Notes: a model not told the origin generated them from the letters alone. A stretch of 64,000 nucleotides of DNA from an uncultured bacterium (GCA_964624625.1 CAZUXW010000004.1:28931-92930); one strand, 5' to 3'; positions 1-64,000 are shown, counted from the stretch's first letter. Program-made: numbers and translations.

Positions 1-747
1 AAAAAATTCAAGAAAAGCTCGAGAAAGGCTTTGATCCTCCGGCTCAACAGCCCCGGGGGAGCGGTCGCGCCTTCCCAGGAGATTTATTCGGAGATCCTCA
101 GCGCCAGGGAAAGCAAGAAAATCGTCGTGGCCAGCATGTCCAGCATGGCCGCTTCCGGGGCCTATTACATCGCCGCCGCCTGCGACCAGATCGTCGCCGA
201 TCCCGGGACCTTGACCGCTTCCATTGGGGTGATCGCCGAGTTTCCCGACGCCTCGGGGCTTTTGAAAAAGGTCGGGGTTAATTTTCAGACGATCAAAAGC
301 GGAAAATTCAAGGATACGGGGTCCTTTAACCGCCCCATGAATCCCCAGGAGAGGGAATATCTCCAGGAAACCATCATGGATGTTTTCCAGCAGTTTTTGG
401 GTTCCGTCCTGGACGGCCGCAAGGCGGCGTTTCAGGGCCGATTGGCTGAAATCTTAAAAAAGAAAAAGGAATTGGTGACCGACCAGGAAATCCGGAATTT
501 CGTCACGCCTTACGCCGACGGCAGGGTCCTGACGGGGAAAAAAGCCTTTGAGCTTGGTTTTGTGGACCAATTGGGGAATTACGAGGTCGCGGTAAAATTA
601 ACCGCCCAATTAGCCGGGATCAAGGGGGATCCGGTGGTGAAGACGGACCAGGCGGTCAAACTCGACCAGATCCTGAACGGCATCCTGCCCTTTTCCTTCT
701 TGGCGAGGGCTAACAACGGCTTTCAACTGGAGTACCGGGCTTTCTAA
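1..747 (+). CDS. sppA: Signal peptide peptidase SppA (protease IV, S49 family), C-terminal part; 5' end lies upstream of the window
   Basis: The ORF is open to the window edge. The translation (…VVASMSSMAASGAYYIAAACDQIVADPGTLTASIGV…) recalls the S49 SppA catalytic region from memory. Confidence 0.7.
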   Translation, partial: KKFKKSSRKALILRLNSPGGAVAPSQEIYSEILSARESKKIVVASMSSMAASGAYYIAAACDQIVADPGTLTASIGVIAEFPDASGLLKKVGVNFQTIKSGKFKDTGSFNRPMNPQEREYLQETIMDVFQQFLGSVLDGRKAAFQGRLAEILKKKKELVTDQEIRNFVTPYADGRVLTGKKAFELGFVDQLGNYEVAVKLTAQLAGIKGDPVVKTDQAVKLDQILNGILPFSFLARANNGFQLEYRAF

Positions 748-833
748 TTCGGGGCTTTTTTGAATATGGAGGAAGGGCGTCCTTTTCGCCTTGAAGCTGG
801 AAACGAATAACTGTTTATCACAAGGGGGATATC

Positions 834-2699
834 GTGGCTGAATCCGCAAATCAGGCTCCAACTCCGGCAGCTGTTATTCCTCCGCCGGTTGAATCGGCAC
901 CGGCGCAACCGAAGGTTACGCGCCGCGAGAGCAAGTTCATGAAGGCCATGTCCAAATTAATGACCACCACGGCCTGGATGGGTTTCGCCGTCGGTTTTAT
1001 CCTGCTGGGAATCTTTAACCATTACCACGAGTTGGTTCCCGCGGCGGCCAAGGCTCCCTTCGCCCTGCTTCTCCCCCATTTGTCCTATTTCCTCGTCGGA
1101 CTGGGATTGGGGTGCATCGCCAAGATCCGCAACGGCGTCCAGGACGACTATTCCGCCGAATATAAGAAGAACCGGCAATTCTCCCACGCCTGGAAGATCC
1201 CCTTGATCGTGGTGGAAGTCCTGATCTACGTGGTGCTCGGAATTTACGGGGTCCTGGTCGGCGTCGGAAAAGTCGAGGCGGTCCAAAATATTTCGGCGCT
1301 CCTCTCGTTGTTTATTTTGTTTTTGCTTTATCTCCTCTGGTACGCCATTGCCTTCATCATGAACCGGTCGCCGGCGCGCGCCGGTTTTCTGGTCGCCGGA
1401 TACCTGGGGTTGGCCCCGGCTTTCATCTCCATTTGCTTCTGGGTTTCGCAGTTTATTTTCTTGAGCCTGGTTTTCGCGGTCCTGGCGCTGATCGCCACCA
1501 TCGTCGGGCTTACTATTTCCTCGACGCCGGGCCAGGAACAGCGGTTGAATGGGATGAGGATTTTGTGCGCGGCCGGCACCCTCGGCCTTTTATTGATCGT
1601 GGGGCTGAACGCCAGTTCCTACGGTAATTCCCGCGCGGTCCTGGCGGGGCTGGGGTTAGCCTCGAAGAATCCGATGGGTAATATCGGCGTGATCGCCTAT
1701 TCCCCGGAGGACCTGAAAGTATTAAACAATCCCCAGACCGCGAACCGGCAAAAGCTGGCCTTTTCAATTCACACCCAGGAAGGCTGGTTCCTTCAAGTCA
1801 TCGAAGCCAGGGAGAAGGAGTTTATCACCTCCTACAAGGTCCCGGCGGGGGAGGGCCCCTTCCGGCCCGTTTTCGCGGAAGGTGGCAAATCCATCATCCT
1901 CGATCCCGTCAAGGGTGGGGAGAGGGGCCTTTGGAAAGTGGACGCGGCAACGGGCCGGGTGGAAGTCCTCCGGCGCGGCGGAGTCCGGGACTTTGGCGAC
2001 GGCACTCCCTGGTCGGAAACGACGAAGCAATTTTTATACGTGACCGGGGACGATTCGGGCTATCAATTGAATGTTTACCCAGCTGGCAAGTCCAAAAAAG
2101 CGCTCCTGACCAGCGCCTCGCCCATCCTCTCGCCTTCTTGGACCATGTCGGGCGATCTTATTTCCTATGCCGACGGGACCCACGGCGTCTTTCGCGTCCT
2201 GAACCTGAAAACGGGCAAATCGGAGGCTTTGTTGTCTGATCAGGAAAAGGCCGAGAACCAGAAAATGGAGGGCATCGCCGTCAAGGAAGTGATCCCGGCC
2301 CCCGACGGTTTCCGCTACCTTTACCTGGCCGAGGAGGGGAAGGAATCATCCCTTTGGCTGGTGTTGGCCGACGGAACCAAACGGGAGAAGATTTACGAGA
2401 GCCGGGGGGAATTGAGCAACATCGCCTGGAATCCGGACGCCCAAAAGGTCCTGTTTGAGGAAAAAAGAAGCCGGTCGGTATTCCTCAATTTGTTCTACCC
2501 TTACGGATTTTTAACCGAGTCCCGGAGGATCAGGATTTTGGACGCCAACTTAAACACGGCCGAGGACCTCATTTTCCCGCAAATTTCCCACAGGGCTCCC
2601 GCGGTTTCCCCCGACGGCGTCAAGGTGGCCTTTGTGGCGGACCAGGGACTATGGCTGCGCCGGGGAAGTCCGGCCATTTGGGTGGCGCATCTTAGGTAA
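834..2699 (+). CDS. Polytopic inner-membrane protein (~7 predicted TM helices) with a C-terminal TolB-like PD40 beta-propeller
   Basis: GTG start preceded by AAGGGGG. The N-terminal ~300 aa contain several long hydrophobic stretches. The C-terminal half carries PD40-type repeats (SPSWTMSGDLISYA, AWNPDAQKVLF, AVSPDGVKVAFVAD). Confidence 0.6.
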   Translation: MAESANQAPTPAAVIPPPVESAPAQPKVTRRESKFMKAMSKLMTTTAWMGFAVGFILLGIFNHYHELVPAAAKAPFALLLPHLSYFLVGLGLGCIAKIRNGVQDDYSAEYKKNRQFSHAWKIPLIVVEVLIYVVLGIYGVLVGVGKVEAVQNISALLSLFILFLLYLLWYAIAFIMNRSPARAGFLVAGYLGLAPAFISICFWVSQFIFLSLVFAVLALIATIVGLTISSTPGQEQRLNGMRILCAAGTLGLLLIVGLNASSYGNSRAVLAGLGLASKNPMGNIGVIAYSPEDLKVLNNPQTANRQKLAFSIHTQEGWFLQVIEAREKEFITSYKVPAGEGPFRPVFAEGGKSIILDPVKGGERGLWKVDAATGRVEVLRRGGVRDFGDGTPWSETTKQFLYVTGDDSGYQLNVYPAGKSKKALLTSASPILSPSWTMSGDLISYADGTHGVFRVLNLKTGKSEALLSDQEKAENQKMEGIAVKEVIPAPDGFRYLYLAEEGKESSLWLVLADGTKREKIYESRGELSNIAWNPDAQKVLFEEKRSRSVFLNLFYPYGFLTESRRIRILDANLNTAEDLIFPQISHRAPAVSPDGVKVAFVADQGLWLRRGSPAIWVAHLR

Positions 2700-2725
2700 T
2701 TTTTAGCCCGGTCAAAGGGTCGTCC

Positions 2726-5700
2726 ATGAAGCCATTGAAGGGCCGCCGCTCCAATTTTCCATCCCTCCGTCGATGGCTTTTATCGGCCTCGCTCCTTCTT
2801 TCTATTCCGTCCCTCTCCTGGGGCCTGGAGTTTGGGATGAACAAGGTCCGGTACCACACGGACCATCAATGGAAAATCCTGGAGACGGAGCATTTCGAGA
2901 TTTATTACTACCAGGAATGCGAGACCCTCGCCCAGGCCGCGACCGGCTACGCGGAAAAGGCCTTCCTGAAGATCAGCAAAAGCTACGACTTCGTCCCCAA
3001 GAATAAAATCCCCCTGTTTATTTACGGCACTTCCACCGAGTTCCAGGAAACCAACATCACTCCCCAGGCCCTGCCCGAGGGAGTGGGGGGATTCACCGAG
3101 GTTTTCAAGAACCGCATCGTGGTTCCCATGGGCGGATCCTACCATGAGTTCGAGAAGGTCATCACCCATGAATTGACCCATGCCTTCCAGTACGACATGA
3201 TTTACGGCGAGGGTTGGCGCTCGGTGAACCTCTTCAAGGCGGTCTTCGTCCCCAATTGGATGATGGAGGGCATGGCTGAGTGGACGGCCCAGCATTGGGA
3301 ATCCCAGGGAGAGATGGTCCTGCGGGACGCGGTCCTGAACGACCAGGTCATCCCCCTGAATATGCTGGAATCCTTCGACCATTTCGAGCAGGTTTACATG
3401 GCTTACAAGGAATCCCAAAGCATCTTGGAATACGCCTCCCAGCTTTACGGCCCCGAGAAGGTCTACCAGATGATGAAAAAAATGGCCTCCAACCAGCAGG
3501 CCGACACGGTCCTGAAGTCCGTCCTGGGGGTTTCCCTGAACGAGCTTTTCGAGAACTGGCATTTTTACATCAAGTCCAGCGCCTGGGCGAGGATCCAAGG
3601 GATGCCTCCTCCGGACAAATACGGGGATTCCTTGGAGATGGGGGTCGCCAAGGCCGCGGCCTCGCCCGATGGGAAATGGGCGGCCTACCTGAAGGGAAGG
3701 GACCTGGTCCTTTGGGAAGTTTCCACCAAGAAAAAGACAACCCTCCTCCGGGAAAATTTCCAAACCCAGGGATCGGGAATCGCCTGGTCCCCGGACGGTA
3801 AAGAACTCGCCTTCGCCTCCAACCGGGATGGCGACTATATCCTCAAAACCATCGACCTGGGCAGCCGCAAGACGAGGGAACTCAAGGTTCCCCTTATGCC
3901 CTTGATCTATTCGCCGTCCTGGTCCCAGGACCAAAAGTTCCTGCTTTTTTCCGGTTTTGACTACCGCACCGTGGATTTGTACCGCTTGGAACTGGCCACC
4001 GGGAAGATCGACCGGCTCACCGACAACCAGGAAAGCGAATCCTGGGCCTGTTATTCGCCGGACGGCGCCAGCCTTTTTTACCTCGAGGAGGGCGGCGGGG
4101 AAACCAGGCTCAAGCGGGTGGATTTGGATTCCCGGGGCTTGCCCTTAAAGACGCCTATTTTAGTGGGAGGCGACCTGGGAACCGTCTCCTCTTTTCGAAT
4201 CGCGAAGAACTCGATTTACCTGACGTCCAATAAGAACAAGAGGATTTTCAACCTCTACCGCATGGATTTGGATGGAAGCCATTTGACCCAGCTGACGAAT
4301 AGCTTCGTGGACATCCTCAGCGCAGCCCCCGGCCCCGGCGCGGAGGATTTTTATTGCTGTCTTTACCGGCGGGGCCAGGAATCCCTCTCCCTGTTTCGCG
4401 CTGAAAAGCTGGAACCAACCCCCCCGCCCTCCGATGCTTCCGGCTATTTGGCCAATCGTTTCGACAACGCGTCGAACTTGATTCCCTCGGCCGCCGCTCC
4501 CCCTAAGGACGCGGAGAACCAGGACAACGCCGAAAAAACGGAGCAGGATTCGGCGAAGGACAAAAAAGAACCGGCGGCGCCGCCCATGGCCGTTTCCCGC
4601 TTGGAAGTCGTGGAAGCGTCCAATTTGGTCCAGCTCCAGTGGCCCGTGACCGCCGTGGAACAGGAAGCCGTAACCAGCTACCATGTTTTCCGATCCAAGA
4701 CCGCGGACGGGGATTTCGACCTGGTCGGAACCGTCTCCCCGGTTCGGCAGGGACGCTTCACGGATTATGACGTCCAAACGGGCGAGAATTATTTTTACTA
4801 TGTCACGGCCGTCAACAAGGCGGGCGAAAGCCCCCCCTCGCCCCCGCTGGAAGTCCAGCCCAATTTTAAGATCGTGTCCAGGGATTACCACCTGAAGATA
4901 TCCCCGGACATTCTTCTTTTCCTGGCCGGCTATGACAGTTCCTTCGGCTTCGTGGGGGGAGGTGTCCTCCAAATGAGCGATTACCTGGGCGACCACAGGC
5001 TGGCCATCCTGGGGGACACCATTCCCAGCGTCCGTACGGGCGTCGAGGCCAATTACCAGTTTTCCGCCTGGCGGACGACCGTGGACCTCAACTTTTTTTA
5101 TTTCCAGAATTTTTTCAGGATCTTCGACGTCCAAACGGGGAGCCTGGTGGATGAGTACCGCAACAACGAGAATGGGCTGGACGTGAATTTCACCTATCCC
5201 CTGGACCAGACCACGAGGTTCGAGTACGGGTTGGGGACCCAGCGTTTCCAGGGAAGCCCCCTGTTCCTGCGTTTCTCCGAGGGTATCTCCAATTATTTCC
5301 AAAACACGGACCAGTGGAACGTGGCCAACTATTACCGCGTCTCCCTGGTCCAGGACAAGCGGCGGGCCACCCAGTTTTGGCCGAGCAGCGGATACGCGGC
5401 GAATTTCACCCTGCTGCACGCGGTCCCGGTCCTGGACGCCAATGTTTCCTTCGCGAACCTTTTGTTGGAGACCCAGTTTTACGCCGATATCGGGTTTTTG
5501 AACCACTTGATCTGGGCGAACCGTATCGTCGCCATGACTTCCCAGGGCCCCAATCCCCAGTCCTTTTTTATCGGGGATGACGCGCCCTTCCAGGCTTTTT
5601 TCACGACCATCCGGGGCTACGGGGCAGGGACCTTTTTTGGGTCCAATTTAGGCCTCTGGAACATGGAGTTCCGTTATCCGATCGCCACCAACATGAATTT

Positions 5701-5950
5701 CGTGCCACAGCCCCTGTCGTTTGTCCTGATCAAGGATATCGAGCTGGCGGGGTTCTTGGACGCAGGCGTGGTTTCCAACCAATTGCAGGACCTTCCCTCG
5801 GCGCCCTTGCTCAGCAGCATCGGAACGGGAATCCGATTTTATAATTTTGTCTATCAAAGGGCCCTGGTCATGCTCCGGTTCGACGTGGCTTGGAGGCTGG
5901 ACCAGGCAGGGCCGCCTAGTTTCCACTTTAACTTGACCCCCATGTTTTGA
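2726..5950 (+). CDS. Chimeric outer-membrane protein: signal peptide, HExxH zinc-metallopeptidase (MA-clan-like) domain, PD40 beta-propeller, fibronectin-III domain and C-terminal Omp85/BamA-type (bacterial surface antigen) beta-barrel
   Basis: N-terminal signal peptide (LLSASLLLSIPSLSWG). HELTH zinc motif with a downstream MEGMAEW glutamate. PD40 repeats (AWSPDGKELAFASNRDG, YSPSWSQDQKFLLF, YSPDGASLFY). FN3-like block (YHVFRSK…YFYYVTAVNKAGESPPS). C-terminal Omp85 signatures (TTIRGYGAGTFFG…NMEFRYP…GFLDAG…GTGIRFY…) ending in F. The gene starts 27 nt after the preceding gene. Confidence 0.7.
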   Translation: MKPLKGRRSNFPSLRRWLLSASLLLSIPSLSWGLEFGMNKVRYHTDHQWKILETEHFEIYYYQECETLAQAATGYAEKAFLKISKSYDFVPKNKIPLFIYGTSTEFQETNITPQALPEGVGGFTEVFKNRIVVPMGGSYHEFEKVITHELTHAFQYDMIYGEGWRSVNLFKAVFVPNWMMEGMAEWTAQHWESQGEMVLRDAVLNDQVIPLNMLESFDHFEQVYMAYKESQSILEYASQLYGPEKVYQMMKKMASNQQADTVLKSVLGVSLNELFENWHFYIKSSAWARIQGMPPPDKYGDSLEMGVAKAAASPDGKWAAYLKGRDLVLWEVSTKKKTTLLRENFQTQGSGIAWSPDGKELAFASNRDGDYILKTIDLGSRKTRELKVPLMPLIYSPSWSQDQKFLLFSGFDYRTVDLYRLELATGKIDRLTDNQESESWACYSPDGASLFYLEEGGGETRLKRVDLDSRGLPLKTPILVGGDLGTVSSFRIAKNSIYLTSNKNKRIFNLYRMDLDGSHLTQLTNSFVDILSAAPGPGAEDFYCCLYRRGQESLSLFRAEKLEPTPPPSDASGYLANRFDNASNLIPSAAAPPKDAENQDNAEKTEQDSAKDKKEPAAPPMAVSRLEVVEASNLVQLQWPVTAVEQEAVTSYHVFRSKTADGDFDLVGTVSPVRQGRFTDYDVQTGENYFYYVTAVNKAGESPPSPPLEVQPNFKIVSRDYHLKISPDILLFLAGYDSSFGFVGGGVLQMSDYLGDHRLAILGDTIPSVRTGVEANYQFSAWRTTVDLNFFYFQNFFRIFDVQTGSLVDEYRNNENGLDVNFTYPLDQTTRFEYGLGTQRFQGSPLFLRFSEGISNYFQNTDQWNVANYYRVSLVQDKRRATQFWPSSGYAANFTLLHAVPVLDANVSFANLLLETQFYADIGFLNHLIWANRIVAMTSQGPNPQSFFIGDDAPFQAFFTTIRGYGAGTFFGSNLGLWNMEFRYPIATNMNFVPQPLSFVLIKDIELAGFLDAGVVSNQLQDLPSAPLLSSIGTGIRFYNFVYQRALVMLRFDVAWRLDQAGPPSFHFNLTPMF

Positions 5951-5983
5951 AAGCCCGGGCGAGACCGGAGTCCGGCGGCCAAT

Positions 5984-6017
5984 GGCGGGAGGTTTTTAAA
6001 GTGAAACTCCGCCTTTT
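5984..6017 (+). terminator. Putative rho-independent terminator after the Omp85-fusion gene
   Basis: GC-rich imperfect hairpin GGCGGGAGG…CTCCGCC followed by TTTTGGG. Confidence 0.35.
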
Positions 6018-6044
6018 GGGACAGGGAAGCGCGCCAAAAACCAT

Positions 6045-6743
6045 TTGGTAGGGCAGGGGGTACCAGTTATAATGGACCCTCTTAAAAAGGCCGCACTTCA
6101 AACGAGGAGTAGGTTCTTGAAAAAACTTTATTTTACAACCCTTTTCGGCCTTTTACTCACTGGTTCGATCCTCCTGGCCAAGCCCGCCGAGGAATTTAAC
6201 ATGGCTCAATACGAAATCATGGATCTGGATTTTCTCCGCACCCATTACAACGAGATCAATAACTGGCGCCAAATTCAAATTGACGGCACCTTTAGCTCCC
6301 TTAAATGGATGCCGCCCTACCAGTATAAGGAGCGCTTGAGCGCCATTGGGTTTGACGTCAACCAATATCATGTTCTTCAATTTGGCTTGAAGGAAAGTGA
6401 TGATTTTCATTATGGCTTTCCCCTTTTGCTTTTTAAAACCCAGGCGGGGGATTTGACGGAATTAGACCAGCTGGAAAAAGGGGAAAGGGTCACCCTCTAC
6501 GGCAGGTTCTTTAACCTGGCGAAATCCGAGTACGCCATGGAAGTGGACGTTTTGGAGACGGTAAAAAAAGGCGGCCATGACCGAAGGATATTGGTCGACG
6601 CCAGAGTTGCCCCGACCTTCACCCCCACCGCGACCATCACCAATACGCCAGGCCCCAACCTCTGGCAAAAGGTCTATTACAAGATCAATCCCAAGGAAAC
6701 GGCCACGCCGACCGGCACCATTACCCCTGAAGCCGGCAAGTAA
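6045..6743 (+). CDS. Hypothetical secreted protein with a Thr/Pro-rich C-terminal tail
   Basis: ORF with a hydrophobic signal-like segment (LFGLLLTGSILLA). I recognise no family. The true start may be the internal M at about 6072. Confidence 0.4.
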   Translation: MVGQGVPVIMDPLKKAALQTRSRFLKKLYFTTLFGLLLTGSILLAKPAEEFNMAQYEIMDLDFLRTHYNEINNWRQIQIDGTFSSLKWMPPYQYKERLSAIGFDVNQYHVLQFGLKESDDFHYGFPLLLFKTQAGDLTELDQLEKGERVTLYGRFFNLAKSEYAMEVDVLETVKKGGHDRRILVDARVAPTFTPTATITNTPGPNLWQKVYYKINPKETATPTGTITPEAGK

Positions 6744-6767
6744 AGGCTTCGATTACCGGGATTTTCA

Positions 6768-7724
6768 TTGAAAAAAACCGTCCTCATCACCAATAACCTT
6801 CCCGCGGCCGCCTATCAGAAACTTTCGCGGAAATTTCACGTCACCTGGAACCAAAAACAGCTGACGGAAAATCAATTGGCGTCCAAAGCCAAAAATGTCC
6901 ATGCCCTATTAACCACCCTGGCCGATCCGGTTACCCGGAAAGTCCTATCCGCCGCGCCCAGGCTCCAATGCGTCGCCAACTACGCGGTGGGATATAACAA
7001 TATTGACCTTCAAGCGGCGAAGGAAAAGGGAATTTGGGTCACCAACACACCCAATGTCCTGACCGAGGCCACGGCGGATATCGCCTGGGCCCTGATATTG
7101 GCCTGCGCCAGGAGGATTCCTGAGGGAGAAAGACTGGTTCGTTCGGGAAAATTCAAGGGATGGCATCCCCTGATGTTATTGGGGGTCGATTTGACCGGTA
7201 AAACCTTGGGACTTTATGGGTTGGGAAGGATTGGACAGGCGGTAGCGATGAGGGGAAGGGGATGGGGCATGAAAGTGCTCTACCATCAACGGCACCGTGA
7301 ATCCCGTCTGGTAGAGAAGTCATTAAACGCTAAGTTTGTCCCTTTTGAGGCCCTTTTAAAAAAATCCGACATTCTCAGTGTCAACTCACCCTTAACTCCT
7401 GAAACCAAGGGCCGTTTCACCTTGAAAGAGTTTAAGCGAATGAAGCCTAGGTCCATATTCATCAATACCGCCAGAGGCTTGATTCATGATGAAAAGGACT
7501 TGGCGGAGGCCTTAAAAAGGGGCCTTATTTTTTCCGCCGGATTGGATGTTTATCAGTTCGAACCGCTGGTCGACCCAGGACTCCGAAGGCTGAATAACTG
7601 CGTGCTGCTGCCGCACTTGGGCAGCGGCACGGTTGAAACCAGGAACCGTATGGCCCTTTTGGCCGCCGAAAACATAGAATCGGTTCTCCTGGGCCGAAAA
7701 CCTAAAACTCCCGTCCGAATTTAA
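6768..7724 (+). CDS. D-isomer-specific 2-hydroxyacid dehydrogenase (glyoxylate/hydroxypyruvate reductase-like), NAD(P)-binding
   Basis: TTG start. NAD-binding GLYGLGRIGQAVA motif and a catalytic region (…SVNSPLTPETKGRF…NTARGLIHDE…LDVYQFEP…) typical of the family. Confidence 0.8.
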   Translation: MKKTVLITNNLPAAAYQKLSRKFHVTWNQKQLTENQLASKAKNVHALLTTLADPVTRKVLSAAPRLQCVANYAVGYNNIDLQAAKEKGIWVTNTPNVLTEATADIAWALILACARRIPEGERLVRSGKFKGWHPLMLLGVDLTGKTLGLYGLGRIGQAVAMRGRGWGMKVLYHQRHRESRLVEKSLNAKFVPFEALLKKSDILSVNSPLTPETKGRFTLKEFKRMKPRSIFINTARGLIHDEKDLAEALKRGLIFSAGLDVYQFEPLVDPGLRRLNNCVLLPHLGSGTVETRNRMALLAAENIESVLLGRKPKTPVRI

Positions 7725-7804
7725 AACAAAGAATTAACTTTAAGCCTTAAAGCGATCCTTTAAAATGGACGTCCTAAAGCGTCTTTTTCAAAGGAGTTTT
7801 TCGC

Positions 7805-8584
7805 TTGGCTAATCTGGAAATGGAATCCCAAGTCTTCGGAGAGGGATTTCCGGTTGTTCTTCTTCACGCCTTTCCCCTTTCCCACCTGCTTTGGGAAAAC
7901 CTTCAGACTCCTCCTGGGTTCCAATTGATTTTGCCGGATTTTCCGGGATTTGGGGAATCCCCTTTGGCAACCGCAAGTTTTACGCTGCAAGAGGCTGCCC
8001 TGGGATTGGAAAAACACCTTCAAGAAAAAGGAATTAAGGGTCCCTTTGTCCTTGGCGGCATCTCCATGGGTGGTTATTGGGCTTTGGAATTTATCCGTCA
8101 ATTTCCCGGGCTCGTGAAAGGGATCCTTCTGGTCTCCACCAGGGCCGGAAAGGACCAACCCGAGGCCCGTCAAAAGCGTTTGGACACCGCTTTGAAAGTC
8201 GAAAAAGAGGGAACCGCTTTTTTGGCGGAAGCCATGGTTCCAGTACTTTTGGGTAAAACCACATTGGCTCGAAATACTTCATTGGCTAAAACCGTCAGCC
8301 GTTGGATATGGGCCGCAAAACCTGTGGCGGTCAGCTTGGCCCAAAGGGCTATGGCGGACCGAAGGGATCAAACGGACTTACTTCCGGGGTTGAAAGTAAA
8401 AACCCTGATCTTGGCTGGATCCGAGGATGCTTTAATCCCGAATTCGGAGTCGGAATCCATGGCCCGGATCATTCCTGGCGCAAAGTTGAAAATTTTGGAA
8501 CAGGTCGGTCACTTGCCGCCCTTGGAAGCGCCCGAGATTTTTCAAAAACACCTCGATGATTTTTTATTTCAATTGGACCTTTAA
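7805..8584 (+). CDS. Alpha/beta-fold hydrolase
   Basis: An HAFP-type oxyanion region and a nucleophile elbow (GISMGG), with a catalytic His near the C-terminus (GHLPPLE). AAGGAG RBS upstream. The start could be TTG at 7805 or ATG at 7820. Confidence 0.6.
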   Translation: MANLEMESQVFGEGFPVVLLHAFPLSHLLWENLQTPPGFQLILPDFPGFGESPLATASFTLQEAALGLEKHLQEKGIKGPFVLGGISMGGYWALEFIRQFPGLVKGILLVSTRAGKDQPEARQKRLDTALKVEKEGTAFLAEAMVPVLLGKTTLARNTSLAKTVSRWIWAAKPVAVSLAQRAMADRRDQTDLLPGLKVKTLILAGSEDALIPNSESESMARIIPGAKLKILEQVGHLPPLEAPEIFQKHLDDFLFQLDL

Positions 8585-8737
8585 AAGCGAAAATGGACTG
8601 AGGGTTCTGGTCGAGCTGGTCCTGAGATCGTTTAAAAAAACACTGATTGCGCGCAAAAACGGCCTTTAAAGCCTGTGAATTCTGAACCAGGCATTGAATC
8701 CAGTTGGGGCCCCGCGCCGGGCCTTGAGTCATTTTGG

Positions 8738-8766
8738 TTGACAATTGGGTTCGTAACTTCTATAAC
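8738..8766 (+). promoter_or_regulatory. Sigma-70-type promoter (TTGACA-17 bp-TATAAC) driving the recombinase gene
   Basis: Exact -35 hexamer, a 17-bp spacer and a 5/6 match at -10, placed 30 bp upstream of the AGGAGG RBS. Confidence 0.45.
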
Positions 8767-8786
8767 TACAATTATAGAAGTTACGA
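8751..8786. promoter_or_regulatory. Perfect 15-bp inverted repeat with a 6-bp spacer (TCGTAACTTCTATAA-ctacaa-TTATAGAAGTTACGA): candidate tyrosine-recombinase core site or autoregulatory operator
   Basis: Read directly from the sequence. It overlaps the promoter spacer and -10 and abuts the recombinase RBS. Confidence 0.5.
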
Positions 8787-8796
8787 AGGAGGAGTT

Positions 8797-9882
8797 ATGG
8801 CCGACGATAATCCATCCCAAGCCTTTAACCGCCCTGACGACCTTCAATTGCTGGAGCCCTATTCGGGTTTCTTGGCCCTTCGAAAATCCCCCCACACTAA
8901 ATCAAATTATCACCAGGATCTGAGGGTGCTTAAACAGTTCCTGGATGAATCCCGGTTGACTCCGGCTACGGCCAAACCCCAGGATTTGGCCAGGTTCGTG
9001 GGATTATTAACCAAACCAGGCCAAACGCCGGCCGGCAAGGCCCGCGGTTCCTATTCCACCAGGTCCATGAAACGAATATTGGCCTCGACCAGGTCCTTCT
9101 ACCGCTACCTGGCCTCCATCCAGCAAATCACCAACGACCCCACAGCCGTGTTTCATAACCTCGCGATTCGCAGCCCCCAGCGGAATCCCCGTCCCTTGCC
9201 GCCCCAAGCCAGGGCTGCCATGGTACAGGGCCTTCAGAAAGGCGATTTAGAGGCCTTAAAAGTAAGCCTGGTGGTCCTATTGGGCTACCATTGCGGTCTA
9301 AGGGTCTCGGAAATGGCGCACCTGAGGCTCCTGGATATAGACCTGAACCAGAAGGCGTTAACGGTCATTGGGAAAGGCGACAAGGAGCGGACCGTTCCCA
9401 TGACCGACGCTTTGAGGGACCTTCTCAAGCGGTATTTGGAGGAATGCGGTTCGGAGAAGGCTGGAGCCTCAGGGCCTTACTTATTTCCAAGCCCCCGCAG
9501 TGCGCAAAAGCCGATTCATCCTCATTTTTTGGAGACCTGGGTTAAGAAAGCCGCCCTATGGGCGGGTTTGGAAAACCCGGAGGATCTCACGGTTCATGTT
9601 TTAAGGCACACCTTTGGCACTCAATTGGCTGAATCAGGAGCCAGTGTTTATGAAATCCGCGATTTGATGGGCCATTCGAGCATCATGGTCAGTGAAAGTT
9701 ACGTGAAGCTAGCTTCCACGAAGGCCAAGCAGGCCCATGGGCGGGCTTTTGGAGGCGGCAACAAGGTCCATGCCTTAAGCTTGGAAGGCTCAGGGGGCCC
9801 TCGGGAGGTTTTACGGCGCTATCGGGCCAGGGGACGAAAAGCTTTACGGGACCCCTGGCCCGAGGATCCTGAAGCTGATTAA
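8797..9882 (+). CDS. Tyrosine-type site-specific recombinase/integrase (XerC/D-phage integrase family)
   Basis: C-terminal catalytic signature HVLRHTFGT…GHSSIMVSESY (R-H-R-Y family). ATG at 8797 is preceded by AGGAGG; the longer ORF from 8734 is rejected. Confidence 0.8.
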   Translation: MADDNPSQAFNRPDDLQLLEPYSGFLALRKSPHTKSNYHQDLRVLKQFLDESRLTPATAKPQDLARFVGLLTKPGQTPAGKARGSYSTRSMKRILASTRSFYRYLASIQQITNDPTAVFHNLAIRSPQRNPRPLPPQARAAMVQGLQKGDLEALKVSLVVLLGYHCGLRVSEMAHLRLLDIDLNQKALTVIGKGDKERTVPMTDALRDLLKRYLEECGSEKAGASGPYLFPSPRSAQKPIHPHFLETWVKKAALWAGLENPEDLTVHVLRHTFGTQLAESGASVYEIRDLMGHSSIMVSESYVKLASTKAKQAHGRAFGGGNKVHALSLEGSGGPREVLRRYRARGRKALRDPWPEDPEAD

Positions 9883-10340
9883 TCATTAAAAATGCATTCG
9901 AGAACGCACCTAAGTCTTTGTTTATCACATCTAATTACGACCTTTCTCGAGCCGCCGAAGGTCGATAAGGGATAGGTAAATTCAAAAGTTGCCAAAATGG
10001 GTCGTTTTTGCATTTAAACGATGTTTTTTTGAACGATTAATATCCATTGGCAATCTTTGTACTAGGGTCAAAAAAGCCCAAAAACGAATTGGTTGGGTGC
10101 CAAAACAACCTTTTGGAGGAGCGGCCAAATCCAACCCCGGATCCACCAGAAGGGCTTGTTTTTGGAATGGTCCTTTAAAATCAAGGATTTGGGGCCCCTT
10201 TGTTGGGACGTTCGTTTGAAAAAGCCGATTTTGATGGGTTTTTTGGAAATAGAGCGGTCTTCAAGCTTTGGTTTGATTTCAAGAACCTTGAAATAAAGGG
10301 TCTTGGCCTGGTCTTAAAGTTTTACTTTAAGGGGAATTAT

Positions 10341-11498
10341 ATGGAATTTTCGAACCGAACCCCAAGAGACTTATCCTTCAATCCCATCTCGAGTGCCCAA
10401 GATCGCCTGGAAGGTACCTCCCTTCTGGACTTAACCCAGTCCAATCCAACTCAATGCGGGTTTAACTACCCCTCGAATCTCCTGGAAACCCTTGGCAAGT
10501 CCCGGGGATTGTTTTACGAACCGGAACCTTTCGGTCATTCCAACGCCAGGCAGGCGGTCGCCGATTATTTAAGCCGTCACGGACCTCCCCTTGACCCCTC
10601 CAACGTCATCCTGACCGCCAGCACGAGCGAAGCCTATTCCTTTATTTTTAAACTCCTTGGCAACCCCGGCGACAGATTCCTGGTCCCGGCTCCCGGCTAT
10701 CCCCTGTTAGACCATCTCCTGTGCCTAGAGGGTCTGGAATCCATTCCCTATTTTTTAAAAAAAGAACCAGGTTGGCCGCTGGACCGGGATCCTTTTGAAA
10801 AGGCCCTCCGGCAAGGCACCAAAGGCCTCATCACGGTGAATCCCCACAATCCCACAGGCTGCTTTTTAAGTTTGGCCGACCAATCCTTTTTAACGGACCA
10901 ATGCCGTCAAAACTCCATGGCTTTCCTTTCGGACGAGGTTTTTTCCGATTTCGCTTTTCCAGGTCAGGGATCCGGTGAAAAGCCAACTCCTGATATCTTG
11001 TCCTTCCGGTTGGGAGGGCTCTCGAAAAGCCTGGGCCTTCCCCAGTTGAAGCTTTCCTGGATCGTCATGGAGGGTCCCGCTGGGGTTTTGGCGGAATGCC
11101 GGGCCAGGATGGAGTTGATCGCGGATACCTACCTATCGGTCAATACCCCGGTCCAATTGGCTTTGGGGGATTTGTTAAAGTTCGCGCCGATATTCCGGGA
11201 ACAGGTCTTAAGCCGGGTCTTGGAAAACTTGGCTTGTTTGGAAAGGACTTTGGCGGACTTGCCGGACGTCAAGGTTTGGCCGGTGCAGGGCGGATGGTAC
11301 GCTTTGGTGGAGGTTTTAAAGCCGGGCGTTTCAGAGGAACAGAGGGTCATTGACCTCTTGGAAAAGCAAGGGGTGTGGGTCCATCCCGGGGGGTTTTATG
11401 ACTTTCCCCAGGGAAATTTCTTGGTTTTGAGCCTGCTGCCGGCGGTTCGGGTTTTTGAGGAAGCGGCTGGCAGGATCAAAAAAAGCTTTAGGGTCTAG
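10341..11498 (+). CDS. Class I/II PLP-dependent aminotransferase (AlaA/MalY-like)
   Basis: The translation has aminotransferase fold features (…ILTASTSEAYSFIF…GDRFLVPAPGYP…) and a Lys-containing SKSLG segment. ATG at 10341 follows AAGGGG. Confidence 0.7.
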   Translation: MEFSNRTPRDLSFNPISSAQDRLEGTSLLDLTQSNPTQCGFNYPSNLLETLGKSRGLFYEPEPFGHSNARQAVADYLSRHGPPLDPSNVILTASTSEAYSFIFKLLGNPGDRFLVPAPGYPLLDHLLCLEGLESIPYFLKKEPGWPLDRDPFEKALRQGTKGLITVNPHNPTGCFLSLADQSFLTDQCRQNSMAFLSDEVFSDFAFPGQGSGEKPTPDILSFRLGGLSKSLGLPQLKLSWIVMEGPAGVLAECRARMELIADTYLSVNTPVQLALGDLLKFAPIFREQVLSRVLENLACLERTLADLPDVKVWPVQGGWYALVEVLKPGVSEEQRVIDLLEKQGVWVHPGGFYDFPQGNFLVLSLLPAVRVFEEAAGRIKKSFRV

Positions 11499-11531
11499 GC
11501 CGTTGGTTGGTGCGGTCCGGGGGGATTAAAT

Positions 11532-12197
11532 TCAAGCCTTGAGATTGCCCAGACGCCTGGACGCTTCCTTGCTCCAATTGGTATCTGGGTAGGACTGAAT
11601 GGTTATTTTCAATTGTTCCAGTGCCTTTTCCTTGTTTTGATTGTTGAGGTAAATGGACGAGAGGGTCAGGCGGATTTCAGGGGCGATAAAGCTATCCGAA
11701 TGGTCCTTCAAAAAAGTTTCGGCTAAAGTCGCGGCCGGGGCCCATTGGCTTTGCGCTTCCAAACACATGATCTTCCCCAAATAAGCCTCGTCGCCCAAGG
11801 GTGTTCCCTTGAGGTCCTGGTCCGCGGCGTCAAAACTGGTGTAGGCCTGGGTGAGTTGCCCTAAGGTCAGTTGGGTTTTGGCGACGTAATAACGGGCCAC
11901 TTTCGAGGTTTTGGTTCCGGAATAATCCGTGAGGATGCGTTGGAAGGTTTGAAGGGCCTGTTGATCCCTTTCCGCCCCCGATTTGAAGGGTCCGTTTTTG
12001 GGGTCCACCTGGGAGTGAAGGTAATATTGGCCGAGATTCAGGACGCCTCTGGCGTCATTTTCGCTCTTCGTTTGGCTGTGGAGGTAATAAGGAACCCCCA
12101 AGGCCAGGACCAGAAAAAGAATGCTGGCCACCGCCACGACCTCCTGATGGGCCTTGGCCCAATCCAGCCATTTTTGGGCCGCAGGTTTTTCCCCCAT
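11532..12197 (-). CDS. Membrane-anchored TPR-like protein (YfgM-like)
   Basis: A single N-terminal TM (VVAVASILFLVLALGVPYYL) followed by TPR-like helical repeats. Confidence 0.5.
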   Translation of the reverse strand: MGEKPAAQKWLDWAKAHQEVVAVASILFLVLALGVPYYLHSQTKSENDARGVLNLGQYYLHSQVDPKNGPFKSGAERDQQALQTFQRILTDYSGTKTSKVARYYVAKTQLTLGQLTQAYTSFDAADQDLKGTPLGDEAYLGKIMCLEAQSQWAPAATLAETFLKDHSDSFIAPEIRLTLSSIYLNNQNKEKALEQLKITIQSYPDTNWSKEASRRLGNLKA

Positions 12198-12292
12198 GAT
12201 CCTGTTGTGTCCCCAGTTGATCGTCATAAAAACCTCTTTGAGTGATCTAAAATTTGAAAGCGAAGCCTTCCGGTTGGGAAGGCCTCATTCGA

Positions 12293-12369
12293 TGGTACCC
12301 TCGACGCGAATCGAACGCGTGACCTACCCTTTAGGAAAGGGTCGCTCTATCCAACTGAGCTACGAGGGC
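12293..12369 (-). tRNA. tRNA-Arg (anticodon CCT)
   Basis: A cloverleaf built by hand from the reverse complement: acceptor GCCCTCG/CGAGGGT, D arm GCTC-AGTTGGATA-GAGC, anticodon loop TTCCTAA, T arm ACGCG-TTCGATT-CGCGT and a CCA end. Confidence 0.85.
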
Positions 12370-12499
12370 GTTCAAGCGCGGTGCCCCACTTTAAGCGCGA
12401 AGCGCTGAATTATGACTGTTTTAAATGGTTACCGCAATTCAAAAAGTCCCTTTGTTCCAATTAAAGGCGACCCCGGGACCAAGCCGGGGAAAGGCGCGG

Positions 12500-13012
12500 T
12501 TAGTATTGGATTATAGAGTAGACGGGGGTGCTTTTCAATTTTTCATGGCCCTTTAGGAATGTCAATTGAATGATAAAACAAGCCTCCACGACTTCACCGC
12601 CGGCCCGCTCGACCAGGCGGATCGTGGCGGCCGCTGTTCCCCCTGTGGCCAATACGTCATCGAGGACCAATATCCTGTCCCCTTTTCCGATGGCGTCCAG
12701 GTGTATTTCCAGGGTGTCCTTGCCGTATTCCAGCTCGTAAGTCTCCTGCAAGGTTTTCCAGGGAAGTTTTCCCGGTTTCCGGACTGGAATAAAGGAAACC
12801 CCCATCGTGGCGGCTAAGGCTCCGCCAAAAATAAAGCCCCGCGATTCCATGGCCACGATCGAGGTGATGCGGCTGTTTTTGTAATGGTCGGCCAATTGCC
12901 GGATAACTTCCTGAAACGCCTTGGGGTCCTTCAACAGGGGGGTGATATCCTTGAAGATGATCCCCTTTTTCGGAAAATTTGGTACATCACGGATCAGGCT
13001 TTTGAAATCCAT
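12500..13012 (-). CDS. apt: Adenine phosphoribosyltransferase
   Basis: PRPP-binding motif VLDDVLATGGT and overall APRT-like sequence. Confidence 0.85.
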   Translation of the reverse strand: MDFKSLIRDVPNFPKKGIIFKDITPLLKDPKAFQEVIRQLADHYKNSRITSIVAMESRGFIFGGALAATMGVSFIPVRKPGKLPWKTLQETYELEYGKDTLEIHLDAIGKGDRILVLDDVLATGGTAAATIRLVERAGGEVVEACFIIQLTFLKGHEKLKSTPVYSIIQY

Positions 13013-13086
13013 GGTCCATCCTTTATGAGTTTTATGGGTTGGCGGAAGTTTCGGGGGAAAACGAAACGGCTTTGCCGGGAAGAATC

Positions 13087-14058
13087 TTACACAAACTCGT
13101 TTAAAAGTTCACGGTATTCTTCGCCGCTGGATTTCATGAGGGACCTGATTTTTTGGAGGGCTTTTTCCTCGATTTGGCGGATTCTCTCCCGGGTGACACC
13201 TAAAAGGGTGCCGGTTTGTTCGAGGGTTTTGGGCTGGTCCTGGTCAAAGCCGAAGCGCATCAGGATCACCTTTTGTTCCTTGTCGTTGAGGTTTTCAATG
13301 AGCTTTTTCAACTTTTCGGTGCGGAGCTGGTCAAAAACGTTTTGAGCCGGGCTTAAAACGGTTTTGTCCTCGATGAAATCACCGATGGTCTTTGAGCCGG
13401 ACTCGTCCCCCACCGTCAATTCCAGGGATAGGTCCCTTTGAGCCAGCCGTTGGAGCTTGTGGATTTTTTCGAACTTGAGACGGGAGGCTTTGGAGATTTC
13501 CATGAGGCTTGGTTCGCGGCCCAGCTTGCGGGTCAGGTCCCTGGTGATCCTTTGGACCCGGTTGATATCCTCGGAAACATGGACCGGCACCCGGACGGTC
13601 CGGGATTGGTTGGAAAGGGCCCTCGTGATGGATTGGCGGATCCACCAAGTCGCGTAGGTGCTGAATTTAAACCCGCGCCGCCAGGAGAATTTCTCGCTGG
13701 CCTTGATGAGTCCCAGGTTGCCTTCCTCGATGAGATCCTGGAAAGCCAAACCTTGATTGACGTATTTTTTCGCGACATTCACGACCAGACGGAGATTGGC
13801 GGAGATGAGCCATTGCTTGGCCTTCATATCGCCCTTTTCGATCCTCTGGGCCAGTGAAACTTCCTCGGGGCCGGTCAAGAGCTTGACCCTGGAAATTTCG
13901 CGGAAGTAGAGCTTAAGGCTGTCGGTGGTGACTCTTTCACTGGTTTTAAATTGGTTGGATTGGAATAATTTCTTGTCAAGGATGGGAATCAGCGGGGCTA
14001 TGGCCATTTTCTTGGGCTTGGTTTTCAGCTTAAGTTTCAGGTTCGCTTTTTTGGCCAT
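13087..14058 (-). CDS. RNA polymerase sigma-70 family factor (RpoD/group 1-2-like)
   Basis: Region 2 (FSTYATWWIRQSITRA) and region 4 HTH (LGVTRERIRQIEEKALQKIR). The start is taken at MAKKANLK to avoid overlap with acyP. Confidence 0.8.
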   Translation of the reverse strand: MAKKANLKLKLKTKPKKMAIAPLIPILDKKLFQSNQFKTSERVTTDSLKLYFREISRVKLLTGPEEVSLAQRIEKGDMKAKQWLISANLRLVVNVAKKYVNQGLAFQDLIEEGNLGLIKASEKFSWRRGFKFSTYATWWIRQSITRALSNQSRTVRVPVHVSEDINRVQRITRDLTRKLGREPSLMEISKASRLKFEKIHKLQRLAQRDLSLELTVGDESGSKTIGDFIEDKTVLSPAQNVFDQLRTEKLKKLIENLNDKEQKVILMRFGFDQDQPKTLEQTGTLLGVTRERIRQIEEKALQKIRSLMKSSGEEYRELLNEFV

Positions 14059-14065
14059 AACCTTG

Positions 14066-14341
14066 TTACCCTCTGATCTCAAAGCCTTGATAGTCTTGGT
14101 GATCCTCAACCCATTGGGGTTCTACCTTTTCAACCCGGCTTCCGGTGGGTCCAGCTATTAAGCTTTGCATAAACTGTTCCAAATTTGACCTATCCCCTTT
14201 CGCGAATAATTCAACGGTTCCATCCGGCCTGTTTCGAACCCAACCTGTTAAATGCAGCTCATCCGCCTTGCCTTTCGTGAAATACCGGAAGCCGACCCCC
14301 TGCACTCTCCCTTTAACAACGGCGATGAAAGCGTTAAACAT
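14066..14341 (-). CDS. acyP: Acylphosphatase
   Basis: Motifs VKGRVQGVGFR and GWVRN…DGTV characteristic of acylphosphatase. Confidence 0.8.
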   Translation of the reverse strand: MFNAFIAVVKGRVQGVGFRYFTKGKADELHLTGWVRNRPDGTVELFAKGDRSNLEQFMQSLIAGPTGSRVEKVEPQWVEDHQDYQGFEIRG

Positions 14342-14445
14342 GGGAAACCTTCCTTGGGGATAGGCTTAAAATTGTCAGTTTTTTGAATAAATTGAGCTTA
14401 TTTTTGACTTTTTAAAAATCTGTGGTAACAACCCTAAATTCGGGA

Positions 14446-14485
14446 AAAACAAAAAGGCCAAGGCGTTCCCCATCCGCGGATTGGG
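14446..14485 (-). terminator. Possible terminator downstream of the tRNA-Pro pair
   Basis: A near-palindrome CCCATCCGCGGATTGGG followed (on the minus strand) by the T-rich tract TTTTTGTTTTT. Confidence 0.25.
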
Positions 14486-14509
14486 ACTGCCTTAGCCTCT
14501 TGAAAAAAA

Positions 14510-14586
14510 TGGTCGGGGCGGCAGGATTTGAACCTGCAACCTTTTGCACCCCATGCAACTGCGCTACCGGGTTGCGCCACGCCCCG
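14510..14586 (-). tRNA. tRNA-Pro (anticodon GGG)
   Basis: Reverse complement folds as acceptor CGGGGCG/CGCCCCG, D arm GCGC…GCGC, anticodon loop ATGGGGT, T arm GCAGG-TTCAAAT-CCTGC and a CCA end. Confidence 0.8.
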
Positions 14587-14625
14587 AAAAACCGACCATG
14601 AACCGAGATGTTGAAAGGGTGACTT

Positions 14626-14701
14626 TGGTCGGGGTGAGAGGATTCGAACCTCCGGCCCCTTGGTCCCGAACCAAGTGCGCTAGCCGCTGCGCTACACCCC
14701 G
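14626..14701 (-). tRNA. tRNA-Pro (anticodon CGG)
   Basis: Reverse complement folds as acceptor CGGGGTG/CACCCCG, anticodon stem CTTGG/CCAAG with loop TTCGGGA, T loop TTCGAAT and a CCA end. Confidence 0.85.
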
Positions 14702-14844
14702 TCCAAAGTAACCTTGCGGGACATCGTGAAGGCTTGGATCCTAAACTGAATCGATAAGGAACCCAACATCCCCCGAAGGGATGCATACTATAGGCCAAAA
14801 AATATCGGCATTCAAGAAAAGAAGATCGGGGAAAGACGGTTTTT

Positions 14845-15324
14845 TCAGGCTAAATTATATTTTTTGAGGATGGAATGGGTTTCGGCGATCAGGTTCTTCA
14901 ATTCCCTGACCTTTTCCCGAGAAATGGAGGGCCTGGGTGCCGGCGGTTGGGGAGCGATTTTAACCGGCTCGATCCTTCCGGTTTCATCCCCGGAAATTTC
15001 CGCCGGTTCGGCGGCGGGTGGTTCTGGCTTTGGCAGGCCGGGTGTTTTAATCCCGAACATATCCATTTGGTCCAAACCGGCTTTTTCGAGCTCCTCCAGT
15101 TTTTGGAGGGCTCCCGCAATGGTGTATTTCTCGTCGTAGAGCAGTCTTTTGATGGTGAGGGCGACCTGAAGATCCTTTTTTCGGTAGGTTCTTTGGCCTG
15201 TTTCGGATTTCTGGGGGTTTAACTTTTTAAACTCAGACTCCCAGTAACGGAGCACATAGGGTTTCACGTCCACGACTTGGGCGGCCTCGCCGATTGTGTA
15301 AAAAAGCTTCTCTTCCTCAGACAC
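14845..15324 (-). CDS. MerR-family transcriptional regulator
   Basis: N-terminal HTH (YTIGEAAQVVDVKPYVLRYWESEF), a coiled-coil segment and a Pro-rich C-terminal tail. Confidence 0.7.
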   Translation of the reverse strand: MSEEEKLFYTIGEAAQVVDVKPYVLRYWESEFKKLNPQKSETGQRTYRKKDLQVALTIKRLLYDEKYTIAGALQKLEELEKAGLDQMDMFGIKTPGLPKPEPPAAEPAEISGDETGRIEPVKIAPQPPAPRPSISREKVRELKNLIAETHSILKKYNLA

Positions 15325-15483
15325 GGTTCCCTCCTAAAACTTTAGCCGCGAATCGACCTAAATTAACGCCAATTTAAAAAGAAAGTCAACAAAAGGAGCT
15401 TCAAGAAACGGTTGATGTTTTGCCGGTTAAGTCTTTTTTCAACGCTAAAATATGCGTCCATTTGCGGTTACGCCTTCGTTTGA

Positions 15484-15759
15484 TTAACTTCCCTTCAGCT
15501 TTTTTTTAATCAACCTGCTGGGTTTAAACACCAAGACCTTTCGGCTGCCCAGGGCCACCACTTTCCCTGTTTTGGGGTTGCGGGCCAAACGGGCGATACG
15601 GTTTTTCCATTCCCAAGTTCCGAGACCCACTATAGAAACCTTTTTTTCTTCCCGCAAGGCGGTGGTGATCGTGTTGAAAAAAACATCCACCGTCTGGAGG
15701 GCTTGTTTTTTCGTAAGGCCCAATTGGGTGAGACTTTTCAAAAGATCCTGACGGGTCAA
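15484..15759 (-). CDS. HU/IHF-family nucleoid DNA-binding protein
   Basis: 91 aa with a bacterial histone-like signature (…GLGTWEWKNRIARLARNPKTG…). Confidence 0.8.
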   Translation of the reverse strand: MTRQDLLKSLTQLGLTKKQALQTVDVFFNTITTALREEKKVSIVGLGTWEWKNRIARLARNPKTGKVVALGSRKVLVFKPSRLIKKKLKGS

Positions 15760-16772
15760 AAGGAGGTCCTTTCGGCGAAATCATTCTCGGGTTTAGCGGT
15801 CCGGGACAAGAGGGAGGCGACCGCTTCTTTCGCTTTTTTGCCCTCAAAAAGAACTTTATAAACTTCCTCGGTGATGGGAACGTCCATTTTGACGGTCTGG
15901 GCGAGGGCCACGGCGGCTTTGGCAGTCTTGACGCCCTCAGCCACCATGGTCATTTCCTTCAAAGCTTGTTCGAGGCTGGAGCCCTTGCCGATCTTCTCGC
16001 CCAATAACCGGTTGCGGCTGTGGTGGCTGGTACAGGTGACGATAAGGTCCCCCATGCCAGCCAGTCCGGCGAAGGTCTGGGCTTGGGCCCCCAGAGCCAC
16101 GCCTAAACGGGTAATTTCGTGAAGGCCGCGGGTCATGAGGGCGGCTTTGGCGTTGTCCCCCAAGCCTAAACCGTCGGTAATTCCCGCGGCAATGGCAATC
16201 ACGTTCTTCAGCGCCCCCCCCAACTCCACTCCGACGACATCACTGGAGGTATAAACCCGGAAATAATCCGAATGAAACACCTTTTGAACCGTCTTGGCCA
16301 AGTTTAAGTCGGACGAGGCGGATACAACCGTGGTCGGCATTTGACGGGAAACCTCCTCGGCGTGGCTGGGACCGGATAATACAGCGATTGAGGCCTCTGA
16401 TTGAAGGCTTTGCTTTAAGACCTCGCTCATGCGAAGGTGGGTTTCTTCCTCGAGCCCTTTGGAGGCGCAGGCGGCCCAAGCTTCCTTGGGCCAATGAGGG
16501 GCTGCCGTCTTGAGGGTTGAGCGGACGACATGGGATGGAATGGCAATGATGACACCCTCGCGGCCCTTAAGAGCCCGCTGAATTTCATGGGTGACTAGGA
16601 TTTCGAGAGGCAGCTTGACGCCCGGCAGGCGGACGGGATTTTCCCGAAGCTTGTTGAGGTTCTCGGTTTTAGATTTATCGTGGTCCCAAAGAACCAGGTC
16701 GTGACCCGCTCTTTTGAGGTGGATAGTTAAAGCGATTCCCCAGCTTCCGCCGCCTAAAACACATAACTTCAT
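15756..16772 (-). CDS. gpsA: NAD(P)H-dependent glycerol-3-phosphate dehydrogenase
   Basis: N-terminal GGGSWG Rossmann motif and GpsA-like sequence throughout. It overlaps the HU gene by 4 nt. Confidence 0.9.
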   Translation of the reverse strand: MKLCVLGGGSWGIALTIHLKRAGHDLVLWDHDKSKTENLNKLRENPVRLPGVKLPLEILVTHEIQRALKGREGVIIAIPSHVVRSTLKTAAPHWPKEAWAACASKGLEEETHLRMSEVLKQSLQSEASIAVLSGPSHAEEVSRQMPTTVVSASSDLNLAKTVQKVFHSDYFRVYTSSDVVGVELGGALKNVIAIAAGITDGLGLGDNAKAALMTRGLHEITRLGVALGAQAQTFAGLAGMGDLIVTCTSHHSRNRLLGEKIGKGSSLEQALKEMTMVAEGVKTAKAAVALAQTVKMDVPITEEVYKVLFEGKKAKEAVASLLSRTAKPENDFAERTSF

Positions 16773-16777
16773 ATGTT

Positions 16778-17377
16778 TTACCCCTGTTTTTTCTTTCCGA
16801 TTTTGTTTTCGGTTCCGGCCAAGATGCGTTTAATGTTCTGGCGATGGGTCCACCATATCATGACGGTGGCGGCAATGGCCAAGCCTGAAAACCAGTTGAG
16901 GCCCTGATGATAGAGGGTGAAGGACATCATGGTGGTCGCGCCCAAGAGGCTGCCGAGGGAGACCATCCTGGTCAAGCCCAGGATCACCAAGAAGACGGCC
17001 ACCCCAGCGGCGCTTTCCAAGGGTAAGAGGCTGAAAAAGATTCCGACACTGATTCCAATGCCCTTGCCCCCCTTAAATTTCAGGAAGATGGGAAATACAT
17101 TGCCTAAGAGGGCCGAAAGGCCGCAAATAACCTTGAGGAGGTCGTCTCCGGGGTCAAAATGGCCTGCAATCCAAATGGCCGCGACACCTTTTAGGATATC
17201 TAAGGCTAATGTGGCTATTCCCCACCCTGCTCCCGCGACCCGCCAGACGTTGGTCATGCCGATGTTGCCGCTTCCTTGGGTCCGGACATCAATACCCTTG
17301 ATCCACTTAACGATTAAGAAACCGAAGGGGATGGATCCGATGAGGTAGGCGGCAATGGGGATAAGGAGGTCAGCCAC
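16778..17377 (-). CDS. plsY: Glycerol-3-phosphate acyltransferase PlsY
   Basis: GSIPFGFL and GSGNIGMTN motifs in a polytopic membrane protein. Confidence 0.9.
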   Translation of the reverse strand: MADLLIPIAAYLIGSIPFGFLIVKWIKGIDVRTQGSGNIGMTNVWRVAGAGWGIATLALDILKGVAAIWIAGHFDPGDDLLKVICGLSALLGNVFPIFLKFKGGKGIGISVGIFFSLLPLESAAGVAVFLVILGLTRMVSLGSLLGATTMMSFTLYHQGLNWFSGLAIAATVMIWWTHRQNIKRILAGTENKIGKKKQG

Positions 17378-18809
17378 GGTTTCTCCTGGCTGCTTTCTTT
17401 TTGGCGACCTTCTCTTTATGAGCCCTTAAGTTAAAGTTTCGCTTGAAGGTTTTGCGTCCATGTTCTTCTTTATTCTTGTCCCCCTTGGTCTTGAGGACCA
17501 ACTGTAGGGGCGTTGATTCCATCCCGAGGCTCTTACGCAGCTCCGCTTCCAGAAAACGCATATAAGCCGGTGAGGCGCATTCGGGGCGGTTGGCGAAGAT
17601 CTCGAAAGCCGGCGGATGGCCTATCCTTTGGTAGCCATAGAGGATTTTGATCTGTCCCCCGTTTCGGAAGGGCGGGGATTGCTTGGCAACCGCCTCCTGG
17701 AGGGCGTTATTGACCTGCCTGGTCGGGATTTGGCGGCAACTCTCCTCATAAACGGCGTAAACCGCTGGTAGGACCCTGTTGATATTCAATCCCGTCTTAG
17801 CTGAAGTAAAGAGGATGGGGGCGAAATTCAGGTGCCGTAGCTGGCGCTTGATCACCCTTTCGGCATGGGCCTGTTCCGCGCCTTTGTGGCTGATATCCCA
17901 TTTGTTGATGACCACGACAACCGGCCGGAATGCGTCGAAAATAATCTTGCTGATATTCACATCCTGGTGGGAAACGCCCTTTTCGCCGTCGATAAGGAGC
18001 AGGGCAACCTGGCAGGTTTGGAGTTCGTAAAGGGCCTGCTCAACGCTGATCTTTTCGATGCGGCTGTCCTGTTTCAAGTTGGCCCGGATGCCGGCCGTAT
18101 CGACTACGATCAAGGGATCGTCCTCGGTTTCCAGGATCACGGGGATGGCATCATGGGTAGTGCCAGGCATATCGTCGACAATTTGGGTTTTTTGACCGGA
18201 CAAAGCATTGACTAATGAGGACTTACCGACGTTAGGCTTACCTAAGATCGCAAGTCGGAGGGGTTTCTTCTCGATTTCCCTGTCACCCATGGGTTTGGAG
18301 GAGGTCTTCCCGATGGCCGAGACCACCGAATCCAGGAAATCGTTGATGCCGATGCCGTGGGTCGAGGAAATGGGAAAAACCCTGTCAAAGCCAAGGTTCA
18401 AGAAATCCGAGATGTCCTCGTCCTGTTTGCCGATACGGTCCGCCTTATTGACTAAAAGCCAGGTTGGGATGCCGTATTTGCGAAGGTTCCTGGCAATAAG
18501 ATTGTCGGCGGGGGTGGCTCCCTCTTGGGCGTCCACGATGAACAATAGGGCGGAAACCTTCTTCAGGCGGGCTTCCAATTGCTCCCCCACCTTGAGGGCG
18601 ATGGTCTCTTTTTCCCCGGGAACCCACCCTCCTGAGTCGGTGAGGATGAAGGTGACCCCGTTCCAAAGGAGCTCAAAGCTTTTCAAGTCGCGGGTGGAAC
18701 CAGGCATATTATCGACCAAAGCCATGGATTTACCGGCTAAACGGTTAAAAAGGGTGGATTTACCCACATTGGGTCGTCCGACAATCAGCACTTCAGGTAG
18801 CGGTCGCAA
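17370..18809 (-). CDS. der: Ribosome-biogenesis GTPase Der (EngA)
   Basis: Two tandem GTPase domains (GRPNVGKST and GKPNVGKSS) and a KH-like C-terminus. Conserved der-plsY-gpsA order. Confidence 0.9.
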   Translation of the reverse strand: MRPLPEVLIVGRPNVGKSTLFNRLAGKSMALVDNMPGSTRDLKSFELLWNGVTFILTDSGGWVPGEKETIALKVGEQLEARLKKVSALLFIVDAQEGATPADNLIARNLRKYGIPTWLLVNKADRIGKQDEDISDFLNLGFDRVFPISSTHGIGINDFLDSVVSAIGKTSSKPMGDREIEKKPLRLAILGKPNVGKSSLVNALSGQKTQIVDDMPGTTHDAIPVILETEDDPLIVVDTAGIRANLKQDSRIEKISVEQALYELQTCQVALLLIDGEKGVSHQDVNISKIIFDAFRPVVVVINKWDISHKGAEQAHAERVIKRQLRHLNFAPILFTSAKTGLNINRVLPAVYAVYEESCRQIPTRQVNNALQEAVAKQSPPFRNGGQIKILYGYQRIGHPPAFEIFANRPECASPAYMRFLEAELRKSLGMESTPLQLVLKTKGDKNKEEHGRKTFKRNFNLRAHKEKVAKKKAARRNRG

Positions 18810-18842
18810 GCATGACTCCGATTTTTGACTAGTTGTGTGGAT

Positions 18843-18871
18843 GGATTGTACAGGACTTGGGAGGGGTTGTC
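18843..18871 (-). promoter_or_regulatory. Candidate sigma-70 promoter for the der-plsY-gpsA operon
   Basis: On the minus strand: CTGACA, a 17-bp spacer, then TACAAT, about 35 bp upstream of the der start. Confidence 0.3.
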
Positions 18872-18892
18872 AGCTTAGGTTTGCGACAGAAA

Positions 18893-19369
18893 CTATTTCA
18901 AAACTACAAATTTCTGAAGGGGAAGCTTCGTGATTTGGCCCGTTGCCTTATCCTCGATTTGGGCTTGGTAATAGTAAATTCCCTCGGAGACGGTCTTTAA
19001 GTTCCAAAGAATGTCGAAAAGGGACCCGCCTTCTTTTTCGATGGTGGCGATCACGTCAAAGAAGCGGTTGTTGACCCGGATGCGGACTTTGCAGGGGCCG
19101 GCGGCCATGACCCTAAAGTTAAGTTTCTTGCCGCGGGCTGGGTTGGGGATGACGGTGACTTTGGGCAGGGATTTGTCGAAAACGATGGTGGGTTTGGGAG
19201 TGTCGGCGAAAATTGGGGAAAGCGGCATTGCGCCACAGATGAACAAGGATAAACACAGATGGCCTAGGAAAATCTTAAGTAGGGTTTGCCGCGTCTTAAA
19301 ACCACCCGATGGGGGTTGAGTCCCGCAAGGACGGCTAAAATTCCTAATTCCTAATCCCGAATTCCTCAT
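18893..19369 (-). CDS. Hypothetical secreted protein with a C-terminal Ig-like/FlgD-like domain
   Basis: Signal-peptide-like segment (LCLSLFICGAMPLSPIFA). The C-terminal beta-rich block (VTVIPNPARGKKLNFRV…GIYYYQAQI) resembles secretion-sorting/Ig-like domains. The start is ambiguous between M1 at 19381 and M5 at 19369, because the 5' end overlaps a TTAGGAATT repeat. Confidence 0.4.
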   Translation of the reverse strand: MRNSGLGIRNFSRPCGTQPPSGGFKTRQTLLKIFLGHLCLSLFICGAMPLSPIFADTPKPTIVFDKSLPKVTVIPNPARGKKLNFRVMAAGPCKVRIRVNNRFFDVIATIEKEGGSLFDILWNLKTVSEGIYYYQAQIEDKATGQITKLPLQKFVVLK

Positions 19370-19377
19370 GGTAGTTC

Positions 19378-20316
19378 TCATCCTGTTAATTTTACCGCCG
19401 CGACGAGGGTCTTGGCGTCTTCCACGTTCGTGACCGTGTTGTTCTTATCGCACTTCTTCACCATGGTACTGTAAATCTTGCCGGGACCCACTTCCACCCA
19501 AACCCTGAAGCCGCGATGGGTCACGGCTCCCACGGTCTTGATCCAGTCGACGGGACTGGAGTATTGCTTAATTAAGACGTCCCGGACCATCTCAAGGGTT
19601 CCAACATATTCACCATCGGAAGAGCGCAGGAAGGTGATTTTGGGATGTTTTAACTGGATCTCGCCCAGACATTCCTTCAAAAGGGCCTCAAAAGCCGGTT
19701 CCAGTTCCGCGGCCTGGGGGCTGAACAAGGGGCCCCTCGGAAGCTGGGGATTGGTCCTGATCTCTTTGACGCCTTGAACTTCGGCCTGAACGGACTTCAC
19801 CGCCTCAACCGGTCCCCAAACGATGAAAGTGTCCGGGGCCAGGTGATGGGTGATGATCAGTTCCCCTTCTTCCCTGGTCAGGAGGGGCTGGAGTTGATCC
19901 AGGGTGATTCCGGTCAAGGAAAGGGACGCGCCTCCATGCTTGAGGGCGAAAGCTTCGATCAGGGCCGCGCGCTTAACCACATATTGCAAGGCGGTGATGT
20001 AAGGAATGGACTCGGCGGCGACCAAGGCCGCCACTTCCCCCACGCCAATGCCGGTTAAGAGCTCGGGTTTCCGCCGGTTGGAAACCAGGGGATCGAAACA
20101 AGCCACGTCATTCACGAAAGTAATAAGCTGGGCATTGACGGTTTTGTCCTGCTCATCCTTGGGCCCGAGGAAGCAAGTTTTCGCCAGCTTCAATCCCAGG
20201 AGCTTTTCGGCCTTTTCGAAAAATTCCCTGGCGGACATGGATTTCGCGTAAAAATCCTTGCCCATTCCCACGTAATGGGAGCCTTCGTTGGGAAAGATCG
20301 CTGCGATGCGGGCCAT
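19378..20316 (-). CDS. FabD-like acyltransferase (malonyl-CoA:ACP transacylase family) with a substituted active site
   Basis: Aligns to FabD from memory: FPNEGSHYVGMG versus FPGQGSQ.VGM, and GIGVGEVAALVAA where FabD has GHSLGEYSALVAA. The nucleophilic Ser is replaced by Gly. Confidence 0.65.
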   Translation of the reverse strand: MARIAAIFPNEGSHYVGMGKDFYAKSMSAREFFEKAEKLLGLKLAKTCFLGPKDEQDKTVNAQLITFVNDVACFDPLVSNRRKPELLTGIGVGEVAALVAAESIPYITALQYVVKRAALIEAFALKHGGASLSLTGITLDQLQPLLTREEGELIITHHLAPDTFIVWGPVEAVKSVQAEVQGVKEIRTNPQLPRGPLFSPQAAELEPAFEALLKECLGEIQLKHPKITFLRSSDGEYVGTLEMVRDVLIKQYSSPVDWIKTVGAVTHRGFRVWVEVGPGKIYSTMVKKCDKNNTVTNVEDAKTLVAAVKLTG

Positions 20317-20478
20317 AATGAAACCTTTGATTTTAAAGAATGGTCAATGAAGGGCGCATTTTATCATAAGGAGACGCAGAAGTTTTGGTTGTCTCCCGGC
20401 TTAAAAAAAGGGGGGTAGGAACCGAAAAGGCTAAATTCCCCTTTTCAAAGGGGGAAATAATCATCCGTTCATTTGGAA

Positions 20479-22587
20479 TTAAATATGCGGCTGGGAGGCC
20501 AGAAAATCGGTAATGGTAGCCTTGTCCGGCGGGTTAGGCACTAACAGCAAATAACGCTCGAACATTTGGGCCGCGTAATCAGCCCTGGTTCTCATATTCA
20601 TGTAACCCAAGGTCCGATAGGCCTCGGCGTAATTGGGATCAAGGCTTCGGACCGTTTCCCATTCCTTGGTCGCCTGTTCGAAGAGCCCGGCCTGGAAGTA
20701 CTGAAAGCCCAGGTGCTGATGGGCGTCCGTGGAGCTGGGATTTAATTTGACGGCCTTCCGGAAGAACTGAAGGGCATCCTTCGGATTTTTTTGGTTCTCG
20801 GCCAAGATTCCCCGGTCAAACCAGGGAAGAAAATAACCAGGGGACAATTGGGACGCCTTCTCGAAGGAAAGGGCCGCGTGATCGGTCCAGCCCTGGCTGT
20901 TCTCCACCACGCCGGCGTTGAGGAAAAGGCGGCTATTGTCGAACCCGATCGCCTTGGCCTGCATCAGGCAATCCTCCCCCATGAAGCCGCTTTTCGCCAC
21001 CTCGAGGCCGTAGGAAGCCTTGAACAGGTAATAGCGCGAGGCTGTTTCCCGCGACAAGTAATCATGGTTCAGTTCGACCCTGGGAGTCCTGAAATTCTGC
21101 CATAGGAATTCCTCCGCAGGCGGTGGATGTCCCCCATAAGCCTCCCAAAAGAGCAGTCCCTTCATCAGGAGGGTTTCCCGGGGCGCGTCGATTTTCTCGC
21201 TGTAAAAAACAGCCGAGGGGTTCTGGCGGGCTTCGTAGTTTCTTTCCGCCGCCGCCAAGAGGGGCGGGGCCGTTCCCGTCTCGTTCCGGTAATCCAACAA
21301 ATGGTAAATGTCCGGAAAGAGTCCTCCGGTGCGGTCGAAGATGTCCAGGTCGGGACGCAAATGGCGGACGAGTTTCAGGTAAGCCAAGGGAAAGGTGATG
21401 GAGTCACCCGAGCTGAAAAGAACCGAATGGGCCGGCATTTGGGAAAGGATGTCCAGGCCGACGTCCTCCACCGCCAAGTTCCGGCTGGAGTTGTTTTGGG
21501 TGAAGGCGGAAAGGGTTGAGCCGCAGAGGATGAGCGCCGCCGCCGGGATCAGGAGTGGTTTCCAGGAACCCCTTCGGGCAAAAATCCATTCCAGGCCCCT
21601 CAGAATGAGGGGTGAAAACCAAAGAAGGGCCGGGGGAAGAAAAGCCCCGTTGATGTGGTTGTTTTCGGGATTGTAATCATCCCGGATCAGGAACGGAAGA
21701 AGGATGAAAAGGCAAGAGGCCCCGATGAAATATTCCGGTTGGATCCCCTTCCGGTTTTTCCAAAGGCCTGCCGCCAGGAGAACCGGGCCCAGGCCCCAGG
21801 ACTCCAGCAGGAAATCCTTCGTGTAGAGGTAAAGGTCCCAAAAACCATTCAGGAAGGATCCGGTGGAGATGTCGCCGCCATATTGGGCCCGGGTGACATG
21901 GTAAAAAAGCTGTTGGAAGGTGGAGGGGTTTCCCCAATTGACCAGGGGAGCGAGGTTGGCACGGAGCGGAAGGACGAGGTAGGGTGATAATCCGAGGCAA
22001 AGGAGCGAGGAGGCGATCGCGGCTTTTTTACCGTCCTTAAGCTCATTTCGATAAGCCCATCCCAAGGCTGGAAGGATCAAGAAGGTTAGGTGCTGATGGG
22101 ACAGGGCGGCTCCTGTCAGGAAGCCGGCGGCGTAAAGATTGAATGTGGTTGGAAAAAGGACGAAGTTCAATAGACCCGCGGTGAAAAAAAGATGCAGCGC
22201 GAAAACTTCCGGGCTGACCATTTGGTGAAAAACCAGGGGTCCGGCCATGACCAAGCCGGCGGCCAGCAGGACAAGGGAATTTTTCCCGGTGGGGGTGTTG
22301 GAACTTCCGGCGAACTTTCCGAGGGTAGGGACCAAGACCATCAAGGCGGCGGTTTGGGCCAGTATCGACAAAAAAGTCATTCGAAAGGCGGGGGAACCTA
22401 ACGGTAAAAGCTGGGCCAAACGGCCGAGTGTGACGAAAAGAGGGTAGCCCGGAGCGTGGGCGGAGCCCAGGTGAAAGGCGGCGGCGGTCAACTCAGGCGC
22501 GTCCCCCCCCACCATCCCAGGCGCCGCCGCCGCCAAGGATAGGGCGATCCAAATAAAAGGAAGGGCTCCGGTGAAAACCGTGATCAT
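20479..22587 (-). CDS. DUF2723/TMEM260-like polytopic membrane protein fused to C-terminal TPR repeats
   Basis: The N-terminus (GGDAPELTAAAFHLGSAHAPGYPLFVTLGRL) resembles the DUF2723 signature. About 11 TM helices are followed by soluble TPR repeats. Confidence 0.6.
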   Translation of the reverse strand: MITVFTGALPFIWIALSLAAAAPGMVGGDAPELTAAAFHLGSAHAPGYPLFVTLGRLAQLLPLGSPAFRMTFLSILAQTAALMVLVPTLGKFAGSSNTPTGKNSLVLLAAGLVMAGPLVFHQMVSPEVFALHLFFTAGLLNFVLFPTTFNLYAAGFLTGAALSHQHLTFLILPALGWAYRNELKDGKKAAIASSLLCLGLSPYLVLPLRANLAPLVNWGNPSTFQQLFYHVTRAQYGGDISTGSFLNGFWDLYLYTKDFLLESWGLGPVLLAAGLWKNRKGIQPEYFIGASCLFILLPFLIRDDYNPENNHINGAFLPPALLWFSPLILRGLEWIFARRGSWKPLLIPAAALILCGSTLSAFTQNNSSRNLAVEDVGLDILSQMPAHSVLFSSGDSITFPLAYLKLVRHLRPDLDIFDRTGGLFPDIYHLLDYRNETGTAPPLLAAAERNYEARQNPSAVFYSEKIDAPRETLLMKGLLFWEAYGGHPPPAEEFLWQNFRTPRVELNHDYLSRETASRYYLFKASYGLEVAKSGFMGEDCLMQAKAIGFDNSRLFLNAGVVENSQGWTDHAALSFEKASQLSPGYFLPWFDRGILAENQKNPKDALQFFRKAVKLNPSSTDAHQHLGFQYFQAGLFEQATKEWETVRSLDPNYAEAYRTLGYMNMRTRADYAAQMFERYLLLVPNPPDKATITDFLASQPHI

Positions 22588-23354
22588 GGATTGTTTTTTA
22601 AGTTGAAGGAAAAGGTGATGACGCCCGATTGGTCGGTTTGGCTGATTTCAGGCGGAAGGGGCTCGAATTCCCATTGGACCAGGGCTTTGTAAACCACTTG
22701 GTCCAATTCGCGGTAGCCCGAGGTCTGTTCGAATTGGATGTCATTTTCCCGCAAGAGGCCGTTGGGCATGACCGTCAATTGAAGTCGGACAGTAGCCTCG
22801 ATTCCCTGTTTCTTCGCCCAGTCCGGGTACTCAGGATTCACTTGCCACTTGATGGTTCGAGCCGCCAGTTCCCCCTCAATGTTGGCGTTGCCGTTGGGGG
22901 TGCCGGCCACCCCGATATGGCCCAATCCGGCGGTGGTTTTAATTTTATTCGGGGCATCCTTTTTAAGTTCCAAACCGATGGGGGCGGAATGACGCAGGCT
23001 TTCCAAGTAGGCTTCCGACGAGGCGGCGCCGGAATGGACTTTTGGTTTGAGGGGTTTCTTGACGCTGACCTCCGGCTTTTCCGCCGCCGACACGGGCGGG
23101 TTCGACAATTCTGTCCGGGGCGTGGAGAATTCCCCGTTGGTTTCCGCCATGGGAAGTTGGACTGGAACTTCACCCGTGTGTGAAGCGGGTGATCCCAGGC
23201 CCTGGCCCTGGGACATTTGGCCGATGAGGGTCAACTCCATGAGTAGGGGCGTTCGAACCACCAAGAAAGAATGGTAGAGGACAAATAAAATAAGCAGCAG
23301 CAATCCGTGGAATAGGGTCGAGTAAATGAGGGAATTTTTAAAATCTTGTTCCAT
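22584..23354 (-). CDS. tonB: TonB-family energy transducer
   Basis: An N-terminal TM helix, a Pro-rich spacer and a C-terminal TonB-like domain (…EATVRLQLTVMPNG…VITFSFNL). It overlaps the DUF2723 gene by 4 nt. Confidence 0.65.
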   Translation of the reverse strand: MEQDFKNSLIYSTLFHGLLLLILFVLYHSFLVVRTPLLMELTLIGQMSQGQGLGSPASHTGEVPVQLPMAETNGEFSTPRTELSNPPVSAAEKPEVSVKKPLKPKVHSGAASSEAYLESLRHSAPIGLELKKDAPNKIKTTAGLGHIGVAGTPNGNANIEGELAARTIKWQVNPEYPDWAKKQGIEATVRLQLTVMPNGLLRENDIQFEQTSGYRELDQVVYKALVQWEFEPLPPEISQTDQSGVITFSFNLKNNP

Positions 23355-23363
23355 CGAGGATCC

Positions 23364-23819
23364 TTATTTGGGCGTGATGGGGGCGGGGGCATTGTCCCCC
23401 AGCTCCACGGCGATTCCCAATTTGCTGATGCCGGCCGTATAGGCCTTGGACATGATTCCCGCTACGGTTCCGTGGGAGACGTTTTTATCGGCGTTGATCA
23501 TGACCAGGGCCGCCGGCTTCTTTTGAATCAGGGTTTGGAGCAGGGCCACCAGATTTTCCAAGGGGGTTTCCGCGTCGTTCACGTAAACCTTATCCCCCTG
23601 GGTGATGGTAATGGTGATGGTTTCCGGCAAGGCTGGCGAGGGGGCCGCGACCTTCGGCAGCTTCACCTGAAAAGCGCCCTGGAACAGGAAGGGCGTGGTG
23701 ACCATGAAGATGACCAAGAGGACCAACACCACGTCGGTGAAGGGCACCATGTTGATTTCGGCGATGAGCTTCGATTTAGACCTCAGTCGGCTTTGCATCG
23801 ATAGTTCTCCTTCCGGCAA
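23364..23819 (-). CDS. exbD: ExbD/TolR biopolymer transport protein
   Basis: EINMVPFTDVVLVLLVIFMV TM segment and an ExbD periplasmic domain. Confidence 0.8.
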   Translation of the reverse strand: MPEGELSMQSRLRSKSKLIAEINMVPFTDVVLVLLVIFMVTTPFLFQGAFQVKLPKVAAPSPALPETITITITQGDKVYVNDAETPLENLVALLQTLIQKKPAALVMINADKNVSHGTVAGIMSKAYTAGISKLGIAVELGDNAPAPITPK

Positions 23820-23841
23820 ATATCAAAAACAACAAGTCCAC

Positions 23842-23943
23842 TTGCCACAGATGATCAGGGATGAACTCAGACAAATCTTTTTTAAAAGGATTTCGAATTT
23901 TAGTTTGCGCCATCCGTGTTAATCCGTGTTCATCTTTGGCTAA
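23842..23943. repeat. Copy X of a ~95-nt structured intergenic repeat (TTGCCACAGATGATCAGGGA…GTGTTCATCTTTGGCTAA)
   Basis: Lies between exbB and exbD. It shares termini and internal inverted repeats with the copies at 24587 and 42103. Confidence 0.55.
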
Positions 23944-23954
23944 CCCTAGTTTCC

Positions 23955-24566
23955 TCATCCGAACCTTTCGTTTATTTCCGAGATGACGATCTCCGCTTCC
24001 TGGGCGATTTCATTCAGCCTGGCCTGGAACCAGTTGTAGATGAAAACCGCCGAGATGGCCACGAAGAGGCCGGTGGCGGTGGCAAAAAGGGCCTCCGCGA
24101 TTCCTTTGGAAACGACCGCCGCTCCCCCGGCATTGGCCAAAGCCAGGTCCTGGAAGGCCTGAATAATGCCTAAAACGGTGCCAAAAAGCCCCACGAAGGG
24201 CGCGATGCTGCCGATGGTGGCCAGAAGCGGCAATCGGGCTTCCAGCCGCAAAAGCTGGATCTTCGCCTCCCTTTCCATGGCCTGGGTCAAGTCCGTCCCG
24301 TCATTTTTGGCCTTGAGCCCCGCCTGGACGACCTTGGCTAAAAGGGTGCCGTTTCGGTCGCAGGCTTCCACGCATTCATGGAACGTTTTTTTGTTGAGGA
24401 AGGGTTCCAAAGCCGCCATCACCTCTTCCCTTTTCCGGTAATGGGCGCGGAAATAGGTCCAGCGGTTGTAAAGCACCGCCACGACCACAATGGACATGAG
24501 GATCAAAAGGCCGATCGTCCAGCCGCCCTTCAATAAAACCTGGAACAACGAGAAATCGTGACTCAT
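23955..24566 (-). CDS. exbB: ExbB/TolQ/MotA-family proton channel
   Basis: Three TM segments with the conserved C-terminal region (…IAPFVGLFGTVLGII.AF…GIAEAL.ATA.GL). Confidence 0.85.
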   Translation of the reverse strand: MSHDFSLFQVLLKGGWTIGLLILMSIVVVAVLYNRWTYFRAHYRKREEVMAALEPFLNKKTFHECVEACDRNGTLLAKVVQAGLKAKNDGTDLTQAMEREAKIQLLRLEARLPLLATIGSIAPFVGLFGTVLGIIQAFQDLALANAGGAAVVSKGIAEALFATATGLFVAISAVFIYNWFQARLNEIAQEAEIVISEINERFG

Positions 24567-24586
24567 AAATCCTCCAAAAAATTCAA

Positions 24587-24680
24587 TTGAACCACAGAGT
24601 TACTCAGAGTTCCCAAAAGTGAGGCTTAAAATCCTTGAAATCATTTTACTCTGTGTTACCCCGTGTAACTCTGTGGTTAA
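24587..24680. repeat. Copy Z of the structured intergenic repeat (TTGAACCACAGAGTTAC…GTAACTCTGTGGTTAA)
   Basis: A 14-bp perfect terminal inverted repeat plus internal ACTC(A/T)G(A/T)G repeats, between the OM-barrel gene and exbB. Confidence 0.6.
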
Positions 24681-24685
24681 AATCC

Positions 24686-26575
24686 CTAAAAAATAACTTC
24701 AATTCCCCCGCGGATGTGAAACCTCGGCTCCAAGTATCCAGGCTGGATTTGGTAATTCTCTCCCAGCAAATTATCCCCATTCAGCCATAGGGAGAAAGTC
24801 TTGCTCAAATGGTAAGTGGCGTCAAGCCCCAGGGTCCAGTAGGCGGGTAAGGACCCAGGCAGGCTGTCGAACGCCTGCCGGTCCGACATGGCCTGCAATT
24901 CCAACCTTGTTTCCAACTGGTCGTCCCCGCGATAAATGGAAAGGATGCCCCGGTGCGCGGCTAATCCCGTAACGTTCAAACCATCCCCGGAGCGGTTCAT
25001 GCCCTGGGTCCATTGATAGGTCGCGGCAGCCTGCCAATCCTTCATGAAGTTCCATTGAACATTGGCCCCGGCCTTGGTGATTTCAACCTCGCCGAGGGTG
25101 GAATAGGCCTGGATTTGGACCGGCGCCGAGGGAGATATGTCGGTCCATTGGTGGTCGTTTTGAATCCTGGCGACGGAGGCGGAAAGCGAGGTGATGATTT
25201 TTTCCGATATTTTTTGGGTGAACCGGCCTCCCCACTCGCCGGTCACCTCCGTGGCCAGGGGAAAACCCGTTTCCGGGGCCACATGCTCGTTGTTCATGTA
25301 GGTGTTATGAAAACTATCGACGTAACGGTCCGTGCGCCAATACAGATTGAGCTGGCTTTGGCCGAAAAACCGCCACATGAGGTCCAGAACGGGGAAAAAT
25401 TTGAGGGGAAGGTCCAATCCGCTTCCGCCCTGTCCTTGGAGTTTGGCCGTTAAGGACAAGTTTTCCCCGTGTTTTAAAAAGGCCTGGAGGCCGAACCATG
25501 CCCAGTCATAACTGGTGACGGCGGGCGAGGCGAAATCCGAGGTCGCCCTCCTGCCGCCGGCCTCTAATCCGACGCGGTTCAGGAAAGGATCCAGGTCCTC
25601 GGCGGTTACCTTAAATTGGCCTTCCAACTCGCCGGTTTGGTTGGTTTTGGCGCTTCCGTCCCAGTAGGACAAGGTCGTCGGCTGGTTTGAGATTTTCACT
25701 TGGGCCTGGACCAGGTTTGAGATTTTCCAATGGAGGTCCGCGCTTTGTTCCGAACCCTGATGGGTTTCCCGAATCGAGCCTTGGTAAGGCAGCTCATCCT
25801 CGATTTGGGAGATATTCCCGGCCAAGCGGAGGCTGAAGGGTGTCGAGGAGAATAATTTGACGTCCAATCCGAAATTATAGCGCTTGTCCCCGTCCCGTCC
25901 GGCTCCCGCCGCCTCGCCGCCCCAAGTCGAGTAAAAACCGTTCAACAGGTACTGAAGATCCTTGAATTCCTGGCCGAACAGCCCCCAGCCGCCGTAGCTG
26001 TCGGGAGTTCCTCCGCCCGCGTGCAGGATAAAGGCCGTGTCCTTCGAGGGGCCCGCTTCCTCCGCGGTCAAGGCGGTAAAGGTTTTATTGAGGCCGGGAA
26101 GATCGTTGATGGCTCTTTCCACCCCGGTCAGATCGTGGCTTCCCAAGGTTACGTCATTCTCTTTTCGATCCAGCCTCTTGGCGCCGATGGTCAATTCGTT
26201 TTCCCCCGTGATGACGACTTCAGGCAGGGAAAATTCCGGAACCGCGGTGGGCCGGCTTTGAACGGGGGCCTTTTCACCCTCGCCTTGGGATGGTTTTTGG
26301 TTGGCGCCAGGGGCCTGACCGGATGGTTCTCCCGGGATTGCCGCCGCGTCGGGCTTGGAGATATCGGATTTATCCGTCGCGGGGGTGGCGGAAGAGGTCA
26401 AGTCGCTGTCGGGAAGGATCGTCTCTTCGGCCTGGACGGAGGCGGCCATCAAACCTAAAACGCCGAAAAATAAAAATAGCCGATAGAGGCCGATTTGTCC
26501 GGCGGAGTTTTTGCGGAGCCGGAGGGAGGCCGGTGGGAAACCTTTTGGGCGGGGGATTTTTATGGGACTTTTCAC
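24686..26575 (-). CDS. Outer-membrane beta-barrel protein, TonB-dependent-receptor-like
   Basis: A signal peptide, a low-complexity Pro/Ser/Gln linker, a plug/TonB-box-like PEVVITGE, aromatic-rich beta-strand periodicity and a C-terminal …GGIEVIF. At 629 aa it is short for a canonical TBDR. Confidence 0.5.
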   Translation of the reverse strand: MKSPIKIPRPKGFPPASLRLRKNSAGQIGLYRLFLFFGVLGLMAASVQAEETILPDSDLTSSATPATDKSDISKPDAAAIPGEPSGQAPGANQKPSQGEGEKAPVQSRPTAVPEFSLPEVVITGENELTIGAKRLDRKENDVTLGSHDLTGVERAINDLPGLNKTFTALTAEEAGPSKDTAFILHAGGGTPDSYGGWGLFGQEFKDLQYLLNGFYSTWGGEAAGAGRDGDKRYNFGLDVKLFSSTPFSLRLAGNISQIEDELPYQGSIRETHQGSEQSADLHWKISNLVQAQVKISNQPTTLSYWDGSAKTNQTGELEGQFKVTAEDLDPFLNRVGLEAGGRRATSDFASPAVTSYDWAWFGLQAFLKHGENLSLTAKLQGQGGSGLDLPLKFFPVLDLMWRFFGQSQLNLYWRTDRYVDSFHNTYMNNEHVAPETGFPLATEVTGEWGGRFTQKISEKIITSLSASVARIQNDHQWTDISPSAPVQIQAYSTLGEVEITKAGANVQWNFMKDWQAAATYQWTQGMNRSGDGLNVTGLAAHRGILSIYRGDDQLETRLELQAMSDRQAFDSLPGSLPAYWTLGLDATYHLSKTFSLWLNGDNLLGENYQIQPGYLEPRFHIRGGIEVIF

Positions 26576-29500
26576 TTGGAAACCTCCGTTGGAACGCCAG
26601 CGGCAGGGCCGGCTGTCGTGGGAGCGGCGCCTGGGTTCACGGTTTCAACCGGCGCGGCCGTTGGTTCAGCCTTTGCCGGTCCTGGTTCGGGGGTGGAGGT
26701 TTTCACTTTTTTACCATTTCCTTTTCCTTTTTTCACCGGTTTGGCCTTGGCGGGTTTTTTGGCCCTCTCCTTGGCCAAGAAGGGTTCTAACGCCTTGAGC
26801 CGTTTCAAGGTCGCTGAGCGGTAAGATTTAATGTGGGTGTATTTCAAGATTCGGTTATAGGTCTCCTCCGCCTTGGTAAATTGCTTCATGGACTCGTAAC
26901 ATTCCGCCATCTTGGCGAAGGCCGTCACGACCCATTGGTCCTGGGAGGGGTATTGAATCGTGATATGGTTGAACTCGCTGACCGCTTCCGAGTACTTCCC
27001 CCCCTGCTTCAGGAGGTCGGCGTGGTAAAAAGCCGCTTCCACCGCCAGTTTTTGGTTTTCGGAACGCATGGTCACTTCGTAAGCTTTCGAGGCCTCCTCT
27101 TTACGCCCGTTTTTTTCCAGCAGGACGCCGGCCTGGAGGCCCGCTTCCTGGGCTAGGGGATCCGAACCATAGTCCTTTAAAAGTTTTTGGAAATATTCCA
27201 GGGATTTATCCGGATGGCCCAATTGCTTCTCGCAGATGGCGCTGTTGAAGAGGGAGTGGGGCGCCAAACGGTGGTCGGGGTAGTCTTGAAAAATGCCCGT
27301 ATAGGAGGCGAGGGCGTCCTTGAAATCCTGGGTCTCGAAATAAATGGAGCCGAGGCTGAATTGCCCCTCCAAGGCCAATGGATCGGTTGGGAATTTTTTT
27401 AAAAGGTCCTGGAAGACAGGCAGGGCCTCCTTGTTTTGCCCGTTTTTCACCAGGGCCGTTCCCATCCAAAAAAGGGACCGGGGGGCTTCGGCGCTGGCAG
27501 GATACTTATCGAGCAGGGTTTTGTAGGCCTCCACCGCTTCAGGGTATTTCTCGTCATGGAACAAATTATCCGCCAGACGGTACTGGATGCTCGGGGCAAA
27601 GGAGCTTCCGGGGAATTTTTCCAGAAAATCCTTCGCCACCTTCGAGGACTCGGACTTTTCCCCGAGCTTTTCCGAGGACCATTGGAGGCCGTAGAGGGCG
27701 TCGGGCAAGAGCGGATGCTCGGGATAGAGATCCATGAAGCTGCGGTAGACTTTTTTCGCTTCCGTGAACCGCTTGAGGTTAAAAAGGCAGTCCGCTTCCC
27801 TGAGATGGGCCTCGGGGGCCAGGCTGTCCTTGGGGTTTTCCGCCTCCACTTTGCCGAAAAGAACCTGGGCGGAATCGAAATCCTTGTCCCGGAAACAAGC
27901 CCAAGCGGTCCAGTAGGTCAGCCGCGCCTTGCGGTCCTCCGTTCCCGGTTTTAGGAGGAGCGCCTTCCAGAGTTCCCTGGCATGGGGGAATTTTTCCTGG
28001 CGGTAGGCGCACCAACCCAGCTGCTCCATCGCGTCCAGGGAATAGGGGGCGGCGGCCTTGTCGGTGACCAATTGGCGGTAGAGGGGTTCCGCCTTTTCGT
28101 ACTGGTGCTGGTTGTAAAAGCAATCCCCTGCCCGGAGCTGGGCTTCCATCCCCAAGGGTGAGGAGGGGTTTAACCGGTAGGATTTTTGGAAATTTTTGGC
28201 GGCGTCGTCGTATTTTTCCTGCTGAAAAAGACTCCAGCCGAGCCCGGAGAGGCAATTCAAGGCCAGGTTATCCGCCGGTTGTTTTTGGAGGGCGGCCCCA
28301 TATTCTTTCTCCGCTTCCGGGTAATTTTTTAATTGGTAGTCCGTTTCCGCGGCCCCCCAAAGGGTCCTGGTCTTGAGGTCGCCCTCGGCATCCTTGGCCA
28401 CCTCGCGGAAGGTCGTCAAAGCGCTGTCGTATTTCCCCGTGGCGTAATCGCACCAGGCCTTCCAATAGGAGGAAGCTTGGGCCAACTCACCAGGCCCCTT
28501 CTCATGGGTTTGGCTGTAAAGATCCCTCGCCGCATCGTATTTTTCCTGAAGGTAGAGGCATCCGGCTTGTAGATATTGGGCGTCCCAGCGCAGGTCGCTT
28601 TCCGGAAGGAACTTAGCGACGGCCTCGAAGTGGACCTCGGCCGAGTCAAATTGGCGGTTGGAATAATCGATCCAACCCAGCCCGTATTCCAGGAGGTCGG
28701 CCGGGGTTTTATGCCCCGCCAACTCCAGGCCCCGGCGGTAGGCTTGTCCCGCCGCCTCCTGGTCCCCCAGGACGGAGGATTCGGCGCCCTGCCGGGCCGC
28801 GGCCCAAGGCGCCAACAGGTGGGTGGGAAAGGAGGCGACGATCTTGCCGAAGGTCTTTTCGGCCTGGCTGTGGTTTTTTTGTTTTTCCAGGGTCCAGCCC
28901 AGCCCATAAAGAGCCGGCGCCTCCAGGAAATCATCCGGATATTTTTTCAGGAAATACTCGTAGCCCGTTTGGGCGTCCTGGAAATTTCCAAGGCGGAAGT
29001 GGGTTTCCGCCAATTGAAAAAGCGTCAATTTGGAAAGGGTGTTGTCCTCAGGGGATTTTTCCAGGACCTGGGTGAAGCCCTCCAAAGCCTGGGTATAGTC
29101 GTTGTGCTGGTAGTAGCACCAGGCCCTCAGGTAGCGCACCAAGTTGGCGTATTGGTAGTTTGGATTTTGGTCCAGGATTTTGCCGTATTGCCTTCCGGCG
29201 TTCTCGTAGTCCTCCAGTTGGAAATAACATTCCGCCTCCCAAAAATAAAGGTCGGAGAATGTGTCCGGCTCAAAGGCCCGTTTTTCCAACTCTTGGAACT
29301 TGTCGATGGCCGACCGGTAATTTTTCAGGTAAACGGAGGACACAGCCGATTTAAATTCCAGCCCCAAGGCCCCCGCGGAGAGGGGGTTTAAGTGGAGCGA
29401 TTGTTGGTAGGCCTGGTAGGCGGAGGCGTAGTCCTTCTCGTGAAATTGCGTCTCGCCGATCAGCCGCAGGGCCAGGGCCCTTTCAATGGTGCTTTCGCTT

Positions 29501-29694
29501 TTTTCCTCGACGAGAAGAAATTGCTCCATGGCCAGGTGGTAGGCACGGGATTTCAACAGGGCTTTACCCTGGTCCGCGGGGGAGGGCGGGTCGATGCCGG
29601 CGGCGGACAAATGGCTTGGCCCCCATTGGGCGCAAATCAGCGCAACCCCAAAAAGAATGGGGCGTAAATGGCGAAGGGAATATTTCGGGGTCAT
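26572..29694 (-). CDS. Large (~1040 aa) periplasmic TPR-repeat scaffold protein with a Lys/Pro/Ala-rich C-terminal tail
   Basis: A signal peptide at MTPKYSLRHLRPILFGVALICAQWG, then about 25 TPR-like repeats (recurrent Y..A….G.Y..A pattern). The tail reads KKPAKAKPVKKGKGNGKK…. Its stop overlaps the OM-barrel start. Confidence 0.6.
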   Translation of the reverse strand: MTPKYSLRHLRPILFGVALICAQWGPSHLSAAGIDPPSPADQGKALLKSRAYHLAMEQFLLVEEKSESTIERALALRLIGETQFHEKDYASAYQAYQQSLHLNPLSAGALGLEFKSAVSSVYLKNYRSAIDKFQELEKRAFEPDTFSDLYFWEAECYFQLEDYENAGRQYGKILDQNPNYQYANLVRYLRAWCYYQHNDYTQALEGFTQVLEKSPEDNTLSKLTLFQLAETHFRLGNFQDAQTGYEYFLKKYPDDFLEAPALYGLGWTLEKQKNHSQAEKTFGKIVASFPTHLLAPWAAARQGAESSVLGDQEAAGQAYRRGLELAGHKTPADLLEYGLGWIDYSNRQFDSAEVHFEAVAKFLPESDLRWDAQYLQAGCLYLQEKYDAARDLYSQTHEKGPGELAQASSYWKAWCDYATGKYDSALTTFREVAKDAEGDLKTRTLWGAAETDYQLKNYPEAEKEYGAALQKQPADNLALNCLSGLGWSLFQQEKYDDAAKNFQKSYRLNPSSPLGMEAQLRAGDCFYNQHQYEKAEPLYRQLVTDKAAAPYSLDAMEQLGWCAYRQEKFPHARELWKALLLKPGTEDRKARLTYWTAWACFRDKDFDSAQVLFGKVEAENPKDSLAPEAHLREADCLFNLKRFTEAKKVYRSFMDLYPEHPLLPDALYGLQWSSEKLGEKSESSKVAKDFLEKFPGSSFAPSIQYRLADNLFHDEKYPEAVEAYKTLLDKYPASAEAPRSLFWMGTALVKNGQNKEALPVFQDLLKKFPTDPLALEGQFSLGSIYFETQDFKDALASYTGIFQDYPDHRLAPHSLFNSAICEKQLGHPDKSLEYFQKLLKDYGSDPLAQEAGLQAGVLLEKNGRKEEASKAYEVTMRSENQKLAVEAAFYHADLLKQGGKYSEAVSEFNHITIQYPSQDQWVVTAFAKMAECYESMKQFTKAEETYNRILKYTHIKSYRSATLKRLKALEPFLAKERAKKPAKAKPVKKGKGNGKKVKTSTPEPGPAKAEPTAAPVETVNPGAAPTTAGPAAGVPTEVSK

Positions 29695-29854
29695 GGGTCG
29701 CACGCTATTTTGACGAGGGAATGGCCCGGGGGTTACCACTGAAATTTCTTCGGACGGTTTAAACCGCCCGGGGGACGGTTGAAACGCCCGAAAGGGCCTT
29801 GGGGCCCCGCACCGATGGGAGGATGGCTGGCGCAAGCGGACCGTTTATCCGCGG

Positions 29855-31585
29855 TTAAAACTCATCATCGTCCTCTTCCGCCTCGGTTTTCGACTTTTTG
29901 AGGAATTTTTTCAGCATCTTCTGGAAAGCGCCGGTTTTACGGTGGACCGAGTTCTCCTCGTCCTCCGCGGTTACGGTTTCCGTTCCTTCCTTGGCGTCGG
30001 ATTTCTTGGTTAAAGCCTTAAGGCTCAAGGCGATCCGGCGTTTCCCGGAGTCGATCGACAGCACCTTGACGGTGACTTCCGAACCCACCTTGACGGCGTC
30101 CTCCAGGTTTTTGGGAGGCGGGTTGGAAATCTCGGTTTTATGGATCAAGCCTTCCACGTTTTTTTCCAGTTCCAGGAAAGCGCCGAACTCCACCAAACGG
30201 TAAATCTTGCCCGTGATGACCTGGCCCGGTTTGTACTTCTCCTCAACTTTGTCCCAGGGGTCCCCCTCGACCTGCTTGAGTCCCAGGGAAATTCTTTTCT
30301 TTTCCAGGTCGATCGCCAGCATTTTGACGCTCAAGGTTTGGCCGATCTTGAAATCTTTTTGGGGGGCCTTGGATCTTTTGTCCCAGGTGATGTCCGATTG
30401 ATGAAGGAGTCCCTCCAGCCCTTCCTCAATTTCCATGAAGAGGCCGAAATCGGTGACGTTCGTGACGGTGGCTTGGAAATTGGAGCCGATGGGATGGCGT
30501 TGTCCCACATCCTCCCAAGGGCTCTTCTCCAGGCGCTTGAAACTGAAGTTGATTTTCCGCTTCTCGAAGTCGATTTCAATGATTTGGGCCTGTTTTTTGT
30601 CGCCCACCTTAAATAAATCGGAGGGTTTTTTGAGTTTCTTGGACCAGGAAATCTCGGTGACGTGGCAGAATCCCTCCAGGTTGTCGCTGGTCTTTAAAAA
30701 GACGCCGTAGTCTGCGAAATGGGTGACTTCCACATCCACGATTTGGCCCACCCGGTACCTGGCTTCGGCCTGGGTCCAGGGATCGGCGGTCATCTGCTTC
30801 ATGCCCAGGGAAATTTTTCCTTTTTCCTTGTCGACCTGCAGGATCATGACCTTCACCTGGGAATCCAGTTTCACGAAATCCTCGACCTTGTTAACCCTTC
30901 CCCAGTCGATGTCGGCGATATGGAGGAGACCGTCGATGCCGCCCAAATCCACGAAGGCGCCGTAACTCACGATGCTCTTGACCCTTCCCTCCAGGATTTG
31001 GCCCGGTACTAACTCGGTCAGGCGTTTGTTCCTTGTCTCGTCCCTTTCGACTTCCAAAACGGGCCTGCGGGAAACCACCACATTGGAACGGGCCCGGTCC
31101 AGTTTGATGATTTTAAACTCGTAGATTTTCTCCAGGTGGTCCTCGGTGTCCGCGCCCTTTTGAAGGGTGATTTGACTCGCGGGAAGGAAAGCCTCCACCA
31201 CGCCCAGGTCCACCCGGTATCCGCCGTTCACTTTTTTGGTGACCCGGCCCTTGATCAGGGCTCCCGCCTTGTTTTGCTCCTCAAGGTTTTGCCAGACCCG
31301 GCTTTTATCGACGTTGCGCTTGGAAAGCATCATGCGGCCGTTGGAATCGGACATGCGTTCGACCGACACCTCGACCTTATCCCCGATCTTTACGGTCAAT
31401 TCACCAGCGATGTCAACGAACTCCGAGCGGGGGATCACTCCCTCCGTTTTATAGCCCACGTCAATGACCAATTCGTCGTCGCCGATTTTAATGATTTCAC
31501 CCGTGACCACTTGGCCCCGGGCGACGCGCTTTTCCTCGTTTAAAAGTTCCTCCATCGTCATTTCGGGAATGGGTGAATCAGCCAT
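29855..31585 (-). CDS. rpsA: 30S ribosomal protein S1
   Basis: Six tandem S1 domains (recurrent G.V..I..FGAFV.L..G..GL.H.S motif). The start is taken at MADSPIP. Confidence 0.9.
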   Translation of the reverse strand: MADSPIPEMTMEELLNEEKRVARGQVVTGEIIKIGDDELVIDVGYKTEGVIPRSEFVDIAGELTVKIGDKVEVSVERMSDSNGRMMLSKRNVDKSRVWQNLEEQNKAGALIKGRVTKKVNGGYRVDLGVVEAFLPASQITLQKGADTEDHLEKIYEFKIIKLDRARSNVVVSRRPVLEVERDETRNKRLTELVPGQILEGRVKSIVSYGAFVDLGGIDGLLHIADIDWGRVNKVEDFVKLDSQVKVMILQVDKEKGKISLGMKQMTADPWTQAEARYRVGQIVDVEVTHFADYGVFLKTSDNLEGFCHVTEISWSKKLKKPSDLFKVGDKKQAQIIEIDFEKRKINFSFKRLEKSPWEDVGQRHPIGSNFQATVTNVTDFGLFMEIEEGLEGLLHQSDITWDKRSKAPQKDFKIGQTLSVKMLAIDLEKKRISLGLKQVEGDPWDKVEEKYKPGQVITGKIYRLVEFGAFLELEKNVEGLIHKTEISNPPPKNLEDAVKVGSEVTVKVLSIDSGKRRIALSLKALTKKSDAKEGTETVTAEDEENSVHRKTGAFQKMLKKFLKKSKTEAEEDDDEF

Positions 31586-31702
31586 GGTTGACCTCAAGTT
31601 CTTACTCCGTAAGGAGAAAATTGGAATTTCGGGGTTCATTCTACATCAGAGGGCGTGGCTGTGGAAACTCTTATAAGGGAAAAGGGTGCCAGCGAATCGT
31701 TT

Positions 31703-32326
31703 TTACTTGCTATCGCTTGGCCGAAGTTTGGCGATATTATCCATCAAACGCTCGGCGATTTTAAGATAGGTACTTTTGTCCGCTTTTTCACGATAAAGAT
31801 CCTCCAGCGGAACGGGAGGTCCATAGGTAACCGAGGTTTTTCCGGGACGAGGTAACAGTTTACCCTTGGGCCAACAGTGGAAGGTTCCGGCGATGTAGGC
31901 CGGGATGACTGGGACTTTGGCGTTGTAAAGGAGCATTCCCGCCCCTTTTTTGGCCGGTTGCAGTTCCCCCGTCAAGGTCCTCGTCCCTTCCACGAATAAA
32001 ACCAGCGGTTTTCCCGAATGGAGGAAATCGTGGAACCGCTGGATGGCGGTCTCGTCAAAGGTTCCCCGCTTCACCGGAAAGGCGTTGCAATAGGTAATGA
32101 TGGCGCCGAAGACGGGGACTTTGAAAAGCTCTTCCTTGGCCATGAACCCCACTTCCCTCTCGCGGCTGGTGTAGCCGATGAGATAGGGATCCAAAAAGCT
32201 GGCGTGGTTGGCCACGACGATAAAGGGGCCGGTCAAGGGGATGTTTTCGGTGCCGATGCCCTTGGTTTGGAAAAAGAGGGAGATGAACCAGGTGGTGGTG
32301 ACGCGTAGTTTGGGGAAAGAAGCCAT
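31703..32326 (-). CDS. plsC: 1-acyl-sn-glycerol-3-phosphate acyltransferase
   Basis: HxxxxD motif (ANHASFLD) and an FVEGTR block. Confidence 0.8.
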   Translation of the reverse strand: MASFPKLRVTTTWFISLFFQTKGIGTENIPLTGPFIVVANHASFLDPYLIGYTSREREVGFMAKEELFKVPVFGAIITYCNAFPVKRGTFDETAIQRFHDFLHSGKPLVLFVEGTRTLTGELQPAKKGAGMLLYNAKVPVIPAYIAGTFHCWPKGKLLPRPGKTSVTYGPPVPLEDLYREKADKSTYLKIAERLMDNIAKLRPSDSK

Positions 32327-32348
32327 TCAATCCCTCCAGGGTTTGAAG

Positions 32349-32447
32349 AAATTAGGAATTCGGAATGAGGAGTTGGGAATTGAACCAAAAGCCGCGGGAT
32401 TGTCGTTGGTTTTAAAATTCCTAATTCCTAACTCCTAATTACTAATT
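32349..32447. repeat. Inverted-repeat element built from TAGGAAT-like heptamers (AAATTAGGAATTCGGAATGAGGAGTTGGGAATT … AAAATTCCTAATTCCTAACTCCTAATT) flanking a 27-bp core
   Basis: Read directly. It lies in the plsC upstream region and overlaps the last codons of the DAHP synthase gene. A related copy is at 19337-19369. Confidence 0.55.
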
Positions 32448-33561
32448 ATTTGTTCCATAGTTTCTTCAGACGGTTGTGGGCCAACAGGATCAACTCCTCG
32501 GTGGTGACCCAGTTGATGCAGGCGTCGGTGATGGAGACGCCGTATTGTAATTTGGACCGGTCCTTTTGCAGGGGCTGGTTGCCCTCGTTCAGGTTGCTTT
32601 CCAGCATGAAGCCGACCACCGAGTCATTTCCCTTTTCGATTTGATCCAGGACGGAATTGAAGGCCGTGGGCTGCAAACGGTAGTCCTTGTTGGAGTTGCC
32701 GTGGCTGCAATCCACCACGATATTCTTCGGCAGTCCCGCGTCCGCCAGGCCCTTTTCGCAGGCGGCGATGGAAGCGGGATCGTAGTTGGGCTTGGAGCCC
32801 CCCCTCAGGACGATGTGCGCGTAGGGATTTCCCGTTGTCCGGAAAACGGCTGTTTGGCCGTTTTGATCGATCCCTAAAAAATGATGGGAGCTGTTGGCCG
32901 ACTTGATGCCGTTCAGGGCAACCTGGATGCTTCCATCGGTGGCGTTCTTGAAGCCGATGGGCATGGAAAGGCCGCTGGCCATTTCCCGGTGGGTTTGGGA
33001 CTCGGTCGTGCGGGCGCCGATGGCGGACCAGCTGATGAGGTCGGCCAGATATTGGGGAATAATCGGATCCAGGGCCTCGGTCGCGGTCGGCAGGCCCATT
33101 TCCGTGAATTTCAGGAGCAGGCGGCGCCCCAACAGGATGCCCTTCTCGATATGAAAGGAATCATTCATGTCCGGATCGTTGATCAGGCCCTTCCAACCGA
33201 TGGTCGTGCGGGGTTTCTCGAAATAAACCCTCATCACCAGGAGCATGGTCGACTGGACCATGCCCGCCAGGCGTTTGAGTTTTGACGCGTATTCATAAGC
33301 GGCTTGGGGATCGTGGATGGAACAGGGGCCCACCACCACGAATAAACGGCGGTCCTTGTGGTCGAGGATCGCCTCGACTTCCCTGCGTCCCTTGAGGACC
33401 GTTTCATAGGCCTTTTTGTTCCCCGGCAGTTTCGCCTTCACTTTTTTGGGCGTGATGAGGATTTGGGAGCCGGCCACATGGGTGTCCTGGGCCCTGGCTT
33501 TGAGGTTGATCTTGCCGATTTGGGAGAATTTTAATTTGGGGGATGTCTTTTTTTTCGCCAT
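32446..33561 (-). CDS. aroG: 3-deoxy-7-phosphoheptulonate (DAHP) synthase, class I (AroG/F/H type)
   Basis: Motifs RLFVVVGPCSIHD, KPRTT.GWKGL and GARTTESQ.HRE… match class I alpha DAHP synthase. Confidence 0.9.
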   Translation of the reverse strand: MAKKKTSPKLKFSQIGKINLKARAQDTHVAGSQILITPKKVKAKLPGNKKAYETVLKGRREVEAILDHKDRRLFVVVGPCSIHDPQAAYEYASKLKRLAGMVQSTMLLVMRVYFEKPRTTIGWKGLINDPDMNDSFHIEKGILLGRRLLLKFTEMGLPTATEALDPIIPQYLADLISWSAIGARTTESQTHREMASGLSMPIGFKNATDGSIQVALNGIKSANSSHHFLGIDQNGQTAVFRTTGNPYAHIVLRGGSKPNYDPASIAACEKGLADAGLPKNIVVDCSHGNSNKDYRLQPTAFNSVLDQIEKGNDSVVGFMLESNLNEGNQPLQKDRSKLQYGVSITDACINWVTTEELILLAHNRLKKLWNK

Positions 33562-33652
33562 TCCAATTTCCGCTCTTTCCTGAAAAGTTTGAGGGAGGGA
33601 TTATAGGGACTCCGAGAATGAGTTCCAAGTGGAAGTTTTGGCGGGTCCGGAG

Positions 33653-34282
33653 TCAGGGCCGGTGGAGCGACGACTCTACTTTTGGCTGGAGCGTTTGGAG
33701 GAAGAGCTTTGGCCTGGGACAGTTTAAGAGGACCAGGGGGCCCGAGGGGCTTCCCGTGTCGATCTCGATATGCCCGTAATTAAAGAGGAGTCCCAGAGGG
33801 CTTTGTTGAAAACCGGTCTTGCGGACCGAACCGTAAGGCACGGCGGTCACCCGCCGGATCGGAAACCAGCTTTCAACATAGATCTCGCGCGGGGTGAGTT
33901 TATACCTGGTTCCGATTTGCCAAAGATGGTGGTAAACCGCCGCCGCGACTGCGATCGTCGTCAATCCCCTCTCGCCCCAATAGAGGCCCAAGTCGGCCCA
34001 ACTGACGGGAAGACCCCGCAGGTTTTTGAAGACTTCCAGCAGGTAAGGCGGGAACCATATGAAAAATCGGCGGGTTAAAAGGCAGAAACCGATCGAAAGG
34101 CCGTAGGCGAAAAGGACCATCCACCAGGACGGCATGGTGTTAAGAAGCGGCTGGTTGGGCGGAGACGCCTTGACCTGGTTTTCTCCCGGGGGTTTGGCCC
34201 CCACGGACTTACGAAATATGTTGATGACCGGTGCTCTCATGGAACCTTCCTCGTGCCGCCCAGCGACGAAGCACTTTACCAA
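33653..34282 (-). CDS. Hypothetical membrane protein (bacterial PH-domain-like)
   Basis: Two TM helices followed by a small beta-rich domain. I recognise no confident family. Confidence 0.35.
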   Translation of the reverse strand: MVKCFVAGRHEEGSMRAPVINIFRKSVGAKPPGENQVKASPPNQPLLNTMPSWWMVLFAYGLSIGFCLLTRRFFIWFPPYLLEVFKNLRGLPVSWADLGLYWGERGLTTIAVAAAVYHHLWQIGTRYKLTPREIYVESWFPIRRVTAVPYGSVRKTGFQQSPLGLLFNYGHIEIDTGSPSGPLVLLNCPRPKLFLQTLQPKVESSLHRP

Positions 34283-34304
34283 AAAAAGCCGTGATTTTCA
34301 TTAT

Positions 34305-34363
34305 CTCAAAACGGATTTGAACCACCCAGCCCCTCGCGCCGAGGCGAGGGGCAGGGTGGTTCA
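34305..34363 (-). terminator. Rho-independent terminator after the glycosidase-like gene
   Basis: A ~20-bp near-perfect GC-rich hairpin (TGAACCACCCAGCCCCTCGC…GCGAGGGGCAGGGTGGTTCA) followed on the minus strand by a GTTTTG tract and then a T7 run. Confidence 0.45.
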
Positions 34364-34383
34364 AAAGATTTTGGGGTAAATTT

Positions 34384-37300
34384 TCATTTTAACCGCGAAT
34401 TTACTTCGGTCCAAAAAGTTGGACGAAGAAAACTTTTCAACATTTGAACCGAGTCTTCCAGCCTCAATTCACTCCGGATCAACAGCCCTTTCCCGACCTT
34501 TTGAAGGATCACCGCTGACCGGCCGGGATTCTTCGAAAGGGCAACAAGGGACGCCCATTGGGAACCCTTGGCGGTTAACCCATGATCGACCTTTCCCGCG
34601 GCCAATCCTGGGACAAAGCCGAAGAGTTCCGCCAGGGCCGGCCCTTCCCGGCGCCCGCCCTCCTTGGAGGGAACCGCCTCATCCCTCGTGTCGTCCACTT
34701 CCCAACCCCCTTGCGTCAAATGGATCAACCACTCGGGAAGAATCTCCCGGTTTGAATAGGCCGGTCCCAAGAAAAGTATCCCGCCCCTTTCCAGGAATTT
34801 TTTGAAGGCCTTTCCCAGCTCCTGGTCGGCCCAGTAAGAGGCGGGTTTAAAATGATGGCGGCCCGAGGAAAAGGCGCCGGTGCCTAAAACCGCCAGTTTG
34901 GTCCGTAAGGCTCCCTTGTCATCCAACAGTGCGGAAGCGATGTCCCCGGTGGAAATCGGCAGGTCCATATCCAGGAAACTGACCGAAGAGGTGACCCGCC
35001 TCATGGTCTTGAGCTCGCTGCCGCCCACCGATGGGAAGTTGGCTGGTTCGGTATTTTTGTGTTTTAGGAAAATCCCCGAGGGCGTGGTGAGGAGCAGGAG
35101 GCTGGAGGGTTCCACCAGGTAAGGTTCCGGTTGAAAAGGTTGGGGCGGCGGCGGGTTCCGTTCCCCGCTCGGAAGTTGGGACCCTTCGGAAACGGTGATG
35201 GTTTGGTCCTGGCCCTCCGCCAAAGTAAAACGGCACCTGGCTTCCCTGCCGTTGGTTTCAGCCAACGTTTTTTGCCATTCCACTGAACCCAAAGTGGTGA
35301 GGTTGGATAAAAGGTGTAGGCTTGCCCAAATATCAACCAGGACTTCAGGGGAGGGACCCTTGTCCAGATGAAAGTTGACGGACCATTCTTTCGCCCCGGT
35401 TCTTTTCAGGGAAAATGAGACTTGGGATTTTCCGACGAGAAGCCTCTGGGCCGAGAATATTTTCAAATCCTCCGGCAGGTGGGGCGAAAACACAACCCGG
35501 TTGTTTCCGGCGTCCGGGGAGAAGCCCGTGATAAATTCCAAAAGCGACTCCGTATTTAAACCGCCTTCCCAGGGCCTCACCCTCCCGCTGGTACCAAGTC
35601 CCCAAGCAGGCGTATTCCAGGGGTGACATTGACCGTCGTACATCTCGGCGAATTCGCCCGAAGGCGTGGCGGTTTTGAGAACCGCGCGGTAGGCCTTTTC
35701 GGCCCAGGGCAGCCGGGCTTTCGAAAACGAGTAAAGCAATTGGCCGGGATTCATTCCCACGAAAAAATCAACCGTCGGCGTTGTTTTCCAAAAACCATCT
35801 TCCCTTCCGAGAATGGGATAAGCATTACGCAAGGCGGCAACCGCATGGCCCGAACTGGAAGGCGTTTCGCCTAAGGGGTCTAAGTCGTTCCTGGCGTAAC
35901 CGCACCAAAAGGGATTGATCAGGACATTGGCCTGGGGCGCGTTGACCAGGGGGCCCAACAGGGATTGGGCCGGCGCCCAATAGCCGGCTTTTTCGTTCCA
36001 ATAGGTGGCCTCGGCCTTGTCGCGGACCTTGCGGGCCAGGCTGGTCATTTCCGAAACATCCTTATCCATCTCAATATATTTTCCCAAGTAGGCCAAGCGG
36101 TCCGCGGCCGCGACGAGGTCGAAGCTGGAATCCGCCGCGAAGGCGTAAGTGGATAGGTCGTAATTGGGACAGGGGCATTGGTCAAAGCACCTGGATTCGA
36201 GGCACCAAAGATAGGTCTCGTCCCGGTGGAAAAAATACTTGTCCTCCACCCGGACCTGTCCCTCGACGCATCGTTTTAAATAGCCCCACCTGGCCCGGAT
36301 CAGGTCGATGTCGCCGGTCGTCAGGTAATACCACCAATGCTGCAGCACAATCCAATTGGGAGTCTCCGCGTGCTCCACTTGGATGTCCGAAAGGTCTTTT
36401 TTCCGGAAATTCAGGGGGAAATCCACCCGGACGCTGTTGGGAAGGGATCCCATGCTCGAGGCGATCCCGTAAAAAAAATCCATGGCTCCCTTCGCTTCCC
36501 GGGGATGGCCTGTTTTCAAAAACCAGCGGATGGGGCCGTTGTTGTCACGGATCCAAGTGTAGGAATAACCGATGAGCGGCGAGAAGCCTCCGGAGTGGGA
36601 TTGCTGGCTCTTAAAAATCATCGATTCAATCTCGAAAAGATCCGTGATTTTGGGATCCCCGGCGAATTCCGTTCCCTGCCGGAACCAATCGGTGAAATAA
36701 ACGCGGGTCTGATCCAAAAGGGAGAGGGCTCCTTTTTTGCGGAGGCCGGCGCTGTCCGCGGCGCTTTCCCGGGAAGTATCGGAGGAGAGAAGAAAGAAAG
36801 CGGCCCATGTTTCCCCGCCTGGCGGCAAGCTTGGAAAGCGGTAGCGGAGGTTGCCTTCGGATATGCTGGCGTTGCCCTGTTGGAAAGCCCCCAGCCTCCA
36901 TACCGTTCGCTTTTTCGCCTTCGCGGCTTTTTGAACCAACACCAAATCATGGCCGATGTTTTTCTTCGGGGCTGTCACGTTCCAGGCTGCTTGGATTTTC
37001 AACTCAAGATTCAGGTCGGATTCGGTTTTTGTTCCCGAGTTGGTGAGGTGGACCATCCGGATGATAACGGGCGTGTTGTTCCAAACGGCATCATCCTCGG
37101 AAGTCACTGGGGCGAAATCATAACTCTCGACGGACAAACCGCTCCCCTGGGCTTCCACCTTCACCAAGCCGGACCTTTTCACCCAGCCGATTTTTTGCCC
37201 GGGAAGCCAGACGGGGCTGCCGCCCCTGGTCAGGGCCATGTGGAGGGAGCCCAAGTCCGGCTCTTGATAGGAATCCCCGTAGATGTTCGACCAATTCCAA

Positions 37301-37599
37301 AGGGGGCTGGAAAGCCCGACCAGGGCGAAGGCCCGCCCGTTTCCGACGCAATAGGCTCCGGTTAGGTTGGCCTTGACCTCTTGGGAGGATAAATCAAAAG
37401 TTTCGTTCCAGGAATAAAGGTCGCGGAGCCAGGGACGCTCCTCCAGAACCCTTCTTCCGGCTTTTTCCAAAGCCCTATCCGCTCCAGTCGTGGAACGGCC
37501 CGGGGGACCTTGGTCGCTTTGGCCCAACCAAGCCGGTTCCGGCAATCCCCAAAGCACCGGCAGGATCAGCAGGATTATCCAGGGGCGCCTTTCGTTCAT
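34384..37599 (-). CDS. Secreted six-hairpin (alpha/alpha)6 glycosidase-like protein (GH15/GH63-like core) with an extra C-terminal domain
   Basis: A signal peptide. YSYTWIRD and multiple W-rich helical repeats are reminiscent of glucoamylase/GH63 toroids. The C-terminal ~200 aa (…GGILFLGPAYSNRE…) resemble a class-I-amidotransferase-like/ThuA-like fold. The family assignment is tentative. Confidence 0.5.
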   Translation of the reverse strand: MNERRPWIILLILPVLWGLPEPAWLGQSDQGPPGRSTTGADRALEKAGRRVLEERPWLRDLYSWNETFDLSSQEVKANLTGAYCVGNGRAFALVGLSSPLWNWSNIYGDSYQEPDLGSLHMALTRGGSPVWLPGQKIGWVKRSGLVKVEAQGSGLSVESYDFAPVTSEDDAVWNNTPVIIRMVHLTNSGTKTESDLNLELKIQAAWNVTAPKKNIGHDLVLVQKAAKAKKRTVWRLGAFQQGNASISEGNLRYRFPSLPPGGETWAAFFLLSSDTSRESAADSAGLRKKGALSLLDQTRVYFTDWFRQGTEFAGDPKITDLFEIESMIFKSQQSHSGGFSPLIGYSYTWIRDNNGPIRWFLKTGHPREAKGAMDFFYGIASSMGSLPNSVRVDFPLNFRKKDLSDIQVEHAETPNWIVLQHWWYYLTTGDIDLIRARWGYLKRCVEGQVRVEDKYFFHRDETYLWCLESRCFDQCPCPNYDLSTYAFAADSSFDLVAAADRLAYLGKYIEMDKDVSEMTSLARKVRDKAEATYWNEKAGYWAPAQSLLGPLVNAPQANVLINPFWCGYARNDLDPLGETPSSSGHAVAALRNAYPILGREDGFWKTTPTVDFFVGMNPGQLLYSFSKARLPWAEKAYRAVLKTATPSGEFAEMYDGQCHPWNTPAWGLGTSGRVRPWEGGLNTESLLEFITGFSPDAGNNRVVFSPHLPEDLKIFSAQRLLVGKSQVSFSLKRTGAKEWSVNFHLDKGPSPEVLVDIWASLHLLSNLTTLGSVEWQKTLAETNGREARCRFTLAEGQDQTITVSEGSQLPSGERNPPPPQPFQPEPYLVEPSSLLLLTTPSGIFLKHKNTEPANFPSVGGSELKTMRRVTSSVSFLDMDLPISTGDIASALLDDKGALRTKLAVLGTGAFSSGRHHFKPASYWADQELGKAFKKFLERGGILFLGPAYSNREILPEWLIHLTQGGWEVDDTRDEAVPSKEGGRREGPALAELFGFVPGLAAGKVDHGLTAKGSQWASLVALSKNPGRSAVILQKVGKGLLIRSELRLEDSVQMLKSFLRPTFWTEVNSRLK

Positions 37600-39320
37600 G
37601 TTTTTTTCCCGAGTTTTTTTCCGCCTTTGGTTCCCGGAACCGGTTCTTTGGACGGCGGCGCGGCTGGGATGGGTGTGGGGATAGGCTTACTCATGGAATA
37701 AAAATAGGTTTTGCCGTGGTAAGGGACAGGCTTGAGAAGATATTGGCCCAGGAACTGGGATAGGCGGTCGGGCGGAAGGTTCATCAACCGGATAAATTTC
37801 AGGTTCCACTCGTCATTTTTGTTCACGACTTCGGACAGAACCCAGACTTTGTGGTGGCGCTTCCAGGTATGGTCCAACAGAAGGGACAGGTCCTCCCAAG
37901 GATCCTGGTCTCGACCCTGGGAGTGGTTGGCTGGAGGTTTATCTTTTTTGACCTCGTATTTCCTTAAAAAAGAGTGAAGGCTTAAATAATGTCTTTTTTG
38001 GTAGCGGTCAATGTAGAAAGGAACGGTGTTGATTCCCGTCAGCATTAAAAGGTCCTCCGCCCCGACTTTCCAATCGATTGCCTCAAGGAGGGGTTTCGCG
38101 CTGTGGGTCACGGCGGTTTTCTTGATCGAGGATTGGAAGTTATAGAGGTACAAGAGCGCCACCAACCCCGTCCATAACAGGATCACGATTCCCCGGTTGG
38201 CGAAATGAAGGACGGGGTTGGTCCAACGCTGGGAGATGGCGGAGACGGTCACCCCCATCAAGATCCAGCAAGGCACGGTGGAAGAAACCCAAAACTCGAT
38301 ATTCCAGGGCTCCCACCATAAAAAAAAGGGGACAAAAACACCGATCCAGAGGACCCCGACCCAAAGAGTTTGCCGGTAACTTTCCCAAAAGAGCCTGAAA
38401 CGGACGAGGAGAAAACCCAGGCAGATGAAAATGGCGTATTGGAAGAGGGTTTTGACAAACTCGAGGGTGATGGGCTGGTTGGGGCCTGGATCCGGATTGG
38501 TTTTGGCGAGAAAAGCCTTCAACATCGCCAATTTTCCCTGTTCAAAACCAGCGGCGGGAAGATAGCCGCCCCATCCTTGGACATGGAAATATGCGAAAAC
38601 CCAATAAATCCAGGAAGCGTAAGTCTTGTGGAAATAAATAAACCTTCCCACAAAGGCGTAAAAGGAAAGCACGCCCAAGGTGAGGGACGACAGGTAATAG
38701 ATACAAAACCAAAACCTTTCTCCGGCGCTTTTCTCCCGGACGCAGCAGATTCCGCCCAAAAACGCCGGGATCAGCATCAAATTGGTCTGGTGTCCCAGAA
38801 CCGCCAACCCGTGGGAAAGGCCCAACAGGACGCCGAAGGCCGGCCCCCGCTCCTTCAAAAAAGTCAGCAGGTACCAGGTCAAGAGGGGTGTGACCGTGGC
38901 GAAAATTCGGACGCCAGGGGATGTGGAAAAATACCAGTAGCTGAAAGTAAAGGACATGCCCAGTGCCGTCAGGAACGATACGAAGGGGTCCTTGGTTTTT
39001 CGGACGAGAAGGTGGAAGGCGATCAGCACCCCCAGGATCCCGATCAAGATATCGAAAAATTGGAGGGCCACCATGCCGTCCCAGGCGGCCCCGTGATCCC
39101 TACCCCATAAATAAAAAAGGCGGCCCAAAAATGCGTAAATCAGGTGGTGGGGATGAAAAAACTTATAAAGCGGCGTGTCCGAGTTTTCGACCCTCTCGGC
39201 GAACACCATGCCGTCGTAGGTGAAATTGACGGGCAACTTGGAAAGGTACACGAAAAGGCATAAAGCGAATAAACCCAGGCTCAAAAGAAAGGTAACGGCC
39301 GGTTTGGTCCAATCACGCAT
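37596..39320 (-). CDS. DUF2723/TMEM260-like polytopic membrane protein (standalone paralog)
   Basis: The N-terminus (FTYDGMVFAE…HPHHLIYAFLGRLF) parallels the 20479-22587 protein. About 12 TM helices. Its stop overlaps the start of the downstream glycosidase-like gene. Confidence 0.55.
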   Translation of the reverse strand: MRDWTKPAVTFLLSLGLFALCLFVYLSKLPVNFTYDGMVFAERVENSDTPLYKFFHPHHLIYAFLGRLFYLWGRDHGAAWDGMVALQFFDILIGILGVLIAFHLLVRKTKDPFVSFLTALGMSFTFSYWYFSTSPGVRIFATVTPLLTWYLLTFLKERGPAFGVLLGLSHGLAVLGHQTNLMLIPAFLGGICCVREKSAGERFWFCIYYLSSLTLGVLSFYAFVGRFIYFHKTYASWIYWVFAYFHVQGWGGYLPAAGFEQGKLAMLKAFLAKTNPDPGPNQPITLEFVKTLFQYAIFICLGFLLVRFRLFWESYRQTLWVGVLWIGVFVPFFLWWEPWNIEFWVSSTVPCWILMGVTVSAISQRWTNPVLHFANRGIVILLWTGLVALLYLYNFQSSIKKTAVTHSAKPLLEAIDWKVGAEDLLMLTGINTVPFYIDRYQKRHYLSLHSFLRKYEVKKDKPPANHSQGRDQDPWEDLSLLLDHTWKRHHKVWVLSEVVNKNDEWNLKFIRLMNLPPDRLSQFLGQYLLKPVPYHGKTYFYSMSKPIPTPIPAAPPSKEPVPGTKGGKKLGKKT

Positions 39321-39487
39321 GAGGTGAACCCTTTATCATTCCGCGGATGGGCTATTTAATGATAATTGGGTGGCCTATGCAAGGGGGCTCAAGGGCAGGT
39401 TCAAGGCGCCTGGTTCCACGGAAATCATCCAAAAACGACCGTTGTCGGCGGTTATGTGTTTTTAACTTGGACCTGGAACCGGTTGTT

Positions 39488-40003
39488 TTACTTTTTTTTC
39501 GCTTCATCCGCCTTGAGCTCGATGGAGGCTGAATTGATGCAATAGCGCAATCCCCCCGGTTTGGGGCCGTCCTCGAACACGTGGCCCAAGTGTCCGCCGC
39601 AGCGGGGGCAGAGAACTTCCGTTCGGTTCATGAAATGGGAATGGTCCTCCTGGGTCGCCACGCCGCCCTCGCTGATGGGTTTGGAAAAGCTGGGCCAGCC
39701 GCAGCCGGAGTCAAACTTGTCGTCGGAAACGAAAAGCTTATAACCGCAGGCGGCGCAGACATAGGTTCCCTTGTCGTGGGAATTCCAATATTTTCCCGTG
39801 AAGGCCTGTTCCGTCCCCTTTTGCCGGAGAACCGCGTATTGCTCCGGGGTTAAAGTCTTTTTCCATTCGGCGTCCGATTTCACCACTTTTTCCTGCATGA
39901 CGGCCCCCTTTTTGTTTTTGGCTTTATCCTTGGCTTCGCTGGAAAAGAAAGCGCCAGCCGCTAGAAACGAAAATGCCCAAATCATGATCGTCTTTTTTTT
40001 CAT
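39488..40003 (-). CDS. msrB: Peptide-methionine (R)-S-oxide reductase MsrB with a signal peptide (periplasmic)
   Basis: Two CxxC pairs ([21 protein letters not shown]) and the RYCINS active-site block. N-terminal signal [20 protein letters not shown]. Confidence 0.85.
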
Positions 40004-40207
40004 TGGTTCCCCCATAGGGATTCGGCTTTCGGTAATAAGTAAGTCTCCGGGATGGAAATGGTTACAGGGTACAAAGATTTAAGGGGATTTATCAATCACC
40101 CTCCCCTCAAGGGAGAGGGAAACCCTTGAGACTGGTACTGCTCCCAGGTGGGGCGATCCTCTGTGGCCGCTCCTAGATCACCCATAATGGTTTAATTGAA
40201 GATAAAA

Positions 40208-41245
40208 TTACGCCAGTCCCTGTTGGATTCTCTCGCCTAATACCGAATAGGGCCTGTGGGTTCCGCTCTTTCCCTTGATCCGGACCGGCTCCAAGGCCTC
40301 CATCCGAAATTGATTTCCCACCACCATGGCCAGATCCTGGTTGATCAGGCATTGCCCGTCCTCCGCGATCGAGCAGAGCCGGGAGGCCATGTTGACCGTG
40401 TCCCCGATGAGGGTGAATTCCATGCGCCTGGCCGAACCAATATTGCCGATGACCACATCGCCGCCGCACATGCCGACCCCGAGTCCCGTATGGACCGTTT
40501 CGCTGTAATTTTCCCGGAAAGTTCCCTGGATTTTGTGGAAGGAGTCCTGTATCCGCAAGGCGGCCAACAGGGCTTTCTTGGCGAAGGATTCCTCGGACTC
40601 GGCTGGCAGGGGGAAAAAGGCCATGATGGCGTCCCCCATGTATTTGTTTATCTCGCCGCCGGAAAAAGCGATGATTTCCTCGAACTCGGTGAACATTCGG
40701 TTCAGGTACCTGACGGTTTCCTGGGGGCGCAATTTTTCGGACATGGAGGTGAAGCCCCGGACGTCGGAAAAAAGCACCACCGCCCTGGTTAACTCCCCTT
40801 CCCAAACGGCCTGGATCCCCTTTTGGGTCGCGAACTGGGAAGCCTTGGTGCCGACGAACTTATCCAGGACATGCCTGGTCTCGCTGAGTTTTTTCTCGCT
40901 CTGCTGGAATCGCTGGGAGGCCGAGTCCATCAGTTGCTGTTTGGTTTGATCGATATCCATGGGGGAAACTTTTCGGATGATTTTGTAGTCATCCGGCAGT
41001 ATTTTACTGCGCAGTAGGAATATCTGGAGCTCGACGAAGAATCCCTCCTGTAATTTCCACCAAATGGCGCGCCAGGAGAGGAACAGGACGGGAATGGCCG
41101 CGATGCCCACCGCTATACTCGCTTTCCAATCTTGGAAAAAATACCAGCAGGATCCGGCGGTGAGGAAAAGCGACGCCAGACTCCAGCCGAGGGCGAAGGA
41201 GGAGGTGGGGCGGAAGGTTGTTTTTGTTTCAGGCGCGTCGGCCAT
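40208..41245 (-). CDS. Membrane-anchored class III adenylate/guanylate cyclase
   Basis: Two N-terminal TM helices. The catalytic domain carries FSDVRGFT, the metal-binding Asp, GDAIMAFF and LIGDTVNMASRL motifs. Confidence 0.75.
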   Translation of the reverse strand: MADAPETKTTFRPTSSFALGWSLASLFLTAGSCWYFFQDWKASIAVGIAAIPVLFLSWRAIWWKLQEGFFVELQIFLLRSKILPDDYKIIRKVSPMDIDQTKQQLMDSASQRFQQSEKKLSETRHVLDKFVGTKASQFATQKGIQAVWEGELTRAVVLFSDVRGFTSMSEKLRPQETVRYLNRMFTEFEEIIAFSGGEINKYMGDAIMAFFPLPAESEESFAKKALLAALRIQDSFHKIQGTFRENYSETVHTGLGVGMCGGDVVIGNIGSARRMEFTLIGDTVNMASRLCSIAEDGQCLINQDLAMVVGNQFRMEALEPVRIKGKSGTHRPYSVLGERIQQGLA

Positions 41246-41345
41246 GATCGGATATGTCCTCGGTGAAATGAACCGGGAGCATCATACCGTAAGGCCGACG
41301 GGGGTTCCATTGGGAGGGTGCCAGAAGATTTTATTCGACAACAAG

Positions 41346-42035
41346 TTAGCGGGGGTTTTGGCGGATATATTGGAACAAAGCCTCGGCGGATTGGTCGACG
41401 GATAAATCAGAATGATCCATCACAATGGATTCGGGTGTTTTACGGAGACCGCCCACGGCCCTCTTATAATCCCGGTCATCCCTGGCCTGAACCTCGGCCA
41501 TGACTTGCTCGAGAGTGGCTTTTGATCCAGCCTTTTCCAAGTCCATCAGTCTCCGCTTAGCCCTCGTCTCCACGGAAGCGTCCAAAAAAAATTTATATTG
41601 GGCGTCTGGAAAAACGTCCGTGCCGATGTCCCGCCCCTCCAACACCGATCCCCCGTAGGTAGCGCTGTCAACCCGGCCCATTTGCTGCTGCCGGGCGACT
41701 AGGATTTTACGGACCGGTACGGAGTTGGCGATATGGGCGGAGGCGTGGGTCACTTCCGGCGTGCGGATTTCGGAACTAACATCTTCCCCATTAAGGAACA
41801 CCTTGTTGTCAGGCTCGCCGGGTTTTAACTCTACTTTAGATTCTTGGGCGATCTTTTCCAACTCCGAGTCGTTTTTCAAATCCGCTTTTTTCCGAAGGGC
41901 GGATAGGGTCACCGACCGGTACATGGCGCCAGTGTCAATGTGAAGGAACCCTAGTTTCTTGGCCAATTGTTTCGCGACGGTGCTCTTCCCCGCCCCAGCC
42001 GGCCCGTCGATCGCGACGATAATGACTTTGTTCAT
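41346..42035 (-). CDS. cmk: Cytidylate kinase
   Basis: P-loop IAIDGPAGAGKST and an HIDTGAMYR block. The start is taken at MNKVIIV. Confidence 0.9.
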   Translation of the reverse strand: MNKVIIVAIDGPAGAGKSTVAKQLAKKLGFLHIDTGAMYRSVTLSALRKKADLKNDSELEKIAQESKVELKPGEPDNKVFLNGEDVSSEIRTPEVTHASAHIANSVPVRKILVARQQQMGRVDSATYGGSVLEGRDIGTDVFPDAQYKFFLDASVETRAKRRLMDLEKAGSKATLEQVMAEVQARDDRDYKRAVGGLRKTPESIVMDHSDLSVDQSAEALFQYIRQNPR

Positions 42036-42102
42036 GTTAACCCCGAATGATGAATTGGAAAAGCCGAAGGCGCATACAAGAAACGGTAAAAGATAAAACC
42101 TA

Positions 42103-42196
42103 TTGACCACAGATGAACAGGGATTTACACAGAAGTAAAATTATTTTTATGTAAACCTTTTTCAATCGGTGTAAATCCATGTCCATCAATGGTTAA
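42103..42196. repeat. Copy Y of the structured intergenic repeat (TTGACCACAGATGAACAGGGATTTACAC…GTGTAAATCCATGTCCATCAATGGTTAA)
   Basis: Lies between aroA and cmk. It has the same 5' CCACAGATGA.CAGGGAT and 3' TGG.TAA ends as copies X and Z, plus an internal GATTTACAC/GTGTAAATC inverted repeat. Confidence 0.55.
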
Positions 42197-42206
42197 TTTC
42201 ATTTTC

Positions 42207-43505
42207 CTAACCGCGGCTGATTCGCTTCAGCATGGTTTCGAAGCCGGGGAATGAGGTATTGATGTTTTCGGTGTCCAGAATCGTCGTGGGCCCCTCCGCG
42301 ATCAAAGCCGCGACGGCGAGGGACATCGCGATTCGGTGGTCCCCTCCCGAAGAAAGCACGCAACCTTTTAACGGAGTGGGCCCCTTGATCACCCATCCAT
42401 CCTGGGTGGGCGTGATATCGGCGCCCATTTTTTTCAAAGTCACCGCCATCAGGCTGATCCTGTCGGATTCCTTGACCTTCATTTCGCCGGCATTCCGGAC
42501 GATGGTCGTTCCCCTGGCCTGGGTCGCAGCCACGGCGAAAACCGGAAACTCATCGATCATCCGGGGAACCAGGTCGCCTCCCGCGGCAACGGCCTTTAAT
42601 GGGGAGGACGACACCATGAGGTCCGCGCTTGGCTCCTCCCCCTTTCCCGATTTTCGGGGCATCACCTTGATTTTAGCGCCCATTTTTTTGAGAACATCGA
42701 GGATTCCGGTGCGGGTGGGATTCATTCCGACATTTTTTAAAGTCACTAAGGACTTGGGAACAATAAGACCGGCAACGATAAAAAAAGCGGCCGAGGAAAT
42801 ATCGCCTGGGACGGTAATTTTCCTCGCTTTGAATGGATCGACCGGGCCCGTTACCGAAATTTCCTTGTTCTTTTTGCGGAAGGGGATGGAAAAGGCGCTG
42901 AACATTCTTTCCGTATGATCCCTTGTGGGCGTCGGCTCGACGACGGTGGTTTTCCCATCCGCGAAAAGACCTGCCAACAACAGGGCGCTTTTGACCTGTG
43001 CGCTGGCCACCGGCAAGGCATAGGTGATTCCCGTTAATCCGCTTGGTTGCAGCGTTAAGGGAAGCAGGGCTGCATTCCCGGGGCCCGAGATCCGCGCTCC
43101 CATTTGGGCCAGCGGCGCGACTACCCGTTTCATCGGGCGCTTCCGGAGATACTTGTCTCCGGTTATGGAACAGGCAAAGGGCTGGCCTGCCAAAAGCCCC
43201 AAAATAATCCTGGCGGTCGTTCCCGAGTTCCCCGCGTCAAGAATTCCTTTGGGCATCCTCAAGGAATTGAGCCCTTTACCATGGATCACGATTTCCCCGG
43301 CCTTTTGTTCGATTCGGACGCCCATCTTCCTGAAAATTCCGATGGTGGAACGGCAATCGGCCGAGTTTAGAAAATGGCGGACACGCGTTTTTCCAAGCGC
43401 GAGGGACCCCAGCATGACGGAACGGTGGGAAATGGATTTGTCGCCGGGAACCTCCAGGGTCCCTTTCAGGCTCGCCGCGGGATGGACCGTTATTTTTTTC
43501 ATCAT
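42207..43505 (-). CDS. aroA: 3-phosphoshikimate 1-carboxyvinyltransferase (EPSP synthase)
   Basis: Motifs LEVPGDKSISHR, LDAGNSGTTAR and GDHRIAMS. The start ATG overlaps the tyrA stop (ATGA). Confidence 0.9.
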   Translation of the reverse strand: MMKKITVHPAASLKGTLEVPGDKSISHRSVMLGSLALGKTRVRHFLNSADCRSTIGIFRKMGVRIEQKAGEIVIHGKGLNSLRMPKGILDAGNSGTTARIILGLLAGQPFACSITGDKYLRKRPMKRVVAPLAQMGARISGPGNAALLPLTLQPSGLTGITYALPVASAQVKSALLLAGLFADGKTTVVEPTPTRDHTERMFSAFSIPFRKKNKEISVTGPVDPFKARKITVPGDISSAAFFIVAGLIVPKSLVTLKNVGMNPTRTGILDVLKKMGAKIKVMPRKSGKGEEPSADLMVSSSPLKAVAAGGDLVPRMIDEFPVFAVAATQARGTTIVRNAGEMKVKESDRISLMAVTLKKMGADITPTQDGWVIKGPTPLKGCVLSSGGDHRIAMSLAVAALIAEGPTTILDTENINTSFPGFETMLKRISRG

Positions 43506-44350
43506 AATTTTTCCCGCAGGGCGCGGGCCTTCTCGAAATAGTCGAACCAAAACCGGGAATTCCCTTTTTTGAGTTTCTTTTCCAGCGCGGCCAGGGTCCT
43601 TCGGTATTGGAGCAGGCAGGATTTGATTTCCACCGCGTTCATTTCCAGGATATCGCTCCACATGGCGGGATTTCCCCCCGCGATCCGGGTAAAGTCGCGG
43701 AAACCCGATCCCACGGCCGTCCGGAGGGAGGAAGACCGGCGGAGCTGACGCCCATATTGGCTGGTGAGGACCGCCGCCAAGAGGTGGGGCAGGTGGCTGG
43801 AGAGGGCCACGTTGCGGTCGTGGGTCGCCGCGTCCATCACAACCGGTCTGGCCCCGGTTTCTTTCCAAAAGTCGACCGACCTCCGGACAAGCCCCGCGGG
43901 TGTTTTCGGAAGGGGCGTGATGAAGACAAACTTTCCTTTATACAAGTCCGGGTCCGCGAAAGCGGGGCCGGATTTTTCCTTTCCCGCCATGGGGTGGCAG
44001 GGGACGAAATGAAGGTTCATCCCCGGCAGGCGGGACGCGGCCTTCACCACTTCCCCCTTCACGCTGGACACATCCAAAATAAGGGTTCGTGGTTGGAGCA
44101 GGGGGGTCAATTCCCTCAAAACGGGAGCGATGGATCCGGAGTGGGCGCACAATACGATGACATCGGCTCCCAGCACGGCCTTTTCGAAAGTCGCGGCGAC
44201 CGGCAAAAGTTTCGCGGCTTTTTTTCGGGAGGCGGCCCTGTGATTCCAGCCGACGAGGTCATATTTTCGTTTTTTTTTCAAAACCAAAGCAAGGGATCCG
44301 CCCAAGAGGCCGACCCCAATGATCGCGACTTTGGAATGGGAGGTACTCAT
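43502..44350 (-). CDS. tyrA: Prephenate/arogenate dehydrogenase
   Basis: N-terminal Rossmann motif VAIIGVGLLGGS and a TyrA-like catalytic region (HPMAG). Confidence 0.85.
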   Translation of the reverse strand: MSTSHSKVAIIGVGLLGGSLALVLKKKRKYDLVGWNHRAASRKKAAKLLPVAATFEKAVLGADVIVLCAHSGSIAPVLRELTPLLQPRTLILDVSSVKGEVVKAASRLPGMNLHFVPCHPMAGKEKSGPAFADPDLYKGKFVFITPLPKTPAGLVRRSVDFWKETGARPVVMDAATHDRNVALSSHLPHLLAAVLTSQYGRQLRRSSSLRTAVGSGFRDFTRIAGGNPAMWSDILEMNAVEIKSCLLQYRRTLAALEKKLKKGNSRFWFDYFEKARALREKL

Positions 44351-45447
44351 TTGGGATGGGCTCCCTTTGCCTTGAGGACCCCTTCGAAAACCCCAAGGAA
44401 ATTTCGCGTTTCTTCCTCCGTCCCCGTGGTGACCCTCAGAGCGTTGGGCCCCATGGGACGGATGATGACTCCCTTTTCCAGAAGCCCTTGGTAGAGCTCA
44501 AGGGCGCCGGGAATGTTGAAATAAACAAAGTTCGCCTGGGTTGGCGCCGGCTTTAATCCCAGTTTGACGAGGCCGTCCAAAAGAAGGCCGCGCATGGAAC
44601 TGTTGAGCGCCGTGACTTTTTTCATGTGGGAGATGTCCGTCAAGGCCGCTTCCGCGGCGGTCATGGCCAGGCTGTTGACGTTAAAAGGCTGTCGGGTTTT
44701 TTGGTAAATTTCGGCGAAATCCTCGTGGGCGATGCCGTAACCGACGCGGAGGCCGGCCAGTCCGAAGGCCTTGGAGAAGGTCCGAAGCACGATGAGATTG
44801 GGGTATTTGTCCAGGATGCGCAGGGATTCGAAATAGGTTTTTTCTTCCACGTACTCGTAATAGGCCTCGTCCAAGACCACCAGGACGCTGGGAGGACAAA
44901 CCTTTAAGAAAGCCTCCACCGCCAATAGGGAAACCATGGATCCCGTCGGGTTGTTGGGGTTACAAATGTAAACCAACTTGGTTTTGGGGGTCAGGGCCTT
45001 GGAGAAGGCCTGCAGGTCATGGGCGAAATCTTTCAGGGGAATGGCCCTGGGAACCGCCTCAAAAAGTTGGGCCACCAGGGGGTAAATAATGAAGCCTGGC
45101 TCCGCGAAAACAACCTCGTCGCCGGGATTTAAAACCATTTGGCCCAAAAGGACCAAGAGCTCATTGGAGCCGTTTCCCAATAAAACCTGTTTGGGATTCA
45201 CCCCCAAGTGGCGCGAAAGGGCGTGGGAAAGATTATGGGCGCCGCCATCGGGATAGCGGCTTATTTTGGACAGGGCCTTTTCCAGGGCTTGAAGCACCTT
45301 GGGCGAGGGCCCCAGGGGATTTTCGTTGGAAGCGATCTTGGACGCGTTTTGGATGCCCAGTTCCCTTTCCAGCTCCTCAATGGGTTTGCCGGGAATGTAG
45401 GGCTTGATCCCCAATAAGTTTTTTCGAAGCGGCACTTGGAATGACAT
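44347..45447 (-). CDS. hisC: Histidinol-phosphate/aromatic aminotransferase
   Basis: N-terminal KPY.PGK…KLASNENP signature and a PLP-Lys region (TFSKAFGLAGLRVGY). Confidence 0.8.
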   Translation of the reverse strand: MSFQVPLRKNLLGIKPYIPGKPIEELERELGIQNASKIASNENPLGPSPKVLQALEKALSKISRYPDGGAHNLSHALSRHLGVNPKQVLLGNGSNELLVLLGQMVLNPGDEVVFAEPGFIIYPLVAQLFEAVPRAIPLKDFAHDLQAFSKALTPKTKLVYICNPNNPTGSMVSLLAVEAFLKVCPPSVLVVLDEAYYEYVEEKTYFESLRILDKYPNLIVLRTFSKAFGLAGLRVGYGIAHEDFAEIYQKTRQPFNVNSLAMTAAEAALTDISHMKKVTALNSSMRGLLLDGLVKLGLKPAPTQANFVYFNIPGALELYQGLLEKGVIIRPMGPNALRVTTGTEEETRNFLGVFEGVLKAKGAHPK

Positions 45448-45520
45448 TTTAAAACCTCAAAGTGGTTCCGGGGCCAAGGCGCCAGGTACCAGTTGGAACC
45501 TGGAACCTAGTTCCTGGTTT

Positions 45521-46603
45521 TCAATTTTCGCTTCTCGGGTAGGACCCAAGAACCTTGACGGTCAAGGAGGCCTTCTCGATTTCCGCAAGGGCTTTCTGCG
45601 CCTTGGGATCCGCCACATGGCCCAAGAAATCAATGAAGAAGTAATAGTCCCATGCTTTTTTCCGGGAAGGCCGGGATTCGATGCTGGATAAATTAATCCC
45701 CTGTTTCTCGAAGGGATAAAGCAGGGAGAAAAGGGCGCCGACCTTATCCTTGATCGAGACCATGATCGAGGTTTTATCGTTGCCGGTTTTCTCGGCGCTG
45801 GTTTTTCCAATGACCAAGAAGCGGGTAAAGTTATCCTGCATGTCCTCAATGCGCTTGGCGATGGGCTTTAACTTGTAAAGTTTCGCCGCCAATCCCGGGG
45901 CGATGGCAGCCGCCGACCCTTCCGACGAGGCCAACTGGGCCGCACGGGCCGTGCTGGCGCTTTCCGTGATGGCCACTCCCGGCAAGTTTGCCTCCAGCCA
46001 GACGCGGCATTGGGCCAAGGCTTGGGGATGGCTGTAAACTTTTTTCACTTTTTCGAAACTGCCGGATTTGGACATGAGCGTATACGAAATCGGCATGAAG
46101 ATTTCCGAGCAGATTTTCAAGTCCGACTCCACGAACAAATCCAGCGTGTGATTGATGGTGCCCTCGGTTGAGTTCTCGATCGGAACGACCCCATAGTGGG
46201 CCCTGCCCCTTTCCACTTCCAGGAACACGTCCTTCAGCGTCGCGCCCGCGACATAAGAGGAGGAACTGCCGAATTTTTGCAAAGCGGCGATATGGGTATT
46301 GGTTCCCAATTGGCCGAAATAAGCGATTTTTAATTTGGACTCAAGGGCCAGTGAGCCGGACATGATTTCGCAGAAAATGGAGGTCAGGATCTCATTGGAA
46401 AAAGGGCCATGGTTGAGACGGGCGATCCGCCGGTACACTTCCATTTCCCGGTGGGGCGCGTAAAAATGGAGCTCCCCTTTGGATTTGACGGATTTTATTT
46501 TTAGCACATTTTTAGCCCTCTCGTTTAAAAGGGCGACCAATCGGGCGTCGATCCGGTCGATGGCATCACGGAATTTTTTCAACTCATTTTTTGTTGTTTT
46601 CAC
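45521..46603 (-). CDS. pheA: Bifunctional chorismate mutase/prephenate dehydratase
   Basis: An N-terminal CM helix (R..ID.ID..L..LL.ER), a PDT domain with TRF and ESRP motifs, and a C-terminal ACT domain. Confidence 0.9.
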   Translation of the reverse strand: MKTTKNELKKFRDAIDRIDARLVALLNERAKNVLKIKSVKSKGELHFYAPHREMEVYRRIARLNHGPFSNEILTSIFCEIMSGSLALESKLKIAYFGQLGTNTHIAALQKFGSSSSYVAGATLKDVFLEVERGRAHYGVVPIENSTEGTINHTLDLFVESDLKICSEIFMPISYTLMSKSGSFEKVKKVYSHPQALAQCRVWLEANLPGVAITESASTARAAQLASSEGSAAAIAPGLAAKLYKLKPIAKRIEDMQDNFTRFLVIGKTSAEKTGNDKTSIMVSIKDKVGALFSLLYPFEKQGINLSSIESRPSRKKAWDYYFFIDFLGHVADPKAQKALAEIEKASLTVKVLGSYPRSEN

Positions 46604-46686
46604 TGTCGAATCCCCGGAAAAATTCGATAAAATGCGAAGCGATCGGTCAGGATTATATTACATTTTACCGCGTTCATGGGAACATT

Positions 46687-47547
46687 ATGAATCCACCGGC
46701 TTCCCCGGGAAAAATCCGCTTCGTTTTTTTCCTCGCGCTCCTTATTTTGATTTTCACTTTGGGATTTTTCCTTTCCTTCGCGCGGGATCAATCCCGGGCC
46801 CGGGACACGGGTCGGCTGGCATGGAGCCATTTAATTTACGTCCTGGACCTCAAGGATGACATGGCGGTGGTGGATTGGTCCAAAAATTTGGAAACTTTGG
46901 AGATTGTCGCAGCATTTCGGGTGAAGTCCGCAGGAAAGGTCGTCATTGACGGAGGCAACCTTGAATTCCTTCCCGCGGCTGTTCCTGAGGGCGTGTCTTT
47001 CAAGGCGCCCGACCGTTGGATTTTTGAACAAAGGGAGGAGAAGGCGGGCCGCGAACCCAGGGAATTTGTAATGGCGCTTCACTTCCATCCCGGTCCCCTT
47101 CTCTGGGGCTTATTCGGATTAACCGCCTGTCTCCTTTCCTACTGGTTCAACCGAGGATCCGGGAAGCAGGCTCTCCAATCCCCGGAAGGAGGAACCGCTC
47201 ATAGTGAAGGCGGCAGCCGGACTTCCCCCCCTCCACCCCATCCTCCCACCTCCCCATCCCAAGTCCCTTCCGGCCTTCCTTATTTGTTTCTGGATAAACA
47301 TTACGTTATTCAACAAATTTCGCCGGAAGCCTCCGCCCTTCTGCAAAGACCTTCCTCGGATCTGCTTCAAGGCCATCTTTTTGATTTGGAACCGGACCCC
47401 CTATTAATGGAGGCGCTTTCGAAAAACCAGGAGGTTAAACTTTTAAAGTCCTTTAAATCCTACCAGCACCTTTCGGCGGTCCTCAAACCGGACCAGAACG
47501 GAACCTTGGTTTTTTTGGAGAGGATTGAACCGGCGAAAACCACCTGA
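46687..47547 (+). CDS. Hypothetical membrane protein with a Pro-rich linker
   Basis: An N-terminal TM (FVFFLALLILIFTLGFFL), a second TM and a PPPPHPPTSPS linker. The ATG at 46687 is preferred over the upstream extension that overlaps pheA. Confidence 0.4.
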   Translation: MNPPASPGKIRFVFFLALLILIFTLGFFLSFARDQSRARDTGRLAWSHLIYVLDLKDDMAVVDWSKNLETLEIVAAFRVKSAGKVVIDGGNLEFLPAAVPEGVSFKAPDRWIFEQREEKAGREPREFVMALHFHPGPLLWGLFGLTACLLSYWFNRGSGKQALQSPEGGTAHSEGGSRTSPPPPHPPTSPSQVPSGLPYLFLDKHYVIQQISPEASALLQRPSSDLLQGHLFDLEPDPLLMEALSKNQEVKLLKSFKSYQHLSAVLKPDQNGTLVFLERIEPAKTT

Positions 47548-47626
47548 AATCATTGAATTTGTTGACTTTTTAAACTAAAAACCATAAACTGCGGTCAAAT
47601 CTAATCCACTCCCCAGGAACGCCCGA

Positions 47627-48937
47627 TTGCGCGAAACTTTAAAAAGTTTATCCATTTTCTCCTCCATGCTTTTACTGCTTCTTCTTATTTCCTCGGGTTG
47701 TGATGTCAACATTCCCGGGTGCGGGAAAAGGACCCTTCCTTTTTTTAAAAGAATCGCTCCACCCCCCACGCCCGTTCCCCAGCCGGTTCAATCGGCCCCC
47801 GTTAATCCTGTCGCGACCCCTGAACCAGCAGTTCCTATCCCGGTAACCCAGCCAGTGACCAAGACGAAGGACAAAAAAACCTCGCTGGAAGCCTCCACTG
47901 AAATGTCCATATCCAAGCCGAAAGCAGGGCCCACTTTTTCTCCCACGCCGACCTTTACCCCCATCGAAGCCGAAAAAATCGCCTATACCACCATTGAAAA
48001 GGACAAGCCCACCCTTTGGACCATGAACCCGGATGGCACCGGCAGGACCCGTTTGACGGCGGTTGGAACGGGAAGCTGGTTCCCGCTTTGGTCCCCGAAC
48101 GGCAAGATTTTGGCTTTCTTATCCGACATGAACGACGAAAAGAAAATGAATCTTTACATGGTCAAAAAAGGCACCAATGATTTTACCCAAATAACCTTTT
48201 ATCCCGACATGACGATCGAAAACTCGAATAACTTAAAATCCCCCTTTACCTGGTCCCCTCGAAGCGACGAGATCGCCTACACTTACCACAACCAGGTTTG
48301 GAAAGTGGACCTGACAACCCTGAGCCAGGTAACCTTAACCACTCTTGATCCCGCCTACTCGGTTTCAGCGGTCGAATGGGCCCCCCACCGCGACACGAAA
48401 TTCGTGGCCTACCTGGCTAAAAAAGGCGTTGATTTCTTTGGCTTGGTATTAGTCAATCCCCGTCTGATGGATCAACTGAAGTTGGTGGACTCCTCCACCC
48501 TCATCTCCGACATGACCTGGTCCCCCGACGCCCGGAATATCGCCTATGTTTTAAATAAAACCTCCATTTATTTGGCCTCAGCGGAAAGATCCCTTCCCAA
48601 GCTGGTCCTCTTGGGCGGCAATGCCGAACTGGGTCCCTTGCTTTCTTATTCTCCCGCGGAATCCACTGTTTCCCCCCTGTTAACCTTGGCAAAGAAACTT
48701 TCGACCGATAATGGCTTTCGTGTAGCCGTGCTGGATAAGGCCGCCTCGGACAAGGACACGGGTTCGTTGAAATTCCTTACCGAGCCTGGTGCCGTGGACG
48801 CCATTTGGTCGCCGGACGGAGGCAAGATCGCCTATGTGATGAATGGCGAGCTTTGGGTCATGGATGGGTTGACGGGAGCGAATAAAACTAGAATCGCCGC
48901 CACTGGGATTATCACGCCCAATTGGTCGAAAAAGTGA
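47627..48937 (+). CDS. Lipoprotein with a TolB-like PD40 beta-propeller
   Basis: Lipobox LLISSGC, a Pro/Thr-rich linker and repeated WSP.G/WSPDG blades. Confidence 0.6.
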   Translation: MRETLKSLSIFSSMLLLLLLISSGCDVNIPGCGKRTLPFFKRIAPPPTPVPQPVQSAPVNPVATPEPAVPIPVTQPVTKTKDKKTSLEASTEMSISKPKAGPTFSPTPTFTPIEAEKIAYTTIEKDKPTLWTMNPDGTGRTRLTAVGTGSWFPLWSPNGKILAFLSDMNDEKKMNLYMVKKGTNDFTQITFYPDMTIENSNNLKSPFTWSPRSDEIAYTYHNQVWKVDLTTLSQVTLTTLDPAYSVSAVEWAPHRDTKFVAYLAKKGVDFFGLVLVNPRLMDQLKLVDSSTLISDMTWSPDARNIAYVLNKTSIYLASAERSLPKLVLLGGNAELGPLLSYSPAESTVSPLLTLAKKLSTDNGFRVAVLDKAASDKDTGSLKFLTEPGAVDAIWSPDGGKIAYVMNGELWVMDGLTGANKTRIAATGIITPNWSKK

Positions 48938-48945
48938 GAACACAA

Positions 48946-49953
48946 ATGAGGGCAGTCCTAAAATATCCGAGGTTCACGGCAGGCTTGGCCTTGCTCCTAT
49001 TGATGGGTCTTGTGGCGACCACTGGCTGCAAGAAAAGAGCGGAGGCTCCGCCGCCCCCGCCCCCGACGCCGACCCCCGTCATTCCCCCGGGAAGCCTGGT
49101 GTTCATCCAAAAGGGCCATTTAGCGAGATTGGATATGGAATCGAACCAAATCACGCCCTTGACCAGCGGCAAAAGCACCGAGTGGTATCCCTCCTGTTCC
49201 CCCAAAGGCGACCAGGTCATTTATTGGTCCAATTACGCCGAAGGAAATTCCGGACAAGGAAGCTATAACCTTTGGAAAATGAATTTGGACGGGACCAACC
49301 GGATCCAACTCACCTTTGAGGAAACGGACGCGATCCAAACCAACGAGCAAAATCTCCGATTAAACGACGCGGCGTCATGGTCCATCGACGGCAAAAGGAT
49401 CATTTACTCCATCGGCGGGGACATCTGGACGATTAACTCCGATGGTTATAACCCGGAAACAATCCTGCTGGGCCATCACGCCCTTTGCCCCCTTCTGTCC
49501 CCGGACGGCAAAACCGTCTTGTTCATCTCCAATGAGGGTGACGTGGTTTTCAATATTTGGGCCCTGAACCTGGAGGAAAAAACCGTGAAGAAAATAACCG
49601 AATATACCGATTGGAACGTCGGCTCCCCCTCCTATTCCATGGACGGGAAAAAGATCCTCTTTAATTTATACCGCTCCAATGTGACCCAGGTTTACACCGC
49701 CAACGCCGACGGTTCCGATCCCCTGAACATCACCAATAACAACCGCAGCTTGTGCCCCCGTTACGCCGTTAACGACCGTAAAATAGTCTTCAGCTCTTTT
49801 GGAACGGGCGAGGACGCGGGTCTTAATCTTTTCATCGTGAACGCCAACGGAACCGAGACAAAAACCCTCACCACCGAGGGGGGAGCCTCTCCCAGCTGGG
49901 CCCCCGCCCGGGTTGTCACTTCAACGTCCCTCCCGACTCCTGTCGGTAAATAA
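48946..49953 (+). CDS. Lipoprotein with a TolB-like PD40 beta-propeller (tandem paralog)
   Basis: Lipobox VATTGC, a PPPPPPTPTP linker and PD40 blades (CSPKGDQVIYWSN, LSPDGKTVLF). The start is uncertain: ATG at 48946 or TTG at 48922. Confidence 0.55.
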   Translation: MRAVLKYPRFTAGLALLLLMGLVATTGCKKRAEAPPPPPPTPTPVIPPGSLVFIQKGHLARLDMESNQITPLTSGKSTEWYPSCSPKGDQVIYWSNYAEGNSGQGSYNLWKMNLDGTNRIQLTFEETDAIQTNEQNLRLNDAASWSIDGKRIIYSIGGDIWTINSDGYNPETILLGHHALCPLLSPDGKTVLFISNEGDVVFNIWALNLEEKTVKKITEYTDWNVGSPSYSMDGKKILFNLYRSNVTQVYTANADGSDPLNITNNNRSLCPRYAVNDRKIVFSSFGTGEDAGLNLFIVNANGTETKTLTTEGGASPSWAPARVVTSTSLPTPVGK

Positions 49954-51270
49954 CTAAACCACCCATTTCAGCAGTTCGGGATAGAGCGGGAATTTTTTCG
50001 TCAATTCCCCTATTTCCCCCTTCACCTTTTCTCGCACTTCCTTGTTTTCAGGCGCGGTGATGACCTCGTTGATCCATTTGGCGATCAACTTGAATTCCGC
50101 TTCCTTAAAGCCCCTGGTGGTCAGGGCGGGCGAGCCCAGCCTCAAACCGCTGGTTAAAAGCGGCGATTCGGTGTCGTAGGGCACGGAGTTCTTGTTGGTG
50201 GTGATATTGGCCTCATCCAGGGTCATTTGGGCCTGCTTTCCGTTGATCTTCTTGTTCCGCAGGTCAATCAGCATCAAGTGGTTATCCGTCCCCCCTGAGA
50301 CGATGTTAAATCCATATCCCACGAGGGCCTCACAAAGTGTTTTCGCGTTGAGTTTCACCTGTTTGGCGTATTGCTTGAACTCCGGCTTCAGGGCCTCCCC
50401 AAAGGCCACGGCCTTGGCCGCGATGACGTGCATCAGCGGCCCGCCTTGGATTCCGGGGATCATTTGGCTGTCCAACAGTTCCCCCATTTTTTTAGTACGG
50501 CCGCTTTTGGGAGCCACCGCTCCAAAAGGGTTATCAAAGTCCTTCCCCATGAGGATCATGCCGCCTCGCGGGCCCCGGAGGGTTTTGTGGGTCGTCGTGG
50601 TGACCACATGACAATGGTCCATGGGGTTATTGAGCTCGCCCGCCACGATCAAACCCGCCGTATGGGCGATATCAGCCCAAAGGAAGGCGCCGACCTCGTC
50701 CGCGATCTGGCGGAAGGCCGCGTAATCCCAATCCCTCGAGTAGGCTGACGCGCCGATGGAGATCATCTTGGGCCTGTGTTTTTTGGCCAAATCCCTGGCC
50801 TGGTCCATATCCACCCGACCGTCCTCCTTGCGGACCTGGTAGGCGAAGAAGTTATACATCCTCCCGGAGAAATTTCCCTTGAAACCGTGGGTCAGGTGTC
50901 CGCCGTGGGACAAATCAAGGCCCAGGACCGTGTCGCCGGGATTGATGAAGGTAAAATAAACCGCCATGTTGGCCTGGCTGCCGGCGTGGGGCTGCACATT
51001 GACATATTGCGCCCCGAAAAAAAGTTTGGAAGCCCTTTCCCTGGCCAGGTTCTCCGCCACATCCACCCACTCGCAGCCGCCGTAATAGCGGTTGCCGGGA
51101 TAGCCCTCGGCGTATTTATTGTTCATCACGTTGCCCAGAGTATCCAGGACGGCCACGCTTGGAAAATTTTCCGAGGCGATAAGTTCCAGCTTCTCGTTCT
51201 GCCGGTGAAGCTCCCCCACGGTCGCCCGGTAGATTTCAGGATCGGCGGCTTTTAGGTATTCCATGGACAT
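49954..51270 (-). CDS. glyA: Serine hydroxymethyltransferase
   Basis: Motifs ELIASENF and [15 protein letters not shown] (PLP-Lys), and the overall SHMT sequence. Confidence 0.9.
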
Positions 51271-51333
51271 GGGTGAGGCTCCTTTTCGAGTGGTTTAATT
51301 TTGCCGGCCAGGACGGGGCCCCCGCCGGCGGTT

Positions 51334-51654
51334 TTAAAAGCGAACGATCATCCCGACTTTTAGCCGCAATTTGCCGCATGAGCCGCGAGGCAGTTCCAAA
51401 CAATGCTCGCTTTCCGGGGGCCCCCAAAAGAGGCGCCAAGGGCCGGCGGACGGAACAATTTCGAGTATTGTCCGGGTTTTATCCATAAAAACAAGGTCTG
51501 GTTTTAAAAAAGTGAAGAAGGTATGGACGGACCGGCAATGGGGGAAAAAAAGGCCCTTGGCCCCGGGGGGCCAGTTCCGCATCCCCATGAGGCCTAAAAA
51601 TCTCGGCCAAAATGTCCCGGCGGTCAGGATGTTTTGAAGGGACAGGCTTCTCAT
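51334..51654 (-). CDS. DUF192-family protein (COG1430)
   Basis: ~106 aa with HCRSVHTFFTF…DLVFMD, resembling the DUF192 core. Confidence 0.55.
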   Translation of the reverse strand: MRSLSLQNILTAGTFWPRFLGLMGMRNWPPGAKGLFFPHCRSVHTFFTFLKPDLVFMDKTRTILEIVPSAGPWRLFWGPPESEHCLELPRGSCGKLRLKVGMIVRF

Positions 51655-52517
51655 GGCCGGAAGAATTGCAGGAGAATGGGCCCAAAGATGATCAAAAAAG
51701 TCACCGGCATGATGAAGAGGATCAAGGGGACCAGCATCTTAACGGGCATTTCCTGGACGGTTTTTTCGGCCCTTTGAGTTTGCTTGTCACGGGTGGTCAA
51801 GGAAAGCTGCCGCAGGATTTTCGAGACCCCTGTGCCGAAGCGCTCGGCCTGGATAAGGCTGGCGCAAAAGAGGCTGTAATCGGTCAAATGGAGCCGGCTG
51901 GCAGAGGATTCCAGCGCCTTTTTGCGGCTGGAACCGCTTTGGGTTTGCCCCAGGACAAGGGTGAATTCGGCCTGGAGGGGTCCTGGTTTTGAATGGCGGA
52001 GATATTGCTCCATCGACTGTTCCAGGGAAAGGCCAGCCTCGGAACATAAAGAGAGGATTTCCAACGCGTTCGGCAATTCCGACAGCAGAGCCCTTTCCCG
52101 CCTCCCGGCCTGGTCCCGAAGCCATTGCAGAGGGAGGATTCCTCCGGCCAAGAGGGCCAAGAGCCCCAGTCCCAGGCTGCCGGTCAAAAAAAGAACAAAA
52201 GCCGCAGCCACCAGGGCTGAAAATATTTGGGAAAAAACCAAATGGCGCTGGGTCAAGTCGCCGCGTCCCGCCCTTTGAAGAAGGCCCGAGAGGTAGAGGG
52301 CGTAATTCCCGGCCCATTTGAATCTCGAAAGCGATGGAAGCCTATTTCCGACGAGAAAAATGGTTCCGGCGGCCAGGGAGGTCTTTTGGGATTGGAGGAG
52401 GTTCGACAGCCTGATTTTTTGCCTCCAGGTGCGCCAGGAGGACAGGGCCTCGTCCGCCAGGTTGAAAGAAAGCCATCCCCACATGACCGCTGAAATGAGG
52501 AGAAAAAAGGTCGCCAA
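51651..52517 (-). CDS. tadC: Tad/Flp pilus assembly protein TadC (T2SS-F family)
   Basis: A GspF-like cytoplasmic domain (LSELPNALEILSLCSEAGLSLEQS) with TM helices at both ends. It overlaps the DUF192 gene by 4 nt. Confidence 0.65.
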   Translation of the reverse strand: MATFFLLISAVMWGWLSFNLADEALSSWRTWRQKIRLSNLLQSQKTSLAAGTIFLVGNRLPSLSRFKWAGNYALYLSGLLQRAGRGDLTQRHLVFSQIFSALVAAAFVLFLTGSLGLGLLALLAGGILPLQWLRDQAGRRERALLSELPNALEILSLCSEAGLSLEQSMEQYLRHSKPGPLQAEFTLVLGQTQSGSSRKKALESSASRLHLTDYSLFCASLIQAERFGTGVSKILRQLSLTTRDKQTQRAEKTVQEMPVKMLVPLILFIMPVTFLIIFGPILLQFFRP

Positions 52518-52518
52518 G

Positions 52519-53358
52519 TCAAAACTCCAAGCGTAAAAGCTGTCGAATCCAAAGGAACCCGATCGTTTCCAACAAACCAGCCAGCAGAAGGATGGCCCAT
52601 CCTGTTTTTTCGGTGAAAAGCGGGAGGATAAGGCCGGGATCCATGAAAAAAAAGACGGCTCCCAGCAAAAGCGGCAGCAACCCCATGAGAAGTCCCGAAA
52701 GCCGGGCCTGGGCCGTAAGGGCTTCCCTCTTACGGAACATCCTGTTCTTTTCCTCCATGCCGTCCATTAGGACCTCCAGCAAATGGATCAAATTAGCCCC
52801 CGTTTGCCGGGAAATCCTGTAGGATTCCAGAAATTGCCTCAACTCGATGAAACCCTCAAAACGACCGCACATTTTGGACAGGGCCTGGTCGGCGGAAGCC
52901 CCCAGATTCAACTCGGAGCAAACCAAGGACCATTCCTCTTTTAATGGACTGGGACTTTCCGCCGACAAGTACTCAAAAACCTGTTGGACGGTTTGACCTG
53001 TTTTAAGCGATTGAACCATCATCCCCAGAGCTTGAGGGAAAAGCTCGCGCATCCCCTCCATTTTTTTATTCCGCTCGATTTTTTTCAGGTAAATCGGAAT
53101 ATTTTTGAGGGCGTACCAGCCCAAGGCGAGGGGAAAAAGGATGAAAAGGACCGGGAAACCAGCGAGCCCCAAGGCCGCCACCGCCGCCAGGGCGCAGAGG
53201 ATGCCAAGGGGGGCGCGGATGGGGATTCTTCCGCTCCAGGCCTTTGTCGGGAGGGTGGAAGGCTTGACCAGGGCCGACATCCCTTGGGCGGCCCACCAGG
53301 ATAAAAGTCCCGCGGATAAGGCCGCCAAGCCCACGCCAGCCAACAGGGATGGGTTCAT
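52519..53358 (-). CDS. tadB: Tad/Flp pilus assembly protein TadB (T2SS-F family)
   Basis: A GspF-like domain (FPQALGMMVQSLKTGQTVQQ…LNLGAS.DQAL) and three TM segments. Confidence 0.65.
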   Translation of the reverse strand: MNPSLLAGVGLAALSAGLLSWWAAQGMSALVKPSTLPTKAWSGRIPIRAPLGILCALAAVAALGLAGFPVLFILFPLALGWYALKNIPIYLKKIERNKKMEGMRELFPQALGMMVQSLKTGQTVQQVFEYLSAESPSPLKEEWSLVCSELNLGASADQALSKMCGRFEGFIELRQFLESYRISRQTGANLIHLLEVLMDGMEEKNRMFRKREALTAQARLSGLLMGLLPLLLGAVFFFMDPGLILPLFTEKTGWAILLLAGLLETIGFLWIRQLLRLEF

Positions 53359-54059
53359 TCGCTGACTCCCACCCCTTTATTGAAAGGCTCCTCTTCCTCG
53401 ATTTGACGAAGGCTTTTCTGGGCGGATTGTTGGATGTCGCGATTTTGGGTCAATGCCATGAGTTTTCGAAGCTCGATTTTGGCCTGCTTGAAGTTCAATA
53501 ATTTTAAAAAGGAGTTGGCGATCATCAATTGGGCCGAGGTCGCGGCCTGGTCCGTGGGATATTTCTCGATCAGGTCACGGTAGGCGTTGATGGCGTCTCC
53601 GACCTTGTCGTCCAACAGAAGGCAGTTTCCCGATTGGAGCTGGGCGTAGGGGGCAAAACCCTTATCGCCGTAGGAAGTTAGGAGCTTCTTATATTCCTTT
53701 CCGGCTTTTTCGTAATGGCCCTGCCAATACTCGCAATCGGCCAGGAGCTTTTGGGCGTTCGCCGCATAGAAGCCGCCCTGGTAAAAATCAAGGATTTGCT
53801 TGAGGGGAAGCTTGGCGCCGTGAAAATCCGATTGGCCGTAAACGAGGACATATGCTTGGAGGTAAAGGGCCTCCTCCGAGGAGGCGCTGGCCGGGACCAG
53901 GCTGGAAATTTCCCTCGCCAGCCTGAGGACTTCCTTGTAATCGCCTTCGGCCAATAACTCCCGGAGTTTTAACAGGGGCGCCTGGACCGGGGGCGGCGGC
54001 GGGGATTTCCTGCCGCAGCCGGCCGCCAGGACCGCAGTGAATAAAAAGATGAGGAACAT
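53355..54059 (-). CDS. TPR-repeat lipoprotein, TadD-like
   Basis: Lipobox LAAGCG and a PPPPP linker, followed by 4-5 TPR repeats. It lies immediately upstream of tadB with a 4-nt overlap. Confidence 0.5.
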   Translation of the reverse strand: MFLIFLFTAVLAAGCGRKSPPPPPVQAPLLKLRELLAEGDYKEVLRLAREISSLVPASASSEEALYLQAYVLVYGQSDFHGAKLPLKQILDFYQGGFYAANAQKLLADCEYWQGHYEKAGKEYKKLLTSYGDKGFAPYAQLQSGNCLLLDDKVGDAINAYRDLIEKYPTDQAATSAQLMIANSFLKLLNFKQAKIELRKLMALTQNRDIQQSAQKSLRQIEEEEPFNKGVGVSE

Positions 54060-54112
54060 TTTTCCCAAGACATTACCCCGTAATCCAGGATCCCGATGAG
54101 CCGCGCCGGACC

Positions 54113-55744
54113 TCACATTTGCTCCGGCGCGGATACGCCCAGGAGGGCCAAGGCGTTGTGAAGGACCGTTTTCACCCCCTTGACCAGGCTCAATCGGGCC
54201 TTGGCCACCTCCGGCGGGGCGTCCAATATCCGGTGTTTTGAGTAGAAAAGATGGAAACCGCCGGCAAGGTTTTGCAAGTAAGCCACCATCCGGTGCGGTT
54301 CGAAAGCCCTGCCGCTTTCCACGACCCATTGTGGATATTCCATGATTTCTTTCAAGAGTAAAAGGGACTCGGGTTCGACGAGTGGGGTAAATTCACCGGA
54401 CCTTTGGCCCGGAGTCAACCCGTTCTCGGCGCATTTTTTCAGCAAACTGCAGATCCTGGCATGGGCATATTGGATGTAAAAGACGGGGTTTTCATCCGTC
54501 TGCTTCCGCGCCACCTCAATATCAAAATCAAAATGACTGTTCGCGCCCCTCATCACGAAAAAAAACCTCGCCGCGTCCTTCCCCACCTTTTCCAACAGCT
54601 CGTCCATCGTGACGAATTTTCCCTCGCGTTTGGACATCTTGACCTTTTCCGTCCCTTCCATCAGGTTGACCTGCTGGGCGATGAGGACCGTAAAATGGTC
54701 CACGGCGCAGCCAGCGGCCTGGAGGGCGGATTTCATCCGGAGGATATGGCCGTGGTGGTCCGGCCCCCAAATGTCCAGGACCTGGTTGAATCCACGGGAG
54801 AATTTTTGAAGGTGGTAGGCGATATCCGCGGCGAAATAAGCGAATTGTCCGTCGCTTTTCACGATGACCTCGTCCTTGGGGGCCCCAAAATCCGAGACCC
54901 TCATCCATTGAGCTCCGTCTTTTTCATATATCAGGCCGGATTTTTGGAGGTCCTCAACGGTTTTTCGGACCAACCCGGAGTCGTGCAATTCCCTTTTCTC
55001 CGAAAACCAACGGTCAAAGGAAACGCCGTAGCTTTCCAGGGACTTCTTGTGCCATCCCAGGACCTGTTCCATGCCCCACAAGGAAGCGTCGGGCGGAGGG
55101 AGAACCTTCACATATTCCCTGGCCAGGTCCTCCATATAGGCCCCTTGATAGCCGTTTTCCGGCGCTGGTGTGTTGAGGCCGTTGATCCGGTCGCGGGCCG
55201 CTAAAAGCGATTCCCCAAAAAGCCTGGCCTGGACCCCCGCGTCATTGACGTAATACTCGCGGGAAACCACCGCGCCGGAGGCGGCCAGGAGATTCGCGAT
55301 ACAGTCGCCCAGGGCCGCCGCCCTGGCGTTGACCACGTTCAGAGGGCCGGTGGGATTCGCGCTGACAAATTCCAAAATCACACGGGAGGTTTTTTCCTGG
55401 TTATTTTCCCCGAATCGATCCCCTTGATCCAGCGCCTGTTCCAAGGCGGAATAATAGACCCTTGGGTTCAGCCGCAAATTGATAAAGCCCGGTGAAGCCG
55501 CCTCGGCGGTCAAGACCAGTTCCGGATCGAACTTCAGGTTTTGGATCAGGTCCCGGGCGATGGCCAAGGGCGGCTTCTTGAGCTTTTTCGCCAGCAACAT
55601 GGCCAAGGGAGCCGCGTAATCACCATGGTTTTTATCCTTGGGCCGCTCGATCGAAACGGGGGTTTCGCCGGCTCCGAGGGGCCCGGCGGCCTCGCGGAAA
55701 GCCTCCGCCAAGGTTTGATGAAGGGAAAAGATGTCGTTATTCAT
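54113..55744 (-). CDS. argS: Arginine--tRNA ligase
   Basis: HIGH-type motif (PTGPLNVVNARAA), a DALR anticodon-binding C-terminus and the overall ArgS sequence. Confidence 0.9.
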   Translation of the reverse strand: MNNDIFSLHQTLAEAFREAAGPLGAGETPVSIERPKDKNHGDYAAPLAMLLAKKLKKPPLAIARDLIQNLKFDPELVLTAEAASPGFINLRLNPRVYYSALEQALDQGDRFGENNQEKTSRVILEFVSANPTGPLNVVNARAAALGDCIANLLAASGAVVSREYYVNDAGVQARLFGESLLAARDRINGLNTPAPENGYQGAYMEDLAREYVKVLPPPDASLWGMEQVLGWHKKSLESYGVSFDRWFSEKRELHDSGLVRKTVEDLQKSGLIYEKDGAQWMRVSDFGAPKDEVIVKSDGQFAYFAADIAYHLQKFSRGFNQVLDIWGPDHHGHILRMKSALQAAGCAVDHFTVLIAQQVNLMEGTEKVKMSKREGKFVTMDELLEKVGKDAARFFFVMRGANSHFDFDIEVARKQTDENPVFYIQYAHARICSLLKKCAENGLTPGQRSGEFTPLVEPESLLLLKEIMEYPQWVVESGRAFEPHRMVAYLQNLAGGFHLFYSKHRILDAPPEVAKARLSLVKGVKTVLHNALALLGVSAPEQM

Positions 55745-55748
55745 GGGG

Positions 55749-56114
55749 CTAGAGTTGGATCGTCAGGAGTGTTTTATAGTTCAGGGACCTCATTTTCAGT
55801 TCCACGGACTCGAAATCGCTTTTTCTCCCGTCAAACAGCTCCCATATGATTTTTTCCAAATCCGAGGTGGGGGGCGGCAGAAACTCGACCTGGCGCTCGC
55901 CCTGGGGATCCGTGATGACATGCACCAAACCCATTCCCGCGAAGGTTTGAAGCTTGGCTTCCAGGGCGTCTTCGGGCAGTGAAATGAGGTCCGCGACGGA
56001 CTTGGTGGAATACCTGGTGCCTTTGGCCAGGAGCCAAATTCCCATTAAGAGGCGGGAGGTAGTGTTGGAAAATAGTTTCTTGAACTTATTGCGTTCAGTG
56101 TTGATTTCGCTCAC
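55749..56114 (-). CDS. Hypothetical small protein (possible winged-helix)
   Basis: 121-aa ORF with an HTH-like segment (STKSVADLISLPEDALEAKL). It overlaps the upstream gene by 20 nt, and no family is recognised. Confidence 0.3.
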   Translation of the reverse strand: MSEINTERNKFKKLFSNTTSRLLMGIWLLAKGTRYSTKSVADLISLPEDALEAKLQTFAGMGLVHVITDPQGERQVEFLPPPTSDLEKIIWELFDGRKSDFESVELKMRSLNYKTLLTIQL

Positions 56115-56952
56115 GAACCCGCTCCTTTAATTTGCGGAAATCCCTGCCGATGATCACGACCACGTCCATGGCCGGGTCGGTGGAATCCTCAACCGAATCC
56201 TTGGCCAACCCCAGCCTTTCAAGGGCTTCCTCCAGCGCGATGGGAATTCCAGCGGAGGTTTTGATGATCGTCTTGTTAAATCGGAAATTTTCCGCGTTAC
56301 CCGTACCCACGATGGTGACGCCGGCGCCCTTGAAACGGCGGGCGGCCCAATCCGCGGCTCCCTTTATACCACATCCGTTCAATATTTCTACCCGAAGGAC
56401 CCCGGGGCTTCCGGCGGGAACGGGGGTCCTGGAGGGGCCGGGGTTTTCCTTCACCTCCCCTGGGACAGGCGTGGCTGTTTCACCGGCGGGAGGCAAGGCG
56501 GCTTGGCTTGGGGCCGAGGGAGGCGGCGGTGTGGAACGAAGGGATAAGTAGAGCCGGTCCATCCATTGGAGGTTGTCAAAAACCTCCCCCGATCCGTTTT
56601 GGCGGAAGCCGTCCCACCCGCCACCCAGGTAGCCCGGCCATGCCTCATCGGCGGTCGGGAAACCGATCCAAATTTCGGACGGGCCGAAAGACCTGGCAAA
56701 AACCGACAATTGGGCCTTGTCCCTCAACCTCAAGATTTCCATGCCCAACCGGCTTTGCTCGCCGGACAAGTGAAGGGGTTCCACCACCGGTTCCCGGCGG
56801 TTCAAATAGACCTTCAAACGATAGGCTTCCACTAAGTTGTCCGATCCCCTTAAAAGGAAAAGTTCCAGGGGGGTCCGGGAAACCTCCCAGCGCCCTGCCC
56901 CCACCAAAAAAAGGACCGGCAGGATGAAAAGGATTTTTTTATATAGTTTCAT
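56095..56952 (-). CDS. LytR_C (cell-envelope-related attenuator C-terminal) domain protein
   Basis: Signal/TM anchor, then a VEILNGCGIKGAADWAARRFKGAGVTIVGTGNA block typical of the LytR_C domain. Confidence 0.55.
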   Translation of the reverse strand: MKLYKKILFILPVLFLVGAGRWEVSRTPLELFLLRGSDNLVEAYRLKVYLNRREPVVEPLHLSGEQSRLGMEILRLRDKAQLSVFARSFGPSEIWIGFPTADEAWPGYLGGGWDGFRQNGSGEVFDNLQWMDRLYLSLRSTPPPPSAPSQAALPPAGETATPVPGEVKENPGPSRTPVPAGSPGVLRVEILNGCGIKGAADWAARRFKGAGVTIVGTGNAENFRFNKTIIKTSAGIPIALEEALERLGLAKDSVEDSTDPAMDVVVIIGRDFRKLKERVRERNQH

Positions 56953-57523
56953 TGGTTCCCGCCGCGTAGTAATTCCAGGTTTCCAGCAACCGGGGGTGGA
57001 TCACCCTTTTTTCCCGAAAAAGAAATTGGATGGTCATGGAGGCTTTCGTCAAAACACCTTGCCTTAAGCTTAACCTCGCCGCCTTCCTGGCTTCGCCCGC
57101 TTCGGAAAATTTCCTTCCCGGCTCGATGAAATCGGCGACAAAAAGGGCCTGGGCCAAGGGGCCCATGCCGGCTTTCCCCAGGGTATGGCAGCGGATGGCC
57201 TCAAGAATGGCTGCGTCGCGGATGCCCCACCGGAGGGCTGCGACCGCGGCTCCGGCATGGGGGTGCCAGAGCCCCGGGAGGAGCTCCTCCATCGCGTCCA
57301 ATTTATACTTGGCTTTCCTCAGCCATTCCTTCATTTCACGCCTCGTCATTTCCTTGGCGCAATCGTGCAGCCAAGCGGCTGTCTGGGCTTTTTCCATGGA
57401 CAGCCCGTACCGGGCCGCGAGCCTTTTGGCGGTCCGCGCGACCCCCTGGATGTGTTGAAATCGGAAAGGACTTACCCGGCCCTTTAACCAAGCCTGGATT
57501 TCCCGCCCTTTGGAATTCCCCAT
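56939..57523 (-). CDS. yqeK: HD-domain Ap4A hydrolase YqeK
   Basis: HD motif region (HIQGVARTAKRLAARYGLSMEKAQTAAWLHDCAK). The start is taken at MGNSKG and abuts the upstream permease stop. Confidence 0.7.
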   Translation of the reverse strand: MGNSKGREIQAWLKGRVSPFRFQHIQGVARTAKRLAARYGLSMEKAQTAAWLHDCAKEMTRREMKEWLRKAKYKLDAMEELLPGLWHPHAGAAVAALRWGIRDAAILEAIRCHTLGKAGMGPLAQALFVADFIEPGRKFSEAGEARKAARLSLRQGVLTKASMTIQFLFREKRVIHPRLLETWNYYAAGTNETI

Positions 57524-58452
57524 CACCCGTAAATTCCGGTGTAGGCGATGCCGCGGATGATCGTTTTTTGGAAAAACAGCAAAAGCAGGACCGAGGGGAT
57601 GGTGCTGAGGGCCAGGGCGGCCATCACCACGTTCCAAGGTTCGCCCGTATCGATGAGTTTTTGAACACCCAGAACCAGGGGATAATAGTCCGGATTATTC
57701 AAAACGATCAGGGGCCAGAAAAAGCTGTTCCAGGTCGTCACGAAGGAAAAGATGGCGAGAATGGACATGATGGGCTTGGTCATGGGAAGGATGAACCGGA
57801 AAAAAATCCTGGTCTCGGTGCAGCTGTCGATCCTGGCGGCGTAAATAATCTCATTGGGGATGGAATCGTAAAAATCCTTCAACACCACGATGGAAAAGGC
57901 GCTGAAAACCCCCGGAAGGATCAAGGCCCAGTAAGTGTTGATGAGGTTCGTGTTCGCGACCCCCGGTCCGAATGGGAAAAATTTCATGATCAGGTACAGC
58001 GGGATGACCAGGACCTCAAAGGGCACCATGAGGCTGGTCATGAACAACAGCAGGATCCCTCCCGCGAACCGGACCCGAAGCTTGGAGAGCGAATAGGCCG
58101 CCATGGAGGAGATGAACAGCTGTCCCAGGACCACGCAGGCGCAAATGAGCAGGCTGTTCATGAAATATTTCGCGAATGAAACCAGCCGAAGGGCCTCCTC
58201 GTAATTGTTGAAATTAAACTCATGGGGAACGTAGGTTTGGGGCACGGAATAAATCTCGCCGGGCGACTTGAAGGAGCCCAACACCATCCACACGAGGGGG
58301 GCGATCGTGACGAGGCTCCCCAGGGCCAAAAGGAGGGTTCCCAGGGACAAGGCGACAAGGACGGACTTCTTTTTCCGGTCCTGATGGGAAAAGACCCCCC
58401 TGGCGCCTGGCTTTGGTTTTTGAGGTTGGGCTGCGGCGGAGAAATTTTCCAT
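57523..58452 (-). CDS. Carbohydrate ABC transporter permease (MalG-like)
   Basis: Six TM helices and an EAA-type loop (…ARIDSCTETRIFFRFILP…). Confidence 0.8.
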   Translation of the reverse strand: MENFSAAAQPQKPKPGARGVFSHQDRKKKSVLVALSLGTLLLALGSLVTIAPLVWMVLGSFKSPGEIYSVPQTYVPHEFNFNNYEEALRLVSFAKYFMNSLLICACVVLGQLFISSMAAYSLSKLRVRFAGGILLLFMTSLMVPFEVLVIPLYLIMKFFPFGPGVANTNLINTYWALILPGVFSAFSIVVLKDFYDSIPNEIIYAARIDSCTETRIFFRFILPMTKPIMSILAIFSFVTTWNSFFWPLIVLNNPDYYPLVLGVQKLIDTGEPWNVVMAALALSTIPSVLLLLFFQKTIIRGIAYTGIYG

Positions 58453-58465
58453 TATTCCCTCTTCG

Positions 58466-59743
58466 TCATCGGGATGTCCTCTTCAGCTGTAAAAAACGGG
58501 CCATCGTAAAGATAAATAGGACGGCGAACATCAGCATGGCCATCGCGGAGGCATAGCCCAAATCCATGGAGCCGAAGGCTGTTTTATAGATGTAGGTTCC
58601 GATGACTTCCGTCGCGTGCATGGGCCCGCCCTTCGTCATGACGTAGACCTCCGTGAAGATCTGAAAAGTGGTTAAGACCTGGATGATCGAGAGGATCCAC
58701 ATCACCGGGACCAGGTGGGGCAGGGTGATGTGGAATACCTTTTTGAGGACTCCCGCCCCGTCCATTTCAGCGGCTTCGTATTGCTCCTCCGGAAGGTTTT
58801 GCAGGGAGGCGAAATAGATCAGCATGAACCATCCGGTGTTTTTCCAAACGAACATGAGGACAATGGAAATGAGGGCCCACCGGGGATCCGTCAGCCAGCC
58901 GACCGGGCCCAGGGATGGGGAGACCCATTGCAGGATCGAGTTCAGCACCCCGAAACCCTCGTCAAAAATCCATTTCCAGAGATTGGCCGCGGGAACGGCC
59001 GGAATCACGAACGGCAAAAGGTACAGGAATTTGAACAGGCCCTTGCCATAGGTTATTTCGTTCAGCAAAATCGCCAATAGGATCGGGGGCCAAAAGCCCA
59101 GCGCCAGGGACAGGAGGGTGAAGGCCGCGGCGTTCACGACGGTTTGCCAGAATAGCGAGTCCTGGAACGCCCTTTGGTAATTCTCCCATCCAACCGGTTC
59201 ACTCATGCCCAGGGGGCTGTAATGGGTCAAACTGATCTGAAAGCCCTGGACCATGGGATAGAGGTAGAAAAGCCCGAAAAACAAAAGGGCCGGCAGGAGA
59301 AACCAAAAAGTTTGGGCCCGGTAGCTGAGCGGGTGCCAGAAGGCCTTGCCGGCGGCGATGGATTTGTCCGGCTCGATGGGTTTGTCGAAAATGGAGGCGA
59401 CCTTCCGGCGGTCGCGGATCTTTCCCGAGTCCTGCCGCTTGCGGATCATGGATTTGGCCCGGTCCTCGACGGACTCGGTGGATTGTCCCTGCAGGAAGGG
59501 GACGTTTTCCATCGAGGCGGATGGGGATTTTTCCTTGGCTGGACCGCTTCCCCCGCCGGGGGCGGGAGCCCCCTCGAATTGACGCATCAATTCCCTTCGG
59601 GTCGCCTCATCCTCCGGGCTTGGCACATCCTCGATTTCCAGGTTCAAGTTCGCCGGGCCCTCCTTGAGCTCGTCCGGAATGGGCACTGGCTTGTTTTTGT
59701 CCTCGTCATCGTCATAAATGGAAAAGGGCTTATAGTCGGTCAT
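58466..59743 (-). CDS. Carbohydrate ABC transporter permease (MalF-like) with a ~130-aa acidic N-terminal extension
   Basis: Permease core from about residue 140. The N-terminus is rich in D/E/P (MTDYKPFSIYDDDEDKNKPVPIPDE…). Confidence 0.8.
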   Translation of the reverse strand: MTDYKPFSIYDDDEDKNKPVPIPDELKEGPANLNLEIEDVPSPEDEATRRELMRQFEGAPAPGGGSGPAKEKSPSASMENVPFLQGQSTESVEDRAKSMIRKRQDSGKIRDRRKVASIFDKPIEPDKSIAAGKAFWHPLSYRAQTFWFLLPALLFFGLFYLYPMVQGFQISLTHYSPLGMSEPVGWENYQRAFQDSLFWQTVVNAAAFTLLSLALGFWPPILLAILLNEITYGKGLFKFLYLLPFVIPAVPAANLWKWIFDEGFGVLNSILQWVSPSLGPVGWLTDPRWALISIVLMFVWKNTGWFMLIYFASLQNLPEEQYEAAEMDGAGVLKKVFHITLPHLVPVMWILSIIQVLTTFQIFTEVYVMTKGGPMHATEVIGTYIYKTAFGSMDLGYASAMAMLMFAVLFIFTMARFLQLKRTSR

Positions 59744-61050
59744 GGGGCCCCCTTCACCTTGGCGAATATATTCCGGTCCGCCTCCTTCGCGTAGGTCAAT
59801 AACAATTGCTGGGGATCGGCGTCCTGGTCCAAAAATATGTTTTGGAGCGGATCCTCGTCCAATAGGTCCCGGACCTGGGGCCAGCCGTTGACATGGGGCT
59901 CCACCCTGGCCGTTTCCAAGGCGTCCTTGACCATCTTAAACTCCGGCTGGTTGGCGATTTCAGTCGCGGAGCTGAAGGCGCCGGGAAAGATGAACATTTT
60001 CAGCTGATGCATCCGGACCCATTTGCGCAATTGGTTGGCCGGTGAAAGCTCAAACTCAATCCACTTCCAGGCGGCGGCCTTTTTCTCGTCCGAGCTCGTC
60101 GCGTTGATCACGTAAACATCCCCTCCCAAATGGGCTGCCCGGCCCGCGGGGCCCGCCGGCAGGGGGGCGATCCCGAAGGATTGGGGGTCGATTTTGTACC
60201 GGGTGATCAGGGACGGCAGGAGATTTTCCGTGCCCAAGGTCATCGCGATTTTTCCCAGGGCGAATAAGTGTAATAGCTCCGCCTCGGTCATCAAGGGGTC
60301 CGGCTGCAGCACCTTATATTTCCACTTGAGGTCCTTCCAAAACCGGAGGGCTTGGACCGCCGCCGGCTCGAAAAAGGCCGACCGAACCTTGCCGTTTTCG
60401 ACCCTTGTCATTTCCCCGCCGGCCTGCCAAACGAAATCCTGGAAATACCAGGTTTTGGGGACCAATCCCAGGCCATATTGGCCCTTCTCACGGTGGGTCA
60501 GGATTCTCGCGGTTTCCGCCAATTGATCCCAGGTGGCAGGGGGTGTTTCCGGGTTGAGCCCCGCCGCGGTGAACAAATCCTTCCGATAAAGCAGGAACAA
60601 AAAGTAGGTGTCGGCGGGAATTCCGTAAAAATGGCCGTCCACCTTGGTGCTTTCGAGCAAAACAGGCTTGATGAAGTCCTTTTGGCTCCAGTTTTGGATT
60701 TGGGAATCCACGGATTGCAGAAATCCCAGGTTGGCGAGGGTTTGGATCGCCCCCACCCAGACCTTGACCAGGTCCGGTCCTTTGCCCCCCGCCATGACCG
60801 TGATGAACTCCTCCGGCTGATAGTCCCTCTCGACTCCCTCGATTTTAACGCCGGGATTCTCGCTTTCGAACTGTTGGACGGTTTCTTCCCAGAGCTGGCG
60901 GTCCAAGGGCAGGGATTTGGGGGGAACATTCCACAGGGTGAGGTGGACGAGGGTCTTATCCTGGAGGTCTTTTTGGTTCCGGCGCATTAAAAATTGGCTC
61001 AATCCAAAGACCAGCAATGCCAGGAGGAGCAGGATGAAGATTTTTTTCAT
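59740..61050 (-). CDS. ABC transporter extracellular solute-binding protein (family 1, sugar-type)
   Basis: Signal peptide and an SBP_bac_1-like sequence. Its stop overlaps the permease start. Confidence 0.8.
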   Translation of the reverse strand: MKKIFILLLLALLVFGLSQFLMRRNQKDLQDKTLVHLTLWNVPPKSLPLDRQLWEETVQQFESENPGVKIEGVERDYQPEEFITVMAGGKGPDLVKVWVGAIQTLANLGFLQSVDSQIQNWSQKDFIKPVLLESTKVDGHFYGIPADTYFLFLLYRKDLFTAAGLNPETPPATWDQLAETARILTHREKGQYGLGLVPKTWYFQDFVWQAGGEMTRVENGKVRSAFFEPAAVQALRFWKDLKWKYKVLQPDPLMTEAELLHLFALGKIAMTLGTENLLPSLITRYKIDPQSFGIAPLPAGPAGRAAHLGGDVYVINATSSDEKKAAAWKWIEFELSPANQLRKWVRMHQLKMFIFPGAFSSATEIANQPEFKMVKDALETARVEPHVNGWPQVRDLLDEDPLQNIFLDQDADPQQLLLTYAKEADRNIFAKVKGAP

Positions 61051-61166
61051 GGAAAAACCGGCTCCTCAAAGGGGGGATGGTTGAGGGCTATTTTAACAAA
61101 ATTTCCCCGGGGAAAACGGCTTTTCTTCAGGACCGAGGGACCAGGACCTCGGGGAAAAGGGAGGAA

Positions 61167-63530
61167 TTAGGGTTTGGTGGTGAGGGAAATGAGGGCCCGG
61201 CGTTTGGTCTCTCCCGCGGCGGGGTTCGCGGCGGACTTGGCCGGCTCCCTCGCCGAATAACCCACCGCGAAAATGGCGTCCGGTGAAATCTTGAGGGCTT
61301 TCGTCAGGAACTTTTTGACCTCCAGGGCCCGGTCGTGGGACAGGACCAGCAGGTCCCCTGTTTCGTCCGGGGCGGCGTAGCCCTTGACCACCAAAATACT
61401 CTTGTTCAGGTAGGGGCGGATGGAGGTGGCCGCCTTCTCGATTTCCTTTTTGGCGTCCGACGACAGGGCCGAACTCATGGCGTCAAAATAAACCGTGGTT
61501 AAATTCAGCGTCATCTGCTCCCCGGTAGTGGGAGGCTGGTAATCGACTTGAACGCTGGCGGGATCGCTCGCGGCGGAGTTTCCCGCGCGGTCAAAGGCCG
61601 TCAATTGGAAGTCCACCAGGGAGCCCGGATCCACGGTCTTTCCGCTGTCCGTGCCCCCGTCCCAGGTTATTTCCTTCGGTGGCTGCCCCTCCCCCGTGAA
61701 ACGCTTGAGGACATCGCCGTTTTCATCGGTGATTTCCAATCTCCAATTTTGGATCCCGCTTTGATCGGACGCTTGGAGGTTCATCTTGTAGTTTTTCCTG
61801 GAGTTGAAATCGACCAGGTTATCCTCGCCCTTCACGGTCAATTCCGGCGGAAGGCTGTCGAGGGTGACGCTCACGGGATCCGTTTTGAGGCTGTTCCCCG
61901 CCAGGTCCCGGGCCGTCAGGCGGCACAAGTAATTTCCGTCCGGCAGGGGAGCTCCCTTAAGTCCCTTCCCGTTCCACTTGAGGCTCTTGGGGAGCTTGGT
62001 TTGGCCCTGGGCCGAGTAAACCACCTTGTTGGTCGAGGCGTCGCTCACCTCGAAGTTCCAATCCTGAACCTCGGTCGAGCCTCCGGCGTTCAAGGTGAAA
62101 AGAATCTCGTTCTTCCTTTTTTTCGCCTCCCGGGGGGAGAAATAATCGGCGCTGGCCTGAATCTCGAAATGGGCCCTGGTGGAGAGGATTTCCACCCTCT
62201 CAACATCATTGGAGATCAGCTCGTTTTTGCGGTTGAAGGTTTTCAGGACCACCTGGTACCTGCCGTCCGGGACCTGTTTGCCCTCCTCGTTCAAGCCGTC
62301 CCAGGAGAGCATGGGCAGGAGGGGTCCTGTTCCCCCGACGCGCCTCACCGTTTTGGGCCCCGGCGCCTGGATCTCAATGATCCAGCGGGCGATGTCCGCC
62401 ACCTTCCCCTCCGGGAAGGAAATGGACGTGGTTTTTTGCTGGCCCGCCGGCGAGAAGATCGGCGGATCCACCTCAATGCTCATTTTTCTCAAGGGAACAT
62501 CGGAAATGGGTTTACCGGTTTTCGCCGGCGCCTCGGTCAATTCCAACCCGGATCCGATGGTGATTTCCGCGGAGGAGGGGGAGATGGTTTTCACCGAGGG
62601 GGTTTCGGCTTTTCCCAGGTCGTCGAACCTGTAAACGAAGGAAAGGAAATGGGAAAACTGGGTATTGGCCGCGGAGGCCCGGAAAGCGTAGCTGATCTCA
62701 AAGGGTTGGGCCGGATGGTAGCCGGCTCCCATGGAAAAATAACCGTCGTTGTTGAAGAGGTCGTCGAATCCCAGGCGGAGGGAATAAAACCTATCGCCGA
62801 AGAATCGCTCCGCCCCCAGCCGGAGCCGGTTGTGCAGGGCCGAGTTTTGGAGTGTTTGGTCGATGATGTCGTAATCCATCTCGATCCTGGTATCGGGGAT
62901 GTTTTGGTAGGCGGCGCCCAGCACGAAAGTCCTGGTCACCGGCTGCTCGTCCGTATTGTCGAACCGGACTTGGGTTCCAGCGTCCTTGACGGCCAGGGCG
63001 AAGGAAGCGATGGTCCCCTGGGGCCTCCTGAGGTCATAAGAAATCCCGAAATCCATCCCCAATCCCCTCCCGTTTTCCCGGACGCCTCCGGCCAGGGTGG
63101 AAAGGGCCATGTATTTTAAATTAAATCCCAGCAAAAAATCCCGGGAGGCGTTCAAGGGCAGGGCCACCGATCCCATGTAGGTCGTGTTGGAGGTGGGGAA
63201 AGAGGGCAGGTCGGTGAATTGGGAAAGGGCGAAAACGGTGCCGTCGGGAAAGGGATATAAGACACTGGTGTTGAATTGAAGGTCGGAAGTGGCGGGATTA
63301 AAGCCCAATCCCAATTGGGCCATGGGAACCGTGGCCCTGGCGATGCCGGCGGGATTCCATTGAATGGCGTGGGTTCCGCCAGCCACCGCTGCGACCGCGC
63401 TGCCCATGCCGATTCCGTAGGTATCCTGTTCCAAACTGGAGTTAAAGGCCTGGGAGGGGGCGGTTAGGGAAAAGCAGGACAAGCTTAGAAGTAGGAGTAG
63501 GTGTGGGTATCGAGTCGAAAACAACTTCAT
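61167..63530 (-). CDS. Large OmpA-family protein: N-terminal beta-barrel-like domain, central Ig/FlgD-like repeats and a C-terminal OmpA/MotB peptidoglycan-binding domain
   Basis: Signal peptide (MKLFSTRYPHLLLLLSLSCFSLTA). C-terminal OmpA_C block (TVYFDAMSSALSSDAKKEIEKAA…LVVKGYAAPDETGD…LSHDRA). The start is taken at MKLF. Confidence 0.6.
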   Translation of the reverse strand: MKLFSTRYPHLLLLLSLSCFSLTAPSQAFNSSLEQDTYGIGMGSAVAAVAGGTHAIQWNPAGIARATVPMAQLGLGFNPATSDLQFNTSVLYPFPDGTVFALSQFTDLPSFPTSNTTYMGSVALPLNASRDFLLGFNLKYMALSTLAGGVRENGRGLGMDFGISYDLRRPQGTIASFALAVKDAGTQVRFDNTDEQPVTRTFVLGAAYQNIPDTRIEMDYDIIDQTLQNSALHNRLRLGAERFFGDRFYSLRLGFDDLFNNDGYFSMGAGYHPAQPFEISYAFRASAANTQFSHFLSFVYRFDDLGKAETPSVKTISPSSAEITIGSGLELTEAPAKTGKPISDVPLRKMSIEVDPPIFSPAGQQKTTSISFPEGKVADIARWIIEIQAPGPKTVRRVGGTGPLLPMLSWDGLNEEGKQVPDGRYQVVLKTFNRKNELISNDVERVEILSTRAHFEIQASADYFSPREAKKRKNEILFTLNAGGSTEVQDWNFEVSDASTNKVVYSAQGQTKLPKSLKWNGKGLKGAPLPDGNYLCRLTARDLAGNSLKTDPVSVTLDSLPPELTVKGEDNLVDFNSRKNYKMNLQASDQSGIQNWRLEITDENGDVLKRFTGEGQPPKEITWDGGTDSGKTVDPGSLVDFQLTAFDRAGNSAASDPASVQVDYQPPTTGEQMTLNLTTVYFDAMSSALSSDAKKEIEKAATSIRPYLNKSILVVKGYAAPDETGDLLVLSHDRALEVKKFLTKALKISPDAIFAVGYSAREPAKSAANPAAGETKRRALISLTTKP

Positions 63531-63614
63531 CTCCTGCGGCGGTTGAGCCAATGCGTCCTTTTGATGGGGAAGGTTAATATAATTCATCCCAAGGTCGATA
63601 AAAAGCCCTAATTT

Positions 63615-63914
63615 TCAGAGCCTGGCGGCAATCCCGTAAAGAGTCTCAACGAGGAACTTTTTCGCGAAAATCAGGGCTAAAACCGCCAAAAAAGGCGATA
63701 GGTCAAGCCCATGGAACCGCCAGGGAGGCAGCAGCCTTCGAAGGGGTCCCAGCAGCGGTTCGGAAATGGCGTGGATGGCCCTGACAAAACCATTATAGGG
63801 ATCGGCGTTGGCCCAGGACAAAAGAACCCGCAGGAGAATCACCCAATAGAGGGCCTCCATCACCATTCCCAAAACGTCCGCGGCCGCCGTCAATAAATTC
63901 CCGAGCACAAACAT
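63615..63914 (-). CDS. yggT: YggT-family membrane protein
   Basis: ~99 aa with two TM helices and a YggT-like motif (…ILLRVLLSW…NGFV…ISEPLL.PLRR). Confidence 0.7.
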   Translation of the reverse strand: MFVLGNLLTAAADVLGMVMEALYWVILLRVLLSWANADPYNGFVRAIHAISEPLLGPLRRLLPPWRFHGLDLSPFLAVLALIFAKKFLVETLYGIAARL

Positions 63915-64000
63915 GGCCTTTTCCCTTTTTCCTTAAGATTTTGAGGTCAGCGTCACCCAAGTCTTGTCGTCCGTCATTAAATATTTTTGGACGGCTTTTT

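Follow-up and report, generated by a model that had tools for sequence, protein, structure and literature searches.

Hairpins beside exbB and between aroA and cmk of an uncultured bacterium belong to a repeat family found in many bacterial phyla

Hairpins at three operon junctions

The window, as the whole 64-kb stretch of DNA analysed here is called, carries on its minus strand a run of genes that Pfam annotation gives as a 1087-aa TPR protein, a 629-aa ORF, exbB, exbD and a TonB_C protein. Two hairpins interrupt this run, one on each side of exbB. Copy Z (24587-24680) lies between the 629-aa ORF (stop codon at 24686-24688) and exbB (ATG at 24566). Copy X (23842-23943), an imperfect hairpin that reads TTAGCCAAAGATGAACACGGATTAACACGGAT, loop, GTCTGAGTTCATCCCTGATCATCTGTGGCAA on the sense strand, lies between exbB (stop codon at 23955-23957) and exbD. 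A third hairpin on the same strand, copy Y (42103-42196), separates aroA (EPSP synthase; stop codon at 42207-42209) upstream from cmk (ATG at 42038) downstream. Each begins close behind the upstream stop codon, at a distance of 5 nt for Z, 11 nt for X and 10 nt for Y, and the loops measure about 24-39 nt. An earlier note on this DNA had described the three copies, and their sequences, ends and minus-strand gene context proved to be as it gave them. This includes the 14-bp perfect terminal inverted repeat ascribed to Z: the copy starts with TTGAACCACAGAGTTAC, ends with GTAACTCTGTGGTTAA, and its two ends are complementary over the 14-nt AACCACAGAGTTAC, which forms the outer stem.

Do these sequences fold? 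As minus-strand RNA, X reaches -26.1 kcal/mol (z -3.4), Z -32.9 kcal/mol (z -4.7) and Y -33.8 kcal/mol (z -6.8), and for each copy 0 of 200 dinucleotide shuffles was equally stable, which bears out the hairpin proposed in the earlier note. The plus-strand folds give similar z values.

A fourth copy can be added to those on the earlier list. W (19233-19260, plus strand), found by a pattern scan, is a single arm, CCACAGATGAACAAGGATAAACACAGAT, with no inverted partner. The gene upstream of it is fabD, the ATG at 19228 (minus strand) is 4 nt away, and on the mRNA strand W is an arm of the 3' type. The fold of the 161 nt around it is no better than that of shuffles (z +0.56). A possible relative of uncertain membership is the G+C-rich hairpin at 34314-34367 (minus strand), 3' of a 1071-aa ORF. 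It is an inverted repeat with 22-nt arms that are 95% complementary, and only its outer clamp, TTGAACCAC...GTGGTTCAA, is in common with the family. Hairpins built of heptamers, in the style of cyanobacterial STRR hairpins, were also seen, in the window at 32347-32440 and in the exbB gaps of relatives.

The arm as repeated unit

What exactly is repeated? The arm is repeated, and the hairpin as a whole is not. With a length of about 30 nt (28-36 nt), an arm is made of about three tandem 10-mers, AACCACAGAT, GAACACGGAT and GAACACAGAT. The consensus reads (A/G)(A/G)CCACAGAT, GAACACGGAT, GAACACAGAT. An arm has (A/G)(A/G)CCACNGAT as its terminal unit, and after it come one to three further 10-nt units with the core CACNGAT; the other arm of a hairpin is the reverse complement. 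Among GAT-type arms, more than 90% keep the 10-nt spacing. Between two inverted arms lies a loop of unrelated sequence, 4 to more than 150 nt in length. At one locus (L091), three copies within 8 kb have identical and perfectly paired arms enclosing unrelated loops; hence the faithfully copied part is the arm and not the whole element.

Y is the best-preserved copy in the window, and both X and Y are decayed forms of the arm consensus. Z is a sequence variant, with CACAGAG-TTA and CACGGGG-TAA units rather than CACAGAT-GAA; it has kept the outer AACCACAGAG, and its unit changes are concerted on both arms.

Read inwards, 88% of arms have stop codons in two frames or more, and 39% have them in all three (shuffles 9%); in the opposite direction there are few. 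At several loci the stop codon of the upstream gene is furnished by the arm itself.

Sister subfamilies were recognised at the fetched loci: CCGCAGAT-GAACGCAGAT, with a period of 10 nt, and CACCGCAGAG-A/G-CGCGGAG and CCACAGAG-A-CACAGAG, both with a period of 8 nt. Several of them have the terminal signature ACC(A/G)C(A/G)GA in common. Subfamilies can also be nested, as in L040, L050 and L101, where a CCACAGAT hairpin or single arm sits within the loop of a CACCGCAGAG hairpin. Such nesting among sister subfamilies was frequent.

Membership and distribution

Membership was judged with a covariance model, R1, built without any sequence from the window out of 46 clean hairpins of other organisms, their loops trimmed to 8 nt. 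Run over the 64 kb with its filters disabled, R1 recovers Y (E 1.9e-9), X (E 4e-5) and Z (E 3.2e-4), and the single further match at E < 1 is the hairpin at 34314-34367 (8e-4). For X, the score is 4e-5 on the plus strand and 2e-4 on the minus strand. An HMM of the arm alone matches W, the left arm of Y and both arms of X at E 2e-7 to 3e-6 (2.4e-7 for W, 1.8e-6 and 3.4e-6 for the X arms), and the right arm of Y weakly (E = 2); in Z the outer 11 nt alone match. All three hairpins belong to a cross-phylum CCACAGAT-GAACACGGAT family, Z as a variant only.

How far does this family reach? A scan of 185,579 species genomes with the 18-nt arm pattern CCACAGATGAWCANGGAT returned at least 120 genome stretches, and by our own estimate about 140 matches would be expected by chance in the whole collection under uniform base composition. 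Among the matches listed (136 arms in 120 stretches), however, the free positions are far from random: the N of the pattern is C in 126 of 136 arms, its W is A in 134 of 136, and the ten unspecified bases that come next read GAACACAGAT, with 75-80% agreement per position. The listed matches are therefore not chance hits. The earlier note had made its family call refutable by a genome-wide search that found just three copies together with an alignment lacking compensatory base changes, or by a similarity lost on proper alignment. The family extends far beyond three, since a model trained on foreign sequence recovers Y, X and Z and the pattern occurs in at least 120 genome stretches, so the call of a true repeat family stands.

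Among the matches listed there are 67 hairpins, counted as arms with an inverted partner within 260 nt (52-218 nt long, median 89), and about 45-59 single arms. Their hosts include Planctomycetota (with the complete genome of Limnoglobus roseus), Acidobacteriota, Verrucomicrobiota, Kiritimatiellia, Nitrospirota, Nitrospinota, Gemmatimonadota, Latescibacterota, Armatimonadota, Chloroflexota, Bdellovibrionota, Bacteroidota (two Pedobacter isolates), several classes of Proteobacteria and candidate division FCPU426. The arm sequence is nearly unchanged in more than a dozen bacterial phyla, and the carriers among the matches listed include cultured isolates and closed genomes of several phyla. Related copies lie on plasmids of the cyanobacterium Aulosira laxa and of Thiodictyon, and on 13 viral contigs of IMG/VR; nothing similar was found in 50,697 GenBank phage records. 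The habitats noted for carriers were soil, freshwater and sediment.

Insertion and turnover among relatives

How did the copies come to lie between genes of an operon? According to the earlier note they sit in short intergenic gaps, but a comparison with relatives shows that these gaps did not exist beforehand. Contigs of other samples that encode an identical ExbB are 99.9% identical to the window, free of indels, and have both X and Z. Farther away the picture changes. The Z site is compact, with a gap of 14-25 nt, in L127/L128, L130/L131 and L149 (ExbB identity 72-77%), is occupied by a AAGTTTTAA-type element in L129 and L146, and holds a GTCATTGCGAG-type hairpin in L147. The X site is a junction of 9-30 nt in most relatives. 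It is compact in L129, L146, L148, L149, L150 and L151 (ExbB identity 67-86%), where it reads GGAAATTAGGAGGCCGCGATG or similar, the stop codon overlapping the ribosome-binding site. Other relatives have something else at this site: a GAGGAATTAGG-type hairpin in L130, a GTCATTGCGAG-type hairpin in L147 and, beginning at the stop codon itself, a single arm TAGCCGCAGATTTACGCAAATGAACGCAG of the CCGCAGAT type in L152, a partial contig on which the C-terminal 94 residues of ExbB are 94% identical to those of the window. At the Y site, four relatives, L226-L229 (Cmk identity 78-87%), have the stop codon of aroA and the start codon of cmk overlapping as ATGA or TAATG, and the gap in the window is 168 nt; no other occupant of the site was seen in these four.

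Because the junctions of relatives mostly overlap or span 9-30 nt, X, Y and Z are lineage-specific insertions, copies that made their gaps instead of being placed in existing ones. They entered the window's lineage directly behind stop codons, where co-transcribed genes meet at junctions that most relatives keep compact, and these insertions uncoupled aroA from cmk and opened gaps on both sides of exbB. The DNA of relatives around exbB and cmk, 122 kb in all, contains no R1 match. The metagenome-assembled genome CAZHFP01 (Cmk identity 87%) is without Y, but at a different locus of 8 kb, L031, R1 matches it three times. With copies elsewhere and empty orthologous sites in this genome, the family is present in the clade and its locations differ by species. 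Turnover of occupancy is faster than about 6% amino-acid divergence.

Comparison with known repeat families

The general kind is a known one, that of the extragenic palindromic repeats, and within it the family fails the tests that define REP (GTAG/CGTC), MITE, STRR and terminator. Its nearest analogues are the REP/BIME elements of enterobacteria and the STRR hairpins of cyanobacteria. The earlier note had not recognised it as REP, BIME or ERIC, and the databases agree. At the gathering threshold of Rfam 15, two tRNAs pass in the whole window and nothing passes on the repeats; at E<=10, the best matches to X and Z are chance hits to miRNA models that score far under the threshold. When the consensus hairpin was compared by blastn with 5,426 E. 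coli genomes, nothing matched, so the repeat is not a REP, BIME or ERIC element of enterics. A full-text literature search with the arm and two sister-subfamily sequences, which left most subscription-journal papers outside its reach, returned unrelated primers or nothing, and a search by concept returned general REP, MITE and STRR papers only. No family name for the repeat was found in Rfam or in the literature searched.

The defining feature of REP elements is a palindrome of 20-40 bp that has GTAG or CGTC at one end; they have been suggested to act in mRNA stability, in termination and in supercoiling, and some of their families are species-specific, others common to several species (PMC3733652). 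Like REP, BIME and REPIN elements, the present repeats are extragenic imperfect palindromes of high copy number with conserved stems and variable loops, and they are found mostly after genes, singly or as inverted pairs. Their arms, however, consist of 28-36 nt of tandem 8-10-nt units, are not themselves palindromic and keep their sequence across phyla. The REP tetranucleotides occur 3-5 times per orientation in 70 hairpins, against about 8 expected by chance. REP and REPIN elements also go with a RAYT (Y1 tyrosine transposase) gene in their genome; no such association was seen for the present family, with no protein family enriched within 8 kb of the 120 loci. STRR hairpins, for example the one between hupS and hupL, have no established function, and transcript stability or translational coupling has been proposed for them (PMC2670836). 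They too have arms of short tandem repeats, form hairpins and lie between co-transcribed genes, but their unit measures 7 bp, whereas here 201 of about 214 ACAGAT-type arms have a unit of 10 nt, and there is a separate terminal CC unit. Moreover, STRR hairpins were described for filamentous cyanobacteria, and the hosts here belong to many phyla and are mostly not cyanobacteria.

Miniature transposable elements (MITEs) such as Correia/NEMIS, ERIC, RUP and Nezha offer another comparison, being likewise short, non-coding, intergenic, inverted at the ends and polymorphic for presence or absence. The label MITE/REP-like, given in the earlier note, holds as far as the repeats are extragenic, palindromic and gained or lost between relatives. 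It does not hold further: there is no consistent direct repeat of the kind left by target-site duplication at boundary offsets of 0-8 nt, and the internal sequence is not conserved, even among the identical-arm copies of L091. A census of prokaryotic MITEs found 97.4% of them to be genus-specific (PMC11602168). No parent insertion sequence is known for the present family, in contrast to MITEs, and no mobilising enzyme was found beside the 120 loci, where all-against-all clustering of the ORFs within 8 kb gave no family present in more than seven loci and none enriched. The widely spaced arm pair of L053 encloses a 600-bp non-coding interval with 18-nt tandem repeats and no transposase.

DNA uptake sequences (the DUS of Neisseria, the USS of Haemophilus) are short, oriented and abundant motifs of 9-12 bp confined to narrow lineages, and their intergenic copies often form inverted pairs after genes. 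The motif described here differs from them in being about 30 nt long, tandemly built and common to unrelated phyla. A consensus scan found no sigma-70 promoter at X, Y or Z, and of DnaA boxes, CsrA sites, Pho boxes, the 16S rRNA 5' end and integron attC sites none is known to match every unit or the placement of the copies.

RNA structure or DNA repeat

Is it the RNA or the DNA that is being kept? Among the matches listed, 39 hairpins have neighbours that can be classified; 35 of them follow a gene (23 in tandem and 12 in convergent pairs) and 4 lie between divergent genes, by crude gene calls that take the longest ORFs and that left 18 further hairpins overlapping a called ORF. In the 39, the hairpin usually starts 0-30 nt past the upstream stop codon. 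A helix selected as RNA is expected to favour G·U mismatches; on the sense strand of the 23 co-directional hairpins, 38 mismatches are G·U versus 37 A·C. In an alignment of 46 sequences, the position adjoining CC covaries strongly, almost without exception (A-U 23, G-C 17, U-A 4, unpaired 2), which means that pairing at the foot of the stem matters to something. The variable columns inside the arms (27/54, 50% unpaired, and 23/58, 37% unpaired) do not covary, so each arm keeps its own primary sequence and the stem foot alone is matched. The covariation for which the earlier note had proposed a check is accordingly present at the foot and absent from the interior. Single arms between co-directional genes are sense-oriented in 14 cases versus 2, or about 10 versus 2 after removal of those with a hidden partner; these numbers are small, and W is one exception. 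The outer flanks have no clear asymmetry relative to transcription.

The best-supported explanation, to which we give about an even chance, is that X, Y and Z belong to a family of palindromic, extragenic DNA repeats that is widely dispersed, and that the mRNA hairpin is a by-product. How would such a family spread and persist? The arms may be propagated at the DNA level, either by some trans-acting activity or when copies recombine or undergo template switching with one another. A simple cut-and-paste or copy-and-paste of the entire element does not fit, as the internal sequence is unconserved within L091. Copies might then stay where the harm they do is small, the arms carrying inward stop codons and the downstream genes having ribosome-binding sites. 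Once transcribed, a copy would put a 28-36-bp stem inside a polycistronic mRNA. Stems of this kind can block 3'-exonucleases or be cut by RNase III, and by either route a copy could shift the ratio of upstream to downstream product (ExbB to ExbD/TonB, AroA to Cmk). We regard any effect on expression as a by-product and not as the cause of the sequence conservation. Several observations sit poorly with dispersal as a DNA repeat. There is no mobilising enzyme beside the 120 loci and no target-site duplication, and the foot of the stem is matched; near-identical arms in more than 12 phyla are not easily reconciled with a selfish repeat, and the sense bias of single arms is not predicted by a purely symmetric DNA element.

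Could the hairpin itself be under selection, as a cis-acting RNA element kept for differential stability or processing of operon segments, through an RNase III site or a 3'-exonuclease barrier? Such roles have been proposed for REP in malE-malF and for the hupS-hupL STRR hairpins. In its favour, the folds are strong and statistically significant, the copies lie in transcribed 3' regions and are rare in divergent promoter regions, and the stem foot covaries. The Ton complex needs more ExbB than ExbD, and the place of X between the two genes would suit such an element. STRR hairpins, for their part, have been suggested to raise transcript stability or couple translation (PMC2670836). Yet the sense strand has no wobble bias, the internal variable positions do not covary, single arms are common, and R1 does not score consistently higher on the sense strand. 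Most close relatives, moreover, lack a copy at these junctions, where others have unrelated hairpins. On this evidence we find a selected RNA element unlikely, and the suggestion in the earlier note of an RNA structure that tunes expression within the operon finds no support.

Conservation of each arm's primary sequence instead of its pairing, 10-nt spacing in most GAT-type arms, the occurrence of single arms and the symmetry of G·U and A·C are all what would be expected of an array of binding sites on double-stranded DNA, in which a protein reads one CACNGAT core per helical turn (10-bp period) and a symmetric oligomer binds the inverted arrays. A nucleoid-associated protein, a topoisomerase, or a recombinase or transposase with multiple end sites would be candidates. 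But sister subfamilies have 8-nt units (CGCAGAGA, CACAGAGA) and hairpins in the same gaps have 7-nt units, so that helical phasing is not general; the loop, at 4 to more than 150 nt, imposes no fixed geometry between arrays, no candidate protein is linked to the 120 loci, and the copies lie at gene ends and not at promoters. A binding array seems to us a rather poor prospect. Poorer still is a transcription terminator or attenuator that stops or pauses RNA polymerase at gene ends in both directions, an idea we consider highly improbable even though the copies lie downstream of genes, 12 convergent pairs included, and T-rich tracts follow X, Y and Z at 8-17 nt on the sense strand. These tracts do not adjoin the stems, a consensus scan found no site resembling an intrinsic terminator at X, Y or Z, and all three copies lie inside operons whose exbD, tonB and cmk need to be expressed. 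Any 10-nt repeat with YG also fits the elemental pause rule G-10/Y-1 G+1 (PMC12288461), but both arms fulfil that rule trivially; it does not discriminate, and an array of RNA polymerase pause sites was set aside as uninformative.

A bolder idea, which we think less likely than not, is that the arm of about 30 nt is the working unit of an undescribed pan-bacterial superfamily of micro-repeats, recognised or written by a putative conserved or horizontally mobile machine. Its subfamilies would include CCACAGAT, CCGCAGAT, CACCGCAGAG and CCACAGAG, united by the terminal ACC(A/G)C(A/G)GA and by tandem 8-10-nt units. If true, this would explain why near-identical arms occur from Planctomycetota to Bacteroidota with free loops, and also why single arms are sense-biased and subfamilies are nested in each other's loops.

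Significance

Short interspersed repeats of bacteria are usually specific to a genus or a species. The cross-phylum breadth of this family points either to a very broadly transferred mobilising system or to an unrecognised interaction with the cell that its many hosts share. A named model would improve the annotation of uncultured genomes and give a handle on the enzyme or factor behind the repeats. At the level of single operons, copies break up translationally coupled gene pairs such as aroA-cmk and put long stems inside operons. Their presence also has practical consequences for the handling of sequence data, as copies yield spurious small ORFs in annotation and probably fragment metagenome assemblies.

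Further hairpins in the window and at exbB junctions

The inverted-repeat search of the window recovered a hairpin on the minus strand at 32347-32440, whose arms are built of tandem 7-8-mers (TAATTAGTAATTAGGAGTTAGGAATTAGGAATTT ... AATTCCCAACTCCTCATTCCGAATTCCTAATTTC) and which is flanked by a DAHP synthase ORF (32446-33561) and an ORF at 31703-32326. It belongs to a second family, unrelated to that of X, Z and Y, the ~95-nt copies found between exbB and exbD, upstream of exbB and between aroA and cmk, respectively. A half-element of this heptamer family (AATTCCTAATTCCTAATCCCGAATTCCTCA, 19330-19365) lies ~70 nt from W, the single arm of the main family downstream of fabD; the fabD-downstream gap therefore holds two half-elements that come from different families and are not complementary to each other. 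Folding of this region, W and heptamer half included, was no better than chance.

What do relatives hold at the exbB junctions? The exbB-exbD gap of one (L130) is occupied by a 7-8-mer hairpin of the 32347-32440 type, and in two others (L129 and L146) an AT-rich element of AAGTTTTAA / TTAAAACTT units stands upstream of exbB, at the position of Z. Hairpins of the GTCATTGCGAG...CTCGCAATGAC type are present in both exbB-flanking gaps of L147, a relative with 82% ExbB identity. These are the same two junctions that Z and X occupy in the window, filled by yet another hairpin sequence.

A near-perfect, G+C-rich hairpin of 22 bp (34314-34367) is located 3' of a 1071-aa ORF and shares with Z the outer clamp TTGAACCAC...GTGGTTCAA. 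It scored E 8e-4 when the window was searched with model R1, the covariance model made from 46 foreign hairpins of the main family. The repeat finder returned further inverted repeats at 8750-8787, 28975-29067 and 52885-52969, one of them a 16-bp perfect palindrome (TTCGTAACTTCTATAA/TTATAGAAGTTACGAA) and the others ~90-nt hairpins; all had E > 1 or were unlisted in that same search. Rfam matched two adjacent minus-strand tRNA genes (14513-14701) and nothing else in the whole window.

The aroA-cmk junction

In four relatives (L226-L229) the aroA stop overlaps the cmk start (ATGA, ATGAATGA, TAATG). In the corresponding region of the window (42039-42206), only a weak GGGG purine run precedes the cmk start. 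The insertion therefore abolished translational coupling between aroA and cmk.

Nested and widely spaced arms

Nested elements were found at three loci elsewhere (L040, 3264-3420; L050, about 3370-3560; L101, about 3392-3520), where the loop between CACCGCAGAG-type arms, of 8-nt period, contains either a hairpin or single arms of the CCACAGAT type. In an Alphaproteobacteria MAG (L053, 6965-7680), a pair of identical arms, of four units each, point towards one another across ~600 bp; the DNA between them has no credible ORF and is non-coding, G+C-rich and furnished with 18-nt tandem repeats (GCGATGCGCGCCGTGCGAT...).

Follow-up and report, generated by a model that had tools for sequence, protein, structure and literature searches.

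Here we describe a locus that we tentatively read as a conserved three-gene module of the candidate phylum FCPU426 for adding and processing a cell-envelope glycan. It comes from an uncultured peat-soil bacterium of that lineage, and in the window (the whole stretch of 64,000 nucleotides that was analysed) its three genes, here called A, B and C, all lie on the minus strand (Table 1). Gene A encodes a membrane protein with the predicted fold of GT-C glycosyltransferases, gene B a glycosidase-like protein with an N-terminal export signal, and gene C a small bPH_2 protein. The order of the three genes and the translational coupling of the first two are conserved among related genomes.

Conservation and coupling of the three genes

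A previous reading made from the sequence only had described A and B as a two-gene unit, and we found both reading frames at the positions claimed. Since a search of 5.8 billion proteins returned 69 clusters matching A and 32 matching B, these are not chance ORFs. The pairing of A and B was correct as far as it went; the unit was incomplete, being actually a triad with a bPH_2 protein. This conserved third gene, immediately downstream, had been overlooked, as had a loss of about 155 residues in the window's B.

The stop codon of A overlaps the start codon of B, in agreement with the translational coupling proposed earlier, and each of the 22 A+B loci examined retains an NTGA overlap (ATGA in 19, GTGA in two and TTGA in one), even where identity in B is down to 32%. 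Co-occurrence of the two genes, on which the pairing had been staked, was found in every related genome locus examined. The order A-B-C was present in 16/16 GTDB species representatives, also in lineages with unrelated flanks, and a C homologue directly follows B in all loci long enough, the ones with unrelated flanks included.

The organism is a diderm, as Omp85, TonB/ExbBD and OmpA are encoded within the window. Polyprenyl-phosphate sugar synthase, flippase or other glycan genes were found neither in the window nor adjoining the triad. Neither A nor B reaches any curated family threshold, so their specificity is not readable from homology.

Table 1. Features of the A-B-C locus (window positions; residues in brackets)
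Feature	Position	Strand	Description or basis
Gene A	37596..39320	-	ORF, ATG start, 574 aa
A transmembrane region	(residues 1-395)	-	11 predicted TM helices
A first periplasmic loop	39144..39215	-	invariant columns, alignment A2; side from helix order and positive-inside rule
A periplasmic alpha/beta C-terminal domain	(residues 408-545)	-	AF2 model
Stop/start overlap A/B	37596..37599	-	ATGA, sequence
Gene B	34384..37599	-	ORF, ATG start, 1071 aa; exported multi-domain glycosidase-like protein (predicted)
B signal-peptide-like N-terminus	37522..37599 (1-26)	-	MNERRPW, then hydrophobic stretch
B N-terminal beta-sandwich	36781..37422 (60-273)	-	strand pattern of the model; co-aligns with glycosidase N-domains
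B (alpha/alpha)6 barrel	35527..36654 (316-691)	-	predicted structure
B C-terminal beta-sandwich	35176..35520 (694-808)	-	model; completes GH15/GH65/GH94-type three-domain body
B extra alpha/beta domain	34387..35106 (832-1071)	-	beta-alpha-beta pattern in model
Deletion junction in B	34645-34668 (~978-985)	-	alignment A1
GC-rich hairpin 3' of B stop	~34316..34365	-	fold -46.5 kcal/mol, z = -6.7 against shuffles
Promoter-like element for C	34273..34301	-	ATGAAA, 17 nt, then TGG-TAAAGT (extended -10 type)
Gene C	33653..34240	-	membrane protein of ~195 aa, bPH_2 domain

Gene A resembles GT-C_A glycosyltransferases

By its predicted structure, A is clearly an inner-membrane glycosyltransferase of the GT-C_A fold, as the earlier reading of a GT-C-type enzyme had supposed. 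The polytopic character noted then agrees with several hydrophobic segments by hydropathy and with 11 transmembrane helices in the AF2 model (pLDDT 85.1, pTM 0.80), which shows an N-terminal TM module and a long first extracytoplasmic loop; the C-terminal tail is Pro/Thr-rich and then Lys-rich. In a Foldseek comparison with the PDB, 39 GT-C chains ranked ahead of any other fold (E 3e-7 to 2e-2), with STT3 at E = 2.9e-7 and PglB, DPY19, ArnT, Pmt4, ALG3/9/12, AftB and Emb also found; TM-scores were 0.55/0.58 for ArnT and 0.5-0.58 across ArnT, STT3 and PglB.

The closest known systems are ArnT (GT83), PglB/STT3 (GT66), DPY19 and PMT (GT39), which have the same membrane fold and N-terminal conserved module, a long first periplasmic loop with an invariant Asp and a periplasmic C-terminal soluble domain (E = 3e-7 to 1e-4, TM up to 0.58). 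However, identity is 10-13%, these enzymes have 13 TM helices against 11 in A, and A has no MIR domains or TPR repeats. Its signature motifs (YTYDG, FHPHH, GHQTN and WWEPWNIEFW) also differ from theirs: the WWDYG of STT3/PglB has no counterpart in the soluble domain of A, where no WWD motif occurs (residues 408-545), and the only WW motif of A is WWEPWN (335-340), between TM9 and TM10.

In the 32-sequence alignment A2, which reaches down to 20% identity, the acidic residue of the first extracytoplasmic loop, Asp36 (39213-39215, in YTYDG), is invariant. So are Pro57-His58-His59 of FHPHH (residues 55-59; HPHH at 39144-39155), with His56 nearly so, and W129, H177 and W336/P338/F343. The predicted topology would put all these conserved residues on the periplasmic side. 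Judging from position, Asp36 is the likely candidate for the catalytic base and HPHH for a metal or phosphate site, and His58/His59, His56, His177 and the WWEPWN loop may line the same face of the protein.

The sequence-only reading had assigned A to the DUF2723/TMEM260-like proteins (PF11028), with an N-terminal signature in common with the 702-aa protein at 20479-22587 and, thus, two DUF2723 paralogs in the region; human TMEM260 is a protein O-mannosyltransferase (PMC10214176). This assignment has to be abandoned. The 702-aa protein, which carries TPR, scores 62.7 bits on the PF11028 profile, whereas A has no TPR domain and no PF11028 match even at E <= 1; the best BLASTP hit between the two proteins has E = 0.24 and is not N-terminal, and the hhalign probability is 0.15%. 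A paralogous relationship within PF11028 is thus ruled out, and all that the two membrane proteins have in common is the GT-C superfamily. Very distant Chloroflexi relatives of A (22-24% identity) have both PF11028 and PF13231.

The sole Pfam match of A is to PMT_2 (PF13231) and falls below threshold (22.0 bits, E = 2e-4, residues 83-196; cut-off 26.1 bits), while precomputed matches to this family exist in seven close A homologue clusters, together with two distant Chloroflexi-type matches. A could be a PMT/ArnT-like protein O-glycosyltransferase acting on Pro/Thr-rich linkers of envelope proteins, among them the linker after the B signal peptide and the tail of A itself, with B trimming or editing these glycans. 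PMT_2 being the only Pfam family that A approaches, and one whose threshold some homologue clusters pass, would fit such a role, as would the presence of Pmt4, Pmt1/2 and DPY19 among the fold matches, the Pro/Thr-rich tails of A homologues, the Pro/Thr/Ser-rich linkers that follow the signal-peptidase site in B homologues, and the position of distant Chloroflexi relatives of A at the end of Tad pilus clusters, a context that typically goes with pilin glycosylation. We nevertheless regard it as unlikely, as A has neither the MIR domains of PMTs nor the TPR repeats of TMTC and TMEM260, and the linker of the window's B is short and poorly Pro/Thr-rich.

Gene B: an export signal and a six-hairpin fold

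The N-terminus of B looks like a signal peptide, as had been claimed before, which suggests that the protein is exported. Hydropathy gives a single N-terminal hydrophobic segment (residues 7-26), preceded by two arginines, in a part of the model with pLDDT < 50 (residues 1-41). The cleavage site is non-canonical in the window's B and canonical in homologues (AYA↓Q, ANA↓S, VFG↓Q).

The proposal of a six-hairpin core followed by extra C-terminal domains was borne out by the predicted structure, which contains the twelve-helix (alpha/alpha)6 barrel of the six-hairpin glycosidase superfamily. With its N-sandwich, barrel and C-sandwich, B has the same body as the GH65/GH94 maltose, kojibiose and cellobiose phosphorylases (Foldseek E = 5e-21 to 1e-15 over ~810 columns; best values 5e-21 for GH94 and 1e-17 for GH65, alignments of ~810-860 columns), and its profile locally matches GH94, GH63, GH37 and GH78 structures, including chitobiose phosphorylase (E = 2e-4). 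The N-domain co-aligns with those of glucoamylase 1lf6, dextran dextrinase 9ju0 and YgjK (515, 551 and 541 residues aligned, respectively). Among 24 B family members, near-threshold Pfam matches were only to six-hairpin families, namely MGH1-like (10/24), rhamnosidase (8/24), trehalase, GH15 and GH94, the last touched by one member only, and no match to Pfam GH65 was found. MGH1-like (PF22422, GH63) is the family that most members approach, with a best E = 5.7e-8, a precomputed match in four clusters and ~80 residues of the barrel covered; the window's B itself has no match to it (threshold 27 bits). It shares the barrel with GH37 trehalases and ER alpha-glucosidase I as well. PF00723 (GH15) does not match the window's B and matches 2/24 members at E = 0.06.

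Resemblance to GH15, represented by bacterial glucoamylase 1lf6, glucodextranase 1ulv and dextran dextrinase 9ju0, extends from the N-terminal beta-sandwich and the barrel to a W-x-R-D motif where barrel helix 2 begins. This corresponds to the YSYTWIRD noticed earlier, which we located at residues 345-352 and found invariant in the family. Identity to GH15 is, however, 10-12%, B has an extra beta-sandwich and an alpha/beta domain, and genetic coupling to a GT-C enzyme, as seen in B, is not a feature of GH15. The candidate catalytic residues are W349/R351/D352 (WIRD), D460/E461 (DETYLW; E461 at 36217-36219) and E652 (GEFAEMYD; 35644-35646), the D460-E461 pair and E652 being invariant across the wider B family. 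These two acidic positions, ~190 residues apart, lie in the alpha5-alpha6 and alpha11-alpha12 loops, which we take to be those of the GH15 acid and base, a correspondence by position and not by residue-level superposition. From position solely, E461 (or D460) is proposed as general acid and E652 as base.

A GH65/GH94 phosphorylase identity was considered for B and does not fit: those phosphorylases are cytoplasmic and have no base carboxylate, whereas B starts with an export signal and keeps Glu652, invariant in the family, at the putative base position. The six-hairpin fold is common to hydrolases, phosphorylases, transglycosylases and even epimerases, and GH65 itself also has hydrolases, such as PGGHG and a Flavobacterium alpha-1,2-glucosidase (PMC8626586).

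The extra C-terminal domain (residues 832-1071, profile A5) gave no Pfam or PDB sequence match, so that ThuA-like, an option raised in the sequence-only reading, found no support at sequence level; its beta-alpha-beta layout is compatible with a ThuA-like or class I glutamine-amidotransferase-like domain. A beta-rich insert of ~155 aa, kept by all other full-length B homologues, is absent from the window's B, which may therefore differ in activity. The full-length domain was found only at loci also having A and C: among 80 metagenome loci of B relatives, A and C were present at only two, precisely those with the full domain, while shorter relatives were never adjoined by A or C. Probably, this domain docks B to membrane partners. 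The short forms adjoin secreted NAGPA+AMIN envelope-glycan proteins.

It could be argued that B scavenges nutrients in the periplasm as a glycosidase or phosphorylase functionally unrelated to A, and that their adjacency is inherited gene order only. The flanking genes are indeed housekeeping (aromatic amino-acid synthesis, cmk, msrB, rpsA), the wider B family occurs without A, and in one locus (L003) a sugar ABC transporter, an importer, lies upstream of the triad together with a glycogen-synthase-like gene. Nevertheless, the NTGA overlap is kept at every locus examined although B diverges widely, the triad persists through flank changes, the complete C-terminal domain goes together with A and C, and the export signal and candidate base of B do not fit a cytoplasmic phosphorylase; we consider this explanation very unlikely.

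Gene C and the intergenic region

The product of C belongs to bPH_2 (PF03703; E = 5.3e-8, 33.4 bits against a cut-off of 22). Two hydrophobic helices before the PH domain can be read from the translation; the hydropathy scan called no segment at threshold. Translation probably starts at the ATG at 34240, after the ribosome-binding sequence GAGGAAGG.

Between B and C lies a hairpin unique within the window. It had been called a strong terminator; the strength of the hairpin was confirmed, yet the terminator scan did not call it, the T-tract being weak and the tail AAAUCCGUUUUGAG failing the scan rule. In relatives, the hairpins found at this place are smaller and have T-runs. The hairpin stands inside the conserved triad, ahead of the conserved promoter-like element of C, and its probable role is to end the A-B transcript or to stabilise it. 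Loci L013, L015, L016, L017 and L020 all keep the block GATGAAAAG...TTTTTTGGTAaAtT upstream of C, and the element may act as a promoter. As C thus appears to have its own promoter after the hairpin, it is linked to A and B by adjacency alone.

Discussion

In several bacterial systems (BcsA/BcsZ, OpgH/OpgD-OpgG, Pel, Psl, alginate), a membrane glycan-forming enzyme is genetically tied to an exported glycoside hydrolase, which edits what the first enzyme makes. A and B resemble them in combining a membrane transferase with an exported hydrolase-like protein. They differ in that the synthases of those systems belong to GT-A (GT2) and draw on nucleotide sugars from the cytoplasmic side, whereas A is of GT-C type. 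Further differences are the fold of the hydrolase, the presence of a bPH_2 partner and the strictness of the NTGA coupling. In eukaryotes, the GT-C enzyme STT3 transfers a glycan that glucosidase I then trims, and this OST/glucosidase I pair may, by analogy, be a functional parallel to A and B.

From such systems one may also conceive that A is a polymerising GT-C enzyme, like Emb, Aft and Mpt, that makes a periplasmic or surface glycan. The acceptor would then be the growing polymer and not a protein or lipid, and B would be a length-control or transglycosylation enzyme that sets chain length, cyclises or releases, on the model of BcsZ with BcsA, OpgD/OpgG with OpgH or the (alpha/alpha)6 domains of cyclic beta-1,2-glucan synthase. 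The fold matches of A include AftB and EmbA/B/C, the profile of B weakly touches cyclic beta-1,2-glucan synthase and GH94, and the glycogen-synthase-like and transporter genes of L003 would suit a polymer. This nonetheless seems somewhat unlikely to us, because no export or outer-membrane components or donor-synthesis genes adjoin the triad, the L003 context is absent from other lineages, and A is small (574 aa) and has no large carbohydrate-binding domains in the periplasm such as those of Emb and AftD.

All characterised GT-C enzymes draw their sugar, at the periplasmic face, from a polyprenyl-phosphate carrier. According to the add-and-process reading that we favour, for which the add-and-trim system suggested in the sequence-only reading is a reasonable starting point, A would do likewise, an acceptor outside the cytoplasm receiving the sugar. 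Re-initiation at the NTGA overlap would keep the amount of B in fixed proportion to that of A, and B, once exported, would process the glycan of A as an inverting GH15/GH65-like exo-glycosidase or transglycosylase, an alpha-linked hexose being our best guess for its substrate. C, with its two helices, may serve as a membrane accessory or scaffold. Together, the three proteins probably build and trim a sugar structure of the cell envelope.

Gene organization of the A-B-C triad

Genes A and B, which encode a 574-aa predicted GT-C-fold membrane glycosyltransferase and a 1071-aa exported glycosidase-like protein, are both present on the minus strand where a sequence-only reading had placed two long reading frames, and the overlap it described between the stop of A and the start of B was also borne out. 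Homologues of both are numerous, with B matching 32 clusters and A matching 69, and the genes are real. We found that the overlap has the form NTGA in all loci holding both genes (22/22), which argues against the possibility that A and B are functionally independent, an explanation that we regard as highly improbable. The C-terminal tail of A is rich in Lys (KGGKKLGKKT) and is encoded by a purine-rich stretch, GGAAAAAAACTCGGGAAAAAAAC, immediately 5' of the ATG of B (window 37600-37640); similar tails occur at the C-termini of A homologues. This tail may be shaped by the need to accommodate the ribosome-binding region of B within the coding sequence of A.

The strong hairpin proposed to follow B was confirmed as a 50-nt, GC-rich element of -46.5 kcal/mol (z = -6.7 versus shuffles). 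It is absent from the output of a consensus terminator scan because its T-tail is weak. Only one copy is found in the window, ruling out a repeated element (REP or MITE).

Location of the features of the A-B-C triad and of the domains of B
Feature	Location	Strand	Description or basis
Gene A	37596..39320	minus	574-aa ORF
Gene B	34384..37599	minus	1071-aa ORF
A/B stop-start overlap, ATGA	37596-37599	minus	TGA of A shares bases with ATG of B
Hairpin 3' of B	~34316-34365
Disordered signal/linker region	B residues 1-41		model
N-terminal beta-sandwich	B residues 60-273		model
Helical linker	B residues 276-308		model
Twelve-helix barrel	B residues ~316-691		model
Second beta-sandwich	B residues 694-808		model
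Pro-rich linker	B residues ~809-831		model
Alpha/beta domain	B residues 832-1071		model
GGRREGP linker	B residues ~978-985 (34645-34668)

Downstream of B lies gene C, which encodes a bPH_2 membrane protein. The entire neighbourhood is syntenic with a 1.44-Mb contig of candidate phylum FCPU426, and in three other lineages A, B and the bPH_2 gene adjoin in the same order with unrelated flanks: the first has glycogen synthase, a sugar ABC transporter and sulfatases, the second a different ABC transporter, and the third a further set of genes. By tblastn over 21 loci, A-B-C was found in every one of sufficient length. The A-B linkage is kept, and the unit is a triad that includes C rather than the pair initially envisaged.

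The start of C is most likely the ATG at 34240, behind GAGGAAGG. Spacing between B and C is variable, from a 4-nt overlap in one lineage to 15-170 nt in others, and in several spacers a conserved GATGAAAAG...TTTTTTGGTAaAtT block comes after a small hairpin that carries a T-run. This block is found at window 34273-34301 and in the B-C spacers of five homologous loci (L013, L015, L016, L017 and L020), about 35 nt upstream of the bPH_2 start, and to judge by its sequence it reads as a putative -35 element plus extended -10 promoter. We infer that the spacer may terminate or stabilise the A-B message and, beyond that point, supply C with a promoter of its own.

Protein A is a predicted GT-C glycosyltransferase

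In the Pfam scan A matched PMT_2 alone, at 22 bits and under the 26.1-bit cut-off, and did not match PF11028 (DUF2723/TMEM260-like). Neither the NCBIfam scan nor PDB sequence searches returned anything, and full-length profiles gave at most marginal PDB matches. From 32 sequences AlphaFold2 gave a confident model of A (pLDDT 85.1, pTM 0.80), with 11 TM helices and, at the C-terminus, an alpha/beta domain. Foldseek ranked 39 GT-C structures ahead of every other fold, including STT3, PglB, DPY19, ArnT (TM 0.55/0.58), Pmt4, ALG3/9/12, AftB and Emb. Residues D36 (in YTYDG), P57-H58-H59, W129, H177 and W336/P338/F343 are invariant in the family, and all of them would face the periplasm according to the helix order of the model and the positive-inside rule. 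The model, the structural matches and the invariant residues together indicate that A is a divergent GT-C_A glycosyltransferase, as predicted at fold level, outside any curated family.

A was previously described as one of two DUF2723 paralogs sharing an N-terminal signature, the other being the 702-aa protein at 20479. This relationship has to be abandoned: the 702-aa protein is a true PF11028 plus TPR protein, and its comparison with A gives a BLASTP E = 0.24 and an hhalign probability of 0.15%. Human TMEM260 is a protein O-mannosyltransferase (PMC10214176), an activity that is not transferable to A. The 702-aa gene comes after ExbB, ExbD and TonB (window 20479-24566), its start overlapping the TonB stop at 22584-22587, and such wiring of a GT-C enzyme to a Ton system is unusual.

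The remotest sequence relatives of A, from Chloroflexi (loci L022 and L023), share about 23-30% identity and are annotated GT39. They are the final gene of Tad/Flp pilus clusters (RcpC-TadZ-TadA-TadB-TadC-DUF192-GT-C), a position that hints at pilin glycosylation. No B-like neighbour was found beside the Chloroflexi, Krumholzibacteriia or other distant relatives examined, which rules out the A-B pairing as a general property of them. Two of the relatives examined lie outside the Chloroflexi. The window also contains a TadB/TadC-like pair of T2SSF genes (51651-53358), about 12 kb from A.

Protein B has a six-hairpin glycosidase-like core

The only Pfam match of B, to the rhamnosidase six-hairpin family, is at chance level; the NCBIfam scan gave no above-threshold match, PDB sequence searches with the single protein and with full-length profiles were marginal only, and B fails profile tests for GH15, GH63, GH65 and GH94. 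The 24 family members approach six-hairpin families only: MGH1-like (10), Bac_rhamnosid6H (8), trehalase (3), GH15 (2) and GH94 (1). A barrel-only profile of the wider B family produced local PDB matches to GH94, GH63, GH37 and GH78, in which the catalytic loops are not resolved at residue level.

The structural model (pLDDT 85.4, pTM 0.86) upheld the proposed six-hairpin glycosidase-like core, with a twelve-helix barrel and GH94 and GH65 enzymes as top Foldseek matches over ~810 columns (E down to 5e-21); they rank first because of the three-domain body. The motifs GYSYTWIRDNNGP, RDETYLW, PSGEFAEMYDG and GRVRPWEGG are invariant, and the DE pair and E652 remain so in relatives at 27-40% identity. 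These candidate catalytic residues are placed in the loops where GH15 has its acid and base, an assignment that is positional. Since B carries an export signal and the candidate base is kept, it is more likely a hydrolase or transglycosylase than a phosphorylase.

The C-terminal domain of B has no Pfam or PDB sequence match beyond chance-level hits to a PhoQ sensor (E = 0.18) and, in one member, to DUF6805. In all other full-length homologues this alpha/beta domain contains a beta-rich insert of about 155 aa that is missing from B of the window, where the GGRREGP linker takes its place. An assembly error looks unlikely as the cause, judging from the sequence record, which contains a protein of 1071 aa identical to this copy (P0001, an 8-member cluster).

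The wider family of B

A word-indexed search yielded no more than 32 clusters for B, also when a profile was used, and repeating the profile search in a 5.8-billion-protein set added no members. An exhaustive HMMER search (alignment A4) with clusters at 50% identity recovered 631 representatives, 233 of them at E <= 1e-30. Their length is mostly 750-950 aa, with coverage limited to the sandwich-barrel body, and this larger family does not pass Pfam thresholds either. GH176 is described in a bioRxiv paper as a barrel-only enzyme of clan GH-G (10.64898/2026.07.01.735942).

A scan with alignment A7 gave 80 metagenome loci with B relatives, of which two have A-like and C-like neighbours, these being the ones with the full C-terminal domain of B; A and C are missing from the other 78, so the A-B pairing is not general to the wider family. 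In six loci (L025, L030, L034, L037, L038 and L041) the relative of B is a short form, about 900-1030 aa long and lacking the complete C-terminal domain, and its gene lies immediately 3' of one for a secreted protein that combines NAGPA (phosphodiester glycosidase), AMIN and Cu_amine_oxidN1 domains. The uncurated enzyme family of B thus takes part in a second recurrent pairing, which again points to envelope glycans.

Genomic context

A B homologue is encoded by 16 species-representative genomes, all of them MAGs, most labelled candidate division FCPU426 and recovered from bog, palsa and soil. In the window A and B are flanked by housekeeping genes: pheA, an aminotransferase, tyrA, aroA, cmk, adenylate cyclase and msrB on one side, and a bPH_2 protein, DAHP synthase, plsC, rpsA, TPR proteins and ExbB-ExbD-TonB on the other. 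Of the window ORFs of at least 150 aa, none was identified as a polyprenyl-phosphate sugar synthase or as another glycan gene. The presence of Omp85, OmpA and TonB systems within the window indicates a diderm organism.

Other features of the window were also recorded. A 1074-aa ORF (2726-5950) combines Peptidase_MA_2, PD40 beta-propeller repeats, fn3 and a C-terminal Omp85 barrel domain, an unusual fusion of a protease with an outer-membrane barrel. A phage-integrase-family tyrosine recombinase gene (8734-9882) lies amid housekeeping genes, and GC around 6-16 kb is 0.49-0.52 versus 0.55 elsewhere. The aroA (EPSP synthase) ORF as listed (42207-43868) begins at a TTG, encodes 553 aa and shares about 370 nt with tyrA; as its syntenic relative in L001 has 431 aa, the true start probably lies further 3', first-start calling having made the ORF artefactually long.

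Discussion

GT-C enzymes build many envelope structures, among them lipid A modifications, glycosylated proteins and mycobacterial arabinan, and we know of no substrate for most bacterial GT-C families. The role of the bPH_2 domain is poorly understood. The predicted folds of A and B and the export signal of B are established, as are the conserved coupling and the persistence of the triad, and this evidence reaches fold-level enzyme classes, not function. By what is known of GT-C enzymes, the donor of A would be a polyprenyl-phosphate sugar used at the periplasmic face. B would act on the same glycan as an inverting glycosidase or transglycosylase, and its C-terminal domain would be the likely link to A and C. 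We tentatively favour this reading, in which one protein adds a glycan and the other processes it, as a real possibility that falls a little short of probable. It is somewhat unlikely that A is instead a polymer synthase and B its length-control enzyme. Protein O-glycosylation of Pro/Thr-rich linkers with trimming, which overlaps with the addition and processing of a glycan by A and B, seems unlikely.

A bolder proposal, which we consider quite improbable, is that the triad is the bacterial equivalent of a transfer-then-trim system of eukaryotes, where the GT-C transferase STT3 is followed by the six-hairpin glucosidase I. Envelope proteins or a lipid-linked glycan would be glycosylated by A, and B, docked to A and C by its unique C-terminal domain, would at once remove a terminal sugar for maturation or quality control; the system would consist of two enzyme families without curated description and would be limited to an uncultured phylum. 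Each component falls within a known superfamily (GT-C_A, the six-hairpin clan and bPH_2), and no description of a module combining the three, or of a GT-C plus six-hairpin pair, was found in the searchable literature. The A-B-C linkage is solid and testable, in an uncultured phylum, and involves no mechanistic step without precedent.

Candidate phylum FCPU426 is common in peat and soil and, to our knowledge, has no cultured member. The triad constitutes a compact, strictly conserved unit of an unassigned GT-C family, an unassigned exported GH15/GH65-like family (about 630 representatives) and a bPH_2 protein. Their linkage lets all three families be tested jointly, and a single substrate assignment would annotate the others and would also describe an envelope glycan of this candidate phylum.
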